This document shows, one piece after another, positions 1-64,000 of a DNA stretch of 64,000 nt; within the stretch, counting starts at the first letter, position 1; the number at the start of each line of letters is the position of its first letter. The DNA is from an uncultured bacterium (GTDB lineage Bacteria > Joyebacterota > Joyebacteria > Joyebacterales > Joyebacteraceae). The translations under genes were made by a program, and so were the position numbers. Under the pieces are notes generated by a model that saw nothing but the letters and a program-made list of their open reading frames with translations, was not told the origin of the DNA and did not search any database. Where the stretch lies: positions 3,141 through 67,140 of the forward strand of contig CAZFRO010000005.1 in assembly GCA_964521425.1 (NCBI GenBank), read 5' to 3'.

Positions 1-722
1 TCCATCTTGAGATCATCGTCGATCGCCTGAAGCGCGAGTTCAAGGTCAATACCGCCGTGGGCACGCCACAGGTCGCCTACCGCGAGACCGTTGTTTCCTC
101 GATCGAGCACGACGAGAAACTGGTGAAGCAGACCGGAGGGCACGGGCAGTACGCTCACATCAAGATCCGGATCGCGCCGGGTGAGCCAGGGTCCGGTTTC
201 CAGTTCGAGAACAAGGTGATCGGCGGACGCATCCCACGCGAATACATCCCAGCCGTAGAGCGCGGCCTCATCGATGCAATGGCCGAGGGTCCGTACGCGG
301 GCTTCCCGATGGTCGACGTGAGTGTGACGCTCTTTGACGGCTCATCGCACGATGTGGACTCGTCCGAGATGGCGTTCAGGACATGCGCGTCACGCGGGAT
401 GAAGAACGCCTGCAAGAGGGCTGGACTGGAGCTCCTAGAACCAATCATGAGCGTCGAGGTCACGGCGAGCGAGGACTACACGGGAGCCATCACCGGGAGC
501 CTCTGCAGCAAACGGGGCAGGATCGTCGACATGGAGACTCGCGGTAAGACAAGCGTCATAAGAGCGCGGGTTCCTCTCGCAGAGATGTTCGGCTACTCAT
601 CGGAACTCAGAAACGCAACGAGCGGCCGCGGGGAATTCACAATGCACTTCGAGCGCTACGAGGCTGTTCCATTCTCCATCGCCGAGGAGATCGTGGAGGC
701 ACTGCAGGAGAAGAAGAAGTAG
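1..722 (+). CDS. fusA: Elongation factor G, C-terminal part (domains IV-V); 5' end lies outside the window
   Basis: The reading frame is open from position 3 (HLEIIVDRLKREFKVNTAVGTPQVAYRET...). Motifs such as GGHGQYAHIKIRIAPGE, VIGGRIPREYIPAVERG and SSELRNATSGRGEFTMHFERYE are typical of EF-G. Stop codon at 720-722. Confidence 0.9.
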   Translation, partial: HLEIIVDRLKREFKVNTAVGTPQVAYRETVVSSIEHDEKLVKQTGGHGQYAHIKIRIAPGEPGSGFQFENKVIGGRIPREYIPAVERGLIDAMAEGPYAGFPMVDVSVTLFDGSSHDVDSSEMAFRTCASRGMKNACKRAGLELLEPIMSVEVTASEDYTGAITGSLCSKRGRIVDMETRGKTSVIRARVPLAEMFGYSSELRNATSGRGEFTMHFERYEAVPFSIAEEIVEALQEKKK

Positions 723-771
723 CAGTTGCCGAGCACACGCTCCGGAATCTCAGAGCCACTGAAGATCAAAC

Positions 772-797
772 GAGCCCCCGTCCGAGGACGGGGGCTC
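772..797. terminator. Candidate bidirectional rho-independent terminator hairpin between convergent fusA and a cargo gene
   Basis: Perfect inverted repeat GAGCCCCCGTCC-gag-GACGGGGGCTC, followed by a T-rich stretch on both strands (GCTCTTTCTC on plus, GTTTGATCTT on minus). Confidence 0.5.
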
Positions 798-836
798 GCT
801 CTTTCTCACAACTCTCAACATCGGTCGCGGCGCCAC

Positions 837-3800
837 CTATCTCAGCACGACCATCTTTCTCGCCTCACTGCCCTGTGGGGCAACCACCCTGACGAAATAG
901 ACACCGGCAGCAACTGTGCCACCACGGCTGTCCTTGCCATCCCAAGTCACTTCGTAAGTTCCTGGGGGAAGTTCCTCTGTGCCCAGATCTCTGACGACAC
1001 GCCCGGCGAGATTGTACACCTTGACACTGGTCAGTCCACCTGGGCTTGGAACGGTGAACTGAAGAGTCGAGTGAGAAGTGGTTGGATTCGGATACGCTTC
1101 GACACTTACGCTGGCTGGGTGGTGCGCTCCATCGCCAAGTGGCGACGCTTGGTCAACGTGCTCGTAGCGACCTGTACTCTCAAGAAGATAGTATCTCTCT
1201 GTGCGGGGTGCTTGGGCCGGTGGCAAGAAGGTCAAATCCATCCGCTCGCCAGAGGACAGACTCGTGTAGTCGCCATCTACAGAGCCAATGACAGTATTGA
1301 CTCGGCCGTTGATCGAGTGCTCGGCTGCGATGAGCACGCACTCCTCGAGATCCTCGGCGACCGGCACATGCGTCGAGAAGAAGAGCTGGTCAACATAGAA
1401 GTCCACCGGCGTCCAGAGCCGAACCACTATGGATCCATCCCCTTCTATCGCATCTTCTGGGACATCAAGGAACCGCGTGCACGCGTTCTCGCGATAGCAG
1501 AAGCGTGTCATATCAATCAGCCCCTGCTCCGCAGGTAAGTTGAAACCTCCGGCGGGTGGGTCAATCTTCTGCCCCGGGCCGCCGTCGGTACCTATCCCTC
1601 CCCCGGCACGCCCCGGCGCATCGAACTCGGCTACGATCCAACCACCTGCAGGAATCAGAACCGTCTTGCCATCGTCATGAAGGATCAGATCAAGGACATC
1701 TCGTCCATCTTCATCGGTGCAGGTTCCCGGAGAAACCCGTGAGCCATAAGTTACAGGAGAGCCGTCCACAGTCATTCCCAGCGAATAGCCAGACGGAACG
1801 TCTGTCGTGTAGAGGCGCAGTCCATCGAAGTACGAGACATCATTCCTATCCTCACTGATTCGGAGTCGGCATTCACCGTCCTCAATAGACGGAGGCGTGC
1901 TCAGCACACATAGGTCGGTCTTGTCCTCCCCGAGCGTTGCACCTGCAAGCACGTTGTTGTCGCTCACGTACTTGCCTCCGGATGCAACCGAGACGAATGG
2001 ACATCCGCCGCCGGACTCCTTCTGGAGAACGGCGAATGAGTAGCGGAACGAGAGATCCTGTCTGGCTCCTAGATCATGATCGTAGACAACTCGCGGCATG
2101 CAGTTGAAGAGAACGTTCTCGTTTCCTCCACAGACGACGCGGAATGTGTCGAATACTGTCGGAACCAAGGACAACACCATCGTCACGGACTCGTTTCCAC
2201 CCTCACAGAAGTCGAAGATGTTCGCGACGACGCTGTCCCCAGCTGCGAATTGCCCGGTGACCACGTGCGTAAGCGATTCACCTATCTCATAGACGTTCGT
2301 GTCCGCCTCGCTGTACTCCAGGAGACTGACCCAGAGCTCTGTGCTGTCGCTCATCGCCTGTTCGTCCCAGTTCACCTTCACCTGCAAGTAGCGATCACTC
2401 TTTGATGTATCATAGTACTCGGTGTCTGCGACGAAGCTGATGTAGTAGGATCCCCAGAGTCGGACCTTCACGGGGTCGCAGTACTCGTTGTCGCAGTAGG
2501 TCGTGTCCCTAGGGTCATTCCAGCCGTCTGTGCAACCGGCTGCCGGATCGCTGCCGCTTCCGGGTACGCTTACCCACGTGCTGTCATTGTCGCCGTCAGC
2601 GAGAAACATCGGGGGGATGGCGATCTCGTAGCAGTTGTGTGCCCCCTGCCCCGTGTCATTCTTCAAGAAGAGACCGAGCGATGCCGATGGAGAGATGCTG
2701 TCGCTAAACGCGTACGCAGCATCATGTGAATCATCTGCGACCCATTTTGCTATCGAGTAGTCATGGAAGATCTTCTGGAGGCGGTACCCTCCCGGATAGG
2801 CTTCGCCCACGCCCCCCAAGCCCGCATACGCTGTGCTGTCCAGCACCGAGGCAAGCCCACACATATCGCGCATGTACTTGCCGTCAGAGTCCCGTCGTGA
2901 CCGAAGCCACCTATACAGGAGGTCGTCTTCGTAGGATGCCTCGGCGAACCGCTCCACCAAATACGTCGACCACGCTGCCCAGTTCACGTATCCGGTCCGG
3001 CAGTCCTCTTCGTCGGTCCAGTTGTACGTAACACAGGGCTCAACCGAGAGCACGTTCGAGAGCAAGCCACAGCTCATCCACTCTGCCGACAGTATGCCCA
3101 CGAGGGATTGCGCGTAGGGCTTATCGTACGCGACAGCACCGCTGCCGCGCGGCTTGGCCATCATTGCTGCACCACTTGCGAAGAATTCATTGAAGTTGGC
3201 GTGCTCCTGCACGATGCCGTGCTCGCTCGCGTCAGAGTTCCAGAATGCGTGCTGTGTCTCATGTGCGGCACCGACGGCTGCGTCGACTGGCCAGTCCAGA
3301 GTGTCACCACTCGCATTCAGTGCCCCTACAAGGACATGGAACGAGTTCTGATGATACTCACCGTACCCGGGCAGCGGCGGTTCGTCCTCGCTGATGCTCG
3401 TGAAGTCAGACACACACGATCCGTACGTCGCATCGACTCCACTAAGCGCCAGGTAGAAGTCGACATGGTCCCTCTCACCGCCGCCTACTCCCGAGTCGGC
3501 ACACGACGGAAAGAGAGCGAAGTTGTGCACTGCAGCGGAATCATAGGAAGTAGTAGCGCAGAAGTAGTTGACCAGAAGCTGAAGATCCGTCTCCTGAACA
3601 TCGCGGAGGTTGTCCTTGGCGATGTCAAATGTCCCAACAATGCGCCGTATCTCCCCGAGGTCGACGGCATTGATCCCGGTCAGCGAAGAACTCACGAGAA
3701 GGTCAATGTCATCATCTGGGCGCTCCGAACCGAAGTCCAACACCGCAGGGGCGAACGTCGGCGAAACCGTGTGCGTCGAATCCCAGAGACACCAGCGAGT

Positions 3801-3965
3801 GGAGCCACGGTCAATACCGGGATTCGGGTCAGTCGTGTCGGGTTGCCCGCCAACGCCAACCATGACGATTCCCTGGATGGCTGCGGACGATTCCTCACAA
3901 GCAGTGAAAACGACCATGCCGAAAACCAGCACGGTCGCAAGCACAACAAGGCCTCTGACCAGCAT
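837..3965 (-). CDS. Secreted T9SS cargo protein, 1042 aa; putative zinc metallopeptidase
   Basis: N-terminal signal peptide (MLVRGLVVLATVLVFGMVVFTAC). HETQH (HExxH) motif at about aa 245-249. C-terminal type-A T9SS sorting domain (AYPNPTTSHSTLQFTVP...VKVYNLAGRVVRDL...GVYFVRV...RKMVVLR). Confidence 0.6.
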   Translation of the reverse strand: MLVRGLVVLATVLVFGMVVFTACEESSAAIQGIVMVGVGGQPDTTDPNPGIDRGSTRWCLWDSTHTVSPTFAPAVLDFGSERPDDDIDLLVSSSLTGINAVDLGEIRRIVGTFDIAKDNLRDVQETDLQLLVNYFCATTSYDSAAVHNFALFPSCADSGVGGGERDHVDFYLALSGVDATYGSCVSDFTSISEDEPPLPGYGEYHQNSFHVLVGALNASGDTLDWPVDAAVGAAHETQHAFWNSDASEHGIVQEHANFNEFFASGAAMMAKPRGSGAVAYDKPYAQSLVGILSAEWMSCGLLSNVLSVEPCVTYNWTDEEDCRTGYVNWAAWSTYLVERFAEASYEDDLLYRWLRSRRDSDGKYMRDMCGLASVLDSTAYAGLGGVGEAYPGGYRLQKIFHDYSIAKWVADDSHDAAYAFSDSISPSASLGLFLKNDTGQGAHNCYEIAIPPMFLADGDNDSTWVSVPGSGSDPAAGCTDGWNDPRDTTYCDNEYCDPVKVRLWGSYYISFVADTEYYDTSKSDRYLQVKVNWDEQAMSDSTELWVSLLEYSEADTNVYEIGESLTHVVTGQFAAGDSVVANIFDFCEGGNESVTMVLSLVPTVFDTFRVVCGGNENVLFNCMPRVVYDHDLGARQDLSFRYSFAVLQKESGGGCPFVSVASGGKYVSDNNVLAGATLGEDKTDLCVLSTPPSIEDGECRLRISEDRNDVSYFDGLRLYTTDVPSGYSLGMTVDGSPVTYGSRVSPGTCTDEDGRDVLDLILHDDGKTVLIPAGGWIVAEFDAPGRAGGGIGTDGGPGQKIDPPAGGFNLPAEQGLIDMTRFCYRENACTRFLDVPEDAIEGDGSIVVRLWTPVDFYVDQLFFSTHVPVAEDLEECVLIAAEHSINGRVNTVIGSVDGDYTSLSSGERMDLTFLPPAQAPRTERYYLLESTGRYEHVDQASPLGDGAHHPASVSVEAYPNPTTSHSTLQFTVPSPGGLTSVKVYNLAGRVVRDLGTEELPPGTYEVTWDGKDSRGGTVAAGVYFVRVVAPQGSEARKMVVLR

Positions 3966-4024
3966 GAGACACCTTCAGCCTGGATGGGTGGTGACTTCAC
4001 AGCGGGCGAACACGTCCTCCGGGG

Positions 4025-5872
4025 CTATCTGAGAATCGTAATCTCTCTCCGTTGCTCTCTTACAGGTGCGTTATTCAGCCTCAACTCCACCAGGTAGACC
4101 CCACTGGCCACTTGTGCACCGGATGAGTTGGTTCCGTCCCAGCACAGCATCGAGCCAGGCGCAGCGTAGATGCCGGGTGTCCTGTGTGGTGCAACGAGTG
4201 CGCTGACTCTGCGACCGGCGATGTTGTAGATCGCGATTGACACCACGCCGTCAACGGACTGCTCATACCCGATGCAGGCGCCGCTGCTCGACGGATTGGG
4301 AGAGGCGAAGAGAAGCCGCGCGGGTGCGGATACATGCGGAGCCAGCGTCGCCACGGGAACGGGTCCGGCGTAGGTTGAGAAGCCCTGATGCGTCCACTCA
4401 ACCCAGTAGAGAAGCTCGGAAGCCCCCGGCGCCGTTGCATCCTCCCATTCGTAGGGAGGAGACGTTACGGAGAGTTCATTCAGGCGTGTCGCCGAGGCGG
4501 GTGGCTCGCCGGGCATCACATCCAGCCCGTCGCCCAGTGCTCGCCACACATTGAATGGACCAAACGCGGCCTCCCCAGCGGCGTACCAAGAGACACGGAC
4601 GGTGTTTCCTTCCGTCGCGGCCTCGAGCAGACCGAAGTCAACGGGTGTTGTTAGCAGTGAACAGCTTGTGCCACGGATGTCATCGTCCCAGGGAGGCTCA
4701 ATGACCTCGAAGCATACCCAAGCGGACCAGATCCTGCTGTCAGGACCGATAGCCACCGTAGGGTACTTGCCCGTCTTATTCCATACGTCATCACTGATGA
4801 TCTGCTCAGGGGTCCAGCCCTCCCCGGTCCATTGCGACGTCAGGACCGCGGCGCCCATGGGATCCAACATGTCGCCCCCGTACCAAGCGGCAACTACCTC
4901 ACCGCCCGGTCCGACAACGCACTCTGCGATGTAGTCGTAGTCGTACGTGGATGAATCCGGCAGATTGACCAGCTGAGAGGGTGTCCACTCCCCATCTTCC
5001 AACCGGCTGTATTCGACCTCAACCGTGGCGGCCATATTCCCTGTCCAGAGCACCATCGGGACGTCGCCGTCGAATACGATCTCTGCCCCTCCACTGTTGT
5101 TCAGATCGCCATTCACAGTATCGGGCAAAGCCCACGCAGTGCCTGTCTGGCGGGTATACATGATGGGCAAGTGATAGCTAGCCTCAGGCGACGCACCCCA
5201 GACAACCCAAGGGTCTCCATCCGGATCCACGGCGATGTCGGCGTGGGCGCAGCTGTGACCCTCCATCCCGAACCGCAACGACTCAACCCACTCGGCCCCA
5301 TCCCAGTGGTAGATCAGGATGGCGCGGCCGTCGTACTCATCAACGAACGCGTCAGTGGCGACCCATACGTCATCCGAGTTCACCGCGTAGATATCGTAGT
5401 CATCGTAGCGGCCGGCGTTCGTGCGGAGGATCTCAGGTGTTGCCCAGCGGCTACCTTCCCAATGGGAGAACCAGAGTCTCGAACCGTTCTCCTGAGCGCG
5501 GTACCACACAACCCAAGGAACACCGTCCGACCCAATGGAGATCTCGGGATACCTGTCTGCGCTCGAGTTATGCCCATGGAGAGTGTCGGGATCTGTCCAC
5601 CCCGAGCCATCATTGGTGCTGTACAGGATCTCCTCATCACCAACGACCGGGTCGTACCCTGTCCAGACGATCCACACCGTTCCCGAAGGATCGACATCGA
5701 TCGCCGGTCCCTTGTCGTCGTACTCATCGTCTCCGCCGATGAACAACTCGGGGCCGCAATCCAAGCCATGCACTGGAGACGCGAGAGCCAGAAGCAGAAG
5801 CAGGACCACAGCCAGCGCGACTAGGCAGGCCCAGCGGGTGAAAACGGTACAATGTCGGATTGGGTAGCTCAT
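4025..5872 (-). CDS. Secreted BNR/Asp-box repeat (beta-propeller, sialidase-like fold) protein with T9SS C-terminal domain
   Basis: Signal peptide. Repeated Asp-box-like motifs (STNDGSGWT, SHWEGSRWAT, HWDGAEWVE, TRQTGTAWAL, RLEDGEWTP, QWTGEGWTP) and repeated ...PWVVW... blade-like segments. C-terminal sorting domain (SPNPSS...VSIAIYNIAGRRV...GVYLVEL...ITILR). Confidence 0.6.
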   Translation of the reverse strand: MSYPIRHCTVFTRWACLVALAVVLLLLLALASPVHGLDCGPELFIGGDDEYDDKGPAIDVDPSGTVWIVWTGYDPVVGDEEILYSTNDGSGWTDPDTLHGHNSSADRYPEISIGSDGVPWVVWYRAQENGSRLWFSHWEGSRWATPEILRTNAGRYDDYDIYAVNSDDVWVATDAFVDEYDGRAILIYHWDGAEWVESLRFGMEGHSCAHADIAVDPDGDPWVVWGASPEASYHLPIMYTRQTGTAWALPDTVNGDLNNSGGAEIVFDGDVPMVLWTGNMAATVEVEYSRLEDGEWTPSQLVNLPDSSTYDYDYIAECVVGPGGEVVAAWYGGDMLDPMGAAVLTSQWTGEGWTPEQIISDDVWNKTGKYPTVAIGPDSRIWSAWVCFEVIEPPWDDDIRGTSCSLLTTPVDFGLLEAATEGNTVRVSWYAAGEAAFGPFNVWRALGDGLDVMPGEPPASATRLNELSVTSPPYEWEDATAPGASELLYWVEWTHQGFSTYAGPVPVATLAPHVSAPARLLFASPNPSSSGACIGYEQSVDGVVSIAIYNIAGRRVSALVAPHRTPGIYAAPGSMLCWDGTNSSGAQVASGVYLVELRLNNAPVREQRREITILR

Positions 5873-6080
5873 CGCGTGCGCTCCTGCTCCTCGCAGTGGT
5901 CTCGCACCAACGGATGGTGAGGATCCGAGGCCTCTACGTAACCACCTACATCAAGTATAGCACGCTGTCAACAACAAAGCTAGGTGCATATCGATGCATC
6001 GCCTCCTCAAAAAGGGCCACGCACAGGCCTCGATCGCGGGCCTCGGTCCAGTCTGCCTCGAAGACGTTCTCATCTCCCTG

Positions 6081-6150
6081 ACAAAAGGGCACCCGCGCCA
6101 AAGGCGCGGGTGCCCAAAGACACAATCGGCTTGACACCGACCGTTCCATA
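6081..6150 (-). repeat. Conserved 3' element, copy 1: box TGATATGGAACGGTCGGTG, then hairpin GGGCACCCGCGCC/GGCGCGGGTGCCC, then U-tract
   Basis: On the gene-sense strand it is nearly identical to copies at 17051-17123 and 35216-35295. Hairpin stem at 6087-6115 with a 3-nt loop, followed by TTTTGT. Confidence 0.6.
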
Positions 6151-8343
6151 TCACTTGAGAAGCAGCATCTTCTTGCTCGACTCGATGTCCTCGGCGTTCA
6201 TGCGGTAGAAGTAGACACCTGTGGCCATCTGCTTGCCGTCAGTGTCCTTACCGTCCCACACGACGCTCTGCTCACCCTCAGGCTCGAGTCCATCCACGAG
6301 AGTCGTTACGAGCCGTCCCGCGACGTCGTAGATCTCGATCGTCACGTGACCGCCGCCCGCAGGAACCTCGTAGTGGATCGTGGTCTTCGGGTTGAACGGG
6401 TTTGGAACGTTCTGGCGAAGATCGTAGCTCGTCGGGATCTCATCCGGCACACCGGTGCCGTAATCCATCTTGAGAGCGAACGCCAGATCGATCGAGTGAC
6501 CTGCCAGGGCGTGGTTCGGAGGATAGATGAGCTCCTGCCACGGACCCGGGTACGGCTCCATGCCCCAGCCCCAGACCGCGTCGTCGTTCCAGTTGTCGAG
6601 TGTCGTCTTCCAACCGAAGAGGGCATCCACATCCATGGGCTGTGCCTGGACGTCGAGCCAGTAGATGATGTTGGAATCCGGCATGCCGACCTGATGGAAC
6701 GCCTCTTCACGAGGAACAACGAACGAATAGAGCCAGCAGATCGTGTCAGCCGGGAACCAGTACTCCTCAGGCGGGTTCATCCAGCCTTCCAGTATCTGGT
6801 CCTGCCAGATGCTGGCCGTGAACTCGCCAGGAATGAAGTCGCGTACCCACAGGACCTCACCAGGCATGCTGTAGCCGCCCACGGGGGCCGGGATGTCCTC
6901 GTGGATGCTGAGCGTGAACTTCACGCCGTAGGGATCTTCGCCGAACGGGATGTAGTCGTCGAGCCACGAGCCCCACACGTCGATATTCGTGAGTCGCCCC
7001 GGCTCCGTGCAGAGGAAGTCGTCGGCGAGAATATAGGGCTCGGTGCAGTTGATGTCGATTCCGGTCTCCCCGAGATCCGGCGTCTGGATCCACTTCCAGT
7101 CGTCAGGAGCTTCAAGGCTGACCTCGTAGTCCTCGACCTCACCGTCCACTGCCATACCTCCGTACGACAGCCCACCGGAGGAGCTCAGACGGAATCTGGC
7201 GAATGTCGTAGCTGCGGTGGCGCCCACGGGAACGTTGAAGTTCAACGTCGGGGCGGTGCCTGCAGCCACCCACACCGATGTGAGAATCTGGTCACCGAGC
7301 TCAGCCCAGCCTCCGTCACTGTTGAAGTCGACCCAGGCGTCGATGAACCCACCCATCCCCGACGACATCATGTCGATCTTCACGCCGGCGGTATTGCCAG
7401 GGATCATCGCGCCCACGAAAGTAACGCCATCCTCATCGGCCGTTCCGGCGATATCGTCGCCGGTAGCATTGAAGTTTGGCTGGCCGTTGAGTTCAGAGTC
7501 TATGAGCATACCCATCTGGAAACCTGGAACGATCGGATGGGCTGGTCCACCGCTCGCGGCGAAGGTTGGGTACGTCGGATCCGGAGCGTCACCACAGTCG
7601 AGCAGCGGCGGCTCCGCTTCACCGGCAATCACGAAAGCGAGATCGATCGACTCAGGGTACCACGGATGCCCTTCGGGGTAGCGAAGCTCCCACCAGTCCG
7701 TGATGTTGGGTTCCTCTCCCTGACCCCATACAGCATCGTCATTCCAGTGGTCGACAGATGTCTTCCAGCCGAAGTAGGCATCGATATCATCGGGCCTTGC
7801 CTGTACGTCGAGCCAGTAGACGATCGGGTTCGCGGCTGAGCCCTGCTGGACGAAAGCCAGGTCCCCGATGATCGTGAAGTTGTACTGCCAGCAGACCGTG
7901 TCGCCGAGTGGAACATACATGTCGGGTGGGTTCAGCCAACCCTCCTGAAGACCCTCTTCCCAGATCCGCGGCTGAAACTCGCCCGGATTGAAGTCCATCA
8001 TCCAAAGAAGCTCGCCCGGCATGCTGTAGCCGGTCGGGCTCTCATCGGCCGGGATGTCCGCGTGGATGCTCAGCGTGAAGCTGACGGCCGTCGGATCGCC
8101 GTACGGGAGGTAGTCCTGGTACCACGAGCCCCATACGTGGATGCCTTCTATGGGACCAGTCTCCGTGCAGAGGAAATCGTCGGCCAGAACGAATGGAAAC
8201 GTCGCATTGACGTCCATTCCGGTCGGCTGCAGATCCGGGAGCTGGAGCCACTTGTATGGATCGCCATCGTCCCAGTCCGCGCTCGCAAGTACTGAGAGCG
8301 CAAGAACAAGAACGGCGGCGAACACAAACGTTCTCCTTGCCAT
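6151..8343 (-). CDS. Secreted T9SS cargo protein with two tandem ~210-aa repeats flanking a GEVED-like domain
   Basis: Signal peptide (MARRTFVFAAVLVLALSVLASA). Repeat 1 is aa 23-235 and repeat 2 is aa 414-622 (DWDDGDPYKWLQLPDL...IDLAFVIAG versus DDWKWIQTPDL...IDLAFALK), with clear residue-level conservation. The middle region ends in ...GGMAVDGEVEDYEV (GEVED motif). C-terminal sorting domain (VPNPFNPKTTIHYEV...IEIYDVAGRLV...GVYFYRM...KKMLLLK). Confidence 0.6.
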   Translation of the reverse strand: MARRTFVFAAVLVLALSVLASADWDDGDPYKWLQLPDLQPTGMDVNATFPFVLADDFLCTETGPIEGIHVWGSWYQDYLPYGDPTAVSFTLSIHADIPADESPTGYSMPGELLWMMDFNPGEFQPRIWEEGLQEGWLNPPDMYVPLGDTVCWQYNFTIIGDLAFVQQGSAANPIVYWLDVQARPDDIDAYFGWKTSVDHWNDDAVWGQGEEPNITDWWELRYPEGHPWYPESIDLAFVIAGEAEPPLLDCGDAPDPTYPTFAASGGPAHPIVPGFQMGMLIDSELNGQPNFNATGDDIAGTADEDGVTFVGAMIPGNTAGVKIDMMSSGMGGFIDAWVDFNSDGGWAELGDQILTSVWVAAGTAPTLNFNVPVGATAATTFARFRLSSSGGLSYGGMAVDGEVEDYEVSLEAPDDWKWIQTPDLGETGIDINCTEPYILADDFLCTEPGRLTNIDVWGSWLDDYIPFGEDPYGVKFTLSIHEDIPAPVGGYSMPGEVLWVRDFIPGEFTASIWQDQILEGWMNPPEEYWFPADTICWLYSFVVPREEAFHQVGMPDSNIIYWLDVQAQPMDVDALFGWKTTLDNWNDDAVWGWGMEPYPGPWQELIYPPNHALAGHSIDLAFALKMDYGTGVPDEIPTSYDLRQNVPNPFNPKTTIHYEVPAGGGHVTIEIYDVAGRLVTTLVDGLEPEGEQSVVWDGKDTDGKQMATGVYFYRMNAEDIESSKKMLLLK

Positions 8344-8557
8344 GCCTTCTCCTCCTCACTGTTGAGCCGCCGTCGATTCCGCATGTCAGTCCCGGCTACG
8401 GCTCCCATACCGAACCGGCTGCGGACATCTGCGGCTGCGATTATCAATCACCTGCACAACCGCGCTTATTGACGTCGGCATTATACCTCAGGAAGGTCTA
8501 AACTGCAAGAATCACCATAAGGCCCGAAACAGGGCCTCTCTTGAGGGGGGCCGGACC

Positions 8558-8586
8558 TTGACATCATCGCTCAGGCGGCCTACTCT
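8558..8586 (+). promoter_or_regulatory. Candidate sigma70-type promoter for the OmpA-family gene
   Basis: TTGACA (8558-8563), 17-nt spacer, TACTCT (8581-8586). This leaves a ~50-nt leader with a strong SD (GGAAGGAG) before the ATG at 8643. Confidence 0.35.
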
Positions 8587-8642
8587 GCTCCAGGTCAATG
8601 ACCGTTCAGCCTCACGCAATCCAGATGGAAGGAGCGAGAACA

Positions 8643-9314
8643 ATGAGAAGAGTCGTGGCATTTGTTCTGATAGGCGCCCTCGCAGCCGGACTCCTGGGCT
8701 GCGCGGCGATGAGCAGAAGTGATATGGGTCTCCTGATCGGCGCGGGGACCGGTGCCCTTGTCGGCGGAGCGATAGGTGACGCATCCGGCAACACGGCCAT
8801 CGGCGCCATCCTGGGCGCGGCCGTCGGCGGAGCAGCAGGTGCTGCCATCGGGAACTACATGGACGACCAGGCCGCCGAGATCGAGGCGGACATTGAGGGA
8901 GCTACCGTCGAGCGGATCGGCGAGGGAATCAAGATCACGTTTGACTCAGGGCTTCTGTTCGACGTCGACAAGTTCGACCTGAGACCTGCGTCACAGGAGA
9001 ACGTGACCGAACTCGCCAGAATCCTGAACAAGTATGAGGACACCGACATCCTGGTCGAGGGACACACCGACTCGGACGGCTCGGACGAGTACAACATGAC
9101 GCTCTCGGAGCGGAGGGCGCGCTCGGTCTCCGTCTCCCTGGTCGAGAACGGAGTGAACGCGGCTCGCACGACGGCGGCATGGTACGGTGAGGGTCAGCCG
9201 GTGGATACGAACGACACTGCTGAAGGCAAGCAGGCCAATCGTCGGGTCGAGGTTGCGATCATGGCGAACGATGATCTGAAGGCGGCCGCCGAGCGAGGAG
9301 CGCTGGGCAGCTAG
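8643..9314 (+). CDS. OmpA-family lipoprotein with N-terminal glycine-zipper segment
   Basis: Lipoprotein signal (MRRVVAFVLIGALAAGLLGC). Glycine-zipper region (GAGTGALVGGAIGD...GAILGAAVGGAAGAAIGNYMDD). OmpA C-terminal domain (FDVDKFDLRP...ILVEGHTDSDGSDEYNMTLSERRARSV...ANRRVEVAI). The start is moved from the ORF-track 8598 to the ATG that has an SD. Confidence 0.8.
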   Translation: MRRVVAFVLIGALAAGLLGCAAMSRSDMGLLIGAGTGALVGGAIGDASGNTAIGAILGAAVGGAAGAAIGNYMDDQAAEIEADIEGATVERIGEGIKITFDSGLLFDVDKFDLRPASQENVTELARILNKYEDTDILVEGHTDSDGSDEYNMTLSERRARSVSVSLVENGVNAARTTAAWYGEGQPVDTNDTAEGKQANRRVEVAIMANDDLKAAAERGALGS

Positions 9315-9395
9315 TCCGGGCAGGATTTTCGGGAATGCTCAGCAGGTGGCGTGACCGGCTCACACGACCGAGCAGGTGTCGAGGATAGCGCTGCG

Positions 9396-11693
9396 CTATC
9401 TGCTGAGCAGGAGCATCTTCTTCGTCTCGCTTACGGCAGCGGCCTCAAGACGATAGAAGTAGACGCCGGCCGCGAGTTCGGCGCCCGAAGGACCGCATCC
9501 GTCCCACGTGGCCACGTTCAACCCTGCGACGCACGCATCGTCCAGTATCGTACGGACCTTCCGGCCACTGACATTGAAGATGTCAATGCGCGCGTGGCCC
9601 TCCTCAGGCATAGAGAATGTAATCGTGCTCGAGACCCTGAACGGATTCGGGTAGTTCTGGTTGAGTGCGAACACGTATGTCGTGTCACCCGAGGACGTGC
9701 CCTCTCCCACCGTCACGCTCTCAATGTGCGGAGTGCAGTTGAATTCCGTCAGAGTCAGCGTTACGACACCGCTGTCGGGCAGACTCCCGACGATCTCTAT
9801 CACTGCCTCTCCGAATGCATCGGCGATCGCGCATCCCAGAAAAGACCCACTGTCACTCAGAGCCGCCCTGACTGAGGGCTCCGTGAACACGGTGAAGGAG
9901 GTCGACCCCTCTTCGATGTGCCCATCGTGGCTCGCCGCCAGTGCCGTGGGAGTGTTGCTTCGAACCGTAAGCGCCGGATCGCCGAAGATGTGCCAGTGGT
10001 TGAACTCGTCCGCGCCGTCGTGCCCGTACTCGTCCATCATCTTGCTCGAGCCGTTGAAGCAGAGCCCCCCGAGAGTCTGCATCTCTTCAGATACGAGCAG
10101 GTGCGCTATCTCGAGCTGTGCGCTGATCGGCGGCACCCAGCTCATGCTGATCGTTGATGCGTAGACCCCGACCCCACCGGTAGGTTCGTCCCCGTTCGTC
10201 GCCCGTTGCCAGACCTCAGCGAAACAGGTCTTGTCCGTGTACTGACCGGTCACGCAGGCCGTGCTTATGACCCACGGCAGCATGTTGTCATTCACGAGCC
10301 CGTTGACATCACCATTGATGTAGGTCCCAGTGCTCCACCCCATCGTGTTGCCGTGGCCTAAGTAGTTGACGAGACTCCTCCCCTCGTTCAGCGCGGCGCT
10401 GATCTCAGCAGAGGTCACTCCGGGATCGTAGAACTGATCGACATAGGTGTAGGTGTATCCGAGAAGCGTCTCGCGGATGGCCTCGATGAACTCGTAGTCT
10501 GGTGATCCACTGCCGCCATCCTGATCCGAGGCGATCCCTGTTGCCTTGTGATACCAGTCGGCGCCCGGCTCGGGATCGCGCTCATACTCTATCGTCCTCT
10601 CCACCTGTGTCGCGACCTGATCGAGCGTCTCTGCGGAGAAGCGACCGACGAAGATCTCCGGGTAGTTGTCGCTTCCAGCCAGAAGGGAATACACCGGGTC
10701 GGCTGACTGGGTTCCATCAACGGGATACGGCATCTGCTCATCGTCGCCGACGAGAAGCACGTACGCGATGCCGTCGGTGTCGTAGGCGTTCTGGATGTAG
10801 CTCTTGATGTCGTCGGCCGTTGAGCCGACCGTCGAGAGGCCCACGAGCGTCGTCGGCACGCCGATCTGGTTCCGCCAATCGGCCAGTGGGCGCGTGGTCT
10901 CGATGAAGGCATCGTTCGCGATGATCAGCATCGGCCCGCTCTCGGCCAGCGGCGTGTACCTGCCGGCAATCGAGCGGTAGTTCAGATAGCGGCTCCCATA
11001 GAGCCGTTCGAACTCCGCCACGCGTGCGCCGGGACGCTTCTTCAGAACATTCACACTACCCGTACCCTCGACAGATACCTCAACCGTGATCGAGGTGTAG
11101 ACTCGGAGGGTGTGCGTCCGGGCGTTGTACTGGAACGGGTTCAGCTCAAGGACGACGCCGCGCGTGTCCCGCATGATGAACGGATCACCAAGTCCGGCGA
11201 TCTCCGCAGGAAACCACGCATCCTGCTCGTAGACGGTCCCGAACGTGTACGGGACCGAGTCCGGATCGACGTTCCTCTTGATCGCTCCTTTGGAGGGAAC
11301 GACATCTATGCGGTCGAAGTCGCGGAAGGTGGCATCGATGACCCGGATGCCCATCTGCGCGTCGTCGGGAATGACGATCGACTGTCTCACGATCGGGAGT
11401 TCCGGAAGTCCCTGCTCGAGCAGTCGGGCGGCGCCGTTCAAGGCCACCGAGAAGAGAAGCCTCCCGTCGATGTCGACAGGCTCAGTCGTGAAGCTCCCGA
11501 CATCGAGTCGCAGGGTTGTGCTCTCGAGGTTCGATGCGAGAAGCGTGAGTTCGGTGGGCGCGGCGCCTGGGGCAAGCTCGATACGCTCGGCAGCCGTGCT
11601 CGTGGCTGCGAGGGTGACGGGTATGAGCAGGATGGCAATGAGTGGTCTCAAAGATTCCTCCTTGCGGCCATTATAGCACGAAGCCGGTGTCAT
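9396..11693 (-). CDS. Gingipain-like cysteine peptidase (family C25) with T9SS C-terminal domain
   Basis: Signal peptide after an internal start (MTPASCYNGRKEESLRPLIAILLIPVTLAA...). Catalytic-region motifs GHGNTMGW and STACVTGQY resemble the C25 His/Cys dyad. C-terminal sorting domain (NQNYPNPFRVSSTITFSM...IDIFNVSGRKV...GVYFYRL...KKMLLLSR). The start is trimmed so it does not overlap the upstream gene. Confidence 0.55.
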   Translation of the reverse strand: MTPASCYNGRKEESLRPLIAILLIPVTLAATSTAAERIELAPGAAPTELTLLASNLESTTLRLDVGSFTTEPVDIDGRLLFSVALNGAARLLEQGLPELPIVRQSIVIPDDAQMGIRVIDATFRDFDRIDVVPSKGAIKRNVDPDSVPYTFGTVYEQDAWFPAEIAGLGDPFIMRDTRGVVLELNPFQYNARTHTLRVYTSITVEVSVEGTGSVNVLKKRPGARVAEFERLYGSRYLNYRSIAGRYTPLAESGPMLIIANDAFIETTRPLADWRNQIGVPTTLVGLSTVGSTADDIKSYIQNAYDTDGIAYVLLVGDDEQMPYPVDGTQSADPVYSLLAGSDNYPEIFVGRFSAETLDQVATQVERTIEYERDPEPGADWYHKATGIASDQDGGSGSPDYEFIEAIRETLLGYTYTYVDQFYDPGVTSAEISAALNEGRSLVNYLGHGNTMGWSTGTYINGDVNGLVNDNMLPWVISTACVTGQYTDKTCFAEVWQRATNGDEPTGGVGVYASTISMSWVPPISAQLEIAHLLVSEEMQTLGGLCFNGSSKMMDEYGHDGADEFNHWHIFGDPALTVRSNTPTALAASHDGHIEEGSTSFTVFTEPSVRAALSDSGSFLGCAIADAFGEAVIEIVGSLPDSGVVTLTLTEFNCTPHIESVTVGEGTSSGDTTYVFALNQNYPNPFRVSSTITFSMPEEGHARIDIFNVSGRKVRTILDDACVAGLNVATWDGCGPSGAELAAGVYFYRLEAAAVSETKKMLLLSR

Positions 11694-11716
11694 CCGAAGA
11701 CCGCAGAAAGGAGCCG

Positions 11717-13030
11717 CTACTTCATCCGCAGCGACGTGAGGAACTCGACATGGTCCGAGTAGGGTCCGTTCATCCAGAGAAGACCCGGTCCATCGGGCCC
11801 ATGGTTCTCGGGCACGACAGGCTGGACGTTGTTCCAGCGCGAGTTCGAGGTGATCGCATCGACGTTCCACGTCTCGCCACGATCGGGCGTTACCCAGCGC
11901 TCTATCTCAAAGATGCCGTCGATCTCACGCGACAGATAGACGATCGATGGATCGCTGTGATCGAGGGCGATGCCCCCTGACAGATGTACATCCATGTTGC
12001 GACTGCCCGGGCGACCGGAGGCGAACCAGCCGCCTGCGTGCGTTAGTTCGCGGTTCTCCCACGCCACCCCATTCCACCGGGCGTACCAGTAGACATGATC
12101 CTCATCCGAAGGGAATGTCGCATAGACGATGACCGGATTCCCATCTGCGCCGTCCGCCACGTCCCATACACGCGCGGGCACACCGGTGGTTGATGCGTCG
12201 TAGACACGATCACAGGCACTCGGAGCGAACGGCAGCGCATCCATGTCTGCGATATCGGTTCCATCGGCCCGAACGACGCTTCCGGACTCGTACCGCGCGT
12301 AGTAAATGCCTCCACCTCCAGGATCGTCGGCAAGTCCGGACGTCATCGCGAAGTGGATCCTGCTCACGCCGTCCGATGTCACCTTGACGTGGGGATGCGC
12401 TCCCTCCTCGTGGATGAAGCGAGCAGGCTCCGTCCATTTCACCCTGTCATCCGAGACTCTGAAATACGTCGCGAACCCGACTCCCCTCCAGAAGACGTAG
12501 AGTCTGTCGCCCTCATCCGAAAGCTGCACGGGTGCTGCATAGCTGTAGCCGAGGCTACCGCCTGCATGTGGCCCGACATCCGACTCGGCCCCCCAGACAC
12601 TGATATCCTCGCGCCTCGAGGCGGTCCTGTACAGAAGCCACCTTCCGCGGAAGCCGGACATGAAGATGGCGAGCCTGTCGTCGGAGCGCATCAGAAGCGC
12701 GGGGACAGCGCGATCGTCTGCCTGATACTCTGCGCGCAGCGTCTTCTTCACCCTCTCCCCGGTGTCGTGATCGAAGGACAGAACCCTCAGGTCACCGATC
12801 GAGTTGACCCACGTGACGTAGGTCCGCCTGTGTTCGCCCTCGTGATAGAGGGCCGTCGGGCCGCCGAACCCGGACCATGCGCCATCGGGAGTCACCGTGA
12901 AGCCCGCCTCGCCGGGAAGCCCCAGATCGCGATCCAGCCCCACACCCTCATGTTTAGATTGCGACGCGCAGCCTGCCAGGAGCGCCACGGCGCACACGGC
13001 CATCACGGCCACTAACCCCCGTCTCATCAT
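11717..13030 (-). CDS. BNR/Asp-box repeat lipoprotein (sialidase-like propeller fold), function unknown
   Basis: Lipoprotein signal MMRRGLVAVMAVCAVALLAGC. Asp-box-like motifs (RVSDDRVKWTEP, TPDRGETWNV). Its start ATG overlaps the stop of the upstream ASST-like gene (ATGA), which suggests translational coupling. Confidence 0.55.
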   Translation of the reverse strand: MMRRGLVAVMAVCAVALLAGCASQSKHEGVGLDRDLGLPGEAGFTVTPDGAWSGFGGPTALYHEGEHRRTYVTWVNSIGDLRVLSFDHDTGERVKKTLRAEYQADDRAVPALLMRSDDRLAIFMSGFRGRWLLYRTASRREDISVWGAESDVGPHAGGSLGYSYAAPVQLSDEGDRLYVFWRGVGFATYFRVSDDRVKWTEPARFIHEEGAHPHVKVTSDGVSRIHFAMTSGLADDPGGGGIYYARYESGSVVRADGTDIADMDALPFAPSACDRVYDASTTGVPARVWDVADGADGNPVIVYATFPSDEDHVYWYARWNGVAWENRELTHAGGWFASGRPGSRNMDVHLSGGIALDHSDPSIVYLSREIDGIFEIERWVTPDRGETWNVDAITSNSRWNNVQPVVPENHGPDGPGLLWMNGPYSDHVEFLTSLRMK

Positions 13031-14391
13031 CGCCTCTTCCCGAGCCACGTCTCGACATAGTCCGGCTCGACCCGGACCATCTCGAAGATGCTCGATATGA
13101 ACTCGCTCTTGTCTCCGACCTGCGCCGTGTTGATGTACTTCCACACTATCGTCATCTCCGGCGACAGCTCGAACGCCTTCCCCCGATCGGACTCCGTAAT
13201 GAGGATGTTGCCGTTCGGCAGATACTGGTTGGAACCGCACTCGCGCGAGAAGAAGTCATTGGGCTCCTCCCCCTTGTAGATCCACGATGTCTCGAGCGAG
13301 CCCGGATCGAACGCTATCACCCGTGAGAACCCATGGTAGCCGCGATTGTCGAACAACATCATGTTCCCGTCCGGGAGGATCGTCGGCTGATGCTGCGCCT
13401 CCCACGTTCCCTTGAGTGCCCAGACGACGCGCTCCGTCCCCATGTCCACGACGGCCAGGAGACCGAGCTCCCTCAGACTGATGAGGGCGTTTCCCTCATT
13501 GAACCCCGGGACGCGCCCCTCGAGCGTGGCGTCCAGGATCTCGATCGTGTTCGTATGGAAGATATCACCCCGGTCGGCCATCCCCGCGATCGCCTCGGCG
13601 TAGGGTGAGTTCTCAAACGCCTCAAGCACCGAGAAGCTGTGAATCTCATTCCCTTCGGAGTCCAGGAGCGTAATGAAGTCCTCGAGTATGGGGTGCTCTT
13701 CGCTGATCCTCGGGATCATGTGGGCTTTGCGTGTCAGCGTGTAGATGCGGCCGTCGTCCATCACCTCAAGATCGTGGTGCGCAGCATTGAAGTTCGCCCA
13801 GAGGATCTTCGAACGATGGTCGACCTTGATGATCCCGACGCCCTCGAAGATGGCAATCACGTCCCCGTTCGGAAAGAGATGCGCCCGTCGCCAGTAGCCG
13901 ACCGACTTGTTGTTCTTCGGAAGCGCATCCCCCGGGAAGCGATCCCAGGCGTCGATGAACCTGCACTCCCACTTGTGGATCTTGGTCCCACGCATGTCCA
14001 TGAGAAGGGCGCCCGGAAGATGCCCGGCCGTGTAGAAGTTGTAGCCGTCCAGAGCCAGCTTCCTGTCGTAGACGGTGACGCCGTCATTCGAGGGTGGCGC
14101 AGTGGAGCCCGTCAGGTAGCCGGTCGAGAGCAGCCGTTCGATCTCGCGGTGCTGCTCTTCGGTGACGCCCGTCTCCTCATCGAGAGAGAGTTCCCGCCAG
14201 CCGCCCTCGTGCCAGCGGCCGCCCGGATCTCCCCAGTACTTCTCTTCCTCAGCCGTGCGTGCCTCGGCCTTGCGCGCGGGCGGTTCATCACCGCCTCCGC
14301 ACCCTGTGCACGCACCTAGCGCCAAAGCAAGAAGCACCGCCAGAACCGCGGTCGTACCGATCCATCTTGGGGCACAGGCTGTGATCGTCAT
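13027..14391 (-). CDS. Arylsulfotransferase (ASST)-family beta-propeller lipoprotein
   Basis: Lipoprotein signal (…LALALGAC). Motifs typical of the ASST/Arylsulfotran_2 family: HHDLEVMDDGRIYTL, IFHTNTIEILD, GNALISLRELG, QHQPTILPDGNMMLFDNRG, NQYLPNGNILITESD. Confidence 0.6.
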   Translation of the reverse strand: MTITACAPRWIGTTAVLAVLLALALGACTGCGGGDEPPARKAEARTAEEEKYWGDPGGRWHEGGWRELSLDEETGVTEEQHREIERLLSTGYLTGSTAPPSNDGVTVYDRKLALDGYNFYTAGHLPGALLMDMRGTKIHKWECRFIDAWDRFPGDALPKNNKSVGYWRRAHLFPNGDVIAIFEGVGIIKVDHRSKILWANFNAAHHDLEVMDDGRIYTLTRKAHMIPRISEEHPILEDFITLLDSEGNEIHSFSVLEAFENSPYAEAIAGMADRGDIFHTNTIEILDATLEGRVPGFNEGNALISLRELGLLAVVDMGTERVVWALKGTWEAQHQPTILPDGNMMLFDNRGYHGFSRVIAFDPGSLETSWIYKGEEPNDFFSRECGSNQYLPNGNILITESDRGKAFELSPEMTIVWKYINTAQVGDKSEFISSIFEMVRVEPDYVETWLGKRR

Positions 14392-14433
14392 CGTCCTCTC
14401 AAGCTCAGAAGGTCCGCCGGCAACGCCGTAGGA

Positions 14434-16119
14434 TCAGTAGAAGAGCTTCATCCTCGGCCATGCGACATCGAGCGGCATCTTCATGTCGCGCCAGATGAAC
14501 ACCGGCTGGTTTGTCTCGTACCAGACGACGTAGTCGTGCGTGATCGTGGTCGCCAGTGCGACAGTCCCGAATGCGCTCTGGAGGGCCTGGGGTCTTACGC
14601 CGATCGTGATCAGAACCTCACCCGTGTAGTCGCGCGGTCCCCAGTACCAGTAGTTGTTGTGCGTGCAGATTGCCTTCGGAATCCCGTACTTGGGGCCGAA
14701 GAAATCGATCGCTGCCGACTGCCCGTAGTTGTTGCCGGAGATGGCCGCAACCGAACGCATCTCCTCGGGAAGCGAATGGTAGATGCGCGCGACCTCCTGG
14801 ACCATCTCCTCCCACCCGAACATGTCCTGAAACGCCGGGAGCATCTCGGATTCCCCAGGCATGAGGTGCTTCATCGTCGGGTCCACGACCCTTCGGTATT
14901 CGATGAGCCGCTCGGGTGACAGAATCGGAAGTGAGAGTGGAGCGAGTAGCGCAGCTCCGACGACGAGCAGGGCCATGGCCGTGGCAGGAGCCCACCTGAG
15001 CTTCCTCGACTTGAAGAAACGCTCCACCTCTACTGCGCCGAGCGCAAGAAGAGGAGGATAGAACGGAATCAGGTAGTACTCCTTCGCTCTTGAGAGCACG
15101 AAGTAGACGTAGAGCAGTGCGAACGCCCACCCGATCGATCGCATCTTCTTGCCGCCCTTCGAGAGAAGAGCGAACCAGAGTCCCACGATCCAGACGGGCA
15201 GGAGAAGTGGATTGAGACCGAAGAGCTGCCCCAGGAAGAATATGCCCGGTGACACAGCGGACATCCTGTTGAGCTCCGCCTTCTGCAGGAACTCGATCGT
15301 GGGCCACCCGTGGGCGATCTCCCAGATCACGTTCGGTAGAAAGATGACAGCCGCGATGCCCGCCGCGTACCACGGCCAGCGAGAGGTCAAGCGGCGGCGT
15401 TCATCCGTAAGGAGAAGCCCGGCGAAGAGCGAGCCTGCGAGGAAAGCCATCGTGTGCTTGTTGAGAAGGCCTATTCCTACGGCCACGCCGAGCCATATCC
15501 AGAGCCGGCGGTTGTCGCTCTTGAGTATCGAGACGAAGAGGTAGAGCGTGACCGCCCACAACAGCTGGTCGAACACGTTTGTTGTCAGAAGTGTGCCGTA
15601 GAAGAGGTAGGTCCCGCCGACGAGAACTGCCACCGCCGTGAGAGCCTGCGCGAAGAGCCTGCCGCTCAGGACCTTCGCCGTCTTGCCTGCGATGAATACT
15701 GTGAGCGCTCCGGCGATGGCCGGGATCAGCCTCAGGGCGGCCAGAGAGCTTCCCAGAGTTGCCGTGATGATGCGCGCCAGAAACGGCGTCAATGGAGGAT
15801 GATCGATGTAGCCCCACGCGAGATGGTCACCGCAGGCGATGTAGTAGAGCTCATCCCTGTGGTATCCGTATCCCCCGTTTGTCAGCAGATGTATGGCGAG
15901 CTTGACGAGGGCGATGTAGATGAGAATCGCCGTCCCGCTTGTGAGCCTGTCGCGAAGAGTCGTCTGTTCCGCCACTACTCGCTCCGTGTGTCGCTGGCCA
16001 CGACCCGCTTCCCGGGCCATCCCCTCGATGCTGCGCGCCCACAGACCCGCTCGGGTGTGAACGCGAGGCTCCATCATATCGGAGCAGGCTCCCGACGGCA
16101 ATACGCGCTTTATTGACAC
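14434..16119 (-). CDS. Glycosyltransferase family 39/83 (ArnT/PMT-like) integral membrane protein
   Basis: Multiple TM helices. Diagnostic N-terminal loop motif GYGYHRDELYYIACGDHLAWGYIDHPPLTPFLARI (PMT_2/ArnT family). The true start is probably downstream of 16119 (for example the ATG near 16020). Confidence 0.7.
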   Translation of the reverse strand: MSIKRVLPSGACSDMMEPRVHTRAGLWARSIEGMAREAGRGQRHTERVVAEQTTLRDRLTSGTAILIYIALVKLAIHLLTNGGYGYHRDELYYIACGDHLAWGYIDHPPLTPFLARIITATLGSSLAALRLIPAIAGALTVFIAGKTAKVLSGRLFAQALTAVAVLVGGTYLFYGTLLTTNVFDQLLWAVTLYLFVSILKSDNRRLWIWLGVAVGIGLLNKHTMAFLAGSLFAGLLLTDERRRLTSRWPWYAAGIAAVIFLPNVIWEIAHGWPTIEFLQKAELNRMSAVSPGIFFLGQLFGLNPLLLPVWIVGLWFALLSKGGKKMRSIGWAFALLYVYFVLSRAKEYYLIPFYPPLLALGAVEVERFFKSRKLRWAPATAMALLVVGAALLAPLSLPILSPERLIEYRRVVDPTMKHLMPGESEMLPAFQDMFGWEEMVQEVARIYHSLPEEMRSVAAISGNNYGQSAAIDFFGPKYGIPKAICTHNNYWYWGPRDYTGEVLITIGVRPQALQSAFGTVALATTITHDYVVWYETNQPVFIWRDMKMPLDVAWPRMKLFY

Positions 16120-16326
16120 GCACCGACGTATCTACAGGGGCGGGTCACCTCCAGATGCCCTGAGATTGGTGCTGCAAGACAACGGAAAAGGTGTATAGTG
16201 GAGATGTAGGGTAGCGCAATTGATCAACCGAGAAGGAGGCTGACATGGTCTAGTAGCCGGAGGGAATCCCGGACGACCCCCCGAGAAGAACAGCGCTTGA
16301 TCAACATCGACAAGGGGGTTAGCACC

Positions 16327-16950
16327 ATGTCAACCAACGTCATGACTGCTGAACGGCAGTTCGAAGCAGGCCATCCTCGCCGCCTGCGGTGGGCCTTCCT
16401 GGGCGCCACAGGCATCCACTTGATACTCTTCCTCATCCTCCCCCATCCTGGCTTCCAGCCCTACCAGCTGGCTGAGCAGACCATAACGCGGCTGGCGGAT
16501 GCACCACCATCGATCGTCATCCCTCCGCCACCCAAGGAGATTCCCAAGCAGGATGTTGTCACTGCCATAGCACCGAGCGACGCCCCCGGAGCGGAAGAGA
16601 CCATGCCCGCCACCGCTTTGGATCCCGCCGCTCCCCCCATCGCGTCGGTCTCCAACAGCCACCGCGGTTTCTTCGACGCCTTTGACCAAGCACCCGTGGT
16701 GGTCAAGCAGGTCTACCCAGTCTATCCGGAAATGGCCCGGCAGGCGGAGTTGGAAGGCGTAGTTCTGCTCAAGGTGGCAATCGACGAGTTCGGTCAGGTT
16801 AAGAAGGTGCTGGTCCTTCAGTCGGTGGACGGTCTGGATGAAGCCGCTCTAGATGCCATCTACCAGTGGGAGTTCAAGCCGGCCGAACAGCGCGGTGTGC
16901 CCGTACCAGTCTGGTTTGCTGTTCCGATCAGGTTCAGTCTGCGCGGCTGA
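16327..16950 (+). CDS. tonB: TonB-family energy transducer (TM anchor, Pro-rich linker, TonB C-terminal domain)
   Basis: TM segment (LRWAFLGATGIHLILFLILP). Pro-rich stretch (PPSIVIPPPPKEIPKQ). C-terminal domain (VYPVYPEMARQAELEGVVLLKVAIDEFGQVKKVLVLQSVDGLDEAALDAIYQWEFKPAEQRGVPV). SD AAGGGGG upstream of the ATG at 16327. Confidence 0.75.
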   Translation: MSTNVMTAERQFEAGHPRRLRWAFLGATGIHLILFLILPHPGFQPYQLAEQTITRLADAPPSIVIPPPPKEIPKQDVVTAIAPSDAPGAEETMPATALDPAAPPIASVSNSHRGFFDAFDQAPVVVKQVYPVYPEMARQAELEGVVLLKVAIDEFGQVKKVLVLQSVDGLDEAALDAIYQWEFKPAEQRGVPVPVWFAVPIRFSLRG

Positions 16951-17050
16951 AGTTCGGCAGTTGAACTCACCCGTCTCGGGGTCGAGCCGAACATCCCCGC
17001 TTTGAGGAGTGCCTGAACATACGCGCTTGGTAGGAGATGTCCTCCTCTCC

Positions 17051-17123
17051 ACGACAGAAAGGCACCCGCGCCAACGGCGCGGGTGCCCAAACACAGAACC
17101 AGCTCGACACCGACCGTTCCATA
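17051..17123 (-). repeat. Conserved 3' element, copy 2 (box plus terminator hairpin 17061-17087)
   Basis: On the gene-sense strand it reads TGATATGGAACGGTCGGTGTCGAGC...TTTGGGCACCCGCGCCGTTGGCGCGGGTGCCTTTCTGT, about 90% identical to copy 1. Confidence 0.6.
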
Positions 17124-19369
17124 TCACTTGACCAGCACCATCTTCCTCATGTCGCTGAAGCCCGGTGTATCTATGCGATAGAAGTAGACTCCCGAGGGAA
17201 CTTGCTGGCCCTGCTCGTTCGTACCATCCCAAGTGGCCTGGTGTTCGCCCCCTGGCCTGTTGTCATTGATGAGCGTCTTGACCTGTCTGCCCGCCAGATC
17301 AAAGACCACAATCGAAACATGCGCGCCTCCGATCGGCACCTCGTATGAGATGTGCGTGACCGGATTGAAGGGATTGGGTGTGTTTGGCGAAGCTGAGAAT
17401 CGGTCGGTGGCCAGGTCGCTCCAATCGCCTGACCCCAGTTTGGCGAGGAGTTCTGGCGGGATAGGCAGAGTCCGCGAGCTTCCGCACTCGTGGCCGAAGT
17501 GAGTGGAGAGGGTCACGAAATCAATGGGATCGACGACTCCATCGCAGTTGAAATCCGCGACCCAGCTTCCCGGCGCACTGCTGCCAAACCAAGGTGCGAA
17601 ATGCCCGAAATCGAGGGGATCGACAATGCAGTCAGCATTCATGTCGGGCGAGCGGACCTGTGTCTGCAGTACGTCCGGCAGCATCCTCGGACCGTCCGTG
17701 TACGCGGCAATTGTCAAGAGAGTATCGCTACCGCCTCCCCACCAAACGTCCACCCAAGCTCGTCCCCCGGCATCCGTCGCCGCTCCGGGCAGCATCACTT
17801 GCGGTGATTGGACTGTCTCCTCGGTGTCCTCGCAGCACAGCCTAGATGTTCCATCTACACTCGGAATCAACCACACGAACAGATCATCATTCTCTTCCAC
17901 GGGGAAACCACAGCTGTCTCTGAGAGTGATCTCGAGCTTTATGGGGGGCCGCCCCCCTACCGGCGCCTCCAGATCTCCGGCTGGACAGAGCTGGGGGCAG
18001 TCTGGCTGGTTCGGTGCAAAGGCGAATTCACATTGCGGTAGATAGGGACGCCAGCAGGCATTGCACGCGGGTCCCGCACGTCTTTGGCTACTACCTGCTC
18101 GCCCCATGACCAGGTATGAGTACTTGCGGCCGTGCGGGGCCGTCATATCGATGTACTCGTACTCGCCGGGTCCTGATGCCGGCAGCAGATCGGGGCTGAT
18201 CTGCGCATAGGCCTCAATGTACCGTGTCCCGTCATCCAGCCACTCCCAGTCGGGTGCCCGGTAGACGTCGAAGCCATCCAGTGCTCCGCCCTCGTAGGTC
18301 GTCGTCCACTCCACTCGAACCCCCTCAACGACCTCTTCGCAGGAAACCGTCGAGTACTCCGCCAACTGTATTCCCGTGGCAACCGCTGGACCACAGGTTC
18401 GTGCGAAGCCATTGTCGCACCAGATGACATAGCTATACGAGAGACCCCGGACGACCTCGTTATCAGCATACGTGAAATGCTCTTCGTACGGTGATCCGCT
18501 GCCCTCGTATACGAGGACATATGGCTGGCCCTCCTCCTTCCCATACACGCGGAAGCTGTGAGAATAGGGCCCGGGGTTCACCCACCAATCCAGTTGGATC
18601 TGACCGGCGCCAGGGGTAGCAGTGAACATGTAGAGATCGTCCACTGAGGTCCACAGGTATATTGTATTGGCTCCGTTCTCTTCATCGGAACACGGTGATC
18701 GCCTTACGAAGTTGCTGTACCAAGGATTCGACATCACACAAATCGGATCACAGACAATCGGATCTGTGTGCCTGAGCGACAGCCAATGGCCAAACTCGTG
18801 CAACGCCTTTGATTCTATGTCCATGGGCCAGTTCACAGGGGGGGGGCCGGTAGGTAGTCCCAGTCGAACATCGGCTGGTTGAAGAACGTATCGCACTCCA
18901 GAATAACGTAGCCTTCCTTGCTTATGCAGGCCACTGCGCAATCGTCTATTTGGCTGCTAGGCCAAATCATGGAGAAGCCGACGCTGTTCGTGTCATCGAA
19001 CACATGCGAGAGCCCGTAGTAGTCGGTCTCACGATATGGCGCGATGTACTCGATTGGCGCGAAGATCGTCGAGTCTATGGTCTCGTCCCAGGTCGACATG
19101 GCACTCTGTATGCCCGACAGACCGCCATCCTCCACATTTGGTCCGGCAACCAGATCGAGCAGATTGGGAGTGACGTGGTAGTCGAAGCTGTCGAACCAGC
19201 GGAGATAGTTGTTCCCACTTGTGCTGCAGTTCGGATTGAAGCAGTCGAACGGATCGTCATCACACGATGATTGTCCAATGCAGACTCCAGGCATGCTGGC
19301 GATTCCCAGAAGAGCCGTCATGAGGAATAGCGCCCCAGCTGCCCACCGACTACTACGGGCCCGCTCCAT
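17124..19369 (-). pseudogene. Metzincin-like Zn-metallopeptidase T9SS cargo gene, split into two overlapping ORFs by a frameshift in a 9-G homopolymer
   Basis: Upstream ORF 18833-19369 carries the signal peptide (MERARSSRWAAGALFLMTALLGIASMPGVC). Downstream ORF 17124-18941 carries HEFGHWLSLRH (HExxHxxSxxH), two dockerin-like Ca-binding repeats and a T9SS sorting domain (TPNPFNPVTHISYEV...VVFDLAGRQV...GVYFYRI...KMVLVK). The two overlap at the G9 tract 18838-18846. A 10th G would join them in frame (...DYLPAPPPVNWPMDIESKALHEFGH...). Confidence 0.55.
18838..18846. repeat. Poly-G (9 nt) homopolymer inside the metzincin-like cargo gene
   Basis: gttcacaGGGGGGGGGccgg. This is the site of the frame change between ORF 18833-19369 and ORF 17124-18941. 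Confidence 0.9.
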
Positions 19370-19384
19370 GTTTCCTCCTTGACC

Positions 19385-20323
19385 TCACCTTGACGTGTCC
19401 CCGAGTTCGCCCAACACATCTGCTGTAGCGGCACTCTCAAGATCGTGCTTCCCCGCGCGCCCTCGTACAAGTTCGTACGTTCCTCCCAAACCGGCACGAA
19501 GGAACAACAGCACATCTTCACCCTTCCTGAACTCAGCTAGGACTCGCCCGGGTGCCGCCCTCGGGGAATGCTGGACGACCGTTATCTCGTGGTCATGGCT
19601 CTCCCCTTTGAGCACCTCCTTGACTGCCAGCGTCGCCATTCGCGCCGGAACCGGTTCATCAGCGCCCCAGGGGGTGTTCAGTGCATTCCATTCCCACCAT
19701 GCAGAGGTCACCTCCCCAATCACAACAAGATCTGCTTCCTCAAGATCATCCAACACTGACACTTGTGGAAGAAGTTCACCCAGTTCCTCGAGGAACTGGT
19801 CGATGTGTATCCCCTTTCGCTCCACAGTCCCTTCTCCAGCGACGATGTACTTCGAATAGGGACTGATGCCAGCTAGCTGTCGACCGTGTGGCGATTGCTC
19901 CCAGAACAGAACAACAGCACATCGATCCCCCTCAGCGTATGCTGCCGCGGGGGTTATCTCGACGGCATAGCTCCCAATCTGCCCTCCGGCCGCTACGAAC
20001 TCGAGTTCATCACTGCACGGTCCTCTCAAGCACTGCTCAACGGAGAGAGTCACGAGCGTGTACAGGCTCGGCCGCTTGGGATTCCCAAATGATCTAACTG
20101 CCAACTCCGTGACCGTTCCGAGAGCTACGCAGTCGGCGCTGGAGATGTACCGTTCCTCCTTGGAGACCCAGGTCGACACGTACTCTCGAGCAAGGTTATC
20201 GCCGGGATCACGTGCATTCATGTTCTCCGCTGCGCGCAGCACGGCCAGATCGGGTGTCAGCGCGTGGCCAACTGCACACACTGCACCCATGAGCAACACC
20301 AATATTGCCATCGTGCACCGCAT
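19385..20323 (-). CDS. Secreted protein of unknown function with internal duplication (paralog A)
   Basis: Signal peptide (MRCTMAILVLLMGAVCAVGHA). Two similar halves sharing motifs ALGTVTEL.../YTLVTLSV and ADLVVIGEVT.../GEDVLLFL. Homologous along its length to the protein at 37460-38389. Lies 16 bp upstream of the metzincin-like cargo gene on the same strand. Confidence 0.5.
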   Translation of the reverse strand: MRCTMAILVLLMGAVCAVGHALTPDLAVLRAAENMNARDPGDNLAREYVSTWVSKEERYISSADCVALGTVTELAVRSFGNPKRPSLYTLVTLSVEQCLRGPCSDELEFVAAGGQIGSYAVEITPAAAYAEGDRCAVVLFWEQSPHGRQLAGISPYSKYIVAGEGTVERKGIHIDQFLEELGELLPQVSVLDDLEEADLVVIGEVTSAWWEWNALNTPWGADEPVPARMATLAVKEVLKGESHDHEITVVQHSPRAAPGRVLAEFRKGEDVLLFLRAGLGGTYELVRGRAGKHDLESAATADVLGELGDTSR

Positions 20324-20661
20324 GATCGTCCCCCCTCCTGAGAGAAGCCGGAATCACTGAGCAGCTTGAGCGATGCCACCTATCGCGATCAGTCTGTCCA
20401 GCGCATCACTCCTGTCAAGCCAAAACCGACACTGCGCGGCAATGCAGAGGTACATGGTCACCCACCCAGCCGGCTGAGGAAGCTGGCCTGCGGTGCAATC
20501 CGTGGGTGTATCCTCACGCTCCCCTACCCATGAGAGATCCTCAGCCTCTGCAGTTCGGGAGACACCATGCCTGCGTCTGGACATACGCGCTTTGAGGAGG
20601 GCCCCAGAAGGGCTATCATGAACACATCAGCTATTCGCAGGCGACTTGCGGGGGGGTTCCG

Positions 20662-21969
20662 GTGACCACAAGGAAGATAGTGAAGCTCGCGCTCGTACTC
20701 CTCATCGTGGGAATAGGCGTCTACGTGCATTTCAGCATGAGACAAGAGGAGGAGATACCTCCGAACGTCCTTCTGATCTGTATGGACACGCTCCGCCGTG
20801 ATCACGTGGGCTTCATGGGATCCGACCGTCACGTCTCCCCCAACCTCGATGCACTCGCGGCGGAGGGTGCAGTGTTCACCAACGCCTACAGCCAGTCCGG
20901 CTGGACAATGCCGTCGATGGGCACGATCTTCACGGGGCTCTATCCGCACGCGCATGGCGCCACTGACTTCCACCACGCGATGAACCGGAGGCTGCCGACG
21001 CTCGCGAGCGTGCTCCAGGATAACGGCTACGATACCAGGGCCTTCGTGAGCCACCTCCTCCTCACTGCGGAATACGGATTCAACAAGGGGTTCGCGAAGT
21101 ACGACTACAGCGTGCTCCGGATGGGACATCCTCACGACGCCTCCACGGCGACCAGGCTGACGGAACTCGCCATCACCGATCTGGACAAGCTCAAGGAGCC
21201 GTTCTTCATGTGGGTGCACTACTTCGACCCGCATTTCGAGTACCTCCCCCACAAGGCGTGGGACTCGTTCGGAGACGGGGATGTCGACCGGTACGACCAG
21301 GAGATAGCCCACACCGACAGTGAGATCGGCAACCTGCTGGCGGCACTCGGGGCGCGCGAGATGATGGAGAACACGATTCTGGTCTTCACGTCGGACCACG
21401 GTGAGGAATTCCGGGAGCACGGCGGTGACTTCCACTACACGAGCTACCAGGAAGTGATGCAGGTGCCGCTCTTCATCACCGGCCCCGGCGTCGAGCGTGG
21501 CGAGCGCACTGTCATGGCGGAGCAGATTGACTTCCTGCCGACCATTCTCACCCTTCTCGGAATCCCTGAGATACCGACAGGGCTGCCCGGGAAGGACATC
21601 CTGGATCCTGCGGCACAGAACAGGCCTGTCTTCATGGAGCGCGACCGTCCACCGGGACACCACCAGCGTGCGATCATCGACGGGGACATGAAGCTGATCG
21701 CGGTTGCACCATCAGACACGAACCTCATCCCATGGGCGAGCCGGGGCACGTTCGCTGATGTGCTCAATGTCCACGACGGCACGTTCATGTTTGATATCGG
21801 AAGCGACCCAGGCGAGACCAGAAACATCTACGCGCCGGGAACAGAGCCCACGGACGAGCTTCTGGCGATGCTCGCTGCATTCATGGAGGACCGGGGAATC
21901 GAGAGCGATGCGGTCGAGATGGATGAGGCCACGCGCGAGAAACTGAGGGCGCTCGGGTACGTGCAGTAG
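20662..21969 (+). CDS. Membrane-anchored sulfatase-like hydrolase/transferase (alkaline-phosphatase superfamily, PF00884-like)
   Basis: N-terminal TM helix (IVKLALVLLIVGIGVYVHF). Motifs LLICMDTLRRDHVGFMG, NAYSQSGWTMPSMGTIFTGLYPHAHGA, VLVFTSDHGEEFREHG. GTG start with a G-rich SD. Confidence 0.7.
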   Translation: MTTRKIVKLALVLLIVGIGVYVHFSMRQEEEIPPNVLLICMDTLRRDHVGFMGSDRHVSPNLDALAAEGAVFTNAYSQSGWTMPSMGTIFTGLYPHAHGATDFHHAMNRRLPTLASVLQDNGYDTRAFVSHLLLTAEYGFNKGFAKYDYSVLRMGHPHDASTATRLTELAITDLDKLKEPFFMWVHYFDPHFEYLPHKAWDSFGDGDVDRYDQEIAHTDSEIGNLLAALGAREMMENTILVFTSDHGEEFREHGGDFHYTSYQEVMQVPLFITGPGVERGERTVMAEQIDFLPTILTLLGIPEIPTGLPGKDILDPAAQNRPVFMERDRPPGHHQRAIIDGDMKLIAVAPSDTNLIPWASRGTFADVLNVHDGTFMFDIGSDPGETRNIYAPGTEPTDELLAMLAAFMEDRGIESDAVEMDEATREKLRALGYVQ

Positions 21970-21973
21970 GCTG

Positions 21974-23020
21974 CTACGAGATGTGGACGCTTCCGTCACC
22001 CTTTGAGACATGCCCAATCACGAACGTCTCATGGCCGTTGGTCTCAAGAGCCTTCTTGATGCCACTGGCTGCCCCTCTGTCGACAATGAGAACAAGACCG
22101 ATACCCATGTTGAGAGCCCGATAGGCCTCGCCGATGGTGAGTTCGCCAATCGACTCGAGGAACTTGAATATGGGAAGCGGCTCCCAGGAGGACACGTTGA
22201 TCTGGGCATCACAGCTCTCGGGCAAGACCCTCGCCACGTTGTCGTAGAGTCCGCCGCCGGTGATGTGAGCCAGCCCGTGAAGGTGATTGTCACCGAGGAG
22301 CGGCTCGACGGCGCTCAAGTACTCGCGGTGAATCTTCAGAAGCTCCTCGCCCACCGTGCAGCCCAGATCGGGCACTCGCGAATCGACCGTCAGCCCCTCT
22401 TCCTCGAAGAGAAGGTGACGCGCAAGCGAGTAGCCGTTCGTGTGAAGCCCGGTGGATGGTAGGCCCAGAAGGACGTCGCCAGGTCCGATGGGAGGAACAC
22501 CGTCGACATCGTCCTTCCTCACGATGCCGATCATGCATCCTACGAGGTCGATCTCGCCCACGCAGTATACGCCCGGCATCTCCGCCGTCTCCCCCGCGAG
22601 CAGATTGCACCCGATTACCCGACAGGCCTCGGCCATGCCCTGAACCGTCTCCGCTACGTGCTCGGCAGTGATAGCAGCACTCGCGAAGTAGTCGGCGAAG
22701 ATCAGTGGCCGTGCGCGCTGAACAAGGAGATCATCGACACAGTGGTTCACGAGATCCTGCCCGACCGTGTCGTAGCGCCCCTGCATGGCTGCGATCTTGA
22801 GCTTCGTCCCCACCCCGTCGATCGTCACCGCGAGGATATCGCGGCCGCACCCAGCCTTGGCCAGATCGTAGAGCCCAGCGAAGGCGCCGTAGTCGCAGCA
22901 GACGTTCTCGTCCCACGTCGACCGCACGGCCGACCCCATCAGCTTCACGGCGTCCATCCCAGCATCGATGTTGACGCCGGCGCGGGAGTACGCGGTCTCG
23001 GTGGTCTGTTTGTCTTTCAC
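21974..23020 (-). CDS. purM: Phosphoribosylformylglycinamidine cyclo-ligase (AIR synthetase)
   Basis: SRAGVNIDAGMDAVKLM N-terminus and PurM N/C domain motifs (GGLYDLAKAG..., HITGGG...) across the full length. Confidence 0.9.
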   Translation of the reverse strand: MKDKQTTETAYSRAGVNIDAGMDAVKLMGSAVRSTWDENVCCDYGAFAGLYDLAKAGCGRDILAVTIDGVGTKLKIAAMQGRYDTVGQDLVNHCVDDLLVQRARPLIFADYFASAAITAEHVAETVQGMAEACRVIGCNLLAGETAEMPGVYCVGEIDLVGCMIGIVRKDDVDGVPPIGPGDVLLGLPSTGLHTNGYSLARHLLFEEEGLTVDSRVPDLGCTVGEELLKIHREYLSAVEPLLGDNHLHGLAHITGGGLYDNVARVLPESCDAQINVSSWEPLPIFKFLESIGELTIGEAYRALNMGIGLVLIVDRGAASGIKKALETNGHETFVIGHVSKGDGSVHIS

Positions 23021-23091
23021 TGCGTTGCCTCCTCCCTTGGATTCCAGTCTGTGAAGCTACGCGTCGCGGAGATTGACACGCCAGCGATATG

Positions 23092-26000
23092 CTACTCCTT
23101 GTCCGGGGTCAGATTCAATCTCGCTATCTTCTTGAGAAGTCCCTGCCTGCTTAGCCCGAGTGCTTCGGCAGTCCGCGACTTGTTCCACTTGTACTGCTCT
23201 AGCATCTGCAGGATGACTCTGCTCTCCACGCCCTCGACCATGTCCTTGAGTGAAAGCTGGACACCCGGCCTTGGTGGCTTGATGGTCACTTCAACGGAAC
23301 GGAATCTCTCCGAGAGCGACTGCGCGGATATCGGCACGCGCGGCTTGGACAGTGCAACAGCTCGCTGGATCTCGTTCTCCAGTTCTCGCACATTGCCTGG
23401 CCAGTCATAGTTCACGAGAACGTCCATCGCATGATCGGTGAAGCCAGAGATGTCCTTGTTGCACTCGTCGGAGAAGAGATCGAGGAAGTGCTGGGCCAAG
23501 AGCGGGATATCATCTCTCCTCTCCCTGAGAGCCGGCATGCGGATGCGGACCACATTCAGGCGGTAGAAGAGGTCCTCACGGAAGTGTCCCGCTTTCACCT
23601 CCCCATCAAGCAGCTTGTTGGTGGCGGCGATTATGCGAACATCCACGTCGATGCAGTCTGTCGCCCCGACTCTGCGGATCTCGCCCTCCTGCAGGACGCG
23701 CAATAGCTTCACCTGAAGCGCCTGCGGCATATCCGCGATCTCGTCGAGGAAGAACGTCCCCCGATTGGCCGATTCAAAGAGCCCCGTCTTCTCTTTCAGC
23801 GCCCCCGTGAATGCGCCGCGGACGTGACCGAAAAGCTCGCTCTCGAGCAACTGCTCCGGGAGCGCCGCGCAGTTCTGAGGCACAAAGCGGGCATGCTTGC
23901 GGGAGCTGTTGTGGTGGATGGCGCGGGCAACGAGTTCCTTCCCCGTCCCTGATTCACCTTCTATGAGCACTGTGACTGATGTGGCCGCGACCTTCTGAAG
24001 AAGAGAGAAGAGTTGCTGCATCTTGGCGCTTCGGCCAATGATATTCGCAAAGGAGAATCGACTGTCGACTTCCCAGCGAAGCGTCTCCAGTTCCTCCTCC
24101 AGATCAGCACGCAGCCGGACATTGTCTATTGCGGTCGCTGCCTGTGCGGCCAGAGCCTCGACAAAGCGCACATCTTCGTGGGAGAACGTTGTGTCTCTCT
24201 TTTGATAGTCGAGGTAGATGAAACCGATAAGCTGCTCCCGCAGCGTCATCGGGACGACAAGCAGGCTCCTCAGATCATGATCGACAACGAGTGCCGTGAG
24301 CGCAGGGGAGCATTGATCATCGCGTGTGACTCGGATGATCGGCTCACCCTCCGCCAGGTGTTCAAGAAGCACAGGCACAGACTCTTGCATCTCCAGCTCC
24401 ACTCCCTCGCGCACGCAGAGCGACGACTGACAAGTGATCCCTTTCGACCCGGGCTGCAGGAGGTGCACCACAACTGTCTCAGCAGGAATACCTGCAGCGG
24501 CAATGTCCGCCAGCTCGCGCGCGGCATCTCCCTGTGATTCCGACGATGCCAACACCTGGCTTGATCTGTAGAGCGACGCAAGATGCTCTCGCTCGCCCGG
24601 AAGCTCAGCTGCGGGAAGCTGGAGAGCCCTAGCCATCAGCGCGAGTTCTTCCTGGATTACTCGCGTGTCTCGCCGGGCGCCGAGATTCCGAAAGATGTCC
24701 CGGGATTCCTCGAGCAGTGCCACGGCATCGCGCAGTTCGCCTCTCTCGCGTTCGACCCGAGCCGTCGCCGCCAATGACTGGGCAAGCTCATACGGCGCCT
24801 TGATTGCCCTGAGTGTCTCTGTGGCTTCGCCGCACAGCCCCAGAGCTCGGTTCAACTCGCCATCGCGTGTCGCTATCTCGCCCAGAACGCGAGCTGAGTT
24901 GGCGGCTTCGAGGCGGTTCTCGATCCTCGTCGAGAGCTTGCGTGACTCTTCAGCGGACTCACGTGCCTCCCGGTGCCTTCCCTGAGCCAAGAGCGCCTCT
25001 GCTCGGGCACGGAGTAGCTCCGGGAGATCATCGACGCTCCTCATCTCATTCATGAGCACCTCAGCTCGACCGTAGTACCCGAGCGCGAAACCGGGATTGC
25101 CACAGGCGAGTTCGAGCTGGCCTAGGTCGACGAGGATCATCGCAAGACCCCACTGATCCCCTGCCTGCTCCGCCCAAGAGGAGGCATCGTGGAGACACTG
25201 CGCTGCCTTCTTGTATACGCCGCGACGAGCCCAGAGACACCCCATGTTCAGGAGCGCGAGCTGCAACTGATACAAGTCACCTGCGCGTGAGGCCAGCAGT
25301 AGTGCCTCCGCAAGATACTGCTCCGCCGCTTCCCAGTTCCCCAAGCGCATGCTCGTCCACCCTGCATTGCTCAGATAGATGCTCAGGGGAGTATTGACGC
25401 TGCCGTCCCCGCGAGATGCCTCCACAGCGCGAAGAGACCATGCCAAGGATGATTGCCACTCGCATAAGGCATGGAGAGCATTGCTCTTGGAGGTGTAGCT
25501 CCGAGCTATGAGATCAGTCCTGCCGGAACCCTCAAGCAGAACGATGCTCTCATCGGCAAGCTGGTCTGCCTCGCGGAACTCACCCCTCGCACAATGCACG
25601 ATGCAGAATGAGAGCTGAATGCCGGCCGTTCGGATTCTGTTCTTACTCTCCGTCGACAACTTGAGCGCTCTATCTAATGCACGCAGAGCCCCATCGGGAT
25701 CCCCACTGAGTGTAGCGGCCCTCCCCAGCAGCCACAGGAGTTCGATGAGCTCGTCCTTGGACTCTGGTTGATTCCGCGCTGCCACGTCCAGGCCGAGCCG
25801 GGACACTCTGGCACATAACGACGTTCTGCCTGCGCGCCAGTAGCCGGCAGACAGGTGGACCAGCGAGGACAGAACGCGACCAGGCACATCGCTGGTAGCA
25901 GCCAGTACCGTCTCCAGGAGACCGAGGTAGCACTCCGATTCATCGAGCTGCTCTGCATCGAGAGCACTGATGGTCATATCGACTGCGATGGGCAGAGCGT

Positions 26001-27951
26001 CGCCATGCCGTCCCGCACAGGTCAGGTGCCATGCCACGGCTCCGTCGCGTCCCTCCTCTGGAGGATCATCGTCGCAGGGCTCACCAAGAACCCGGGCTAC
26101 TTGTTCGTGCAGCTTTCGCTTCAAGTCTGCATCGGATTCGGGCCACAACAGTCGCCTGACAAGATCGGCGGTCAGGGAACGGACGTCGCGAAAGCGCGGG
26201 AGCGAGGCAAGACCGAGCGCGGCCAGTCGCTGAATCGCTTCATCCACATCCAGCGCTGGGAGACCGGTAATCCGGACGATTGTGTCACCGGTTATTCCGG
26301 GTCCCAGAGCGACAACACGTGCGACCTCCAACTCGGCGTTAGAGAGACCCGCCAACCGGGTTCTGAGCATCTCAGATATCGAATCTGGGACACCTGCCTC
26401 GTCTGCTCGACACACGTCGAGCGCGAGACCCTCTGGGGACCTTTGAAGGCAGCCCCTCGAAGCCAAGTACCCAGTCAGCTCCCTGACGAATCGAGGGCTG
26501 CTGTCCGTGTGCTCGACCAACCAGTCGATAAGCCCGCTGCATGGCGCCGTGCCCGTGGTTTCCCCAACCAGGAGACCGACGTCGTACCAGAGCATAGTGC
26601 CGATTTCCTCGAACTGAACCGTGAGTGGTTCCCCAAGTACGTTCCTCCCAACCCCCGACCACGCCAAGTCGGATTCAGAGGAGACCTGATCGCACATAAC
26701 AAGCAAGAGCATTGGACCCTTCACTGCGGAGGTCTCCGCAATGATGATCTCAAGATCCTCAGGAGACAGGGTCTCGATTCCATCCACAAGGACAACGGTG
26801 GGTCCCTTGGAGCCAGCGTGTGAACCTGAGTCTGCGGTCCAAGCGACAGAATGCTCCGACTCTGAGGGGCTCCCGCTCCCGGCTTGACGCCGAGTGTCCC
26901 AAGAGACCTCCGCGAACCTGCCGCCCTCGGCAAGCGCCTCTATCCGACACAGCTGACCCAGTGTGCTCTTGCCCACACCCCTTGGACCCACGAGAACGAG
27001 AGCATGCCCACCACGGCGCTCGGCTCGGCGCTTGCCCCAACCGAACAGATGGAGAGCGTCGTCACGCATCACGATCCCACTGCCGCGTCTGTGCGGTTCA
27101 TCCAGACCCAAGGCCGCAAGATCTACACCGCGAAGGAGCCCCCTGGCCTCCTGAGCTCCTCGGGGTCTCAGAGCCTCTTCGGACGACAGTATCTTGGCTA
27201 GCACGTCCTGAAGTCCAATCGGAAGCTCGGGTCTGATCTCGGACAGCATCTCAATCGGATCGGGAGATCCACTTGGGTTCCCCTCCAACGCACTGAACAG
27301 AAGTTCGATGATGATTCTGCCAACTGAGAGAAGATCGGCATGTGCTCCGCTTTCAGACCGCGGAGCCAATTCGAGCGGCGATCGAGAGGTGCCATCGAAC
27401 CCTTGGCAGGACCTTCGACGCCATGCGCGGTGGAATCCGATCACGTGCACTGAGACGGGCATCGTGGAATCACTGCCAGTCGATACCCACACGCAATCAC
27501 GCGTGAGTGCGGTGTGTGCCAGACCAACTGCATGCACGTAATCGAGAAAGCCAAGAAGCGAATCAAACAGGGATGTGATGCTGTCGATGTCGGCGCCTGA
27601 CTTGGCCCAACTGCTGAGGGACTGCCACGGTCCATCTGATTCCAGAAAGAGACCCGGAGTATGAACAGATCGAGGGGAAAGGCCAAGGACTCGGGGAATG
27701 AGGGGATGAGACAATCTGGATAATGTGCGAAACTCCCTGAGCAGTCCAGACAGCAGCGGGGAACTACTGCCTCTCGTGTGTGCCAGGAGTTCGACGCCGA
27801 CGGTATCCCCCGTCTGCGTGTTGCGACCCTGCCACAGCTCAACACCATTGACGTTGCCGAGCTGCTTCACGAGCTCGCAGTCGAATGGTTGGTCCCCGTC
27901 ACATGCAATACGATGATTGCGCTTCTCACAACGACCACTCTCTGATGTCAT
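23092..27951 (-). CDS. Giant (1619 aa) sigma-54-dependent transcriptional activator: pseudokinase-like + STAND-like P-loop NTPase + TPR + GAF + sigma-54 AAA+ + Fis HTH
   Basis: N-terminal kinase-like domain with degenerate catalytic residues (VGVELLAHT instead of VAIK; LAHTALTRDCVWV instead of HRDLKPEN). Walker A GPRGVGKST. TPR-like repeats in the middle. GAF-like segment (LLVVPMTLREQLIGFIYLDY...). Sigma-54 interaction domain (LIEGESGTGKELVARAIH...ESELFGHVRGAFTGA...GTFFLDEIADMP...FREDLFYRLNVV). C-terminal HTH (RTAEALGLSRQGLLKKIARL). Confidence 0.8.
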   Translation of the reverse strand: MTSESGRCEKRNHRIACDGDQPFDCELVKQLGNVNGVELWQGRNTQTGDTVGVELLAHTRGSSSPLLSGLLREFRTLSRLSHPLIPRVLGLSPRSVHTPGLFLESDGPWQSLSSWAKSGADIDSITSLFDSLLGFLDYVHAVGLAHTALTRDCVWVSTGSDSTMPVSVHVIGFHRAWRRRSCQGFDGTSRSPLELAPRSESGAHADLLSVGRIIIELLFSALEGNPSGSPDPIEMLSEIRPELPIGLQDVLAKILSSEEALRPRGAQEARGLLRGVDLAALGLDEPHRRGSGIVMRDDALHLFGWGKRRAERRGGHALVLVGPRGVGKSTLGQLCRIEALAEGGRFAEVSWDTRRQAGSGSPSESEHSVAWTADSGSHAGSKGPTVVLVDGIETLSPEDLEIIIAETSAVKGPMLLLVMCDQVSSESDLAWSGVGRNVLGEPLTVQFEEIGTMLWYDVGLLVGETTGTAPCSGLIDWLVEHTDSSPRFVRELTGYLASRGCLQRSPEGLALDVCRADEAGVPDSISEMLRTRLAGLSNAELEVARVVALGPGITGDTIVRITGLPALDVDEAIQRLAALGLASLPRFRDVRSLTADLVRRLLWPESDADLKRKLHEQVARVLGEPCDDDPPEEGRDGAVAWHLTCAGRHGDALPIAVDMTISALDAEQLDESECYLGLLETVLAATSDVPGRVLSSLVHLSAGYWRAGRTSLCARVSRLGLDVAARNQPESKDELIELLWLLGRAATLSGDPDGALRALDRALKLSTESKNRIRTAGIQLSFCIVHCARGEFREADQLADESIVLLEGSGRTDLIARSYTSKSNALHALCEWQSSLAWSLRAVEASRGDGSVNTPLSIYLSNAGWTSMRLGNWEAAEQYLAEALLLASRAGDLYQLQLALLNMGCLWARRGVYKKAAQCLHDASSWAEQAGDQWGLAMILVDLGQLELACGNPGFALGYYGRAEVLMNEMRSVDDLPELLRARAEALLAQGRHREARESAEESRKLSTRIENRLEAANSARVLGEIATRDGELNRALGLCGEATETLRAIKAPYELAQSLAATARVERERGELRDAVALLEESRDIFRNLGARRDTRVIQEELALMARALQLPAAELPGEREHLASLYRSSQVLASSESQGDAARELADIAAAGIPAETVVVHLLQPGSKGITCQSSLCVREGVELEMQESVPVLLEHLAEGEPIIRVTRDDQCSPALTALVVDHDLRSLLVVPMTLREQLIGFIYLDYQKRDTTFSHEDVRFVEALAAQAATAIDNVRLRADLEEELETLRWEVDSRFSFANIIGRSAKMQQLFSLLQKVAATSVTVLIEGESGTGKELVARAIHHNSSRKHARFVPQNCAALPEQLLESELFGHVRGAFTGALKEKTGLFESANRGTFFLDEIADMPQALQVKLLRVLQEGEIRRVGATDCIDVDVRIIAATNKLLDGEVKAGHFREDLFYRLNVVRIRMPALRERRDDIPLLAQHFLDLFSDECNKDISGFTDHAMDVLVNYDWPGNVRELENEIQRAVALSKPRVPISAQSLSERFRSVEVTIKPPRPGVQLSLKDMVEGVESRVILQMLEQYKWNKSRTAEALGLSRQGLLKKIARLNLTPDKE

Positions 27952-28003
27952 TCACTCCTCCCTGCACCCTCTCCACAACCCATGATCCAGTCGCTGATCC
28001 AGC

Positions 28004-29284
28004 TCAGGACTTCTTGGTCCTGACTTCCACACCTCCATCAGAGATGAGTTTGAGGAAGACGTCGACCACTCGAGCATCGAAATCGGTCCCCCTCCCCTGT
28101 CGCAACTCCTCCAACGCTACATCTGTGTCCAAACCCCGCCTGTAAGGGCGATCAGACGTCATCGCGTCAAATGCGTCCGCCACCTTCACGATGCTCGCCT
28201 CAAGCGGAATCTCACTGCCCTCAAGACCATCGGGATAGCCCTTTCCATCACAGCGTTCGTGATGATAGAGCACAACCTCGCGCGCACCCTTCAGGAAGTG
28301 AAGATCGGAGACGATTCTGGCGCCGGTCTCCGGGTGCGTCCGCATCTCTTTCCATTCATCATCGCTGAGTTTCCCCGGCTTGAGGAGCACATCGTGCTGT
28401 ATCGCGATCTTGCCCATGTCATGAAGGAGGCTGGCGTACTCGACTATTAGTACACGCCGTTCGGACAGCCCCATTCGCCGGGCTATGCTCGTCGAGTACT
28501 CGGTCACTCGCTCGGAGTGACCACTCGTGAACGGGTCGCTCGCATCAATCGCCGACGTGAGAGCTCTCACCGTGTTCATGTGGGCTTCACGCATGTCCAT
28601 GTAGAGCTTGAAGGAGTAGCGTGCCAGCATGAGCGGAAACAGGAAGAGAGCTACGCCGGGAATGCCGACATGGAGGTAGATCACGACCATGATCGCGCCC
28701 AGTGGAACGAAACCGACGAGATGCGTGGCAGTAGTCCAGAGGTATGTGCGCTGCCATACGCGCCATGGGTTCGTGTGCTGGATAAGCGAGATCACGAAGC
28801 TGACGCCAAAAGTATCCACAAGGAAATACGTGGCTCCGCAGGCCGCCAAGGGGAGAATCAACTCAGTCACATTCGGGGTCAGGTAACCGCCCGCCTTTTC
28901 GAAGACGAACCCGGCCGCGAAGATCATGACAATGAAGAGAGATGCATTGAAGAGCACTTTGTACATCGGCTGCTTCGCTGCCGACGCGGCCACGGTGACG
29001 ATTGTCGAGATGATAGCTGCGACAACCGGTCCGAAGATGACGATGGCGGCATAGTCCAGCGCAGATGATACCGTGATGTAGGCACTGGAGCCCGGCAGTG
29101 TGATCGGACTGAGCTCTGCGGCGAAGGCGAAGAGCAGCCACCACAGAACTGGAGCCCAGGAATCAACATGGACTGTGGGGAACTTCCATACCGCCAGGAC
29201 AAGCCCAAGCCCCACTATGAGGAAATAGTAGAGTCTGAACCAGACCGTTGTCCCCTCGAAGGGACTTGCCGTGGAGTCACTCAA
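28004..29284 (-). CDS. 7TM-sensor HD-GYP domain c-di-GMP phosphodiesterase
   Basis: About seven N-terminal TM helices. C-terminal HD-GYP (LLHDMGKIAIQHDVLLKPGKLSDDEWKEMRTHPETG...VVLYHHERCDGKGYPDGL...VADAFDAMTSDRPYRRG). Confidence 0.8.
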   Translation of the reverse strand: MSDSTASPFEGTTVWFRLYYFLIVGLGLVLAVWKFPTVHVDSWAPVLWWLLFAFAAELSPITLPGSSAYITVSSALDYAAIVIFGPVVAAIISTIVTVAASAAKQPMYKVLFNASLFIVMIFAAGFVFEKAGGYLTPNVTELILPLAACGATYFLVDTFGVSFVISLIQHTNPWRVWQRTYLWTTATHLVGFVPLGAIMVVIYLHVGIPGVALFLFPLMLARYSFKLYMDMREAHMNTVRALTSAIDASDPFTSGHSERVTEYSTSIARRMGLSERRVLIVEYASLLHDMGKIAIQHDVLLKPGKLSDDEWKEMRTHPETGARIVSDLHFLKGAREVVLYHHERCDGKGYPDGLEGSEIPLEASIVKVADAFDAMTSDRPYRRGLDTDVALEELRQGRGTDFDARVVDVFLKLISDGGVEVRTKKS

Positions 29285-29502
29285 ATCAAGAACCTTGTGG
29301 TGGGGCGGGCCGACATCATCCTAGTCGCTACAACCAGCCTGATTTACCGGCCAGCACGATGTCATATAGGAATCTGAAGAAGAACAAAATTCCACCTCCT
29401 CGCGTCGTAAGCTACCCTTGGAAGCTACTGCTCATCTCTGACATGATGTCCACGTTCCAAGGGCAATAGGGGACGCTTCGCTGTGAGGTCGAATTCGCTT
29501 CG

Positions 29503-30321
29503 CTAGTCCTCCTGTACACTAGTCTCAGATGCCGGCCCGATGATCTCATATTCTGTTGGCACTTTGCGCCGAAGGCGCCGCAGATATCTATTTACCGCAT
29601 CAAGCGTAGCGAGCGCTGCCGCAAGCACTGGATCTCCGTTCACGGCACACGCACCGATCAGTTGTTTCTCCTGCCTGTCGGCGACGTGGATGACAGCTGT
29701 AACGACAATTGGAGTTCCACCGATCGTCACCTGCTCAATCGCATTCACCGCCAGGAGGCCCGCGTCGTCAAGAAGCTGCTGTATGGCCTTGATGACGGCC
29801 TCGGACACGGACCGCAGAATCGATGCTGGTGCGTCCGCACCGGCGACTGATGCCACGGTCTCGCCATCACCCAAGGCAAGCTCCACGCGTGCCTCGGCCA
29901 TATTCTGTGACTGAGCCACGCTTACGCCCACGAACTCGACACGGCGTTCACTCGTCTCAAGATGGCGGGCAGGTGCTGGAGCCTGTGGATTCTCGGCCTG
30001 TGGCCCTTCTTCCTTAGGACCGGAGTGCACAGGCTCATCGTCATCAACGAGCGCCACGCTTATCTTCCGATGATCCACAGGGAAGCCAAGCTTGGCCACC
30101 ATCAGCGAGCCGACATCACGCGCGACCTGCTTCGCGCTCCGTGCCGTTCCCGCGACAACGTGTATCTCGAGGATTCCTCCCCTATCGTCTGCCACGACTC
30201 GTGCCGATCTCACATCGTGCAGGCTGACCAGAGCCTGCTCAACATCGCCGATGGGCACAACGCGGTCGCTTGCCTTGAGAAGTATGGCGCCGCCTCCTGC
30301 TAGCTCATGGGTTCGTGGCAC
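29503..30321 (-). CDS. Hypothetical protein (272 aa) with two loosely similar halves; no recognisable family
   Basis: Long ORF with codon usage like its neighbours. Immediately upstream of the HD-GYP gene on the same strand. No signal peptide. Pro/Glu-rich central linker (PKEEGPQAENPQAPAPA). Confidence 0.45.
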   Translation of the reverse strand: MPRTHELAGGGAILLKASDRVVPIGDVEQALVSLHDVRSARVVADDRGGILEIHVVAGTARSAKQVARDVGSLMVAKLGFPVDHRKISVALVDDDEPVHSGPKEEGPQAENPQAPAPARHLETSERRVEFVGVSVAQSQNMAEARVELALGDGETVASVAGADAPASILRSVSEAVIKAIQQLLDDAGLLAVNAIEQVTIGGTPIVVTAVIHVADRQEKQLIGACAVNGDPVLAAALATLDAVNRYLRRLRRKVPTEYEIIGPASETSVQED

Positions 30322-30986
30322 TCAAGGTGCCGCTCGCGGCCTGAATCTACAATAAACTACGTTGTCGGGAGGAAAGTCAAGAGCTAACGCCTGCATCGGC
30401 GGCAACGACCTCTCGCACACACTATGCTTGTCGATTTCAGCTTGACAGCGAAGGGGAATCATGTCACACATCCGAGGGTGGAAGCAACGATATGGCGAAT
30501 GGGTGACTGCAGGCATCCCTATTGAGGAGGTGTAGCATGGGAATGCGGGGATGGCGACCATCGGCGACGCTGCTGACCGCCATGATCGCGCCTGATGTTG
30601 GGGTGGCGCCGAGTTGCACCAGCCCTGATGACCTCAAGTGCGGTCTAGGATACCGTGAGCCCCAAGAGCAAGCGTCTACCGCTCACCCGTGCGAATTCGA
30701 GATCCGGCCGAGATAGGGCTCTGCGCAGACTGAGGACGGACTCACACCCCCTTGCTCGCTTTCGCTTCGTGGGATTTCCTGCCACTCAACGGGATTCCCG
30801 TTGAGCCACCGGGTCCAGGGCTCCCCGATTCCAACCTTCGGATGAGGATTGTGAGGGCGATGACGGAGGCAACAGGAGGCTCAGGTTGCAGCGGAGTATT
30901 CCTCCTGAGGAGCGCTAGGAGCCCGCCGGATCGGTTCGACATCGAAGCAGCGTTCACCTACCCTATCACGCGAGGAGGTACCCCCG

Positions 30987-31871
30987 TTGAATTTGAAGCC
31001 AATCTCCAGCTGCGCGGCCACTCTTATTGCTGGTGCACTGATGCTCTCGGTGATGCCAGGCTGTGGCAATGCCGAGAGCGGAAATGCACCGTACGACATC
31101 GACACTCTCCAGCCTGGAGAGCGAGCACTGGTTACGCTCCCTCTCGAGTTCGATATCGTGTCGTCGAACAGGCTGTACGTTGATGGCGTGCTAGTCAAAC
31201 ACGCTCTTCTCACGACGGAGGACGGTGGCTCGCTCTTCCTCAACGGAACACCGATTCTCCCTCACAGGCCGTGCCCAGAGGGACCGCCGTTGCCCGAGGA
31301 GACATACGAGCGGGTCTACGGGGCCGTTCCATATGTTCAGGAACTCGTGGAATCAGGTGCCTCGGCGAGAGAGGCCGGGCAGGCGTATCTGGCTGCAAAG
31401 AGGAGAGTAGTTGGCAGACTGCATGAGCTGTACCTTGCTGCTCGCGAGTCTGGAAAGGACCGAGACGCTGCGGGGACCGTGGCTTTCGATGCTCTTAGGG
31501 ACCTAGACGAGGCGAGTCTGATTGACTGGGACGGCGAGGTCACGCAGAGCTACAACATGTTTATCGTCACCTGGAGAGGAATGAGAGGAGAGGAAGAGAT
31601 CCTGTTCGTGGACTCCGGGCCGGAGAGGCTCCAGGCACCGAGCGAGGAGGCGAAGCAGCGTCTCGCCACGCGGCTCTACGAACTGCTCGGCCGGGGTGGC
31701 GCACCGTGCTGGTACGTCATCACGTGCAGCAGCACGTCTATCGACATAGGGACGGAAGCCGTCGCCAAGACGCAAGCTCATCTCGATGAGGCAAGGCAGA
31801 CCGGGGTGATCGAGGGCGGTGCTCTGTCGAAGCTCGCAGTCGAGCAGATACTTGCCAATGAGGGGAGGTGA
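30987..31871 (+). CDS. Hypothetical lipoprotein
   Basis: Lipoprotein signal MNLKPISSCAATLIAGALMLSVMPGC. The stop overlaps the start of the downstream giant cargo gene. Confidence 0.5.
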   Translation: MNLKPISSCAATLIAGALMLSVMPGCGNAESGNAPYDIDTLQPGERALVTLPLEFDIVSSNRLYVDGVLVKHALLTTEDGGSLFLNGTPILPHRPCPEGPPLPEETYERVYGAVPYVQELVESGASAREAGQAYLAAKRRVVGRLHELYLAARESGKDRDAAGTVAFDALRDLDEASLIDWDGEVTQSYNMFIVTWRGMRGEEEILFVDSGPERLQAPSEEAKQRLATRLYELLGRGGAPCWYVITCSSTSIDIGTEAVAKTQAHLDEARQTGVIEGGALSKLAVEQILANEGR

Positions 31872-34800
31872 GCGAGATGCCGAGTAGATTGACATGCTTA
31901 GCGATGTGCTTGGGCCTGCTCATCGCGTCCAGCTCACCCGCGCTTGCCGAATCCGCCGGGATCTTCGACATGTGCGACTGGGAAAACGACCATCTGAACT
32001 ACGATGACGCGGTGCTTGAGCGGTGCATTGCGGCGAAGGACACGTGGGATATCCTCGCTGGGATGGTCAGGGTGCGTCAGGAGAGCAGTCTTGACAACGA
32101 CCCGGCGGCCAGCTTGCTGACGTGGCAAGACCTTGTCGCCGGCAGCACCGCCGTGGACATCACTTCACACGGGGGCAGTGGCGGCTCCCTGGCGGCGGAG
32201 TTCTATGCAGACGAGACCGTCAGAGACGCCGTCTTCGATCAGTACACGCACGAGGAGACCGGTGGGTATGGGGTGTCCCAGATCAGGGTTGGGACCGTCG
32301 TCAGTCCTCCCGACACAGCCTACACTATCACATGGAAGGCTCAGGGCATTTCTGACTTCCTCTCCTCCGCCGCCCTCGGCATCTCATCGCGGGCGATCCT
32401 CTTCGGGGACTACTGCGCCAGCTGCACGAGCGCATACCAGTGGGGATTGGATTTTAGTGGGTCATGGTGGCCCATCGGTGGTGCGATGTTCTGCTACACG
32501 GAGTCTCAGCCCTCCGATCCGCTGACAGACTATCGCGAGAACCTCTACGGTGCGATGAGCTCTCTGGGCTGCTATGTCCTCGGGCGGGATTCGAGTGTGG
32601 GCGACGCAGAGGATGAGATCACCGAAGAAGGTTCAGACGTAGATATCACGGTTCTGGGTGACCGTGAGAGCAGCTACCACTTGGATGAGGACTGCCACAA
32701 CCCCGCCGCCGCCTTCGACGGTGCCTTTGCGTTCGATGGGAAGATCGTGTTCCGAACTGCCTACGAGGCGGGGTCGATCTGTCACTTCGTGATGGGAGTG
32801 GACTCGTGGCGAGACGTGAACGTGAAGGACTGGACTTCATGGGATGTGCTCGCACGTGTAAGACCGGAGGGAGGGCGAGGAGTCGCCCAGCTCTACGAGG
32901 TTGACGACGTGCCTGACAAGGCCGCCTACCGGATCGTGGAGGTGGACCGCTACGGTCGTCCAACGTTCTCACCGGTCTTCGTACATGGCGCGAAACCGGC
33001 GGCGTACGACGAGTGGCTGGCGCATCCGGCTGTCGTGGCTGTGGTAGACAACAAGCATGGGATGTCGTCGGGGCTCTACCACTGGGTATCGGGTCGGAGG
33101 GTGCGCTATGGCCACGAGTTCACCTCGCCTGGAGAGGATGGGCACACGGGGAGTTCGGATGGAGGTCCGAGCTTCGCAAGCCGAGCCGACTCGAGCGGGT
33201 GCGCGGACATCATCGTGTACACGAATGCAGACTACGATAGCTTGCTCTTGCCCGTGGAGGATCACCTCTCCCACTACTCAGGCAAGAAGGTCCTTTACTT
33301 CCTAGGAAGCTCCAGCTTGGCCGACGCACAAACGTGCTACGGCGACGTTCACTCAAGCAACGTGGCGTACAATCAGGCAACAGGTACCGATAGGTTCCCA
33401 ACGGATGCCCCAGGGCCACTTCTGCTGCTCGTGGGCGACTCCTATCCGAGTATCATAGTATCGCACGACAGCTTCCCTGACGAGCATGACAGGTGCCAGT
33501 ATCCGTGCTTCTCGGATCGCGACGCCACGGATGTTCTGGGATCCGGCCCGATTGGACTTGTGCATCGCATCCCTGCTGATACCGTGGCTGAGGTAGAACG
33601 AGCATGTGCTGGGGCCTACGACTGGAACCGTGGGGATCATGTAGATCCAAACTGGAGCACCATCGAGGTTGTCGGGAACCGATTGGGCGACTCAATCACT
33701 GAGTGGCCGATTGAGATGGCCGACGATGCCGCATCGAAATTCATGGGAATGGGTTGTCTGGCGAAGCCGCCTCTCGTGGAGGGAGACTACCCCTATTCGC
33801 AACAGGGCACATTGGACAAGTGGGCAGACTTCGATGCTCAACTTGACGACGGTGCCGCGATGCTATGGGGCTTCGGCCGCGTCACGGACGCGCTCTATGA
33901 CGCAAGCTACGGTGGATGGGCTGGTCACTTCGTGCACAAGCCGGACACAACTGCGAACCGGACCCAACAACGCATCGTGGCGATGATGCCAGGTTGCACG
34001 ACAGTCGGAGTCTGGAAGGACAACACCTATGTGACTTCGCTTGTCGAGCGGTGGATGTACTTCGATCCGCGGTTCACTCAGATCGTTGGCACGGTCGGGC
34101 ATCTCACTGGCGGGTGGGAGCACCAGCACCGGAAGGCCGAGGAACTGTACATGGACGCGTGGCGCGAGGCCCCCAAGGATGCACCTCTTGATTGGGTAGT
34201 CTGGCGGGCGACGCAGATGGCGGAGGAGCAGGGCCTCTACTGGATGGAGGACTACTTCAGATCGGCCGCCACAATCGGTGGCTACGTTCTGGCTCGACCA
34301 GGAGGGGGCTGGAGTACGTCGGCCATTGTGACGGAGGCCGACTCTCTTGTGTTCTGCCCTTCGGGATGCGGCCAGTCACATGCTGACTCCATTACTATCA
34401 TCGTGACAGTGAAGGACAAGACGACCGGGATCCCTGTGGTTGGAAAACCTCCGGAGGACATCCGCGTAAGTGCGTGGTCGGAGGAAGGCTTCTCGTTGGT
34501 CTGTGAGGATACATGCTACATTCTGCCCTGCCTGCATCCGCCATCCCCCACGGATGAGAATGGGCAGGCGTTCATCCCCCTGAACCGAGCCGGTGGTCAC
34601 GGTCCCGGCGCATTCTTGAGTGTCAACGTCAACTTCCCGGCCAGTGGGTATTCGATCGGTAGGACCATCGATCTGGAGGCCAAGTCGCCCGACATCAACG
34701 GCGACGGCTCTGTCGACCCGATTGATTTCGGCCGCTTCGGCACCGACTTCAGCGAAGGGGTGGGGTGGCGTTCGGATTTCGACTACGACGGAGATGTCGA

Positions 34801-35215
34801 CCCGATCGACTTCGCGAGGTTCTCCGCGCACTTCGGCCACAGCTGCGGGAGCAGACAAACGTCACAGATTCCTCCAGAGCTGCTGGCGCAGCTCGGCCTG
34901 GCGCCGCCCGGCGTGGAGGGCGATCAGCTTCCTGCGGTCTACGATCTCGATCAGAACACGCCGAACCCATTCAACCCTGTTACGTCCGTCAGGTACGCGG
35001 TTCCTCGTCCGGGTGGACGCGTGAAGATCGAGGTCTTCGATGTCGCGGGCAGGCATGTCACGACGCTAGTCGACGCCGAGAAGGAGCCTGGGTGGTACGT
35101 TGCCGCGTGGGATGGAACCGACGATGAGGGACATCGCGTGTCATCGAGCGTGTACTTCTGCAGGATGGAGGCGGCGGGGTTCTCCGAGAGCCGCAAGCTC
35201 GCGCTCGTCAAGTGA
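31868..35215 (+). CDS. Giant (1115 aa) secreted T9SS cargo protein with dockerin-like repeat pair; function unknown
   Basis: Signal peptide (MPSRLTCLAMCLGLLIASSSPALA). Dockerin-type Ca-binding repeats (DINGDGSVDPIDFGRF, DFDYDGDVDPIDFARF). C-terminal ~150 aa (dockerin + IPPELLAQLG linker + sorting domain TPNPFNPVTSVRYAV...IEVFDVAGRHV...VYFCRM...KLALVK) is shared with the 17124 cargo. Confidence 0.6.
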   Translation: MSEMPSRLTCLAMCLGLLIASSSPALAESAGIFDMCDWENDHLNYDDAVLERCIAAKDTWDILAGMVRVRQESSLDNDPAASLLTWQDLVAGSTAVDITSHGGSGGSLAAEFYADETVRDAVFDQYTHEETGGYGVSQIRVGTVVSPPDTAYTITWKAQGISDFLSSAALGISSRAILFGDYCASCTSAYQWGLDFSGSWWPIGGAMFCYTESQPSDPLTDYRENLYGAMSSLGCYVLGRDSSVGDAEDEITEEGSDVDITVLGDRESSYHLDEDCHNPAAAFDGAFAFDGKIVFRTAYEAGSICHFVMGVDSWRDVNVKDWTSWDVLARVRPEGGRGVAQLYEVDDVPDKAAYRIVEVDRYGRPTFSPVFVHGAKPAAYDEWLAHPAVVAVVDNKHGMSSGLYHWVSGRRVRYGHEFTSPGEDGHTGSSDGGPSFASRADSSGCADIIVYTNADYDSLLLPVEDHLSHYSGKKVLYFLGSSSLADAQTCYGDVHSSNVAYNQATGTDRFPTDAPGPLLLLVGDSYPSIIVSHDSFPDEHDRCQYPCFSDRDATDVLGSGPIGLVHRIPADTVAEVERACAGAYDWNRGDHVDPNWSTIEVVGNRLGDSITEWPIEMADDAASKFMGMGCLAKPPLVEGDYPYSQQGTLDKWADFDAQLDDGAAMLWGFGRVTDALYDASYGGWAGHFVHKPDTTANRTQQRIVAMMPGCTTVGVWKDNTYVTSLVERWMYFDPRFTQIVGTVGHLTGGWEHQHRKAEELYMDAWREAPKDAPLDWVVWRATQMAEEQGLYWMEDYFRSAATIGGYVLARPGGGWSTSAIVTEADSLVFCPSGCGQSHADSITIIVTVKDKTTGIPVVGKPPEDIRVSAWSEEGFSLVCEDTCYILPCLHPPSPTDENGQAFIPLNRAGGHGPGAFLSVNVNFPASGYSIGRTIDLEAKSPDINGDGSVDPIDFGRFGTDFSEGVGWRSDFDYDGDVDPIDFARFSAHFGHSCGSRQTSQIPPELLAQLGLAPPGVEGDQLPAVYDLDQNTPNPFNPVTSVRYAVPRPGGRVKIEVFDVAGRHVTTLVDAEKEPGWYVAAWDGTDDEGHRVSSSVYFCRMEAAGFSESRKLALVK

Positions 35216-35295
35216 TGTGGAGCGGTCGGTGGTAGGTCGACTGCATGTTTGGGCACCCGCGCCGTTGGCGCGGGTGCTCTTCTGTTAGAGAGACA
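35216..35295 (+). repeat. Conserved 3' element, copy 3 (box TGATGTGGAGCGGTCGGTG plus terminator hairpin 35253-35277)
   Basis: Reads TCAAGTGATGTGGAGCGGTCGGTGG...TTTGGGCACCCGCGCCGTTGGCGCGGGTGCTCTTCTGTT. The ~35-nt hairpin block is identical to copy 2. Confidence 0.6.
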
Positions 35296-35523
35296 AGAGC
35301 ATCCTCAGCGGCACATCGAAGTGAAACCGGCTGGTCAGCTACCACGCGTTGGGTGGCCCCTCAGAATCGCCATCTCGCGCACCCCATATCAACTTCCTCA
35401 ATTCCACTATCTGTGATATCATCATATTGGTTCGATCTCTTGAGGTGGCGGCAATTGCTCCGCCACTCGTGTCGGTAGACACTGGCTTGTGTGATGTCGT
35501 GCACAAGGGAGAGGAGCGGGTCA

Positions 35524-37353
35524 ATGAGAGATTTCGCGCGCACTGCGATTCTGCTGCTTGTCATCTCGGCGGCAGCGGCCATTCTGTTCACAAGCGACAC
35601 CGCGAGCGCGACCACGATCTACGTCGATGTCGACGCGGCCGGCGCGGACGATGGTTCTTCCTGGGAAGATGCATTCACTGGCCTGCAGGACGGTTTCGAT
35701 GCGGCTGTCTCTGCCGGCGACGAGGTCTGGGTGGCAGCCGGAACCTACCATCCTAGCGTCGAGATCGGTGGCATCGGAGACCGCTTCATGTCGTTTCAGC
35801 TCAAGAACGGCATGGCCGTCTACGGCGGCTTCGCCGGAGTCGAGACGTTGCTTGAGGAGCGTGACTGGGAAGCGAACGTCACGATTCTCTCAGCGGACAT
35901 CGGCGTCCCGGATGACAAGGCCGACAACTGCTACCACGTTGTCTACAACCCTGAGGATTTCTACCTCGACGAGACCGCCGTGCTTGATGGTGTGACGCTT
36001 ACAAGAGGGAATGCCTCCGGCACGAGCGGGGATACTCGCCGTGGTGGTGGCATGTACAATGAGGACGCATCTCCTACGGTCGCCAACTGCGTGTTTCTGG
36101 ATAACGATGCGACCGGTAGCACCTCCTACTCCTACGGTGGGGGGATGTTCAACTACTACTCCTCTCCACAGATCACCAACTGCACCTTCACCAACAACAT
36201 CGCCGGCAAGGCAGGCGGCGCGATGGGCAACACCTTCGCCGCATCACCTACCGTGGTCGACTGCATCTTCGAGGGGAACTTCGGAGGACTCGAGTCGAGC
36301 GGCAACGGTGACGGGGGCGCCTTGTATAACGGCAACAGTTGCAGCCCGCTCTTTGTCCGGTGCGATTTCCTGAACAATGGGGCCAACTACAACGGCGGCG
36401 CCTCCTACAACTCAGGAGACACCTCCTTCCCCTACTTCGTCAGCTGCAGCTTCATCGGCAACTCGGTCCGCATGTATGGTGGCGCCATGTACAATACGAA
36501 CGAAACCACCACCATGATCCAGTGCACCGTTGTCGGCAATGAGGCCACTGCCGGGAACGCACACGGTGGGGCGATGTACAACTTCGCCTCCTCGCCCGTT
36601 CTCACCAACTGCGTCTTCTACGACAATGACTCAGGGTGTGTCGGAGAGGGGATCTACAACTATCAGTTCTCGCATCCGATCATCACGAACTGCATTCTCA
36701 TGGGAGAGGACATACTCTACAGTGCGGCTTCCTCCGTACCTGTTGTTACCTACTGCAATGTCGAGCAGCCAGGATTCGAAGATCCACTGGATCACAACAT
36801 CTCCGAGGATCCGCTGTTTGTGGATCCCGTGAACGGCGATTTCGAGCTGCAGGCCGGTTCACCATGCATCGATGCTGCGAACAACGAGGCTCTTCCGGCG
36901 GACGTCGGCGACCTGGATGACGACGGCGACGTCCTTGAGGAGATCCCCTTCGACTTCTTCGGCAACGACCGTCGGATCGATGACGGCGACACTCCCGACA
37001 CCGGCAATGGAACAGCGCCGATCGTCGACATGGGAGTTCACGAGTTCGGCGAGTCATGGGTATCCGTGCCCGACACCGACGGGTTCCGGCTGTCCAGCTT
37101 CCCGAACCCCTTCAATCCGCACACAACGATCATGTTCAGTCTGCCCCAACCCAGCGAGGTCAGTCTGAACATCTACGATTGTGGCGGAAGACTCGTGAAG
37201 ACGCTGCTGGATTCAAGGAGAACTGCGGGACCGCATGAGGTCGTCTGGACGTCTGAGGATCAGGACGGTGAGCGAGTTGCCTCGGGCGTGTACTTCTGCG
37301 TGCTCTGTTCTGATTGCGGAGATTCCGTGAAGAAGCTGGTCTTGCTCAAGTAG
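35524..37353 (+). CDS. Secreted right-handed parallel beta-helix repeat protein with T9SS C-terminal domain
   Basis: Signal peptide (MRDFARTAILLLVISAAAAILFTSDTASA). Many G/N-rich beta-helix turns (NNIAGKAGGAMGN, GNFGGLESSGNGDGGALYNGN, NGANYNGGASYNSG, GNSVRMYGGAMYN, GNAHGGAMYNF). C-terminal sorting domain (FPNPFNPHTTIMFSL...LNIYDCGGRLV...GVYFCVL...KKLVLLK). Start is taken at the ATG that has a signal peptide, not at the ORF-track 35491. Confidence 0.65.
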   Translation: MRDFARTAILLLVISAAAAILFTSDTASATTIYVDVDAAGADDGSSWEDAFTGLQDGFDAAVSAGDEVWVAAGTYHPSVEIGGIGDRFMSFQLKNGMAVYGGFAGVETLLEERDWEANVTILSADIGVPDDKADNCYHVVYNPEDFYLDETAVLDGVTLTRGNASGTSGDTRRGGGMYNEDASPTVANCVFLDNDATGSTSYSYGGGMFNYYSSPQITNCTFTNNIAGKAGGAMGNTFAASPTVVDCIFEGNFGGLESSGNGDGGALYNGNSCSPLFVRCDFLNNGANYNGGASYNSGDTSFPYFVSCSFIGNSVRMYGGAMYNTNETTTMIQCTVVGNEATAGNAHGGAMYNFASSPVLTNCVFYDNDSGCVGEGIYNYQFSHPIITNCILMGEDILYSAASSVPVVTYCNVEQPGFEDPLDHNISEDPLFVDPVNGDFELQAGSPCIDAANNEALPADVGDLDDDGDVLEEIPFDFFGNDRRIDDGDTPDTGNGTAPIVDMGVHEFGESWVSVPDTDGFRLSSFPNPFNPHTTIMFSLPQPSEVSLNIYDCGGRLVKTLLDSRRTAGPHEVVWTSEDQDGERVASGVYFCVLCSDCGDSVKKLVLLK

Positions 37354-37459
37354 ATCCACGGCTGTTCTTCAGAGCCGTTCTCTTGTCTTCCTTCCCGCCG
37401 CCGTTGGCTGCGCGGAGACGACAGAAGTAGACCCCGGAGGCTACGCTCTCTCCTTCATC

Positions 37460-38389
37460 CTATCTGGCGTTGATGACAGTGGATCTGAGATGAGATAACT
37501 CCAGGGGAGTCTCTGTCGCGTATTCGGTGCACTTGCTCGCGACATTCATGCTGACAGCGATGTCGGGATGGCGACGCGGTGTACGGATCGCTGGCGGACT
37601 GGCCGCAAGGCGTAGCAGATACACGCCGTCTCTGCCTCCCACGATCCGGAACCTGCCCGCGGGGGCCTCCTCCAGGAAGACAAGAACTGACTCACCGCGT
37701 GTCATGACGGGAACATCATTGCTGCGCCCTTGTACTGTGCTCCCCACCTCAACCTCGACGAGATTGGCGTCTACCGACCCCTTCCAAACATCGCTCACAC
37801 GCACGGTCACGAGATCCAACCAGTGCTCCAGCTCCTCGATGAACGCGACATCTCCGACGAGCACTAGATCGGCCCTCCTGGTGATCGCTACGAGTGTCCG
37901 GCTCGCCACGATCTCCTCCACAGATTCGTACATCTCCCTGGCATCCATACTCTCGTGATATCGCATGTAGGCCACGCTATCCATGAGCTCTGCATACTGG
38001 GAGTGACAGTCAAGACGCCCATCACCGTCTATCTTCAAGAACACGAACACCGTGTCGCCGACTGCGAGGGCCACGGGCAAACGCTCGCGGGAGCCAAGTG
38101 CTGGTTCCACCAAGTGACCGCCTATGCGAAACGTGAGGGCCCTCGCATCTGATGAACCCTTTGCGTACTCGTCCACGGCAAGCGTTGCGAGCGTGTAGAA
38201 CTGCCTCCGGTTCGACAACCACCCTGTGAGTGTGTCCACCTCAGCGATGGTCCCCAGCGCGATGACATCCGTCGCATAGACCCATGTCTCCAGCCAGTCC
38301 GACGAGCTGCCGCAGGCAGGCGCACAGCACCCGAAGACCAGGCATACCACGCCAACAACCAAGAGCAGATTCAGGTTTGGCTTCCCCAT
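37460..38389 (-). CDS. Secreted/lipoprotein of unknown function with internal duplication (paralog B of 19385-20323)
   Basis: Signal/lipobox (MGKPNLNLLLVVGVVCLVFGCC). Shares the motif series with paralog A: ALGTIAEV/YTLATLAV, ADLVLVGDVAF, GESVLVFL, FRIVGGRDG. Confidence 0.5.
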   Translation of the reverse strand: MGKPNLNLLLVVGVVCLVFGCCAPACGSSSDWLETWVYATDVIALGTIAEVDTLTGWLSNRRQFYTLATLAVDEYAKGSSDARALTFRIGGHLVEPALGSRERLPVALAVGDTVFVFLKIDGDGRLDCHSQYAELMDSVAYMRYHESMDAREMYESVEEIVASRTLVAITRRADLVLVGDVAFIEELEHWLDLVTVRVSDVWKGSVDANLVEVEVGSTVQGRSNDVPVMTRGESVLVFLEEAPAGRFRIVGGRDGVYLLRLAASPPAIRTPRRHPDIAVSMNVASKCTEYATETPLELSHLRSTVINAR

Positions 38390-38443
38390 GACTCTATCCT
38401 CTCATGACATGGAGCCTCCGGGAAACCCGGAACGGTTCCCCCA

Positions 38444-40252
38444 TCAACCCCCACCTGGCCCCCTTCGCAGGTACGCCACGCCCCATGTCCCAGGGCCCGC
38501 GTGTGTCCCTACGATTGCACCGATTTCAGAGACGGTCACTCCGTCAAAGCCGAACTGCTCGCGGAAGGAAGCGTCAAGACGCTCCACCATCTCCGGGCGC
38601 TCCGCCTGCACGATCCCGAGCATCCCGCCGGTGGCACCCTCGAGTTCCGGGGCCGCCAGCTCGACCAGTTTATCGATGACGCCTCTATCTCCGATCGCCT
38701 TCGCCGCCGCTGTTATCTCCCCTTCGTCGACCGTCAGGACCGGTTTCACGCGGGCGAGCTTGCCGACCAGGGCTTGTGCCCGGCCGATGCGCCCCCCCTT
38801 CACGAGACAGTCGAGCGTTCCCACTGTGAAGTAGATGCGCGCGCGTGCGGAGAGAGCCGAGGCAAGCACCTCGAGTTCCTCGAGGGACGCCCCGCCCCTG
38901 GCGGCCCGCGCCGTCTCTATGACAACAAGCCCGAGCGCCGCCGATACGGTCCTCGAATCGATGACCTTCACCTGAAGACCACTGGTCTGCTCTGATGCGG
39001 TCTTGGCCGACTGAACCGTCCCGCTCATCTTTGATGATATGTGAATGGAGAGGGCGGACTTCGTCTCCCAACTCAGTTCCTCATAGCGATCGAGGAAGTC
39101 CTGAGAAGTAGGCTGCGACGTCGTCGGCAGCTTCCCAACGGTGGCGAGCTTCGCGTAGAACTCCTCACGGGAGAGATCAACACCGTCCCTGTAGCTCCCG
39201 TCATCGAAGTGCACCATCAGCGGCACGACGACAATCCCCAGCTCCTCCGCGATCTCATCCGGAATGTCGGCCGTCGAATCTGTGACGATGCGGACCTGCC
39301 GCTCACCGCTGACGGTCTTCCGGATGAACTCCCGGTGCTGCTGGCGCATGTCATCGACTTTCCTGCTCTGCACGTCTCCGAACTTCTCCGCGGCTTCGAA
39401 TACCTTGTCTGGATTGTTCGTATGGATGTGCACGCGGACGAGCCCTTTGCCTCCGACCACTATGAGTGAACCGCCCATACCTACGAGCAGGATATGGAGA
39501 TCATCTCTGTCGACGTCGGGGCTCTCGACCAGGAACTCCGTGCAGTACTGGTACTTGAGGTCCTTCTCTTTCATCTTCGGTAGCGCCGCATGGCTCACGG
39601 TCGGCAGCGCATCGAGCGCGTCGCCCACGTCATCACCCCTGAACAGGCGGAGTATGCCTTCGAGGAAGTCGACGAAGCCCTCTCCACCCGCATCAACCAC
39701 GCCTGCTTCCTTGAGAACCGGCAGAAGATCAGGCGTCCTGGCCAGGCTCTCCGCTGCCGTCCGGTGCATCGCGGAGATGATGTTCAGGAAGTCCCCTTCG
39801 CCCTCCTCGACCACGCGCGCGGCTTCCTCGGTCGCCTCGCGCATCACAGTGAGGATGGTCCCCTCCGTCGGCTCGGCCATTGCTTCGTAGGCGCCGTTCA
39901 CCGATTTGGCAAGTGCGGCGGCGAAGGCCGGCGGGTAGAGACGATCAGTGTCTGTGAGTTCTCCGGCGAAGCCCCGCATGAACTGGGCGAAGATGACGCC
40001 GGCGTTTCCGCTTGCTCCCAACAACACAGCACGCGACAGCGCCTCGGCGATCTCACCGAGGGGACGGTTCTCAAGGGGGCGCATGGCGTCGGTGGCCGCC
40101 TTGAGCGTGAGTGTCAGATTTGTGCCGGTGTCGCCGTCAGGAACAGGAAAGACGTTAATCTCGTTCAGGTGGGCGCGCTCCGTCGCTACCCACTGGGCGC
40201 CGGCGATGAACGCATTCACAAACCGTGGGCCATCGATGTAGCGGATTGCCAC
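38444..40252 (-). CDS. DAK2-domain fusion protein (YloV / fatty-acid kinase FakA-like)
   Basis: N-terminal DhaL/Dak2 motifs (GPRFVNAFIAGAQW..., PDGDTGTNLTLT). C-terminal EDD/DegV-like domain (VRIVTDSTADIPDEIAEELGIVVVPL). Confidence 0.7.
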   Translation of the reverse strand: MAIRYIDGPRFVNAFIAGAQWVATERAHLNEINVFPVPDGDTGTNLTLTLKAATDAMRPLENRPLGEIAEALSRAVLLGASGNAGVIFAQFMRGFAGELTDTDRLYPPAFAAALAKSVNGAYEAMAEPTEGTILTVMREATEEAARVVEEGEGDFLNIISAMHRTAAESLARTPDLLPVLKEAGVVDAGGEGFVDFLEGILRLFRGDDVGDALDALPTVSHAALPKMKEKDLKYQYCTEFLVESPDVDRDDLHILLVGMGGSLIVVGGKGLVRVHIHTNNPDKVFEAAEKFGDVQSRKVDDMRQQHREFIRKTVSGERQVRIVTDSTADIPDEIAEELGIVVVPLMVHFDDGSYRDGVDLSREEFYAKLATVGKLPTTSQPTSQDFLDRYEELSWETKSALSIHISSKMSGTVQSAKTASEQTSGLQVKVIDSRTVSAALGLVVIETARAARGGASLEELEVLASALSARARIYFTVGTLDCLVKGGRIGRAQALVGKLARVKPVLTVDEGEITAAAKAIGDRGVIDKLVELAAPELEGATGGMLGIVQAERPEMVERLDASFREQFGFDGVTVSEIGAIVGTHAGPGTWGVAYLRRGPGGG

Positions 40253-40266
40253 TAGCTATCCTCCTA

Positions 40267-41910
40267 CTACATCCGTTCGGGCGCAGCGATGCCGAGCAGC
40301 CTGAGGCCGCTCTTGAGCACGGTCCGCGTAGCCTGAGACAGAAACAGGCGTGCGGCCGTCGTTACAGGATCGTCCGTGACGATGCGGTTGTTGTGATAGT
40401 AGGCGTGGAACCTGGCCGAGACATCCCTTAGGTACGTCGTCAGTCTGTGTGGCTCGCGCGCCTCGGCGGCACTCTCGATGAGCCGCGGGAAGTCGGCGAG
40501 CATGAGGACCAGCTGACAGGCGTCGCCCTTCCCCACGTCGGATAGATCGATGTCATCCGACGACTGGACCGCCTGCCCCCTGTCTTCAGCGAAGCGGATG
40601 AGACTCGACACTCGCGCGTGCGCATACTGCACGTAAAAGACGGGGTTCTCATCGGTCTCCTGTCTCGCCAGATCCAGATCAAAGTCAAGATGCGACGCCT
40701 GCTTCCGCATGAGGAAGAAGAACTTCGCCACATCCACTCCGACATCTGCGACGAGTTCGCTGAGCGTGACCAGCCGCCCGGCCCGCTTGGACATCTTGAC
40801 CTGCTTGCCGCCCTCGATGAAGTTCACCTGCTGGATTATCTGAACCTCAAGACGCTCCCTGGGATGCCCGAGAATCTCGAGAGTCGCGTACATCTCTGCG
40901 ATGTGCGCGTGATGGTCCGGTCCCCAGAGATCGATGACGGGGTCGAACCCGCGTGCGAACTTGTCGAGGTGATAAGCAGCGTCGGGAAGGAGATACGTGG
41001 GAAGCCCGTCGCTCTTCACGATGACCTTGTCATCGTTCGTGCCGTGCGGCGTGGTCTTAAGCCAGACGGCGCCTTCCTTCTCGTACGTCTCCCCCGATGA
41101 CTTGAGTTTGTCGAGCACGTTCTCAACTGCCCCAATGTCCCTGAGTTCGCTCTCGTAGAACCAGCGGTCGTACTCGACCCCGAAGTTCTCGAGATCATTC
41201 CTCTGTTCCAGGACGATCGCATCGATCGCGGCATTCCTCAAGTACTCGAGCCGCTCGGCCTCGGCCATCTCCCTCAGCCTCGGATCCTGAGCAAGGAGCC
41301 TCTCGGCGATCTCCTTCAGGTACTCGCCGTGGTACCCGCCCTCAGGGATCTCCCACTTCTCGCCGAGGATCTCCTTCACGCGGGCATCGACGGAGAGCGC
41401 CAGCTTCTCGACCTGGCGGCCTGCGTCGTTCACGTAGTACTCGCGCTGGACTTCCACCCCGGTCGCGCTCAGAAGCCGCCCCATCGCATCTCCGACCGCG
41501 GCTGCACGCGCGCTCACGATGTTCAGGGGGCCTGTGGGATTGGCGCTCACGAACTCGATCTGGATCTTCCGACCCTTCCCGCCGTCGGAGGAACCGTAGT
41601 CCTCACCCTGGGACACGACCTGTCTCAGGATGTCCTCGTACCACGGCGCGGCGAATCGGAAGTTGATGAATCCCGGCCCCGCGATCTCGACGCTCTCGAC
41701 GAACGATTGATCCAACTCAAGCGCATCGATAAGCTCTTGGGCTATCTCTCGAGGGTTCCTCTTCGCCTTCTTCGCAAGAATCAGGGCGAGATTGGTCGAT
41801 GCGTCACCGTGCGACGGATCACGCGGTGGCGACACCTCGATGCCGTCGCATTCGAGGCCAAGCCGGCTGGCGGCGGCTGTGAGTATCTTGATCAGGTCCT
41901 TCTGATACAC
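40267..41910 (-). CDS. argS: Arginine--tRNA ligase
   Basis: Full-length ArgS: N-terminal Arg-tRNA-binding region, HIGH-like PSHGDASTN region, anticodon-binding C-terminus ...QYAHARVSSL...ERM. Confidence 0.9.
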   Translation of the reverse strand: MYQKDLIKILTAAASRLGLECDGIEVSPPRDPSHGDASTNLALILAKKAKRNPREIAQELIDALELDQSFVESVEIAGPGFINFRFAAPWYEDILRQVVSQGEDYGSSDGGKGRKIQIEFVSANPTGPLNIVSARAAAVGDAMGRLLSATGVEVQREYYVNDAGRQVEKLALSVDARVKEILGEKWEIPEGGYHGEYLKEIAERLLAQDPRLREMAEAERLEYLRNAAIDAIVLEQRNDLENFGVEYDRWFYESELRDIGAVENVLDKLKSSGETYEKEGAVWLKTTPHGTNDDKVIVKSDGLPTYLLPDAAYHLDKFARGFDPVIDLWGPDHHAHIAEMYATLEILGHPRERLEVQIIQQVNFIEGGKQVKMSKRAGRLVTLSELVADVGVDVAKFFFLMRKQASHLDFDLDLARQETDENPVFYVQYAHARVSSLIRFAEDRGQAVQSSDDIDLSDVGKGDACQLVLMLADFPRLIESAAEAREPHRLTTYLRDVSARFHAYYHNNRIVTDDPVTTAARLFLSQATRTVLKSGLRLLGIAAPERM

Positions 41911-41937
41911 ATCTACGCTCCATGCTGGTTCTGCTGC

Positions 41938-42729
41938 TTAGTCGGAATCCGCGTCGGAGTCCTCCCCGAGTCCGCGGAGGTCGAATCCGCATTGCTCGAG
42001 CTGCTCGAGCAGAACGTCGGGCGACGGGAACCACTGCCCCCACTTCCTGCCCATGTGTTCGGTCCAGCTGTAGTCATCGTAAGTAAAGGTCTCCGCCCTC
42101 TCCCCCTCGAGCTTCACCATGGCCTTCGCCTTCCTGTAGTAATCCTGGGCGAGATAGCCTTCGTCCATGACGCGCGCGGCATCCTCGATGTCGGCATCGC
42201 TGAAATCGGGATACTTGCCCTCGAAGAGGTGGAAGTCCATCGGGTACCGCGGGCGCGGCGGTGGGTTCTCCGCGGGATAGCCCATTGTGAGTTCGACAAG
42301 CGGAAAGACCCGCCGCGGAAGATCGAAGCGTTCGATCACCTCGTCCGCCCGAAACGGCGTCCCACCAAGGAAACAGCTGCCCATCCCCAGACTCTCGGCA
42401 GCTATCACCATGTTCTCTGCCATGAGCACGGCGTCCTGAAACCCGAAGAGGAGCAGTGTGAGATCGGTTGTCACCATCGGCCAAGCTCGCCCGGCCATGA
42501 TCGTCTCGAGACGATGCGCATCAACACAGATCGTGAACAGAAGCGGTGCGGCGAACGGGACGCCCTTGGGCCCGCGGCTCAGAAGCACGCTCCCGAGCTG
42601 CGCGGCGAACGGCGCCTGCTGGCCGACGCGCACGACCGTCTCGATCACTTCGTCCGAAGGCATGCGGTCTTCGTATCGCCTGAGCGACTTCCTCGCTAGC
42701 ATGGCGTCTATGACTTCGTTTCTGATCAT
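41938..42729 (-). CDS. Nitroreductase-family protein with C-terminal extension
   Basis: MIRNEVIDAMLARKSLRRYEDRMPS... is a typical nitroreductase N-terminus. Start placed at the internal ATG to avoid overlap with the upstream paralog. Confidence 0.65.
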   Translation of the reverse strand: MIRNEVIDAMLARKSLRRYEDRMPSDEVIETVVRVGQQAPFAAQLGSVLLSRGPKGVPFAAPLLFTICVDAHRLETIMAGRAWPMVTTDLTLLLFGFQDAVLMAENMVIAAESLGMGSCFLGGTPFRADEVIERFDLPRRVFPLVELTMGYPAENPPPRPRYPMDFHLFEGKYPDFSDADIEDAARVMDEGYLAQDYYRKAKAMVKLEGERAETFTYDDYSWTEHMGRKWGQWFPSPDVLLEQLEQCGFDLRGLGEDSDADSD

Positions 42730-42820
42730 GAGGCTCCTCCTCCCATGGAGTCCTGCCTCCCGCTGAACCTGCAAACGGTGGCGACCACGCATAAGCACAG
42801 TTGCTGCCAACGCTCGGGTG

Positions 42821-43318
42821 TTACCAGCGCTCGTTGTGCACACGCTCTTCGTCGTACTGGGTACGTGCTTCCTTGTGTTCGTCCGAGTGTCCGATCGCCA
42901 GGACGGAGACCGGAACGACCCCTTCGGAAATCGCCAGGAGGCTCTTCACGGCATCGACGCGATCGTCGTTCGGATGACATCCCAGCCAGACACTGCCGAG
43001 GCCAATCATCGTCGCCGCGATCAGGATGTTCTCGGTTGCGGCGAACGAATCCTGGTCCCAGTACTTCCGGGACTCCGATGGCACACCGCACACGATGATC
43101 GCAAGCGGCGCCTCATGGAGCATCTTCCAGTAGGGCGCGCTGTCGGCGAGCGCATCAAGCGTGGCGCGCTCGGTCACGACAACGAAGTGCCACGGCTTGA
43201 TGTTCTTCCCTGACGGCGCAGCCATCGCGGCGTCAAGGAGCATCCGAACCTGGTCTTCGCCGACCGGCTCGTCCGTGTATCTCCTGATGCTTCTTCTGGC
43301 CAGAATCGGTTCGATCAT
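42821..43318 (-). CDS. Nitroreductase-family protein
   Basis: ILARRSIRRYTDEPV...APSGKNIKPWHFVVV...NILIAATMIGLGSVWLG is the canonical FMN nitroreductase fold signature. Confidence 0.7.
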   Translation of the reverse strand: MIEPILARRSIRRYTDEPVGEDQVRMLLDAAMAAPSGKNIKPWHFVVVTERATLDALADSAPYWKMLHEAPLAIIVCGVPSESRKYWDQDSFAATENILIAATMIGLGSVWLGCHPNDDRVDAVKSLLAISEGVVPVSVLAIGHSDEHKEARTQYDEERVHNERW

Positions 43319-43354
43319 GCCATCGGTCCCCTACTCGGCGGATGCATGCGCTAG

Positions 43355-43713
43355 TTAGGCTTCGCGCGTCAACAGGCCGGACATCTCAAGCAAGAGCTGC
43401 GACCAATCTCCAGCCTCGCGCGCCATTTCGGTCCTCGTGTCCTCGTCAGCCCAGACCTGTTCCCAGTTGCGATGCCAAAGCGATAGCCGGCGCTGCAGTT
43501 CCGCAAGGTCTCCCAGCTTGGCAGGATCAACATCGGCGGCCGTCCACTCTATGAAGAGCGCGCTCTCACGCACTAGTCGTGACACAACCTCCTCGTGGTC
43601 CGGTCGATCAGCATACGAGCGAATGCGCAGGAGATTCGCTGCGAGGCCCCCGAGGCGAACTGGAACTTCGTCGCGGAGGTACCGTGTCCGTATGGTCGTC
43701 CAGGAACTCATCG
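43355..43713 (-). CDS. Hypothetical small protein (~119 aa)
   Basis: Its start ATG overlaps the stop of the upstream small ORF (ATGA). Contains an R-x4-H (RLSLWH) motif. No confident family assignment. Confidence 0.4.
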
Positions 43714-44043
43714 CTCCCCCAGCAGGTTCGTCGTGATCTGCGTGATCTGCATCCGAAGAGCCTTGTCCTCGATATCCATCGAGAAGTTCCCTTGACCCGG
43801 ACGAAGGTTGATCAGTGACTCGTATGTCACTTCCTGGGTAACGGGAATCCAATCAGCTCCCCAGACATTCTCTTGGGAACTGCCAGCGTCCAACAAGGCA
43901 GCCTCGCAGTCGGCGTGAAGGGCTCCCCCACCTGCCAAGACGCCTAGGCGGATGTCAACGGCGAGCTTGATGTAGTTTTCAAGTTGCTCGAGCATCTCTG
44001 CGATCTGTGCCGGCGACGCCTTCTCTCGGATGATGTGGATCAA
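43708..44043 (-). CDS. Hypothetical small protein (111 aa)
   Basis: ORF translationally coupled to the downstream small gene. No recognisable family. Confidence 0.4.
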   Translation of the reverse strand: MIHIIREKASPAQIAEMLEQLENYIKLAVDIRLGVLAGGGALHADCEAALLDAGSSQENVWGADWIPVTQEVTYESLINLRPGQGNFSMDIEDKALRMQITQITTNLLGER

Positions 44044-44137
44044 CGCCCCTCCCTGGAAGATACGCCATCTATGAACTCAACCTCACCCCCACATCATACC
44101 ATGCGTCGCTCCCCAAGAGCGCACGTGTGCCTAACCC

Positions 44138-44530
44138 CTACTCGGCGTCGGACGGCGCGGTGTCCTCGTAGGTCTCGACCGGCGCATCGCCCCACAGGTC
44201 CTCGAGCCGGTAGTAGTCGCGACGCTCCCTGTCGAAGACGTGGATCACGATATCAACGTAATCGAGAAGGATCCACTGCTTCGCTTCCCCGCCCTCCGTG
44301 TGCCAGACACGGTCGCCGTCGTCCCTCAAACCCCTGGTAATGGCCTCCGCGATGGCGCCGACCTGAACGCTGCTCTTCCCATGACAGATCAGGAAGTAGT
44401 CGCAGCTCGTGGTCAGCCCTCTCAGGTCGAGGGCGATCACGCCTTCGGCCTTCCTCGAGAGGGCCAGGTCGGCCGCTCGGCTCAGCATATCCTTCAGCTG
44501 CTCATCTGTTGTCGTCTTCTTCTTCGGCAA
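44138..44530 (-). CDS. rsfS: Ribosome silencing factor RsfS (Iojap family)
   Basis: GVIALDLRGLTTSCDYFLICHGKSSVQVGAIAE...WILLDYVDIVIHVFDRERRDYYRLEDLWGDAP is the conserved RsfS core. Confidence 0.85.
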   Translation of the reverse strand: MPKKKTTTDEQLKDMLSRAADLALSRKAEGVIALDLRGLTTSCDYFLICHGKSSVQVGAIAEAITRGLRDDGDRVWHTEGGEAKQWILLDYVDIVIHVFDRERRDYYRLEDLWGDAPVETYEDTAPSDAE

Positions 44531-44533
44531 GAG

Positions 44534-45022
44534 CTACTCCCCTATCCCCGTATCGTGAATCGACCTGTTGCGCTCATCCACTTCGTCGGGTGACAGAATG
44601 CGCACAACCGTAGCTTCGTGTGTCTCAGTCTTTCTCACTCTGGAATCATACAGCGCGACTCCGACAAACGACACAACCAGGAAGACCACCGCCAACACAA
44701 TCGGCAGCACCGCCTCCTCGGCTCCCCCCGTGATCCAGTTCCCAACCACGAACCCCAGAATCGTCAGGAAAACGGGTACCATGTAGATAATGAACGCGGC
44801 CGACACGACCTTGCCGCTGCTGATCTCAATCTCAACGGTGTCGCCCTGAACGGATCCGAGCCCGTTTCTGGCAAGCAGAAGAACGTCTTGTCCGTCCTCT
44901 CCGACGATGCAGATTCCGCAGTTCTTGCACCCACCGGACATCGGCATACTGACAACTGCTGCCTCATCCTCGACGGATACTACAATGCCTGTCTCAATCA
45001 CGTACGAATCCTCCTCTATCAA
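44534..45022 (-). CDS. rseC: RseC/MucC-family protein (SoxR-reducing system / Rnf-associated)
   Basis: N-terminal Cys cluster (GGCKNCGICIV) followed by two TM helices. Size and topology fit the RseC family. Sits in the Rnf-associated gene string. Confidence 0.6.
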   Translation of the reverse strand: MIEEDSYVIETGIVVSVEDEAAVVSMPMSGGCKNCGICIVGEDGQDVLLLARNGLGSVQGDTVEIEISSGKVVSAAFIIYMVPVFLTILGFVVGNWITGGAEEAVLPIVLAVVFLVVSFVGVALYDSRVRKTETHEATVVRILSPDEVDERNRSIHDTGIGE

Positions 45023-45512
45023 TCCTCCTGAGCGCGAAGAGCGCGACGAGCCCCGTGCCGAGACCGGCGACAGCAGCCATGAGTATGGCGGCCGGTGCGA
45101 ACCGCGCGGCAGGCCCGGGCCCAGTGAAGAGGATCGCGACGACGCTCAGCTGGGCCAGATTGTGGAAGAGCGCGCCCACGAGACTCACACCGACGACTCC
45201 GAGCGGTGGGGCCAGAAGTCTGAAGGTGACCCACATCGCGAGCGTCGCAGCGACACCACCCGAGAGCGCCATGGCAAACGACGGACCCAGAAACGTCCCG
45301 ACCAGGAGAGATGACACGCAAACCCTCAGAACGGTCAGGACCATAGCGTCGCCTACACCCATGGCAATGATAGCATAGACGGTGACGATGTTCGCTAGTC
45401 CCAGCCTCACAAACGGCAGCGGCAGCGGCAGCGTGCTCTCCAGCACATGGAGCACCAGGGAGGCCGCCAGCAGCATCCCGAGCCTGGCCACTCTGTTCGC
45501 AGGGCTCCTCAT
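44994..45512 (-). CDS. Gx-transporter family membrane protein (heptaprenyl diphosphate synthase component I-like, PF07456)
   Basis: Small polytopic membrane protein (LANIVTVYAIIAMG...LLVGTFLGPSFAMALSGG...). Immediately downstream of a NusG-domain-II protein, which is the usual pairing. Confidence 0.55.
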   Translation of the reverse strand: MRSPANRVARLGMLLAASLVLHVLESTLPLPLPFVRLGLANIVTVYAIIAMGVGDAMVLTVLRVCVSSLLVGTFLGPSFAMALSGGVAATLAMWVTFRLLAPPLGVVGVSLVGALFHNLAQLSVVAILFTGPGPAARFAPAAILMAAVAGLGTGLVALFALRRIDRGGFVRD

Positions 45513-45905
45513 CTATCTCGTGACCGCATCGATTGCCGGCCGTCCTTCCCCCAGAACCATCACCACGACTTGATTGGGGACACACACGATACTGCTGCCG
45601 GGGGTGCTGACTCTACCCATCCCGACGCAGATGTGTTGCCTGCAGGGGGATGACTCTATCCAGACCTGCCCTGCCTCCACTGTGACGATTGTGTCTCCCT
45701 TGGGTCCCGGGACAACCAGCTCACCGTCCTCCGTGAGGTCAAGCGTCTCCGCAAACCCACCGGCGCCCTCGACGACCACGGAACCGCCTCTTCCCTGCCT
45801 CCCGCCGAGTGGAAGAACGAACAACAGAAGCGCCGCCACCACCATGAGGAGAAGCAGCAGTCTGTCTGCCGGCGTCACGATATGTCGTTCAGTCCCAAGC
45901 CGCAT
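45513..45905 (-). CDS. NusG-domain-II (DUF1312) protein with N-terminal TM anchor
   Basis: TM helix, then a beta-rich domain (VVVEGAGGFAETLDLTEDGELVVPGPKGDTIVTVEAGQVWIESSPCRQHICVGMG). The stop abuts the start of the Gx-transporter gene. Confidence 0.55.
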   Translation of the reverse strand: MRLGTERHIVTPADRLLLLLMVVAALLLFVLPLGGRQGRGGSVVVEGAGGFAETLDLTEDGELVVPGPKGDTIVTVEAGQVWIESSPCRQHICVGMGRVSTPGSSIVCVPNQVVVMVLGEGRPAIDAVTR

Positions 45906-45924
45906 GACTCACGAAGCCCTTCTG

Positions 45925-46959
45925 TCAATCGCACCACACGAAGTCTGTCTCTCTGCCGCAGCTCCCGCACGCCCCATTCGAGACACCGCCAACATCCGTG
46001 GCGTAACCCGTGCGCGAGACAAGCACGTGTCCGCACTTGGGGCAGCATGTGTCCTCCGATGCCGCGCTCCTGTCGGCATTCCCCAGATATATATACTGGA
46101 GCTTCTCTCTGGCGATTCCGTAGGCGCGCTCGAGTGTCTCGATCGGCGTTGCCGGTATCTTCATCTTGTTGGTTGGGAAATACCGCGAGATGTGAAGCGG
46201 AATCGACGGTGAGATGTCGGCGAGGAAACCGACCATCTCACGAAGCTCGTCATCCGAATCGTTGAGACCCGGGATGATGAGATTCGTGACCTCGAGATGA
46301 ACGCGCGTGGCCGCCAGCTGAATCGTCCGTCTGGCAGCCTCGGAGCCGTCGACGTGGCAGTAACGCTTGTAGAAGTCACCGTGCATCGACTTGAGATCAA
46401 CGTTCATCGCGTCGATGACTGGAAGAAGCTCCAGAAGCGGTTCTTCGTTGATGACTCCGTTCGTGACGAGGATGTTCTTGAGCCCCTGCTCGTGTGCGAG
46501 CGCGCCCGTGTCGAGGATGTACTCGAACCAAACGAGTGGCTCGGTATATGTGTATGCGATGCCGAATGAGTCGTTCTTGAGGGCAGCGCGGACCAGTTCC
46601 TCCGGCGAGAGCGGGTCCGTGGCCGCCGGCGCCTGTGAGATCATCCAGTTCTGACAGAACTCGCATCTCAGATTGCAGCCGTTGCAGGCTACGGAGAGCA
46701 CCTGGCGTCCCGGGCAGAAGTGAAAGAGCGGCTTCTTCTCAACCGGGTCCATCGACACGGTCACGCACTGTCCGTAGTTGTCCGCGTAGAGCGTGCCGTC
46801 CCGGTTCACCCTGCCGAGACAGATCCCGTGCCCCTCGTCGGGGATACGACATCTCTGAGGACAGAGTTCGCACTCGACACGCCCTTGGTCGAGCTTCGTC
46901 CAGTACTTCGCCTCAGTCACACGCCGCTCCGGATAACGGACCGGTCTCCCGGCCCTCAC
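45925..46959 (-). CDS. AmmeMemoRadiSam-system-type radical SAM enzyme
   Basis: N-terminal AKYWTKLDQGRVECELCPQRCRIPDEGHGICLGRVNRDGTLY, then the radical SAM cluster motif CNGCNLRCEFCQNW. Pattern and length (344 aa) match the AmmeMemoRadiSam family (TIGR04337-like). Confidence 0.7.
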   Translation of the reverse strand: MRAGRPVRYPERRVTEAKYWTKLDQGRVECELCPQRCRIPDEGHGICLGRVNRDGTLYADNYGQCVTVSMDPVEKKPLFHFCPGRQVLSVACNGCNLRCEFCQNWMISQAPAATDPLSPEELVRAALKNDSFGIAYTYTEPLVWFEYILDTGALAHEQGLKNILVTNGVINEEPLLELLPVIDAMNVDLKSMHGDFYKRYCHVDGSEAARRTIQLAATRVHLEVTNLIIPGLNDSDDELREMVGFLADISPSIPLHISRYFPTNKMKIPATPIETLERAYGIAREKLQYIYLGNADRSAASEDTCCPKCGHVLVSRTGYATDVGGVSNGACGSCGRETDFVWCD

Positions 46960-46973
46960 CTACCTGCTTCGCC

Positions 46974-48014
46974 CTACTCGCTCCGTTCGAATCGTCCTTC
47001 AAGACCCGACGAGATGAGAATCTCTCCGATGTCCTCCCCCCCGGTGACGATGATCGCCTCAAGCCCCTCAGTGCGCTCGACGAACCGCATCCCTCGCCTC
47101 GGGCCCATCACGAACACGGCCGTGGCGAGCGCATCAGCGTCCTCACAGCGCTCGCAGACGACGGTTACGCTCACGGTGCTGCGGGCGGGAAGACCGGTCG
47201 ATGGATCGAGAATGTGATGGTACCTGATGCCGTCCTTGATCATGAATCGCTGGTAGTCGCCCGACGTTGCGACGCTTCCACTTCCCAGACTGAGCACTCC
47301 AAGAAGACCGTCCTGACGCGGGTGCTTGACTCCTACCCTCCAGTTCCCGCCGTCAGGCGGAAGACCCAGCATTCTCACATCCCCCCCGGCATCTATCACG
47401 GCTGCGTCGACACCGGTCGTTCTCAGTATTCTGTACGCCTTATCGACGGCGCGCCCCTTTGCTATCCCGTCCAGATCGATGTGAACGTCGGTAGCGAGCG
47501 TGAGAGCGCCGCTCGTCGGGTGAAGGCGGATTCGGTCGTAGCCAACCGTCGAGAGCGCCCTGCGGATCTCCATATCGGTCGGGAGATCGTTTCCTTCATC
47601 GAATGTCCACAGGTCGATGAGCGGCGCGACGGTGATATCGAACGCCCCGTCCGTCATCCGTGAGATCGCCTGTGACCGCGAGATGATGGTGGAGACATCG
47701 AGGTCTATGTAGAGCTGCTCCTCGCCCGGACTCCGCGAGTTGATCATCCCGACGGCGCTCTCAGGGCTGAACCTGGTAGCCACGGAATCCAGATGCGCCA
47801 TCGCAGCGAATGCCTCGTCGATGGCGCCGCTAAGGATCTCCTCGTCCGGATCGATGGCGGTGATGTTGACGATAGTCCCCATCAGCAATTCGTGTTCGCT
47901 GAGCGTCGTGGGTTCGTTTGCCTTCCTCACGACGAAGATGACCATCAGGACAACAATGAGAACAACCGTAGCGATCTGCCAGACCGTCCGGGTTCGGCTT
48001 GCGTTCACGGGCAC
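46974..48014 (-). CDS. apbE: FAD:protein FMN transferase (flavin transferase ApbE), membrane-anchored
   Basis: Motifs GTIVNITAID, AFDITVAPLIDLW, GIAKGRAVDKA, VIDAGGDVRMLG, SVATSGDYQRF. Confidence 0.85.
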   Translation of the reverse strand: MPVNASRTRTVWQIATVVLIVVLMVIFVVRKANEPTTLSEHELLMGTIVNITAIDPDEEILSGAIDEAFAAMAHLDSVATRFSPESAVGMINSRSPGEEQLYIDLDVSTIISRSQAISRMTDGAFDITVAPLIDLWTFDEGNDLPTDMEIRRALSTVGYDRIRLHPTSGALTLATDVHIDLDGIAKGRAVDKAYRILRTTGVDAAVIDAGGDVRMLGLPPDGGNWRVGVKHPRQDGLLGVLSLGSGSVATSGDYQRFMIKDGIRYHHILDPSTGLPARSTVSVTVVCERCEDADALATAVFVMGPRRGMRFVERTEGLEAIIVTGGEDIGEILISSGLEGRFERSE

Positions 48015-48034
48015 CCCCTGTGGATTGCAGCAGG

Positions 48035-48988
48035 CTAGCTGGTGATGGCGATGAGCGCGGATAGAGCTATCACGGCGCCCAGAATGGCGTGAAGCCGTAT
48101 CGCCGTCATCTGTGCTTCGAGGAGCGACTTCGGATCGTTGTACCTTTTCCAGCAGTCGGCGACAACCGTCCGCACAAGACCGAAGGCCAGGATGGCGACG
48201 AGGGTGAGCGGTATGAGACAGCCTGTGAAGACGGCGGCGAAGAGCGACACGAATATCAGGATCGACAGAGTGACAACCCCGCCACGGGCGGCTGCGCGGG
48301 ACCCCAGTATCACGACGAGCGTTCGTTTGCCCGCCTGTGAGTCGGACTCCACGTCCGGGATCTCATTGACCCAGAGAATGAGCGTTATCGCGAACGAGAT
48401 TGGAAGCGACGCCACTATGACGTGCCACGACATCGTGCCGGTCTGGACGAAGTACGCGCCCGCGACCGGGAGAACTCCGAAGTTGAGCGCAACCGCCAGC
48501 TCACCCAACCCGCGGTAGCCCAGTCTCAATGGTGGAGCCGTGTAACCGTACGCGGTGAGAACGCCGATCACCCCAAGTACGAGAACGAACCAGCCGGGTG
48601 TCACGAGACTGAGATGAATGCCGATTGCGGCGCCCAACCCCAGTGCGATCACGAAACCGCGAAGGAAGTAGCCCTCCGATAACAGGCCGGCCTGGATGAG
48701 ACCGCTTCCCCCATTGAAGGGGCTTCGCGTCAGACCACTCTGATCGGCTCCGCTCTTCGAGTCGAAGTAGTCGTTTGCCATGTTGGCGCCGGCATGCAGA
48801 GCGATCATCGCGATGAGCGTCTCAATGAAGAGAACCCCGCTGAAGGAGAAACCGTTCGGTCTCAGCCAGAAGGGAAGCGTCGCTCCGATGAGGACGGGGA
48901 TGGCCGACGATACGAGAAACGGCGCGCGCAGTGCTCTCATGAAGAGAGCGAACGCACCCGGTGTCTGAGTTTCCGCTGAATTGGCCAT
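48035..48988 (-). CDS. UbiA-family aromatic prenyltransferase (MenA-like, 1,4-dihydroxy-2-naphthoate polyprenyltransferase)
   Basis: 8-9 TM helices. NDYFDSKSGAD Asp-rich motif. MenA-like N-terminus (LFMRALRAPFLVSSAIPVLIG). Confidence 0.7.
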   Translation of the reverse strand: MANSAETQTPGAFALFMRALRAPFLVSSAIPVLIGATLPFWLRPNGFSFSGVLFIETLIAMIALHAGANMANDYFDSKSGADQSGLTRSPFNGGSGLIQAGLLSEGYFLRGFVIALGLGAAIGIHLSLVTPGWFVLVLGVIGVLTAYGYTAPPLRLGYRGLGELAVALNFGVLPVAGAYFVQTGTMSWHVIVASLPISFAITLILWVNEIPDVESDSQAGKRTLVVILGSRAAARGGVVTLSILIFVSLFAAVFTGCLIPLTLVAILAFGLVRTVVADCWKRYNDPKSLLEAQMTAIRLHAILGAVIALSALIAITS

Positions 48989-48992
48989 GTGC

Positions 48993-49997
48993 TTATCTAC
49001 CCCTCTGATGTCCCAGCGCGCCCACCATGGAAATCGACTTGGTGGGACAGACGCTCAGGCAGACCCCGCATCCGATGCACGTGGTACTTGTGACCTCGTG
49101 ACGTTCTCCGGGCTCACCCTCGATAGCTTTGACCGGGCAGACCTCTTTGCACTTCCCGTTGCCATCGCATCCTCTGCCGATGACGGCCTTCGGTCTCGCC
49201 TTCACTTCATCGATGATCGCCTTGGTCGGACAGACCACCGCGCAGACACCGCAGTTCGTGCACTTCGAGTAGTCGATGATGGCGAGGTTCTCGTCCATGT
49301 AGATGGCATCGCTCGGGCACTTCTTCACGCACAACTGACACGCGATGCAGGAGACCTCGCAGACGGCCTTCGCGGCCTTTCCCTTGTCGTGGTTGGAACA
49401 GCGAATGTGGACCCGCATGTCTACCGACACGAGTTCCATGATGTTGACAGGACACGCTTCCACGCACTTCCCGCATCCGGTGCACCGCACGCGGTCGATG
49501 TGCACGATGCCCTCATCGTCGAGTTCAACTGCATCAAAGGGGCAGACGGTCTTGCACGTTCCGAGACTCAGGCAGCCGAACACGCATGCCTTGGGACTAC
49601 CGCTCACGAGCATGGCCGCGCGACAGTCCTCGATGCCGTCATACTTGAGACGCTGGACCGAGTTGGAGACGGCAGCGGAGCAGTGCACGACCGCGACCAT
49701 TGCCACGATCTCGCCTGCTTCGGTGCCGAGGATCTCGGCGACGTTCCCTGCGACCTCGCTCCCACCCGGGGGACACGCCGTGGGAATCTCCCCCGCCTCG
49801 ACGGCGGCCTCGGCGTAGCCCTGACAGCCGGGGAAACCGCACGCTCCGCAGTTCACGCCAGGAAGCGCATCGAGTACCGCGAGCACCTTGGGGTCCCGAT
49901 GAACCGCGAACGCCTTGGATGCGACCGCCAGGATGGCGCCAAAGAGCGCCGCCATTCCCGAGAGAGTCAACATCGATTTGGCTACAACGGACAGCAT
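48993..49997 (-). CDS. rnfB: Rnf complex subunit B with extended polyferredoxin domain
   Basis: N-terminal TM + LPGVNCGACGFPGCQGYAEA motif typical of RnfB, then multiple CxxCxxCxxxCP 4Fe-4S motifs. Confidence 0.85.
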   Translation of the reverse strand: MLSVVAKSMLTLSGMAALFGAILAVASKAFAVHRDPKVLAVLDALPGVNCGACGFPGCQGYAEAAVEAGEIPTACPPGGSEVAGNVAEILGTEAGEIVAMVAVVHCSAAVSNSVQRLKYDGIEDCRAAMLVSGSPKACVFGCLSLGTCKTVCPFDAVELDDEGIVHIDRVRCTGCGKCVEACPVNIMELVSVDMRVHIRCSNHDKGKAAKAVCEVSCIACQLCVKKCPSDAIYMDENLAIIDYSKCTNCGVCAVVCPTKAIIDEVKARPKAVIGRGCDGNGKCKEVCPVKAIEGEPGERHEVTSTTCIGCGVCLSVCPTKSISMVGALGHQRGR

Positions 49998-50019
49998 CCT
50001 ATCCCCTTCAAGAGCATTG

Positions 50020-50628
50020 TCAGATCTTGAGACCCGAGAAGCCCAGGAACGCTATCGCCATGAGACCGGCGACGATGAACGTGATCGGAATCCCTCGCAT
50101 CGACTTGGGAACATCTCCTAGCTGCAACCGCTGGCGGATCGAAGCCATGAGCACGAGCGCCAGGGTGAATCCGACACCGGCCGATAGCCCGTGGACCAGC
50201 GTGTAGATGAAGCTCACGGTCTTCGGGAGGTCGGTTACTATAAACTCGTCAACGTTGACGACGGCCACACCGAGAACCGCGCAGTTCGTCGTGATGAGAG
50301 GGAGGTAGATCCCGAGCGACTTGTGCAGAGCAGGCGAAGTCTTCTCGATGACCATCTCCACAAACTGCACCAGTGTTGCGATGATCAGAATGAATGCGAT
50401 CGTTCGTAAGTACGTGATCACCAGGGGTTCGAGCACGAACACGTAGACGAACCATGTCACGAGCGACGCCATCGTCATCACGAAGATGACGGCCATTCCC
50501 ATGCCGAGCGCCGAGGCCGGATCCTTGGAGACGCCAACGAACGGACAGAGGCCGAGGAATCTGGACAGAACGAAGTTCGAAATGAAGATCGCTCCTATGA
50601 TGATCGCGAACAGCTGGCCAAGATCCAT
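50020..50628 (-). CDS. rnfA: Rnf complex subunit A
   Basis: MDLGQLFAIIIGAIFISNFVLSRFLGLCPFVGVSKD aligns with RnfA/RsxA N-termini. Six TM helices. Start trimmed from the ORF-track 50646. Confidence 0.85.
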   Translation of the reverse strand: MDLGQLFAIIIGAIFISNFVLSRFLGLCPFVGVSKDPASALGMGMAVIFVMTMASLVTWFVYVFVLEPLVITYLRTIAFILIIATLVQFVEMVIEKTSPALHKSLGIYLPLITTNCAVLGVAVVNVDEFIVTDLPKTVSFIYTLVHGLSAGVGFTLALVLMASIRQRLQLGDVPKSMRGIPITFIVAGLMAIAFLGFSGLKI

Positions 50629-50686
50629 CTTGCTCCTACCTCTCACTCCGAAAACGCGGTCAAGCGCCGCCGTTCATCTACTGGCT

Positions 50687-51301
50687 CTAGGAACCGTTCT
50701 CGAGCTTCTTCTTCCGCTTGTCGTCCAGGACATTGAAGTAGCCCATGAGAAGCCCAAGCGTAATGAACGCTCCGGGCGCCAGGATCATAAGCAGAACCGG
50801 CTGGAAGTTGGGTCCGAAGACCATGTAGCCCATGAACTTGCCGTCACCCAGGATCTCGCGTATCGCGCCAAGAAGAACCAGTGCGAACGTGAATCCGAGG
50901 CCCATTCCGATTCCATCCAGGGCCGACAGGAAGATACCGTGCTTCGACGCGTACGCCTCAGCGCGGCCCAGGATGACGCAGTTCACGACGATGAGCGGGA
51001 TGAAGATGCCGAGCGATTTCGACAGCTCCGGCAGATACGCCCCCATCATCAGTTCAACGATAGTAACGAAGCTCGCGATGATAACGATGAAGCACGGGAT
51101 CCTGACCTTTGCCGGGATTACCTTCCTCAGGATCGAGATCACCATGTTCGATCCGACCAGGACGAATGTCGCAGCGGCGCCCATTCCCAGAGCGTTCTCC
51201 ACGGAAGTCGACACGGCCAGGGCCGGACACAGTCCGAGCGCCAGTCGGAACACCGGGTTTTCCTTGTAGAACCCCTTGGTGAATTCCTTGAACAGGCTCA
51301 T
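50687..51301 (-). CDS. rnfE: Rnf complex subunit E
   Basis: NPVFRLALGLCPALAVSTSVENALGMG is the RnfE signature. Polytopic membrane protein. Confidence 0.85.
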   Translation of the reverse strand: MSLFKEFTKGFYKENPVFRLALGLCPALAVSTSVENALGMGAAATFVLVGSNMVISILRKVIPAKVRIPCFIVIIASFVTIVELMMGAYLPELSKSLGIFIPLIVVNCVILGRAEAYASKHGIFLSALDGIGMGLGFTFALVLLGAIREILGDGKFMGYMVFGPNFQPVLLMILAPGAFITLGLLMGYFNVLDDKRKKKLENGS

Positions 51302-52086
51302 CGGCTCACCTCCGGGCTTCCGGCATCATCGTCCGCGGTATCTCCAGCCGCGCCGTCAGCCGAGTCTGGCGTCGCATCCCCCGCCCCATCCGACGTCGCA
51401 TCGTCTGCCGCACCGTCTCCGGCTACCACCGTGCCGCCCGCAGACTCGCACGGCGCCTCATCGCCCTTTATGATCGAGAGAATGAGTTCGTGCCCGCGTC
51501 TGACTGAGTTGGTGACGGCATCGGAGCTGATGGTCGCTCCGGTGATGGCCAGAATCCCCTCTTGCGCCTGGCTCCTGACCACGACGAGTTCTTCAGGGGT
51601 TCGCCCATCGAACTGCACCTGGAACCACGGCCGGACACCCGCCTCATCCCTGGCGTTGCCGGAGAGCACGGCCCACAGTGTGTTCAGTGACGCAACCTCG
51701 AGGACCTTCGCGCCAAGCCCGGGAGTCTCTCTCTGATTCGTTATCTTGATCCCACGGATGGTACCGTCCGAATCGACGCCGACGATGGTCTCTATCGTGC
51801 TGGAGTAACCCTTGCCGTAGGCCTTGAATGAATACCCGACCAACTCCCCATCATCGTACGCGGTGAAGTACTCGAACTTGTGACCATCGAGAACACACTC
51901 GGTCGTCGTCTGCTCGAATGTCGCGTCGGGGCTGGATGACAGCGCTTCGATGCGCGCGTCCGCCTCTGCCTGGCGCTTGTACTCCTCCGTGATGCCGTGC
52001 GTTGCATTGTAGACTACCGAGAGTCCGTAGCTCGCTGCGACCGCGATGATGGTCAGCGTACCAACGAGTTTGAAGAAGTTACCCAC
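51298..52086 (-). CDS. rnfG: Rnf complex subunit G (FMN-binding) with acidic low-complexity C-terminal tail
   Basis: N-terminal TM helix. FMN-binding region ...GYSSTIETIVGVDSDGTIRGIKITNQRETPGLGAKV (flavinylation Thr in the TPGLG context). Asp/Gly/Ala-rich tail. Confidence 0.8.
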   Translation of the reverse strand: MGNFFKLVGTLTIIAVAASYGLSVVYNATHGITEEYKRQAEADARIEALSSSPDATFEQTTTECVLDGHKFEYFTAYDDGELVGYSFKAYGKGYSSTIETIVGVDSDGTIRGIKITNQRETPGLGAKVLEVASLNTLWAVLSGNARDEAGVRPWFQVQFDGRTPEELVVVRSQAQEGILAITGATISSDAVTNSVRRGHELILSIIKGDEAPCESAGGTVVAGDGAADDATSDGAGDATPDSADGAAGDTADDDAGSPEVSR

Positions 52087-53134
52087 TCTGCTTCACCTCC
52101 CCGAATTTCTTCGGTCGCGTACGCCCATCAATGAGCGGAGTCGCGATGTTCATGAGCAGGATGGAATAGCTGACACCCTCCGGGTATCCGCCGATCAACC
52201 TGATGACGGTAGTGAGAACTCCACAGCCCACACCAAACACGAGCATGCCCCGCGGCGTGACAGGCGAGGTCACCATGTCGGTAGCCATGAAGAACGCTCC
52301 CAGAATGAGACCGCCGGAGAGAATGTGGAACAGCGCATTCCCGGTGAAGAGACCGCCCGGGCCGCCGAAGACCGCGGTCAGAACAGCGACCGTCGCAATG
52401 TAGGCGGCGGGGACGCGCCACGAGATGTAGTGTTTGAACATGAGGTACGCGGCGCCGATGAGAAGCAGGAGGGCCGACGTCTCTCCAATGCAGCCACCGA
52501 CGTTTCCGATGAACAGATTCGCGATCGTATCGGATGAGCCAAGCCCTGCGAGGACCTCCCGCGCCTGGACGACCTGGTGAGTTGTCGAGGCGGGATCCGC
52601 GATGATGGCACTCACGCTCTTCATGATCGCGAGCGGAGTGGCCTGCGTCACCACGTCGATGCCCGAAAGCGACATGCCGGAGAGGGTGCCACCCTTGCCG
52701 GGCAACCACATCGTCGTCATGTGAACCGGCCAGGACGCGAGCAGGAATGCGCGGCCGAGAAGCGCAGGATTGAGCGGATTGTACCCGAGCCCGCCGAACA
52801 CCTGCTTGCCTATGGCGATCGCAAAGACCGATCCCACAACCGGGATCCACCACGGCACGCCGGGCGGGATGTTGAACGCCAGGAGTATGCCTGTCACGAG
52901 CGCGCTTCCGTCCGTCACCGCCACAGGCACGCCTCGTAGCTTCTGTATTATCGCTTCCGTAAGGACGGCGGCCGCACACGCAAGGAGCGTAAGGAAGAGC
53001 GCCCTCAGACCATAGAAGTAGACCGATCCGACTATGGCGGGCACCATCGCGATGACGACGCTGTACATCACCTTCCGTACAGAGACATCCTCGCGAATAT
53101 GTGGGGAGGCTGAGACTACCAGGTGCTCCTGCAT
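52079..53134 (-). CDS. rnfD: Rnf complex subunit D
   Basis: Polytopic membrane protein. SPHIREDVSVRKVMYSVVIAMVPAIVGSVYFYG N-terminus is typical of RnfD/NqrB. Confidence 0.85.
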   Translation of the reverse strand: MQEHLVVSASPHIREDVSVRKVMYSVVIAMVPAIVGSVYFYGLRALFLTLLACAAAVLTEAIIQKLRGVPVAVTDGSALVTGILLAFNIPPGVPWWIPVVGSVFAIAIGKQVFGGLGYNPLNPALLGRAFLLASWPVHMTTMWLPGKGGTLSGMSLSGIDVVTQATPLAIMKSVSAIIADPASTTHQVVQAREVLAGLGSSDTIANLFIGNVGGCIGETSALLLLIGAAYLMFKHYISWRVPAAYIATVAVLTAVFGGPGGLFTGNALFHILSGGLILGAFFMATDMVTSPVTPRGMLVFGVGCGVLTTVIRLIGGYPEGVSYSILLMNIATPLIDGRTRPKKFGEVKQSG

Positions 53135-53198
53135 TTGCCCCTATCTCCTTACCCGACCGGTACCGCGAACCCCGTGGTTCGCTTCCGTAGCCGGTGCC

Positions 53199-54443
53199 TT
53201 ACTTCTCTGCCGGCGCCTTCACTGCCGCGCTCTTCTGGGCGGCGAGCAGCTTCCCGTATTTGAAATAGTGAACCAGCTTGCGCTTCGATGGGCAGACGTA
53301 CGAACACGAACCGCACTCGATGCAGTCACCGATCCCCATCTCGACGGCCATCTCGATCCTCTCGTGGATCACGAGCTTCTCGAGCATGACGGGAACGAGC
53401 TTCATCGGACAGACATGGACACAGGCCCCGCACCTCAGGCACGGGTCCGGCTGCCGCTCGTCCACCTCGCTGCGAGAGAGAAAGAGAACTCCAGACATGC
53501 CCTTGACGACAGGGATGTCGGTCGAGAACTGCGTTATCCCCATCATCGGACCACCGGAGATTATCTTGCCGACGTCGGTCGTCATCCCCCCCGCCTGCTC
53601 GATGAGGCTGGACAGGAGCGTGCCAATGCGCGCAAGGAAGTTCGATGGCTTGGCGACCGGCGTCCCCGTGAGAGTCATAACCCGGCGCGTCAGTGGTCGT
53701 CCAAGATGACACGCATCGTAGACGACACAGGCTGTGCCCACGTTCTGAACGACGACACTCACATCCATCGGCAGCCCGCCCGAAGGGACCTGGCGACGCA
53801 AGAGCACATCGATCAGCTGTTTCTCCGCTCCCTGCGGGTACTTCACCTGAACGGCTGTCACGACGATGTTCGCTCCGTCCGGAATCGCAGCCCTAAGTGC
53901 ATTAACGGCGTCCGGCTTGTTCGACTCCACGCCGACGATTCCCCTGTCGGCGCCCACGGCCTTCATGAGAATCTTTAAGCCCTCAAGCACGTCGCCCGGG
54001 CGCTCCAGCATGAGACGATGGTCAGCAGTGAGCCACGGCTCGCACTCGGCCCCATTCAGAATGACAGTGTTGATCGGCTTGGATTCGGGTGGGGAAAGCT
54101 TGACGTGAGTCGGGAACGCGGCCCCGCCGAGCCCGGCGATGCCGGCGTCGAGCGTGATCTTCCGGATTTCGTCCGGTGTCAGAGAATCAACATCGTCACG
54201 GGGTCTGACGCTCTCATGCCACTCGTCCAGTCCGTCGCCCTCGATGACGATGGCAGTGTCCTCGCCCCCACCTGGATGCGGAAACCTGCCTACGGCCGTG
54301 ACCTTGCCTGAGATCGAGGCGTGGACCGGAACGGAGACGAAGCCGCCCGGCTCGCCGATCCTCTGGCCGACCTTGACTTCATCCCCTACCTTGACGCACG
54401 GCTCGGCCGGAGCGCCGAGAGACTGCCTGAGCGGAATCACCAC
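53199..54443 (-). CDS. rnfC: Rnf complex subunit C
   Basis: RnfC N-terminal barrel-sandwich region. NADH-binding region GGAAFPTHVKL...VILNGAECEPWLTADHRLM. Two 4Fe-4S motifs (CLRCGACVHVCP, CIECGSCSYVCP). Confidence 0.85.
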   Translation of the reverse strand: MVIPLRQSLGAPAEPCVKVGDEVKVGQRIGEPGGFVSVPVHASISGKVTAVGRFPHPGGGEDTAIVIEGDGLDEWHESVRPRDDVDSLTPDEIRKITLDAGIAGLGGAAFPTHVKLSPPESKPINTVILNGAECEPWLTADHRLMLERPGDVLEGLKILMKAVGADRGIVGVESNKPDAVNALRAAIPDGANIVVTAVQVKYPQGAEKQLIDVLLRRQVPSGGLPMDVSVVVQNVGTACVVYDACHLGRPLTRRVMTLTGTPVAKPSNFLARIGTLLSSLIEQAGGMTTDVGKIISGGPMMGITQFSTDIPVVKGMSGVLFLSRSEVDERQPDPCLRCGACVHVCPMKLVPVMLEKLVIHERIEMAVEMGIGDCIECGSCSYVCPSKRKLVHYFKYGKLLAAQKSAAVKAPAEK

Positions 54444-54620
54444 GCGCTCAGGAAGAGTTGCCTCGGCTATCTCGACCGACTTGGTCAGCTTCTTCGAAGC
54501 CGGAGGATGAACTCCGCCAGAGAAAGTCCTGAGTCTCAGAATCTCGACTCCTGTGACCTTGAGGTTTGAAGCCGCGCGCCCGGGGGTTGTGCCGAACGCG
54601 CGGTCGTGTCCACCAGCTGC

Positions 54621-55508
54621 TTACTCCACCAACTCTATACGCAGGCTCGACGTAATCCCCATCTCGACGACGTTCGACGCGGCGGCTCCCGCAACAGACG
54701 AGCCCTCACCGACCAGAGTCATCTTCATCTCACCAGATGAGTATACAAGTGACGCATCCTCTATCGACAGGAAGAGGTCACCGTCGACGGTCCCATCACC
54801 CTCCATGAGCCACACCTCACCGGCCTGCTCCGCCCGGCCCTCAAAGCTGAAGTCCGAGTGACGACTGATAACGACACAGTCGATCAGGTTCCTGCTCTTG
54901 AAACCCGTGACGGTGTATGTGGTCTCTCCGCTGAAGTCGCGATCGACGGCGGCTGAGAGGTCGGGGATGTCGTAGTCCGTGGTCCAGCTCACTCCGATAT
55001 CCAGCGCCTTGTCAGTGAGTGGCGGAAAGACATCGTACAGAAGAATGGCCATCTGGCCCGCTCCGGCCTCCAGGTAATCGGAGGAACCGATCCCTGTCCA
55101 GGAGAGGACAGTACCGGTCGGATCGAGCGTGAACTCAAGTTCGTTGCCGCGAAGCTCTGCGACCGACTTGTCGATCTCCGGCCTGTCTCCGACGGTCATG
55201 CTGCCGGTCGCGTTCGTGAAGAGCATCCGCATCGTTATGTCGTCATCCGTCGCTTCGCCGAACGTGCAGGTGGTCGCGATCTCGGCCTGCGTGTAGATGG
55301 TCTGCTCGTATGCCGTGCGCTTGATGCCGGACTGGCTTCCCATCTTGAACTTGTACTTGAGAACGTCTCCCTCATCGAACGAGCGAGAGAGAATGACCGG
55401 GCCATCGACGATGATGTCCACGCCACCGCCGCCGCCACAGCCTGATCCCAGAATGCCGGCCGCCATAACCACAAGCAGTGCCGTGAGAACTGTCTTGCGA
55501 GTCACCAT
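54621..55508 (-). CDS. Hypothetical lipoprotein
   Basis: Lipoprotein signal (MVTRKTVLTALLVVMAAGILGSGC) followed by a Gly-rich linker. No family recognised. Confidence 0.45.
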   Translation of the reverse strand: MVTRKTVLTALLVVMAAGILGSGCGGGGGVDIIVDGPVILSRSFDEGDVLKYKFKMGSQSGIKRTAYEQTIYTQAEIATTCTFGEATDDDITMRMLFTNATGSMTVGDRPEIDKSVAELRGNELEFTLDPTGTVLSWTGIGSSDYLEAGAGQMAILLYDVFPPLTDKALDIGVSWTTDYDIPDLSAAVDRDFSGETTYTVTGFKSRNLIDCVVISRHSDFSFEGRAEQAGEVWLMEGDGTVDGDLFLSIEDASLVYSSGEMKMTLVGEGSSVAGAAASNVVEMGITSSLRIELVE

Positions 55509-55665
55509 TCATCGACCTCCTTCAGCGACATGAGTTGCCGCCCGGAACACTCGCACTGGCGCGAGAATCCGAGCGGCAGAAGTATAGCATGAGGCATGCG
55601 GGCTTCCACAGGTATTTCGGCCCCCGCTCCGGCGAGCTGCGTGCGGCAGCCCCGACCCGGGTGCG

Positions 55666-55941
55666 TCAGGCACCGACACCCATCAATTGCATAAGCACGT
55701 CCGAGACGGGCGCCTTCTTCTCCCAGCGACCCAGCTCTTCTTCGCCATTTCGGAGAATGATCGTCGGGATCTCACCCACACCCTGCATGGCGGCCTCGAT
55801 CAAACCATCCTCAGTACCGGCGTCAACCTCTTCGATCTCGACGGAGTCGGTCATCTCCCACTTACTGAGGAAGAACCCTATCTTCTCCTTCGCATTGATA
55901 CAGGCTGGACATTCCTGTTTCACAAAGAACACCAGTTTCAC
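55666..55941 (-). CDS. Glutaredoxin-like / NrdH-type small redoxin
   Basis: 91 aa. CPAC active-site motif 12 residues from the N-terminus on a thioredoxin-fold scaffold. Immediately upstream of the ribonucleotide reductase gene. Confidence 0.6.
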   Translation of the reverse strand: MKLVFFVKQECPACINAKEKIGFFLSKWEMTDSVEIEEVDAGTEDGLIEAAMQGVGEIPTIILRNGEEELGRWEKKAPVSDVLMQLMGVGA

Positions 55942-56000
55942 AGCGCCTCGCCTTCGTTGCGACCTTCAAGGAGCCGACCGCGTTTCGATGCCCTCTTGGG

Positions 56001-58511
56001 CTACGTTGTCCTGTCCGTGATTCCCGAGACGTGCGCCGCCCTGCAATGGGGACACGTGTCGACGAGGCCACGAGTGACCTTCTGACAGATATTGCAGGTC
56101 GTGAACTCCGGCGAGAACGCTATCTGCGCATTTCGCGTGTGAAGGAACGTGGACTTGACAAAGCTCGCCACGGCCTCCTTGTCCGGATGGCTGTCCGCTA
56201 TCCAGATATGACACAGGGCTCCCGCCTCGATCATATCGTGGAACATGCCTTCCTTCTTCACGCGCTCGACGGGACTGATCTTCTCCGCCACGTTCAGGAA
56301 CGTCGAGTTCGTGTAGTAGACCTCTCCTATTGAGAGATTTCCCTTCACGACCGCCTGCGCCTGACGCGGGAAGTGCTCGAGGTCCAGCTTGGCAAGTCGG
56401 TAGGCCGCCGACTCGGCCGGCGTCTGTTCAAGCACCAACCTCATGCCGGTCTTCTTCGACCACCGCTCACACTCGAGCTTGAGATGGGCAATGACCCTGA
56501 GTCCAAGACGGAACGCGCGATCGGACTCGTGCATCTCCTCACCCAGATGGCTCTGGACCAGTTCGTTCAGGCCCAGAAGCCCAACGAGGAAGGTCACGCG
56601 GTGCATCCGTAGATACTCCTGACCGTCCGGCTTCATCGTCAGAAGCGCCAGTGGCCCTCTATCTCCCATCGCAAGCAGGTTCTCTATTACGGTGCGCTTC
56701 TGCTCGTGCGCCTTGACAACGAGTTCGAAGGCCTCGTCCATCTTCTCCAAGAGCTTCTGGTCGTCCCCGTTCGCGTAGTACGCAGATCGCGGGAGATTGA
56801 GCGTGACATTCTGAAGAGCCGAGTAGCGCATCCTCCACGGCTCCTTGGCGTCTTCAAGGTCGGACTGGTCCAGTTTGAAGGAGAGCCGACAGCATTCCGA
56901 GATTTTCGCCGTGTCGCCCCTGTCAAACACGAAGTACGTGTTGCCCTTGTCGGCGGCAACATCCGATATGTGCAGCAGGAACTCCTCATGCCCCGGAGTC
57001 TGGAAGAAACGGTCTGTAATGTGGACGAGCGGCTTCGGGAAGAAGAAGGGACGTCCGGTCCCATCGCCCTCTTTGTATATATCAAAGAGAGCCATGGCGA
57101 ATCGCTGTGAGTCCTTCTCGTAGTCCTTGTAGGTCAGCCCCGTGTACTTGCCGCCCGGTCCGATCGCTGGGACGTCGGCGAAGTGCTTCGGCGTCTCCCA
57201 GTAGATATTGATGTCGCTGAAGATCGCCTGACCTCCCCTGGCGACACTCTGCTGCGAGTACTCGAAGATCATCATCTCGGCAAGCTGGTGAATGTCACGG
57301 TCGGACATCCCCACGAGAAACGGAGAGAAGAACGTGTTGACTGCATCCCATCCGATTGCTCCGGCGAAGTGACCCTGAAGCGCCGCAGAGAATTTCACCA
57401 TATGTGCCAGCAGGATCTCCGGGTGCTTCGCCGGCTTCGCAATTGAGAGAGCATTCGGCAGACTGAGGCCGAACTTCTTCACGTACTCAATGGACTGACC
57501 CGAGCAATACGGCCTGTCGAAGAAACCGAGATCGTGCAGGTGGATGTCTCCGCGGGCGTGTCCGTCGGCGACCTCCTGGCTGAACACGGAGAGAAGCGCG
57601 TACTGCTTCTTCACCGCCTCCGCCAGAGACATGTTGGTCGCCTCGGGATTGTGCGGGATGTTCGCATTCTCTTTGTTGGGTTCGAGGATGATCCTCTTCG
57701 CATCATAGAGGGGAACACCGAGTCGTGTGTGTCTGCGGCGTGCGTCCTCGAGACCGTGTTCGATGAGCTTCGCATCTACAAGCTCACGAACGAGTGGCGC
57801 CGTGATGACAGCGGTCCCGCCGAGTGCGATCTGATCCTCGACTTCGCGACTGATCTTCTCGGCCTTGTCGACGGGGACGTCCGCCTCACGAATGAGCGTC
57901 TCCACGATCTTCTCGCGATCCCACGCGATGATATCGTCGCCGGACGTTCTGACGAAGAGGGAGAGGTCGGTCGAGTCAAGTGACGGCCGCTGCGTCTCGA
58001 GACCGGCGAGACCCGTGTTGATGTCCGTCCTGCGGATCCTCGATCGCTTGTCTCTATAGAGGATGAAGGCCTTGGCCGTCCTGGCGTGGCCCCTCTCCAC
58101 CAGGATCTTCTCAATGGAGTCCTGTATCTCCTCCACCTGCGGCAACTTAGCGCCTGTCTCGGAGTACATGTAGAGAAGCACTTCATCGGTCAGTCGCTCT
58201 GCGATCTCCTGATCCCTGCCCCCCACCTCCTGCGCTGCCCTGAAGATGGCGGTCGTGATCTTCTTCCTGTCGAACGGAACGATCTTCCCGCTTCGTTTGC
58301 GCACGAGACGGAAGAGTTTGCTCGCGAGTCTCCGGTGGAGACCGAGAATCTCTTCCTCGTCCATGTAGAGTCTGAGGCGCCCGGTGCTGTCGGGTGCTCC
58401 ATCTTCTACTGCCGTGTCAACATCGAACGCGGGCATCTCCTCTGTTGCTGCAAATCTGTTGTCGCTTGCGCTAAGCTCAACCGAGGAATCTTCCTTTTTC
58501 AATTCCGGCAT
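56001..58511 (-). CDS. Ribonucleoside-triphosphate reductase with two N-terminal ATP cones and C-terminal Zn ribbon; no recognisable glycyl-radical motif (class II NrdJ-like or atypical class III NrdD)
   Basis: ATP cones (KIVPFDRKKITTAIFRAAQEV...; IIAWDREKIVETLIREADV...). Large catalytic barrel domain. C-terminal CNICQ...CPHC Zn finger. The C-terminus lacks an RVCGY-type glycine radical loop. Confidence 0.75.
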   Translation of the reverse strand: MPELKKEDSSVELSASDNRFAATEEMPAFDVDTAVEDGAPDSTGRLRLYMDEEEILGLHRRLASKLFRLVRKRSGKIVPFDRKKITTAIFRAAQEVGGRDQEIAERLTDEVLLYMYSETGAKLPQVEEIQDSIEKILVERGHARTAKAFILYRDKRSRIRRTDINTGLAGLETQRPSLDSTDLSLFVRTSGDDIIAWDREKIVETLIREADVPVDKAEKISREVEDQIALGGTAVITAPLVRELVDAKLIEHGLEDARRRHTRLGVPLYDAKRIILEPNKENANIPHNPEATNMSLAEAVKKQYALLSVFSQEVADGHARGDIHLHDLGFFDRPYCSGQSIEYVKKFGLSLPNALSIAKPAKHPEILLAHMVKFSAALQGHFAGAIGWDAVNTFFSPFLVGMSDRDIHQLAEMMIFEYSQQSVARGGQAIFSDINIYWETPKHFADVPAIGPGGKYTGLTYKDYEKDSQRFAMALFDIYKEGDGTGRPFFFPKPLVHITDRFFQTPGHEEFLLHISDVAADKGNTYFVFDRGDTAKISECCRLSFKLDQSDLEDAKEPWRMRYSALQNVTLNLPRSAYYANGDDQKLLEKMDEAFELVVKAHEQKRTVIENLLAMGDRGPLALLTMKPDGQEYLRMHRVTFLVGLLGLNELVQSHLGEEMHESDRAFRLGLRVIAHLKLECERWSKKTGMRLVLEQTPAESAAYRLAKLDLEHFPRQAQAVVKGNLSIGEVYYTNSTFLNVAEKISPVERVKKEGMFHDMIEAGALCHIWIADSHPDKEAVASFVKSTFLHTRNAQIAFSPEFTTCNICQKVTRGLVDTCPHCRAAHVSGITDRTT

Positions 58512-58699
58512 TGATGCGCCACCGATCCTCTCGTGATCAGAGTCCGTGAATCACTGCGGCACCGAAACGGGCGAACCCGATCGAAGCTCTCATCTCTATA
58601 ACTGTCGGTTAGTAATGGTTGGTTGGTACTCAAGGTGGGAAGGCCGCTCCGCGCACAACACATCGACCCGTAGCTGTCTTCCTCCTTCGGCGATTCGCA

Positions 58700-58729
58700 G
58701 ATTATCAGCCGAGGCCAAACCGTGTCAAG
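58700..58729 (-). promoter_or_regulatory. Candidate sigma70-type promoter for the ribonucleotide reductase gene, giving a ~180-nt leader
   Basis: On the minus strand: TTGACA (plus 58724-58729), 18-nt spacer, TAATCT (plus 58700-58705). Confidence 0.35.
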
Positions 58730-58814
58730 CGATTAGCATATTGCCCGTGATTTTTCTCCGGCGACGGGTGCTGAAGGGGGGCTCAAGACCGTTTGGCAGA
58801 GATTTCTTAACACG

Positions 58815-59282
58815 TCAAGAGTCCACGACGGCCAGATCGCCGAGGGCGACGACCGGGATGCCGGCCTGTGCCAGGAGCTCTGAGGCGAGCTCGTCCGGAT
58901 AGCCATCCGCAGAGATCACACGCTTGATGCCGGCGTTGATGATCATCTTCGCGCAGACGGAACAGGGGTGGTGCGTCGTGTAGATCGCCGAACCGCTGAT
59001 ACCGGTTCCGTAGTTTGCAGACTGAATGATGGCGTTCTGCTCAGCATGGATTCCGCGGCAGAGTTCGTGCCGCTCCCCGTGCGGGACGTTCAGCTTCTCC
59101 CGGATGCAGCCGGTCGTCTCACAGTGAGGCAGTCCGGCCGGTGCTCCGTTGTATCCGGTGGCGAGGATCCTGCGATCCTTGACGATGACGGCGCCGACCG
59201 ACCGCCTGAGGCAGGTCGAGCGCCCCGCGACAAGCCGCGCGATGTTCATGAAATACTCGTCCCACGGTGGTCTCTTGGTCAA
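58815..59282 (-). CDS. dCMP deaminase (cytidine/deoxycytidylate deaminase family, ComEB-like)
   Basis: Zinc-binding motifs HAEQNAI and [21 protein letters not shown]-terminus is typical of dCMP deaminase. Confidence 0.85.
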
Positions 59283-59318
59283 AGTTCGTGTCCTCCTGAA
59301 GTGCCTCCGAAAGCCCTG

Positions 59319-60611
59319 CTATGCGGGCCTATCCTCCCCCACGACCAGCGGGAAGGCGACACAGAGCTCTTCGATGTCCTTCTTGACGAGCTCCAGATTT
59401 TGCTCGTTCTCGGGATCCGCCAGGGCCCTGTCGATGAGGGCCACGACCTTGTCGATCTCGGTCGCTCCCATGCCGCGGGTCGTCAGTGCCGGTGTCCCGA
59501 TGCGGATACCGCTCGCGATGAACGGCTTCTCCGGATCGAACGGAATCGTGTTCTTGTTGACGGTGATGCCGGCCTTCTCGAGCGACTTCTCGGCGACCTT
59601 GCCGGTCACGCCCTTCGTCCTCAGATCCACGAGCATGAGGTGCGTGTCGGTGCCATCCGACACGAGCCGGAAGCCGTGGCGTTTGAAAGCCTCTGCCATG
59701 TGTTGCGCGTTCTCCACGATTCGTTGCTGATACTCGCGGAACGACGGCTGCATCGCCTCCCTGAAGCAGACCGCCTTGCCGGCGATGACATGCATCAGTG
59801 GACCGCCCTGAATCCCGGGGAAGACCGTCTTGTCGATGGCTCGCGCGAGCTCTTCCCTGCAGAGGACCATTCCTCCGCGAGGACCGCGCAGAGTCTTGTG
59901 CGTTGTCGTAGTCACAACGTCCGCGTACGGAACCGGACTTGGGTGGATACCGGCGGCGACAAGACCTGCGATGTGCGCCATGTCAACCATGAGGCTTGCG
60001 CCGACCTCATCCGCGATCTCGCGGAACTTCGCGAAGTCGAGAGTTCGAGGATAGGCGGACGCGCCAGTCACGATGAGCTTCGGCTTGTGCTCGAGTGCGA
60101 GCTTCCGGAGAACATCGTAGTCGAGAACCTCGGTCTCCTTGTCGACGCCGTAGTGAACGACGTTGTAGAACATCCCTGAGAAACTGATCGGATGGCCGTG
60201 CGTCAGGTGACCGCCGTGAGACAACTCGAGTCCGAAGTACGTGTCGCCCGGATTGAGGAGCGCGAAGTAGACGGCCATGTTCGCCTGGCTTCCGGAATGA
60301 GGCTGGACGTTCGCGTGATCGGCTTCGAACAGCTCCTTCGCTCTGGCGATGGCCAGGTTCTCCGCCTTGTCCACGAACTCGCAGCCACCGTAGTAGCGGC
60401 CGTTCCGGTTCCAGTTGATCGTCCCGTCCTTCTTGCGGAAATAGGGGTAGCCCTCGGCGTATTTGTTCGTCATCACCGACCCCACGGCCTCCCTTACCGC
60501 CCCGCTCGTGAAGTTCTCCGAAGCTATCAGCTCCAGTTTGTCGGTCTGCCGGTGTATTTCCGACAGTATCGCCTCGAATATCTCCGGATCCACGTCCCGT
60601 AGCGCTGGCAT
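59319..60611 (-). CDS. glyA: Serine hydroxymethyltransferase
   Basis: Full-length SHMT ([20 protein letters not shown].., [17 protein letters not shown]-lysine region). Confidence 0.95.
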
Positions 60612-60613
60612 TC

Positions 60614-61054
60614 CTACTCCCCTTCCATCTTCATTATCTTGTCAACGCGGGCAATGTGTCTCCCGCCCTCGAATCCCTCAGTAATCCATGCGTCCACTAT
60701 CCGGATCGCGAGATCCGCGTCCACGAATCGGCCCGGCAGGCAGAGGACGTTCGCATTGTTGTGCTGTCGCGACAACCGGGCTATCTCCTCACTCCAAGCG
60801 AGCGCGGCCCGGATCCCTCCTACCTTGTTTGCCACCATGACCATTCCCTGGCCGGACCCGCAGACGAGAATGCCGCGGTCCACGTCTCCCGATGCGACAT
60901 CGCGCGCGACCGGGGCGCCGTAGTCCGCGTAGTCGACGGATGCGTCGCTGTCGGCACCGTGATCCTTCACACTGACGCCGAGCGACATCAGGTGTTCCTT
61001 CACGATCGTCTTGATGTTGAATCCCGCGTGATCGGAACCAATCGCGATTGTCAT
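60614..61054 (-). CDS. rpiB: Ribose-5-phosphate isomerase B
   Basis: [22 protein letters not shown]...[24 protein letters not shown]... The 146-aa RpiB/LacAB core lies at the C-terminus of a longer six-frame ORF. Start set at the internal ATG. Confidence 0.85.
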
Positions 61055-61125
61055 GGTATGCACGTCACCCTCCCAGCTGTCTACGTTGCAGCCGTCTACA
61101 TCGCAGCCGAGCACATCGCAGACGT

Positions 61126-61599
61126 CTACGTCTTCCCGGCAAGCTCCAGCAGTTTCGGAAGCGAATTTCGCAGGTAGCCGTCGAGCATATCGAACACGGC
61201 CTTGTACTCCTCCACCGGACCTCCGACAGGATCGGGGACATCCACGTCCGAACCGTCGGCGAAGTCCGACAGCAGGAACGTGCGATCGGCCGCCGCCGGA
61301 TCCAGGTCGTTGACAAGCCCGTGGTGGATCTCGGTCATGACCAGAATGATGTCCGCCTGCTCCATTGAGAGACGCGTGAGGCCTCTCGAGCGATGCGCCG
61401 CAATGTCCGCACCGTGATCGCGTGTGACTGCGATTGCGTGGTCCGTCGCGGGCATGCCGTCCAGGTTGGCTGTCCCGGCGGAGCGCACGTCGATATCCTC
61501 CCGCCGGTCCTCGGGTATCATCCTCCGGAGCATCCCCTCGGCCATCGCGCTCCGGCAGGAGTTGCCCGTACACACGAACAGGACGGACAGGGCCATCAA
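61126..61599 (-). CDS. Low-molecular-weight protein-tyrosine phosphatase (or ArsC-type arsenate reductase, LMW-PTP fold)
   Basis: P-loop VLFVCTGNSCRSAMAEG (CX5R) at the N-terminus and a DP motif near the C-terminus. Confidence 0.75.
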   Translation of the reverse strand: MMALSVLFVCTGNSCRSAMAEGMLRRMIPEDRREDIDVRSAGTANLDGMPATDHAIAVTRDHGADIAAHRSRGLTRLSMEQADIILVMTEIHHGLVNDLDPAAADRTFLLSDFADGSDVDVPDPVGGPVEEYKAVFDMLDGYLRNSLPKLLELAGKT

Positions 61600-61684
61600 T
61601 CCCTCTCAATGCGAAGGTGAATCTCAAGTCTAGGCAGGAGGAAGCGGCTAGTCAACCGCTGAGAACCTGGAATCGAACTGCCCG

Positions 61685-62323
61685 CTACAACCCAAGCACG
61701 GCGTGTACATCCGCCACCGAGACGGTGCCCTCCCTGAGCACGGCGGGCGTGCCGGCCGTGAGATCGACGACTGTGGTCGGCGCCACGGCCCCCGAGGGGT
61801 ACCACCTCACGGCGACCTCGATCCAGTCGCGAAGCTGGGCCACGGCCTCATCCACATTCCGTGGGGGCTCACGTCCCTCTATGTTCGCGCTCGGGGCCGT
61901 GATCGGCTGTCCGACCAGAGCCAGAATCTCCTGGACCACTTCGTTGCGTTCGAACCTGATGGCGACAGTGCCGGTACCGGCCGTCAGCTCCCCCGGGAGT
62001 CTGTCAGATGCCTCAAGCACGTAGGTGATTCCCTTGCTCCCGAGCTTCCATTCCAGTTCCTTGAGCGACTCAGGTATGCCATTGACGAGCGGCTTCGCCA
62101 TCTCGAAGGAATCCACCAGCGCGATGAGCGGCTTGGAGGCATCTCTCTCCTTCGCCTTGAACACCCGCTTCACTGCATCAGGGTTGAGTGCGTCGGCGCA
62201 GAGAGCGTAGTACGTCATCGTGGGCAGCACGACAAGCGACCCGTCCTTGATCGCGAGTGCGGCCGGCCTGAGAAGATCCCGGGTTTTCTCATCGCTTCCT
62301 TGAGTGAGGTCTATCTCTTTCAT
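61685..62323 (-). CDS. tsaC: L-threonylcarbamoyladenylate synthase (YrdC/Sua5 domain)
   Basis: YrdC-domain motifs (VVLPTMTYYALCADALN, KERDASKPLIALV, PSANIEGREPP). ~212 aa, so the YrdC-only TsaC type. Confidence 0.8.
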   Translation of the reverse strand: MKEIDLTQGSDEKTRDLLRPAALAIKDGSLVVLPTMTYYALCADALNPDAVKRVFKAKERDASKPLIALVDSFEMAKPLVNGIPESLKELEWKLGSKGITYVLEASDRLPGELTAGTGTVAIRFERNEVVQEILALVGQPITAPSANIEGREPPRNVDEAVAQLRDWIEVAVRWYPSGAVAPTTVVDLTAGTPAVLREGTVSVADVHAVLGL

Positions 62324-63630
62324 GGATCATCCCTCCCACCGGCCGTCGCGCCCTTTACGTTCTCAAGTGCGCGGTGCGCTATGTCAGTCCTGTGGTGCGC
62401 GTCGTCGAAGCTGATCGCTCCGACACCCGCATATGCGCGGTCGAGCGCGTCGGGTAGCGTCGGTCCCGTGCCGGTGACACCGAGCACTCGGCCACCCGCC
62501 GTCACCGTGGCGCCTCCACTGTCGGCAGTCCCCGCGTGGAACACGACGACACCCTCCATGGCGCCTGCGGTCTTGAGCCCGTGAATCGGCTTCCCCTTCT
62601 TGTACGCCGCCGGATACCCGCCGGATGCCATAACAACGCAGGCAGCCGACTGACCGGTCGCCCCGACGGAGGAAGGATCAAGCTCGCCAACGGCGACCGA
62701 CATCATGATCTCCGCAAGGTTACCATCGAGAAGCGGGAGAACTACCTGCGTCTCCGGGTCACCGAACCGGCAGTTGAACTCGAGCACCTTGGGTCCATCG
62801 GCCGTGATCATGAGTCCCGCATACAGGACGCCACGGTACTCGGTATCGTATTCCTCGGCGAGCGTGCGGACTGTCGCCATGATGACATCGCGCTCAATGT
62901 CGGCCAGCATCCGGTCATCCACGACGGGCGCCGGCGCGTATGCGCCCATCCCTCCCGTGTTCGCTCCCCTGTCTCCATCGAACACCCGCTTGTGGTCCTG
63001 CGAGGGAACGAGCGATGCGATGCGGCACCCATCCGTGAAGGCCAGTATCGACGCCTCCTCTCCCACAAGGTACTCCTCAACAAGAACGTGGGAGCCGGCC
63101 GCGCCGAACCGACCCTCGGTAAGCACGGCGTCTATCGCAGAGATGGCCTCGTCCTCGCTCGCGGCCATCATGACACCTTTGCCGGCGGCCAACCCATCCG
63201 CCTTGATCACGACTGGGCTTCCAAGTTCGCGGACGTGGGAAATCGCTTCATCGCGGCTCGTGGTCGCCCAGGCACGCGCGGTCGGGATACCGGCACGCAG
63301 CATGAGTTTCTTCGCAAACCACTTGCTTCCCTCAAGGCGGGCGGCCGATTTGGACGGACCAAAGACAGCGAGTCCCTCATCGGCAAACCTGTCGGCGATA
63401 CCCATGGTGAGCGGGATCTCCGGACCGACAACAGTGAGATCGCAGCGCTCCTCCGATGCAAGACGGGCAAGGCCTTCGATATCATCGGCCGCCACCGGCA
63501 GACACCGCGCAAGCTCAGCTACGCCGGCGTTGCCAGGCGCCGCGATGATGTCGGTCACCGTCGGGCTCTCTCTGAGCTTCCAGACGAGCGCGTGCTCCCG
63601 CCCCCCCCCACCTACGACGAGTATCTTCAT
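62320..63630 (-). CDS. purD: Phosphoribosylamine--glycine ligase
   Basis: MKILVVGGGGREHALVWKL N-terminus and ATP-grasp core. The in-frame poly-C (9 nt) encodes GGG. Confidence 0.95.
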   Translation of the reverse strand: MKILVVGGGGREHALVWKLRESPTVTDIIAAPGNAGVAELARCLPVAADDIEGLARLASEERCDLTVVGPEIPLTMGIADRFADEGLAVFGPSKSAARLEGSKWFAKKLMLRAGIPTARAWATTSRDEAISHVRELGSPVVIKADGLAAGKGVMMAASEDEAISAIDAVLTEGRFGAAGSHVLVEEYLVGEEASILAFTDGCRIASLVPSQDHKRVFDGDRGANTGGMGAYAPAPVVDDRMLADIERDVIMATVRTLAEEYDTEYRGVLYAGLMITADGPKVLEFNCRFGDPETQVVLPLLDGNLAEIMMSVAVGELDPSSVGATGQSAACVVMASGGYPAAYKKGKPIHGLKTAGAMEGVVVFHAGTADSGGATVTAGGRVLGVTGTGPTLPDALDRAYAGVGAISFDDAHHRTDIAHRALENVKGATAGGRDDP

Positions 63631-63769
63631 TCCTCATGCCTTCCCGGGGAACGTCTGTTAGACGGGGCCGACCCATGAGGGATCGGCCCCGATGTGGGAC
63701 GTTGAATCGCACGAACGGGCGATGTTGCGCCGGCGAAAAGAGCAGGCCACGAGTCGCGGCCACAGCCGG

Positions 63770-64000
63770 TTACCGGTAAAGCTCCTTGATCATCCCCCAG
63801 CTCGTCCGCTCGACGGCCGTAGTGTAGCCGTCGACGGTCATGATGTACCTGCGACCGCAGTCGATCGGCCACCAGAACGATGGTCCGATCCAGAGCCAGT
63901 ACGTGCCTGGATCGAGCGCCTGGACTATGCAGACGTCTTCACAGGAACCTCCGGTCTGGAGGTCAATGGTCACGGTGTTGCTGCAATCCGGCTCAGCCTT
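63770..64000 (-). CDS. 3' end of an unidentified gene (C-terminal fragment; rest lies outside the window)
   Basis: Open frame running to the window edge, ending ...GTYWLWIGPSFWWPIDCGRRYIMTVDGYTTAVERTSWGMIKELYR*. Confidence 0.35.
   Translation of the reverse strand, partial: KAEPDCSNTVTIDLQTGGSCEDVCIVQALDPGTYWLWIGPSFWWPIDCGRRYIMTVDGYTTAVERTSWGMIKELYR

Follow-up and report, generated by a model that had tools for sequence, protein, structure and literature searches.

The window analysed here, a stretch of 64,000 nucleotides (64 kb) from a 140-kb metagenome contig, contains three copies of a short repeat, each lying directly at the 3′ end of a T9SS cargo gene. Gene A (6154..8343, minus strand) encodes a protein with the Pfam domains DUF7901, GEVED, FlgD_ig and Por_Secre_tail, which has a T9SS sorting domain and ends in ..KKMLLLK. 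An internal direct duplication in this gene (6554-7031 vs 7709-8189, ~1155-nt spacing, 70-88% identity) corresponds to its two DUF7901 domains. Genes B (17127..18941, minus) and C (31868..35212, plus) encode CTD-type cargo ending in ..RKMVLVK and ..RKLALVK, the former matching FlgD_ig (7e-9) and CHU_C (4e-5) and the latter FlgD_ig (1.3e-6). With FlgD_ig, Por_Secre_tail or CHU_C domains at the end of the upstream genes, the link to T9SS cargo that was made in a preliminary description of this locus is genuine. Its three copies were likewise found where it had placed them, by reading the sites, by counting box and hairpin matches and with a covariance model.

On the gene strand, the three copies share one layout: the last codons ..(C/G)TC AAG are followed by TGA, the box TATGGAACGGTCGG (which reads TGTGGAGCGGTCGG in copy C, with two substitutions), ~20 less-conserved nt, the hairpin TTTGGGCACCCGCGCC-NTT-GGCGCGGGTGC, and a T-rich tail. 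Copy A (6049..6153, minus) begins with the TGA of gene A (6151..6153) and continues with the box (6137..6150), a fold-predicted hairpin 1 (6122..6144), and hairpin 2 with its tail (6080..6115), comprising a 13-bp stem at 6087-6115 and T-rich sequence at 6080-6086. Copy B (17041..17126, minus), which follows gene B, is composed of a TGA at 17124-17126, the box at 17110-17123, hairpin 1 at 17095-17117, hairpin 2 at 17060-17088, and the tail at 17053-17059. In copy C (35213..35299, plus), after gene C, the same parts lie at 35213-35215, 35216-35229, 35222-35244, 35251-35279, and 35280-35286, respectively. A length of ~80 nt and a start after the stop codon had been proposed for the repeat. The repeat is real, but it runs for ~105, 86, and 87 nt in copies A, B, and C, as measured by alignment to the IS right ends described below (a local alignment with the relatives L172 and L207 for copy A), and the TGA is part of the unit, forming its start.

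The box AAGTGATRTGGARCGGTCGGTG has three exact matches in the 64-kb window, all in sense orientation, where shuffled sequences lead one to expect none, and the hairpin GGGCACCCGCGCC-NTT-GGCGCGGGTGC occurs in three places against an expectation of 0. A covariance model made from six copies, the three window copies included, scores these at 104.6 bits (A, 6076-6153), 90.5 bits (B, 17049-17126), and 91.9 bits (C, 35213-35290), and a search of the 64 kb at E<=10 returned no further full match with a meaningful score. Pairwise identity among the three copies is 79-87% over a gap-free 78-nt element, as opposed to 63-66% over the upstream 240 nt of CTD coding DNA, with a sharp step at the stop codon. 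This agrees with the earlier view that the three loci are not whole-gene duplicates. Spread together with a C-terminal cassette, which had been offered as an explanation, is not supported, since the CTD DNA of these genes is no more similar than that of other paralogues. The element is present on 3 of the 7 CTD-type genes of the window. No Rfam family matches in the window at gathering threshold, the best sub-threshold hit scoring 21 bits against thresholds of 50-80.

Folding revealed two successive hairpins. The 5′ arm of hairpin 1 lies within the box and its 3′ arm is formed by the ~20 nt previously described as variable, which are indeed less conserved but are a paired part of the structure; the 13-bp GC hairpin (hairpin 2) and the U-tail come next. 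Across 12 copies, 94% of hairpin-1 cells are paired and most changes are of the wobble type; in copy C the box has an A-to-G change to which a U-to-C change in the 3′ arm corresponds, and GTCAAG is retained even in the diverged relatives L211 and L212. For hairpin 2, pairing reaches 98.7% over 12 copies in an alignment that was fitted to the model (slid controls pair only ~40%), with changes on both sides in 8 of its 13 pairs, and L211 and L212 have a hairpin of unrelated sequence at this position. In copy A, the 13-bp stem is followed by CUUUUGU, while the tails are weaker in B (CUUUCUGU) and C (CUCUUCUGU). A GC-rich stem-loop followed by a U-run, as expected of an intrinsic (Rho-independent) terminator, is thus present, a terminator scan also matches it, and the T-run is found on the host-gene strand only. 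In agreement with its first description as terminator-like, hairpin 2 is best read as a predicted intrinsic terminator facing the host gene, its structure being conserved with compensatory changes.

The nature of the box is apparent from copies outside the window. A metagenome scan with an 18-nt box, a pattern that is short for such a collection, yielded only two genuine copies, L172 and L151; ~118 of the 120 matches were chance or coding, e.g., Rho's DMERSV. L172 is a 1.67-kb contig in which the full element follows ..RKMLLLK-TGA and a perfect inverted 14-nt box lies ~1.44 kb away. The ORF between these boxes matches Pfam DEDD_Tnp_IS110 (PF01548) and Transposase_20 (PF02371), with E values of 9e-19 and 2.7e-20. 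Homologues of this transposase number ~8,000, and proteins P0121-P0240 were assigned to DEDD_Tnp_IS110/Transposase_20 by precomputed Pfam. They are mostly encoded on contigs of 1.3-2.5 kb, as expected of a multicopy repeat. Nine full-length relatives from metagenomes and MAGs, L172 and L205-L212 (the latter eight at 85-69% identity), were compared. The right tip is on the contig in six of these (L172, L206, L207, L210, L211, and L212), and L209 ends inside hairpin 2.

The full element measures ~1.46 kb. In transposase orientation, it consists on the left of TAGACCA (7 bp) next to a variable flank, the left inverted repeat (IRL) TATGGAACGGTCGG and the DEDD transposase gene, and on the right has a non-coding region (NCR), a third small hairpin, an A-run, hairpin 2, hairpin 1, the right inverted repeat (IRR) CCGACCGTTCCATA, and TCA. 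In all six elements with a right tip, the sequence from the third small hairpin rightward is the reverse complement of the window element. The non-coding sequence is 230-261 nt long downstream of the transposase gene (the NCR, conserved among the copies) and 85-99 nt upstream (left tip to start codon), and, like the window, it has no match in Rfam. A perfect IRL copy of the box lies 7 bp inside the left tip in L172, L205, L206, L208, L209, and L210; the inverted repeats agree at 14 of 14 positions in L172, L206, and L210, and over 11-13 bp in L211 and L212. The two ends moreover co-vary between lineages, reading GGAACGGTCGG at both ends in the L172 type and GGAACGGCT at both ends in L211 and L212, and therefore the box is IS-encoded. 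The tip variants track transposase relatedness. Left flanks of eight copies diverge exactly 7 bp outside the IRL, and on the right the 3 bp TCA abut the last sense codon. From this comparison of ends, the box is the putative right subterminal inverted repeat, i.e., a recombination end of the IS. This would account for the part of the repeat that termination could not explain, as had been pointed out. Among the options offered earlier, a recombination target comes closest, although the box would be the recombination end of the IS rather than its target. The TA of the left tip could be part of the IS (under the 7-bp rule) or of the natural stop codon, which leaves the exact crossover ambiguous.

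On the IS strand, the loop region of hairpin 1 contains TTGACA, pointing outward 17 nt from the right tip and kept in all full copies, which we infer to be a candidate −35 of a circle-junction promoter. This motif is degenerate in window copies B (TCGACA) and C. In L172, a tRNA-Met gene with a textbook TTGACA-17-TATAAG promoter (1530-1643) adjoins the left end of the IS, which indicates that sigma-70-type promoters are used in this lineage.

IS1111-type elements have subterminal inverted repeats of 11-13 bp with extensions of 7 (or 6) bp on the left and 3 bp on the right, a long NCR downstream of the transposase gene, and one target that is used in one orientation without duplication; they produce a 70-100-nt RNA with short overlapping matches to both target strands, top-strand complement first (PMC11187229). 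The element shares with this group (ISEc11, ISKpn4, ISPst6, ISPa11, IS4321/IS5075) a DEDD transposase composed of PF01548 and PF02371, subterminal repeats, a long downstream NCR, a single orientation at a specific target without duplication, and, as candidate guides, short NCR segments that match the target (PMC11187229). It fits only when the box is taken as the IRR: the left extension, placed independently through the divergence of the flanks, measures 7 bp, and the right extension is the 3 bp up to the last sense codon. By four structural criteria (transposase, inverted repeats, NCR, and target), the element is thus classified as IS1111-type from its sequence, and its extensions and candidate guide are consistent with this. 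It differs in having an inverted repeat of 14-15 bp rather than 11-13 bp, a tip that brings a replacement stop codon and an outward terminator, and as a target the Leu-Lys + stop 3′ end of T9SS CTD paralogues, the known targets of the group being REP, attC, and transposon inverted repeats. IS621 and ISCro4 (PDB 8wt6 and 9t56) belong to the same superfamily, their C-terminal domain aligning at E ~1e-8 to 1e-9 over the ~100 residues to which the similarity is confined, and they share RNA-guided target choice, which we propose here by analogy. Unlike our element, they are members of the IS110 group: they lack subterminal inverted repeats and carry their guide RNA upstream of the transposase gene.

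Unlike the complete members of the group, the window holds truncated right ends only. Neither a transposase (tblastn) nor an NCR core was detected in the window, the 230 nt downstream of each solo copy contain nothing resembling an IRL (p>0.39), and no significant IS homology extends beyond the 86-105 nt of the copies. Since transposase, NCR core, and left end are all missing, the window copies are solo right-end remnants. Copy A matches the IS 30 nt further in than hairpin 2. We consider it likely that each of the three copies represents the last 85-105 bp at the right end of an IS1111-type (IS110-family) element, read on the host-gene strand. Neither the relatives nor the 64 kb yielded a full-length IS whose hairpin 2 has the window sequence GGGCACCCGCGCC, so the derivation of the window copies rests on homology to related lineages.

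The flanks of the complete elements reveal where they insert. In all six visible right flanks, TCA lies directly against the last sense codon, with the transposase gene antisense to the flanking gene, and the flank reads ..(C/T)T(G/C)AAG or ATGAAG, a Leu/Met-Lys gene end, with no direct repeat. By precomputed Pfam, the flanking gene has FlgD_ig in L207, L211, and (faintly) L212. Stop codons differ between the two kinds of CTD genes: TGA in 7 of the 7 that bear the element, as against TGA in 4, TAG in 15, and TAA in 2 of the 21 that are free of it (Fisher p=2.8e-4). On the other side of the IS, the far flank after the TA of the left tip starts with G or A in eight of eight cases, giving TAG or TAA, and in five of the eight a natural-looking terminator hairpin follows 20-85 nt further on. 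Because of the extension rule, the stop-codon usage, and these far-flank TAG/TAA codons, the TGA appears to be the 3-bp extension of the IS and the displaced TAG or TAA the original stop codon of the gene. The association of the element with cargo genes is attributed to a predicted target choice by the IS, not to regulation of cargo. Element-free stop codons lie at 837-839, 4025-4027, 9396-9398, and 37351-37353 in the window and at loci L201-L204 and L032; the excess of TAG among such genes is unusual for a GC-rich genome, and TAG is the stop codon with which the guide-like 8-mer of the IS (..AAGTA) would pair.

This 8-mer, CTGAAGTA and its variants (CUGAAGUA, CUCAAGUA, and UUGAAGUA), is found in every copy within CTCG-N-(C/T)T(G/C/A)AAGTA-TG, ~50 nt past the transposase stop codon. 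Its hexamer agrees with the flank at 6 of 6 positions in L172 and L207 (CTGAAG) and in L206 (CTCAAG), where the candidate guide has changed together with the flank, and at 5/5, 5/6, and 4/6 positions in L210, L212, and L211, respectively. The TA that follows matches the first two bases of TAG/TAA. A second NCR segment, ..C-TAGAC.., resembles the left junction and is a weak match as a bottom-strand guide. The order of the two candidate guides, top-strand complement first, is that of IS1111 elements (PMC11187229).

By analogy with seekRNA and bridge RNA, an NCR RNA containing CUGAAGUA (or CUCAAGUA or UUGAAGUA) would pair with the end of the gene and two bases of its stop codon (TAG/TAA). The predicted target sequence is CTGAAGTAGC, and insertion would occur between the last codon and the natural stop from a circle whose predicted junction is ..CCGTTCCATATCA|(TA)GACCATATGGAACGG... 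The protein would remain unchanged, the TCA of the IS providing a new TGA, while the natural stop codon (TA + G/A) and terminator would be displaced to the far side of the IS. The tip hairpin and T-run would then stop transcription of the cargo gene and keep antisense read-through out of the IS. The solo copies would be most simply accounted for if the interior of the IS had been deleted and the right end kept. Most likely, we infer, the right end survives since it has become the gene's sole source of a stop codon and terminator.

Loci elsewhere bear on the history of the element. When species-representative genomes were scanned for the hairpin core, 76 loci were obtained, 72 of which are in unrelated taxa, showing that the stem alone is a generic GC palindrome. 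The other four come from two Candidatus Eisenbacteria MAGs and have the element directly after a ..LLK stop. In one of these, L062, the 78-nt element shares 93.6% identity with copy A, the gene ends being unrelated (61.6% identity). L032 and L039 appear to be orthologues in which the element has been retained, with hairpin 2 differing by compensatory changes. In L060 (2693-2779, minus), a CTD gene ends in TAG and is followed by a hairpin 2 and tail close to the window copies (52 bits), with the box and the 5′ arm of hairpin 1 replaced by unrelated sequence. Homologues of gene A are labelled Candidatus Eisenbacteria or Krumholzibacteriota by their sources. All four gene A orthologue loci, including the syntenic L201 (79% amino-acid identity), are without the element, their genes ending in TAG followed by an unrelated spacer and another terminator hairpin, so the element was not inherited with gene A. 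Both these orthologues and the 93.6% identical copy on non-orthologous genes of another species go against host selection for a small RNA or 3′UTR site, which had been suggested at first. Likeness among the copies probably reflects a common IS origin rather than such selection. Counting against our reading, one copy, L151 (3161-3236, minus), follows an FG-GAP repeat gene ending ..SWGVIKAMYR-TGA and lacking a recognisable CTD. L151 is either an off-target insertion or a gene truncated by insertion.

The solo right ends might be more than debris. There is some small chance that they are retained, recombination-competent modules on which a transposase acts in trans, the cargo 3′ ends then serving as programmable landing pads or exchange points. 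If that were true, the IS lineage would provide a naturally occurring RNA-guided recombinase whose target is a conserved protein-coding motif.

A different possibility is that the repeat belongs to the host, as a REP-like 3′UTR repeat of cargo genes just 3′ of whose hairpin 2 an IS110-family element inserts, much as ISPa11, ISPpu9, and IS621 use REP sequences. The family is known to target REP, attC, and other hairpin-bearing repeats (PMC11187229, PMC12288879), and our sample contains as many solo as full copies. A further argument comes from L209 and L210, which have an identical transposase and are identical over ~1.3 kb, including ~190 nt of the NCR, and then show ~8 differences in the last ~50 nt around hairpin 2, among them a compensatory G-C to A-U change. 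Divergence starting near hairpin 2 would look like a boundary between IS and host target, which fits a host repeat better and counts against our reading of an IS end; L209 and L210 nonetheless retain common derived features within the diverged ~50 nt. It seems that evolution or exchange may be more rapid at the right tip than elsewhere in the IS. A targeted host repeat is nevertheless improbable on several grounds. It would deprive the IS of its IRR, yet a perfect 14-bp mate of the IRL sits exactly 3 bp from the gene; the IRL and the box co-vary between IS lineages; and copy A has 30 nt that would be internal to the IS. A host 3′UTR with such a repeat would contain two stop codons and two terminators, given the TAG/TAA in the far flanks and the terminator-like hairpin in five of eight. 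Finally, the guide-like 8-mer matches the gene end and not the hairpin-2 tail, and orthologues lack the element.

Equally doubtful is the idea that the solo copies are self-contained right-end modules that are mobilised in trans or maintained by selection, like ssr9 or as a domesticated stop-terminator/recombination pad. There is a precedent in ISPpu9, for which minicircles of the downstream module alone and solo copies are known (PMC12288879); in our sample, the outer tip is intact in all solo copies, lengths cluster around 70-105 nt, and the orthologous-looking L032 and L039 have both kept the element, with compensatory hairpin-2 changes. The inner ends, however, vary in position, a search for a second end or IRL-like sequence was negative, the solo copies have no NCR core that would encode the guide RNA, and the IRR and the outward TTGACA are decaying in copies B and C. 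Like our element, ISPpu9/ssr9 of Pseudomonas putida KT2440 is an IS110-family case in which the downstream module is also found solo elsewhere in the genome (PMC12288879). Unlike our copies, which are the outer 70-105 nt with variable inner ends, ssr9 consists of complete modules forming their own minicircles (PMC12288879).

Still less probable is a cis-regulatory 3′UTR RNA, or a 3′UTR-derived sRNA, that co-regulates T9SS cargo genes. An element that is more conserved than the coding sequence, folds into two covarying hairpins with a U-tail, and is associated with cargo genes would be expected of such an RNA, but it matches no Rfam family, is missing from 4 of the 7 CTD genes of the window and from the orthologous loci of four related genomes, and its sequence forms, in six independent contigs, one end of an IS with a transposase gene. 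The small ORF that begins one nt past the TGA is not conserved either: this reading frame (MERSV...) is closed by a stop after five codons in L039, and six translations, aligned and used as query against the protein collection, gave no match. SECIS, readthrough, or a frame-0 extension was rejected in view of the absence of third-position substitution bias and of indels that break the frame in L151 and L172. An ECF-type or sigma-70 promoter at GGAAC was rejected, as a −10 is not conserved and the gene that copy B faces is convergent. A MITE with both IS ends would have left an IRL remnant, of which there is none, and the box is present in the window only in sense orientation, three times. To our knowledge, the anatomy of integron attC sites, of the DGR IMH, and of DNA uptake sequences does not suit the element.

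Taken as an IS end, the repeat is largely explained by a known kind of mobile element. It resembles Rho-independent terminators and REP/BIME repeats in being a GC hairpin with a T-run that follows a stop codon and recurs in the genome, and differs from these in that its box, stop codon, and first hairpin are an IS end, that it is tied to one gene family through insertion specificity, and that no RAYT-type system is involved. What appears to be new is the target, namely the conserved end of the coding sequence of T9SS cargo genes from Eisenbacteria-like bacteria, together with a "silent" insertion that brings its own stop codon and terminator and the abundance of solo right ends. We found no paper that links IS110 or IS1111 elements with T9SS genes. 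For annotation, this means that a "conserved 3′UTR motif" of Eisenbacteria-like cargo genes is to be read as IS ends and not as regulatory RNA. This would be a natural IS110/IS1111 lineage with a guide aimed at the Leu-Lys-stop end of a large paralogue family, an abundant and harmless "safe harbour" where the element would mend its own damage through its stop codon and terminator. Natural re-programming of the candidate guide (CTGAAG, CTCAAG, TTGAAG) might provide comparative material for recombinase engineering.

Two further observations concern the neighbourhood of these genes. A terminator hairpin, CGAGCCCCCGTCC-GAGG-ACGGGGGCTCG, follows the gene at 837-3965 (minus) in the window (771-798) and is nearly unchanged after the gene A orthologue in L201 (~8860-8890); relative to L201, two additional genes (4025-5872 and 837-3965) and the element separate gene A from this hairpin/EF-G in the window. 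In L203 (4320-4345; ~4375 in its orthologue L204), a gene with Endonuclease_1 and CTD domains ends in TGA, followed by CCC and GGAACGGTCGGGCCCGG. This sequence matches the inverted repeat of the IS and the left end of L172 over 11-16 nt, with no IS nearby, and may be an old remnant or a chance match; both orthologues end in TGA.

Follow-up and report, generated by a model that had tools for sequence, protein, structure and literature searches.

A run of nine cytosines interrupts a single gene for a secreted, matrixin-like protease in the 64-kb stretch of DNA that we analysed (the window). We lean towards reading the tract as a genuine frameshift of the one-nucleotide-deletion type, that is, as a young null allele at a mutable site, fixed at the level of the consensus. 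The features concerned, all on the minus strand, are as follows.

17124..18836, minus strand: 3′ fragment of the gene, 570 codons from a GTG sharing bases with the upstream stop (GTGA); parts encoded: zinc-binding helix and Met-turn; middle domains rich in beta structure; two dockerin-like repeats; C-terminal domain of the T9SS type
17136..17378, minus strand: T9SS type A / FlgD Ig-like C-terminal sorting domain (joined residues 665-745)
18768..18800, minus strand: zinc-binding motif HEFGHWLSLRH, starting 12 codons (36 nt) past the GTG
18833-18835, minus strand: stop codon TGA of the 5′ fragment, read from the sequence
18834-18836, minus strand: GTG of the 3′ fragment, the start chosen by one gene caller (P0021)
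18838..18846, minus strand: C9 homopolymer and frame-break site, read from the sequence (G9 on the plus strand)
18833..19369, minus strand: 5′ fragment, 178 codons; its product begins with a signal-peptide-like stretch and includes the N-terminal half of a matrixin-like catalytic domain
19374..19380, minus strand: Shine-Dalgarno-like sequence AAGGAGG, 4 nt 5′ of the ATG of the 5′ fragment, read directly
19385..20323, minus strand: upstream partner gene, 312 amino acids, secreted, no Pfam family, 15 nt from the start of the protease

The G9 tract described in the earlier note is present, as is its ORF 18833-19369 ending in LPAPPL after 178 amino acids. Read in the upstream frame, the coding strand runs GCC CCC CCC CTG TGA, with the tract at codons 175-178 of the 5′ fragment, and the truncated protein ends ...DYLPAPPL* at a stop two codons past the tract. 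ORF 17124-18941, on the same strand, crosses the tract in the other frame (...LGLPTGPPPVNWPMDIESKALHEFGHWLSLRH). It is true coding sequence only downstream of the tract, and the TTG start listed for it at 18941 is an artefact of ORF listing. When the tract was edited in silico, the addition of one C gave a continuous product of 748 amino acids and the removal of two gave 747 (C10 and C7 restore the frame; C8 and C11 give the third frame). The joined product reads ...LPAPPPVNWP... over the junction (junction peptide ...DYLPAPPPVNWPMDIESK).

The sequences on the two sides of the tract match successive parts of one domain. We built a family profile from 114 matrixin-like relatives; the upstream ORF matches its positions 32-130 (19.8 bits), the downstream ORF matches positions 139-194 (43 bits), and the joined sequence gives one domain match over positions 39-194 with a score of 70.6 bits. 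By sequence and structural model, the two ORFs are the halves of one matrixin-like protease gene, and the joined domain is MMP-like in its predicted fold. The earlier note's proposal of one gene split at the homopolymer, with a product of about 748 residues from ten Gs, is supported; the shift is of the −1 type. The motif HEFGHWLSLRH, which had also been noticed in the downstream frame, is there and conforms to the metzincin pattern HExxHxxxxxH, with Ser replacing the usual Gly of HExxHxxGxxH. The H, E, G and H of the motif are invariant in two family alignments (A3 and A4), and so is the Met of the Met-turn (joined residue 213, CVMSNP). The joined protein scores below the threshold of Pfam family PF00413 (11.4 bits; cut-off 24) and its homolog P0002 has no PF00413 match; seven relatives found via P0002 pass at 30.7-52.8 bits. 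In an AF2 model of the joined domain (pTM 0.79, pLDDT 74.8) the junction lies in the loop preceding the active-site helix. The top 50 Foldseek matches to this model in the PDB are all MMP-1, -3, -8, -9, -12, -13 or -16, with probability 1.0, and the best of them are MMP catalytic domains (1rm8, E = 1.5e-6, target-normalised TM 0.70). The catalytic-domain entries have a target-normalised TM of about 0.7, against some 0.46-0.49 for the three proMMP-9 entries.

In its motif, Met-turn and predicted MMP-like fold, as well as in its N-terminal signal peptide and the TIGR04183/FlgD_ig sorting domain at its C-terminus, the joined protein resembles bacterial matrixin-like metzincins (MEROPS M10 / PF00413) that carry T9SS type A domains. 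It differs from them in that its catalytic domain is very divergent, with Ser for the usual Gly, and in that Asp takes the third-ligand position in its close relatives. Full-length members of the family are very few: among 1.84 billion representatives, only 12 proteins match at E < 1e-30.

The export signals of the protein are divided between the fragments: the signal-like N-terminus MERARSSRWAAGALFLMTALLGIASMPGVC, judged by eye, belongs to the 178-residue fragment and the other fragment carries the sorting domain, so that a Sec signal peptide and a sorting domain occur on one polypeptide only in the hypothetical joined protein. By inspection of the sequence, nothing comparable to AAGGAGG precedes either the GTG or the ATG of the 3′ fragment. 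The sorting domain itself, named in the earlier note, is real, with scores above cut-off for both TIGR04183 (27.9 bits; cut-off 23) and PF13860, FlgD_ig (35.6 bits; cut-off 27). The "dockerin-like" repeats stand as two repeats in the 3′ fragment, but their Pfam match is sub-threshold only (E = 0.08). The same T9SS tag is found on neighbouring genes, including one for a C25 gingipain-like peptidase, and no T9SS machinery (PorV, PorU, SprA and so on) was found among the scanned proteins of the 64-kb window. Both fragments are long open frames with a genome-typical GC3 of 0.65-0.69, and the gene has only one lesion.

Comparison with orthologs had been suggested earlier as a check, and it showed that four out of four complete homologs (P0264, P0002, P0265 and P0266; 38-50% identical in the family alignment) each have one ORF that runs through the junction without a tract; the tract site is not conserved. 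The junction loop is Gly/Pro-rich and hypervariable, judging by the family alignment and the AF2 model. A fifth homolog (L113), which is flanked by IS21 and IS110 transposase genes, has two one-nucleotide deletions (−1-type shifts), the first of them in this same loop. Its breaks recur in JGI/NCBI, ENA and Logan assemblies and lie at neither a tract nor a slippery heptamer, and it is an obvious multi-frameshift pseudogene. The pairing of partner gene and protease is kept beside P0002, P0264 and the L113 pseudogene (25% identity, E = 2e-15), and the locus lies between sulfatase and TonB-like genes. Scans of genome and metagenome collections with an alignment of the protein found no close ortholog of the protease, only distant matrixin-like domains, which helped to assign the family. 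The best named relatives of the PurD protein encoded in the window are Candidatus Eisenbacteria (64-66% identity), and other relatives are 87-92% identical; literature searches on Eisenbacteria and T9SS, and on the identifiers of the sample and contig, found no papers. Because the sibling genomes with 87-92% identical PurD have no closer protease ortholog in the databases, the protease gene appears to be accessory.

At the level of consensus assemblies, in which a minority of G10 cells would not be visible, the tract is exactly C9 in all nine contigs or loci that we retrieved (JGI IMG 3300009320 and 3300008954; ENA SAMN10231889, SAMN10231894 and SAMN10231911; Logan SRR8062348 and SRR8062322). 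These nine include a variant strain at 99.7% identity, and the Logan SRR8062348 contig is identical in five runs. The exact 178-residue protein is encoded on 10 contigs, a 162-residue start variant on 14 JGI contigs, and a one-residue variant on one; the catalogued products all end in LPAPPL. Among about 15 billion proteins there are no products corresponding to C6, C7, C8, C10, C11 or C12 with either start. The samples hold one nearly clonal population, so the 23 contigs represent few independent lineages. All copies are 100% identical except for one 1.4-kb variant contig with four SNPs. The variant strain (L104) has three non-synonymous changes and one synonymous change, including L→V in the otherwise invariant ALHEFGH, and these substitutions weakly support a null allele. 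The earlier note had set a uniform G9, as in a true pseudogene, against its idea of a switch; at the level of consensus assemblies, this is the closest fit to what we found.

Under the null-allele reading, the frameshift lies in the chromosome of an uncultured bacterium that is probably related to Eisenbacteria, and it would knock out an accessory gene whose product would be a secreted zinc metalloprotease of the matrixin type with a T9SS tag. The intact ribosome-binding site would direct synthesis of a 178-residue fragment that bears the signal peptide and, of the catalytic domain, just the beta-sheet half. The −1 frame, which has no signal peptide or ribosome-binding site of its own, would hold the rest (zinc-binding helix, Met-turn, accessory domains and sorting domain), so no functional exported protease would be made. 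The null allele would be fixed, at consensus level, in every sampled population, and the pseudogene is probably young because it has only a single lesion. Indel hot spots may arise in the surface loop because its GGN and CCN codons create G/C runs. Since the lesion is a nine-base run, reversion to C10 by mutation is physically plausible, as is an occasional −1 slip of the ribosome on C_CCC_CCC. With one lesion, open frames, and an intact ribosome-binding site and partner gene, a gene that was held OFF or recoded would therefore look the same.

The locus resembles the GeneTack "fs-genes" (PMC3711429) in having one single-nucleotide indel at a mononucleotide run, BLAST-validated homologs that are single ORFs, and a frameshift site that is unconserved; here a second member of the family is multi-frameshifted beside IS elements. 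It differs from them in that the allele is fixed over many metagenome samples of an uncultured lineage, and in that the nine-base run is long enough that reversion should be frequent.

A slipped-strand contingency switch, in which the tract alternates between nine bases (OFF) and ten (ON) to control a secreted protease and OFF is dominant in the sampled populations, is a possibility that we regard as unlikely. Its attraction is anatomical. The arrangement is the classical one (PMC3711429, PMC1891110, PMC10334774), with a nine-base G/C run that falls in the first quarter of a gene whose product is secreted or at the surface. The run is the lone lesion, a +1 change restores the frame, and APPP would be tolerated in the hypervariable loop where it lies. 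Elsewhere in the window Pro-Pro is never encoded by CCC-CCC (0 of 36 PP pairs), so the tract is not the product of codon usage alone. Slipped-strand phase-variable loci with poly-G/C tracts are known from Neisseria, Campylobacter, Bordetella pertussis (PMC1891110) and Mycobacterium tuberculosis (the 7C tract of glpK; bioRxiv 10.1101/717272, PMC10334774). Our locus shares with such loci a G/C homopolymer in the 5′ part of the gene, an exported product, a repeat within the ORF whose ±1 change toggles the frame, and a G+C-rich genome like those of Bordetella and Mycobacterium. What sets it apart from them is that tract-length polymorphism with ON and OFF alleles was not found in the available consensus sequences (nine contigs and the 15-billion-protein collection), even in a diverged strain, and that the 64 kb examined shows no sign of a genome-wide repertoire of tracts, with no excess in genes for secreted or surface proteins. 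The window has two 9-mer G/C runs where 0.87 are expected, and at least two occurred in 22 of 100 shuffles; such a run is not in itself unusual for this composition, and its position is the notable part. The only other 9-mer is a conserved in-frame motif in purD. In addition, none of the window's five other T9SS-tagged genes is broken or has a run of eight or more, the homologs lack the tract, and L113 has decayed without one. The phase switch offered in the earlier note as one option has no positive support: length variants and an ON allele are absent from the public assemblies, the homologs are tract-free, and L113 is a pseudogene.

The other option raised there was an error of sequencing or assembly: the true genome would have G10 and an intact 748-residue gene, and short-read consensus would systematically under-call the run. 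Homopolymers are the commonest site of indel errors, one base restores an otherwise intact gene, and the assemblies may share overlapping read sets from one project. Against this, exactly C9 was obtained by four independent pipelines (JGI, ENA re-assembly, Logan and NCBI) and in at least eight samples or runs, among them Logan contigs assembled run by run and a variant strain of low abundance, and no G10-derived product exists in the collection of about 15 billion proteins. The contig also provides internal controls, because five further G/C runs in the window, each of 7-9 bases, are in frame in conserved genes. The equally long G9 in purD (63601-63609) is in frame in a protein of the same length as its homolog (92% identity, 100% coverage). 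C7 runs at 38792, 47381 and 53586 are inside continuous Pfam domain matches, and the one at 47036 is just beyond the ApbE match in the same intact ORF. Because C9 is reproduced in every independent assembly retrieved and the other long runs are in frame, we now judge an artefact to be distinctly improbable.

We are more doubtful still that the full-length protease is made from the G9 gene by recoding, either through −1 frameshifting on C_CCC_CCC or by RNA polymerase adding one C, although both routes would yield exactly the ...LPAPPPVNWP... protein. The tract does contain a heptamer of the X_XXY_YYZ type (G-C_CCC_CCC-CUG-UGA) in register with the upstream frame, CCC CCC being 0-frame codons, with a 0-frame UGA 3 nt later. 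This heptamer is among the efficient −1 motifs in E. coli (PMC4066793), and the fragments are both intact. In these respects (an in-register heptamer, a close 0-frame stop, and the remainder in the −1 frame) the site is like the programmed −1 frameshifting of dnaX and the IS3/IS911 family (PMC4066793). Unlike those systems it has no stem-loop, pseudoknot or upstream Shine-Dalgarno element, and its upstream product has no plausible function of its own. The 108 nt downstream have a minimum free energy of −33.1 kcal/mol, compared to a shuffle mean of −31.2 (z = −0.55), which gives no stimulatory structure, and inspection of the sequence upstream of the heptamer revealed no GGAGG-like element. Frameshifting in E. 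coli on the motif alone is at most about tenfold over a background of 0.055% (PMC4066793), and documented bacterial transcriptional slippage is on A/T runs (PMC3711429, PMC6260861). The site is conserved neither in the four single-ORF homologs nor in the split L113, which breaks without a slippery heptamer.

That the gene is functionally split, with termination-reinitiation at GTGA and both products used, is scarcely credible and we rejected it: the TGA does overlap a GTG that one gene caller uses as a start, but the break separates the beta-sheet of a single catalytic domain from its zinc-binding helix, the downstream product has no signal peptide and its stranded T9SS domain is therefore unusable, and the complete homologs are single ORFs in four cases out of four.

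A broader proposal, that the tract serves as a functioning switch or a site of recoding in an uncultured, free-living bacterium of the FCB group, acting as a G9/G10 locus or by low-level −1 frameshifting, is one that we hold only tentatively and think unlikely. As a switch, it would leave the T9SS-secreted matrixin, a costly or "public-good" product, OFF in the majority of cells. As a recoding site, constitutive low-level −1 frameshifting on a bare C_CCC_CCC would set the dose of the protease. The break of L113 in the same loop would then hint at a recurrent, loop-specific switch and not at chance.

Different pipelines have called the ORFs at this locus as 178, 162, 566, 570, 536 and 506 amino acids. 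Annotators should merge the two ORFs, flag them as a single frameshifted gene for a matrixin-like T9SS cargo protein, and leave the frameshift in place, not "correct" it as though the assembly were wrong. The G9 of purD, in frame on the same contig, is a clean internal control for the reality of homopolymer frameshifts in MAGs. To our knowledge, homopolymer switches have hardly been looked for in environmental, non-pathogenic lineages. If G9/G10 heterogeneity is present in the reads, the locus would exemplify phase variation of a secreted protease through a homopolymer in such a lineage.

A promoter and terminator scan around the locus gave nothing above shuffle expectation, and an Rfam search of the whole window and a tRNA search gave no matches. 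By eye, and failing the T-run rule of the scan, a GC-rich hairpin followed by TTTCTGT can be seen after the stop codon.

The protease gene is split at the 9-G run, as the earlier note had claimed, and both ORFs and the tract are in place:

18838-18846, G9 tract; the plus strand here is GGGGGGGGG
18833-19369, minus strand, 5' fragment ORF, 178 aa, ending LPAPPL*
18833-18836, minus strand, GTGA overlap, shared by the TGA that stops the 5' fragment and a GTG of the downstream frame
18768-18800, minus strand, zinc motif region, HEFGHWLSLRH
19385-20323, minus strand, partner gene adjoining the protease gene upstream, 312 aa, secreted, without a Pfam family

The coding (minus) strand at the tract reads ...GAC TAC CTA CCG GCC CCC CCC CTG TGA. 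The 5' fragment starts with a signal-peptide-like segment, preceded by a strong AAGGAGG, and the other frame, which is −1 relative to it, reads ...PTGPPPVNWPMDIESKALHEFGHWLSLRH... across the tract and continues to 17124. The proposed repair by a 10-G tract to a protein of about 748 aa held when we edited the tract in silico: adding one C gives 748 aa, and removing two gives 747 aa. One pipeline (Logan) starts a 570-aa product at the GTG of the overlap, and others picked ATG or GTG starts further down (566, 536 or 506 aa), so public catalogues hold four annotations of the same DNA. By itself, a 9-base G/C run is statistically unremarkable in this window of 60% G+C (2 seen versus 0.87 expected; at least 2 in 22 of 100 shuffles); what matters is the position of this one.

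The two ORFs are parts of one gene. The joined protein, the hypothetical product with one C added, aligns full-length by BLASTP with the intact homolog P0002 (742 aa; 43% identity, 98% coverage), uninterrupted over the junction. In an exhaustive search of 1.84 billion representative proteins, HMMER found three further homologs that are complete in one ORF (P0264, 749 aa; P0265, 725 aa; P0266, 732 aa). Just 12 of those proteins reached E < 1e-30, which makes this a small family. The joined protein scores only 11.4 bits against PF00413, and relatives that it led to pass the Pfam threshold. In a family profile built from 114 of these matrixin-like relatives, the upstream ORF covers positions 32-130 (19.8 bits) and the downstream ORF covers 139-194 (43 bits); the joined sequence hits positions 39-194 as a single domain (70.6 bits). 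AlphaFold models the joined domain with pTM 0.79; the junction (model residues 147-149) falls in a loop that links the last beta-strand to the HEFGH helix, and the top PDB matches are MMP catalytic domains. The catalytic domain is a divergent matrixin. Its third zinc-ligand position varies in the family (alignments A2/A4), being His in HEFGHWLSLRH and Asp, of the HExGHWLxLxDL type, in P0002, P0264 and many relatives, reminiscent of snapalysin-type Asp ligation. At its C-terminus the joined protein has a sorting domain of the T9SS type A / FlgD-Ig kind, which passes the curated cut-offs.

On balance we lean towards reading the tract as a genuine 1-nt-deletion null allele that would be fixed in an accessory secreted protease gene, making it a young pseudogene seated on a mutable tract. 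Homopolymer-frameshifted genes are a well-known kind of feature. The gene appears to be accessory; genomes with 87-92% identical PurD yield no closer ortholog of the protease in the databases.

The phase-variation option, a contingency switch caught in its OFF state, is possible but doubtful. APPP would be tolerable in the junction loop, and CCC-CCC is otherwise used for 0 of 36 Pro-Pro pairs (13,912 window codons). However, homologs lack a homopolymer at the corresponding site, and the window has no excess of long runs. Frequent switching should leave another length in some assemblies. We made the predicted products for C6, C7, C8, C10, C11 and C12 with both gene-caller start codons, and found none among ~15 billion catalogued proteins; homology searches found no near-identical intact protein. 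No other tract length occurs in the assemblies either, so switching is not borne out at the consensus level, with the caveat that all samples are one nearly clonal population whose consensus sequences conceal minority cells. A further point against a switch is that five other window genes with a T9SS/FlgD_ig-type C-terminal sorting domain are intact:

837-3974, minus strand, domain by eye or similarity only
6151-8355, minus strand, Pfam-confirmed
9396-11906, minus strand, Pfam-confirmed
31862-35215, plus strand, domain by eye or similarity only
35479-37353, plus strand, Pfam-confirmed

A sequencing or assembly error, also raised earlier, is unlikely. The split products are catalogued from four sources (NCBI, ENA, JGI/IMG and Logan): 10 contigs carry the upstream ORF, 14 JGI contigs carry it with the 162-aa start, and 1 more has a version that differs by one residue; every catalogued 5' product ends in LPAPPL. 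All nine contigs that we retrieved (from IMG 3300009320 and 3300008954; ENA re-assemblies SAMN10231889, SAMN10231894 and SAMN10231911; Logan SRR8062348, identical in 5 runs, and SRR8062322) have exactly C9, including a strain with 4 differing positions in 1,437. The window also holds a ready-made control for homopolymer length errors:

63601-63609, G9 in purD (62320-63630, minus strand), in frame, coding for the GGGG within MKILVVGGGGREHA

Besides this run and the focal tract, the window has no G/C run of 9 bases. The GGGG of phosphoribosylamine-glycine ligase is conserved, and the window PurD is exactly as long as a homolog that is 92% identical to it at 100% coverage. C7 runs at 38792, 47381 and 53586 are within uninterrupted Pfam domain matches, and a fourth, at 47036, lies just beyond the ApbE match but still within that intact ORF. 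An error confined to a single assembly is excluded, and a systematic under-call at the focal run only is improbable. The variant strain (L104, ENA SAMN10231911 scaffold_106173), which is of low abundance, differs at 18803, 19307, 19324 and 20112. The partner gene carries V71G, the 5' fragment has L16I and a synonymous change at L21, and V replaces L in ALHEFGH, a motif that does not vary elsewhere.

Recoding has a low probability. Relative to the upstream frame, C_CCC_CCC forms an in-register heptamer, a −1 slip there would yield exactly the C10 product, and the motif is among the efficient ones in E. coli (Sharma et al., PMC4066793). However, motif-only frameshifting in E. coli is at most ~tenfold over a 0.055% background (PMC4066793), and transcriptional slippage in bacteria is documented for A/T runs (PMC3711429, PMC6260861). 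We found no stimulatory RNA structure downstream of the tract (z = −0.55), no SD-like element upstream of it, and no conservation of the site among homologs. Some low-level slippage is plausible; the results do not support programmed recoding. A functional split gene is very improbable, because neither fragment could work as an exported protease, the 5' fragment having the signal peptide and half a domain, and the 3' fragment the active site and sorting tag with neither signal peptide nor RBS.

A fifth homolog (L113 2393-4685, IMG 3300005265 Ga0073580_100202; also L114 and L115) is a plain decaying pseudogene. Gene calling divides it into three ORFs, and it has IS21 and IS110 transposase genes on its flanks. 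It is also in NCBI, an ENA re-assembly and Logan, and its breaks are reproduced in three assembly sources. The called middle fragment (P0270) is 44% identical to the focal protein, and tblastn homology to intact relatives passes through frames 2, 1 and 3. Both breaks are of the −1 (1-nt-deletion) type. The second (~nt 3543-3549) is away from any run; the first (~nt 2954-2980), between YFNGG and RWGVGD...MDLKTWALHETGHW, is near G5, C4 and G4 runs and lies in the loop that is broken in the focal gene as well. We estimate the chance of a shared position at ~2% per break (30-45-nt window, 2.2-kb gene). The shared position is most simply explained by the composition of the loop, which is Gly/Pro-rich across the family (PAPPP, GGTTPGG, GRPDGR, GRGEY), since GGN/CCN codons create short G/C runs, which attract indels.

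The window is chromosomal (ArgRS, FakA/DegV, ApbE, RnfC, NrdD, PurD and PurM-like genes), and the best named PurD relatives are from Candidatus Eisenbacteria (64-66% identity), which suggests a rough placement near that group. Its secreted-protein genes form a cluster of unusual density; among the five T9SS-tagged genes, one encodes a gingipain-like Peptidase_C25 together with its propeptide, and another a DUF7901+GEVED protein. The 1118-aa protein at 31862-35215 (plus strand) shares with the protease (17124-18000, minus strand) a ~300-aa C-terminal module (38% identity, E 7e-52) made up of an Ig-like region, a pair of dockerin-like DxNxDGxVDxxD repeats, a linker of conserved sequence HFGHxCGS..PPEL, and the sorting domain, which suggests module shuffling among cargo. 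The partner gene adjoins every family member that we looked at (P0002, P0264, L113). Its product shows weak similarity (E 1e-4 to 3e-6) to the N-terminal domains of matrixin-like fusions from other phyla (L015, L016, L056, L044, L002), and could be a pro-domain that has become separate, or else an inhibitor or a chaperone partner. Two other features flank the pair:

17061-17088, minus strand, candidate terminator 36 nt after the stop at 17124, GGGCACCCGCGCC-GTTG-GCGCGGGTGCC, then TTTCTGT
20650-20656, G7 run at the RBS position, 5 nt ahead of the GTG that starts a sulfatase gene (20662-21969, plus strand)

The GC-rich inverted repeat looks like an intrinsic terminator of the two-gene unit; a consensus scan gave no match there because its T run is short. 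A change in length of the G7 run could affect translation initiation of the sulfatase gene.

Follow-up and report, generated by a model that had tools for sequence, protein, structure and literature searches.

Related regulators and the locus

MalT of Escherichia coli and PknK of Mycobacterium tuberculosis are related STAND regulators of the MalT clade that share an activation scheme (PMC4381067). In both, an N-terminal P-loop NOD leads into a helical arm and then a TPR-like sensor, and the output is a LuxR-type HTH; PknK also has an N-terminal Hanks kinase domain (PMC4381067). Enhancer-binding proteins (EBPs) of the NifA/ZraR/FhlA type combine a GAF domain, a sigma-54 AAA+ module with the GAFTGA motif and a Fis-type HTH. 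Some EBPs respond to cyclic-di-GMP, namely EpsI/Nla24 and FleQ (PMC8316039), together with VpsR. Among HD-GYP phosphodiesterases, PmGH (4MCW) and V-cGAP3 (5Z7C) keep the HD and HHExxDGxGYP motifs intact and have REC or GAF-like sensors at the N-terminus.

The window analysed here, a stretch of 64,000 nucleotides from an uncultured bacterium, encodes a protein that has the kinase, NOD, arm and TPR order of PknK but ends in GAF, sigma-54 AAA+ and HTH_8 modules in place of the LuxR-type HTH. Compared with NifA, ZraR and FhlA, it has about 1120 additional N-terminal residues. Its features are as follows.

23092..27951, minus strand: sigma-54 enhancer-binding protein, whole ORF, 1619 aa, ATG start (ORF and translation)
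27097..27891, minus strand: pseudokinase, Hanks-kinase fold, aa 21-285 (clade profile, AF2 model, motif table)
26182..27066, minus strand: STAND-like NOD (P-loop NTPase, helical domain, winged helix), aa 296-590 (AF2 model, Foldseek, alignment)
24592..26166, minus strand: helical arm and TPR sensor region, aa 596-1120 (Pfam)
24121..24528, minus strand: GAF domain, aa 1142-1277 (Pfam GAF, GAF_2, GAF_3)
23296..24042, minus strand: sigma-54 interaction AAA+ and lid, aa 1304-1552 (PF00158, AAA_lid_14)
23119..23235, minus strand: Fis-type HTH_8 DNA-binding domain, aa 1573-1611 (PF02954)

The original prediction of an intact 1619-aa ORF with this domain order holds, and all four motifs that it quoted were found (GPRGVGKS at 322, GESGTGKE at 1332, ESELFGH at 1370 and GAFTGA at 1379). 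A GGAGG Shine-Dalgarno (SD) sequence lies 6 nt 5' of the ATG. A protein 100% identical to the window protein (P0001) occurs in a public collection on four contigs, which come from different sources, and orthologous ORFs, likewise 1619 aa and unbroken, are present in loci L001 and L002. The nearest relative at genome level is a Candidatus Eisenbacteria MAG, and the pseudokinase form of the activator belongs to a Candidatus Eisenbacteria-like lineage.

Domains of the activator

The kinase-like N-terminus alone gave zero matches in a Pfam search, even at E<=10. A profile built from the N-termini of the 11 closest relatives matches solved Hanks kinases in the PDB over the entire domain (E 5e-17), and nine of these relatives individually match Pfam Pkinase. 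The AlphaFold (AF2) model of the region (pLDDT 75, pTM 0.76) is likewise kinase-like, with M. tuberculosis PknB as its best Foldseek match (E 3.6e-12, TM 0.61-0.67). The VAIK lysine and HRD aspartate, which had been read as replaced, are indeed E54 and A148; further, the catalytic-loop asparagine is C153, DFG reads G172-F-H174 and APE reads APR198. The glycine loop is replaced together with all four catalytic residues, and the catalytic residues are lost throughout the clade of the window protein. The dN/dS of the domain is 0.23-0.29.

The P-loop region contains a Walker A motif, GPRGVGKS(T), and a Walker B that reads VVLVD-G. Pfam AAA_16 remains sub-threshold here (24.1 bits; cut-off 32.6), and searching the PDB with a sequence profile built on this region yields no more than generic P-loop proteins. 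The AF2 model (pLDDT 80) retrieves Apaf-1, CED-4, plant NLR resistosomes, SAMD9 and Cdc6/ORC as top Foldseek matches (E 3.5e-7 to 1e-5), with low TM-scores of 0.3-0.45. A STAND fold is thus the best match for the predicted structure of aa 290-740, in line with the P-loop NTPase of the original prediction. All 16 aligned sequences have the Walker A GxxGxGK[ST]. In comparison, Walker B is D-G in the sub-clade of the window protein and DD or ED in most aligned relatives, the GNP motif reads SSP, and a stretch between Walker A and Walker B that other family members have is absent. Because of the D-G and SSP sequences, the NOD may bind nucleotide with scant hydrolysis or be partly degenerate. From aa 737 onwards, TPR_12 (E 5e-19, six stretches) and TPR_2 match above gathering score, so that the predicted TPR repeats stand; TPR_MalT is sub-threshold (38.8 bits). 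The protein differs from MalT and PknK in its dead kinase, its D-G Walker B and its AAA_16 and TPR_MalT scores under the gathering cut-offs.

The C-terminal part scores above the gathering thresholds throughout. Pfam GAF, GAF_2 and GAF_3 match aa 1144-1275 (E about 3e-11); the nearest solved GAF domains, those of DosT/DevS, match only weakly and therefore give no indication of a ligand. Sigma54_activat (PF00158) covers aa 1304-1470 (E 1.6e-71), followed by AAA_lid_14 (E 9e-25), and the core matches ZraR (1OJL, E 2.9e-90) and NifA (9e-81). Walker A, Walker B (DE), GAFTGA, sensor and R-finger motifs are all carried, and this module is, by its motifs, a canonical sigma-54 activator with intact ATPase and sigma-54-contact sequences. 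HTH_8 (PF02954) reaches 37.8 bits against a cut-off of 22 (E 1.6e-9) and aligns with the DNA-binding domain of ZraR. The model TIGR01817 nifA covers aa 1123-1539 under its cut-off; no equivalog model reaches its cut-off on the activator, which is therefore not orthologous to any named EBP. No rpoN gene was identified, and a scan of the window for the -24/-12 promoters suggested as its targets found 21 sites where 24 were expected, with no enrichment and none standing out.

Distribution of the architecture

The original prediction knew of no kinase, AAA+ and TPR protein coupled to a sigma-54 output, and this claim fails. At least 25 database clusters share the architecture, some labelled Myxococcota or Polyangiaceae, and public collections already hold uncharacterised proteins, 1400-1800 aa long, that combine Pkinase, AAA_16, TPR, GAF, Sigma54_activat and HTH_8 (P0005-P0013, P0057, P0062, P0063, P0096, P0173 and others), some of them named 'sigma 54-interacting transcriptional regulator' in Polyangiaceae or Myxococcota MAGs. 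In P0005, P0007, P0009, P0057, P0062 and P0173 the six modules follow the same order at similar length, and homology to the window protein is detectable over kinase, NOD, TPR, GAF and AAA+, with about 25-30% identity outside the AAA+. Unlike the window protein, most same-architecture proteins keep the canonical K / HxD..N / DFG / APE residues and so are probably active kinases. The architecture is therefore known in kinase-intact forms, and the dead-kinase form is a variant of it rather than unique. A literature search found no paper describing this protein family.

Genomic context

The genes around the activator are the following.

28004..29284, minus strand: MASE9 + HD_5 (HD-GYP) phosphodiesterase (Pfam, PDB matches, motifs, hydropathy)
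29503..30321, minus strand: conserved hypothetical protein that opens the syntenic block, about 267-272 aa with an uncertain start codon
21974..23020, minus strand: purM (TIGR00878, E 1.3e-94)

The HD-GYP gene had been placed downstream of the activator. On the coding minus strand it lies directly 5', with a gap of 52 nt in which no terminator-like site was reported, and the downstream neighbour is purM, 71 nt away, which is probably outside the signalling unit and forms part of its context. The hypothetical gene and the 665-bp non-coding region described upstream both exist, but they lie upstream of the HD-GYP gene. The hypothetical protein has weak LeuA_dimer-like matches only and no relative in the PDB; its orthologues (52-86% identical) are found at the equivalent place in L001, L002 and L006.

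The HD-GYP product matches HD_5 (E 2.8e-38) and MASE9 (33 bits; cut-off 24.3), has 6-7 hydrophobic segments and keeps the HD and HHERCDGKGYP motifs intact. The predicted 7TM HD-GYP enzyme is thus borne out in its membrane domain and catalytic motifs; its c-di-GMP specificity is not, as the domain is equally near PmGH (c-di-GMP, E 5.8e-41) and V-cGAP3 (3'3'-cGAMP, E 1.2e-40). Its sensor, a multi-pass MASE9 membrane domain, differs from theirs.

As a separate observation, the leader of the HD-GYP gene holds two conserved elements, a small ORF and an RNA hairpin with covariation.

29328..29387, minus strand: small ORF, 19 aa, LFFFRFLYDIVLAGKSGWL, TTG start, SD GGAGGTG (protein-level conservation)
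29413..29465, minus strand: leader RNA hairpin, 11-bp stem (covariation)

Across eight loci the 19-aa protein is conserved, with changes at third positions. In the hairpin 97.7% of cells are paired, against 31-60% in slid controls, with compensatory changes in 6 of the 11 pairs and a covariation score reached by none of 500 shuffles. The loop motif GTCAG[A/C]G is conserved, and four of the eight loci show it as GAGAGTCAGCGG; an Rfam search gave no match for the hairpin.

Proposed role and alternatives

On balance we lean towards a cytoplasmic one-component regulator in which a STAND switch in the style of MalT and PknK governs a NifA/ZraR-type sigma-54 output, with the HD-GYP partner as the likely source of input. 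In favour of this, the HD-GYP gene lies 5' with its short gap and the SD sequence, and the pairing recurs in five further loci (L001, L002, L004, L005 and L006), hence in six of six loci examined from this lineage. The adjacency could also be inherited gene order, since synteny extends to argS, the hypothetical gene and purM.

That possibility underlies the strongest competitor, less probable in our judgement, in which the regulator works as described while the HD-GYP enzyme is a mere syntenic neighbour, the TPR or GAF region sensing an unrelated cytoplasmic ligand or partner and no cyclic dinucleotide. The order argS - hypothetical - HD-GYP - EBP - purM is kept in L002 and L006, so housekeeping genes without a plausible link are conserved neighbours too, and being adjacent is not in itself proof of coupling. 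The absence of FleQ-type c-di-GMP residues, a GAF that offers no ligand clue and the 308 nt between the called genes in L006 fit this explanation as well. Against it, the pairing survives EBP divergence to 35-40% identity, and the short gaps of 47-59 nt at four other loci point to a single transcript. In addition, the HD-GYP neighbour is missing at all three kinase-motif-intact loci examined, so that the pairing coincides with the pseudokinase form. The suggested link between c-di-GMP turnover and sigma-54 transcription is unproven, the finding being a conserved gene pair.

It is doubtful that the activator is itself the receptor, with the GAF or the pseudokinase's vestigial nucleotide pocket binding c-di-GMP, 3'3'-cGAMP or the breakdown product pGpG and the HD-GYP enzyme setting the level that gates transcription. 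The conserved gene pair, the intact catalytic motifs and the equal nearness of the enzyme to both phosphodiesterases are compatible with it, and c-di-GMP-binding EBPs have precedents in EpsI/Nla24 and FleQ (PMC8316039). The AAA+ of the window protein closely resembles that of FleQ (E 9.4e-75) without sharing its LFRS arginine, post-Walker-A asparagine and ExxxR residues: aligned with FleQ, it departs at four of the five contact positions (R144->A, N186->A, E330->H, R334->L). A possible link of the window EBP to cyclic-di-GMP metabolism is indicated by its gene neighbourhood only. Loss of the glycine loop and lysine argues against a nucleotide in the kinase pocket, and we know of no GAF of this type that binds a cyclic dinucleotide.

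Quite improbable is that the N-terminal 1100 aa are a relic of a kinase-STAND ancestor, leaving a GAF-regulated NifA-like activator. Such decay would agree with the lost kinase motifs, the degenerate Walker B and GNP, the missing segment between the Walker motifs and the N-terminal dN/dS of 0.22-0.42 against 0.05-0.16 at the C-terminus, a rate two to five times faster. However, among the three genomes with the 1619-aa ORF, dN/dS is 0.05-0.42 across the domains (0.09-0.19 in the TPR region) and below 0.45 in every one, so all are under purifying selection; the orthologues examined have no frameshifts or stops, the N-terminal folds are predicted at good confidence, Walker A is invariant, and the region is kept across deep divergence.

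Some eukaryotic 'pseudokinases' keep activity, and the window comes from a metagenome-type assembly; still, a non-canonically phosphorylating kinase or a two-gene assembly chimera is hardly credible, given the joint replacement of four catalytic residues and glycine loop in the first case and, in the second, the full-length ORF in independent NCBI, JGI, ENA and Logan assemblies, its even GC and the identical domain order of distant family members.

Under the preferred STAND-switch model, the resting NOD would be closed and nucleotide-bound, with the arm and TPR sensor as its clamp; this state would prevent oligomerisation, so that the C-terminal AAA+ could not form the hexameric ring that remodels the sigma-54 holoenzyme. 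A ligand or partner on the TPR or GAF sensors would open the NOD and drive multimerisation, gathering AAA+ modules at HTH-bound enhancers and starting transcription at -24/-12 promoters. The dead kinase domain would serve as a docking or allosteric module rather than an enzyme. The membrane MASE9-HD-GYP enzyme, probably co-transcribed with the activator, would most likely give an envelope-derived input, either as a change in the cyclic dinucleotide pool or through direct contact.

Domain anatomy of the activator

The C-terminal third of the 1619-aa activator is predicted, from the sequence, to be a canonical bacterial enhancer-binding protein (EBP) of the NtrC/NifA family, and it follows a long N-terminal part that comprises a kinase-like domain, a P-loop NTPase, TPR repeats and a GAF domain. 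This third matched ZraR (1OJL; E 2.9e-90), NifA (E 9e-81) and FleQ, and the GAFTGA contact loop, Walker A, Walker B (DE), sensor and arginine-finger positions could all be aligned to these three proteins. None of the NCBIfam equivalog models reached its cut-off on the activator, which is thus not an orthologue of any named regulator.

Output module of the activator (amino-acid positions)
aa 1144-1275: GAF, above the Pfam gathering score
aa 1304-1470: Sigma54_activat (PF00158), full-length profile match, E 1.6e-71, 239.8 bits (cut-off 20.2)
AAA_lid_14, above the Pfam gathering score
aa 1573-1611: HTH_8, 37.8 bits (cut-off 22)
Sigma-54 AAA+ motifs: GESGTGKE 1332, ESELFGH 1370, GAFTGA 1379, FFLDEIADM 1400, IIAATN 1440, FREDLFYRL 1457, GNVRELEN 1519

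At the other end of the protein, kinase homology emerged from a clade-level profile and from fold comparison, and not from single-sequence Pfam, which matched no family in the isolated N-terminal ~300 residues even at E<=10 and did not match Pkinase in the window protein by itself. A profile restricted to the 11 closest N-termini (A1), 9 of which individually match Pfam Pkinase, aligned over the entire domain with the solved Hanks kinases StkP and Aurora A (E 5e-17). The AlphaFold model of the domain (pLDDT 75, pTM 0.76) lies nearest to Mycobacterium tuberculosis PknB (1MRU; Foldseek E 3.6e-12, TM 0.61-0.67), and the N-terminus has both the bilobal Hanks Ser/Thr kinase fold and the sequence homology. 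In an alignment with kinase-bearing relatives, the Gly-rich loop position reads GNVNGV, the VAIK Lys is E54, the HRD Asp is A148, the catalytic Asn is C153, DFG is G172-F-H174 and APE is APR198. Because the Gly-rich loop, Lys, HRD Asp, Asn and DFG Asp are all replaced, the domain is classed as a pseudokinase rather than as a Hanks kinase in the enzymatic sense; it is predicted to have retained the fold and lost the catalytic chemistry. A Cys8-His13-Cys17-Cys25 pattern at the extreme N-terminus (aa 8-25; window 27877-27930, minus strand), shared by just the three closest orthologues and modelled with low confidence, may form a small metal-binding knuckle.

The ~450 residues after the pseudokinase are STAND-like, as judged from a structural model and from motifs. 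The NOD, i.e. the P-loop NTPase, helical domain and winged helix at aa 296-590, has an intact Walker A (GPRGVGKS), whose GxxGxGK shows no variation across 16 aligned sequences. Its Walker B reads VVLVD-G here and D-G across the sub-clade of the window, whereas DD or ED stands at this position in most of the aligned relatives; the GNP motif of the family reads SSP, and a segment is lacking between the two Walker motifs. For aa 290-740, the AF2 model (pLDDT 80) gave as best Foldseek matches Apaf-1, CED-4, Roq1, RPP1, Sr35 (plant NLR resistosomes), SAMD9 and Cdc6/ORC, with E-values of 3.5e-7 to 5e-4 but low TM-scores (0.3-0.45). Model and matches together place an NBD, a helical domain and a winged helix in succession, and this NBD-HD-WHD arrangement is the defining trait of STAND proteins (PMC4381067). 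Pfam AAA_16 stayed under its gathering score on the NOD region (24.1 bits, cut-off 32.6), as did TPR_MalT on the protein (38.8, cut-off 45), and a sequence profile of the NOD region retrieved only generic P-loop and TPR matches from the PDB. A repeat sensor is present C-terminal to the NOD at aa 737-1047, with TPR_12 (68.7 bits, 6 stretches) and TPR_2 both above gathering score.

Integrity of the reading frame

The activator is encoded by a 1619-codon ORF (ORF and translation; 23092..27951, minus strand), whose ATG is preceded 6 nt upstream by a GGAGG Shine-Dalgarno (SD) sequence and whose GC content is uniform at 0.58-0.62. An identical protein is present on several contigs (Logan, ENA, NCBI, JGI). 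The orthologues in two related loci, L001 and L002, share 79% identity and likewise span 1619 codons, the 1399-aa JGI call in L002 being merely a later choice of start. The dN/dS ratio lies far under 1 in every domain, with values of 0.23-0.29 in the pseudokinase, 0.22-0.42 in the NTPase, 0.09-0.19 in the TPR region, 0.13-0.16 in the GAF domain and 0.05-0.10 in the sigma-54 AAA+ domain; the N-terminal half is the fastest-evolving part. These ratios, together with the intact orthologous frames, rule out a chimera, and a misassembled ORF was rejected on the same evidence and on the even GC content and the independent contigs. The dN/dS pattern also argues against the activator being a decaying relic.

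The anatomy in the original prediction therefore stood: the frame is real and recurs on independent contigs and in orthologues, every quoted motif was found, and the sigma-54 AAA+, GAF and Fis-type HTH domains scored above their Pfam gathering thresholds. The P-loop NTPase and TPR assignments were upheld by the intact Walker A, the STAND-like model and the TPR families, and the pseudokinase call by the clade profile, the PknB-like fold and the replaced catalytic residues.

Relatives of the activator

The claim that this architecture was unique was overstated, as the same six domains already occur in public collections, mostly with intact kinase motifs. A full-length search returned 1400-1800-aa proteins with precomputed Pkinase, AAA_16, TPR, GAF, Sigma54_activat and HTH_8 assignments (P0005-P0013 and P0026/27 among the homologous proteins), some of them named 'sigma 54-interacting transcriptional regulator' and derived from Polyangiaceae or Myxococcota MAGs. 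An exhaustive HMMER search with aa 1-727 against 1.84 billion representatives yielded 452 relatives, and a sigma-54 domain was found in 15 further proteins among the best 150 of them. A word-indexed protein search with the same N-terminal 727 aa returned nothing, though the database in question contains the identical protein; this null is a prefilter artefact, and such negatives are unreliable with low-complexity or fast-evolving queries.

Most of the sigma-54-bearing relatives have the canonical K, HxD..N, DFG and APE motifs. The degenerate kinase form is limited to the clade of the window (P0001, which is identical to the window protein, P0002, P0004, P0047, P0050, P0051 and P0053), and the nearest genome record is a Candidatus Eisenbacteria MAG. 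The family spans dozens of clusters in the databases, and no study of any of them was found in the literature. A search for kinase-sigma-54 fusions gave no description of the architecture, which is weak evidence as subscription journals lay mostly outside that search. The activator is a variant form of known kinds, bacterial EBP and STAND, from an uncultured phylum.

Locus neighbourhood and the HD-GYP partner

Genes at the locus (window coordinates)
21974..23020: purM, downstream of the activator
23092..27951, minus strand: activator
28004..29284, minus strand: MASE9 (33 bits, cut-off 24.3) and HD_5 (131.8 bits, cut-off 27.2) gene
29503..30321, minus strand: 272-aa hypothetical gene, farther upstream

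The HD-GYP gene lies 5' of the activator on the coding strand, separated from it by 52 nt, and the 665-bp gap, like the hypothetical gene, is farther upstream. The original prediction had placed this gene downstream, where purM is found instead, so its gene order did not hold. The HD-GYP protein has 6-7 hydrophobic segments and intact catalytic motifs (HD at 288, HHERCDGKGYP at 341), and it is equally close to the c-di-GMP enzyme PmGH (4MCW; E 5.8e-41) and to the 3'3'-cGAMP enzyme V-cGAP3 (5Z7C).

An HD-GYP gene followed by an EBP gene on one strand also occurs in L001, L002, L004, L005 and L006. The three kinase-motif-intact loci that were examined have no HD-GYP neighbour, so the pairing coincides with the pseudokinase form. 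The adjacency could also be inherited gene order, because synteny extends to argS, purM and the hypothetical gene too; between the window and L006, identity is 35% for the EBP, 61% for the HD-GYP protein and 62% for purM.

The hypothetical protein (267-272 aa) is conserved, heads the syntenic block and only weakly resembles the allosteric domain of LeuA. Its conserved N-terminus seems to start at ATA/ATT, 7 nt past AGGAGG, and the start codon may thus be non-canonical. Within ~11 kb on one side and 7 kb on the other are genes for a sulfatase, TonB, a glycosyltransferase and T9SS-tailed secreted proteins, and the locus lies amid genes for several secreted FlgD_ig/Por_Secre_tail proteins. Two plus-strand ORFs at window 30987-35215, of 294 aa (no Pfam match) and 1115 aa (FlgD_ig tail), are placed between the hypothetical gene and a 620-aa T9SS-tailed protein; L001 and L002 have no equivalents, which points to a local insertion or rearrangement.

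A conserved leader

The leader between the hypothetical and HD-GYP genes is 218 nt long and holds three conserved features.

Leader features (window coordinates)
29466-29502, minus strand: AGCGAAGCG, two copies, directly past the stop codon of the hypothetical gene
29413..29465, minus strand: RNA hairpin with an 11-bp stem, covariation across 8 loci
29328..29387, minus strand: unannotated hydrophobic small ORF of 19-20 codons, LFFFRFLYDIVLAGKSGWL, with a TTG start and a strong SD, GGAGGTG

The repeat is kept with small changes in L001, L002, L005, L006, L011 and L012. The hairpin was compared across the window, these six loci and L004, three extra loci having been recovered by an exact DNA pattern from the leader. 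Compensatory changes were present in 6 of the 11 stem pairs and 97.7% of cells were paired, as against 31-60% in slid controls; the covariation score was reached by none of 500 shuffles. The loop carries the motif GTCAG[A/C]G, with GAGAGTCAGCGG as its reading at four of the eight loci. The stem is not followed by a T-run, Rfam gave no match in the window or the leader, and the hairpin may be a cis-regulatory element. The small ORF is conserved at the protein level in eight loci with third-position (wobble) changes; its product, with a C-terminal G-[KR]-[ST]-[GS]-W, may be a small membrane peptide that acts with the MASE9 domain. Repeat, hairpin and small ORF may belong to one unit with the HD-GYP gene and the activator.

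Tests of cyclic-dinucleotide and sigma-54 control

One candidate identity was a FleQ-type c-di-GMP-binding EBP. The nucleotide contacts of FleQ, which we take from its structures to be the LFRS Arg, the post-Walker-A R-N and ExxxR, are not conserved in the AAA+ alignment (FRS/FAN, ARN/ARA and E..R/H..L in FleQ and the activator, respectively), and this identity was rejected because the contact residues are absent. The link originally drawn between c-di-GMP turnover and sigma-54 transcription is unproven.

Scanning the window for TGGCAC-N5-TTGCW with <=2 mismatches gave 21 sites against 24 expected by chance, i.e. no enrichment, and no conserved -24/-12 candidate adjoined the locus. The perfect palindrome GGCACCTTGAGTGCC (GGCAC-N5-GTGCC; window 30317-30331) precedes the SD of the hypothetical gene by ~35 nt and can be read as a weak -24/-12-like site, an operator or a 5'UTR hairpin. 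It is kept in L001 and L002, the two closest relatives, but not in L006 or L011, whereas a TTGAC element upstream of it is more widely conserved; sigma-54 autoregulation through this palindrome was therefore rejected as a supported claim.

A proposed mechanism and its meaning

EBPs are usually governed by small receiver, GAF, PAS or V4R domains, which keep the AAA+ ring apart or aid its assembly, and regulated oligomerisation is the working mode of STAND proteins. In the activator, a whole STAND switch stands ahead of a sigma-54 AAA+ module of the canonical type. What is observed is confined to its anatomy, selection pattern and neighbourhood, and every functional step is drawn by analogy with MalT and with EBPs generally. 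A sigma-54 activator gated by its STAND module is the reading with the best support; multimerisation would depend on inducer and ATP as in MalT (PMC4381067). Held closed by its arm and the TPR sensor, the NOD would block oligomerisation. Once the TPR or GAF sensors engage a ligand or partner, the protein would be free to multimerise, and its C-terminal AAA+ domains would come together as a ring on enhancer sites. The dead kinase would act in docking or allostery, and the input would probably come from the membrane HD-GYP enzyme.

A wider proposal, which we consider unlikely as it stands, is that the leader RNA, the 19-aa membrane micro-protein, the MASE9-HD-GYP enzyme and the activator form one Candidatus Eisenbacteria circuit, in which an envelope signal, passed on through a cyclic dinucleotide or through contact with the dead kinase, would drive STAND-dependent assembly of the sigma-54 AAA+ ring. 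Such a circuit would be an undescribed form of EBP gating, with one oligomerising ATPase switching on another in the same polypeptide.

The activator represents no new principle of gene regulation. If the proposed STAND-gated mechanism is true, the family would show how two oligomerising ATPases are coupled in a single chain, and sigma-54 activation would count among the outputs of STAND proteins. Through the Eisenbacteria form, members of one family that have kept the catalytic kinase motifs can naturally be compared with members that have lost them. The same form provides a hypothesis, open to testing, for what a MASE9-HD-GYP enzyme does in an uncultured phylum.
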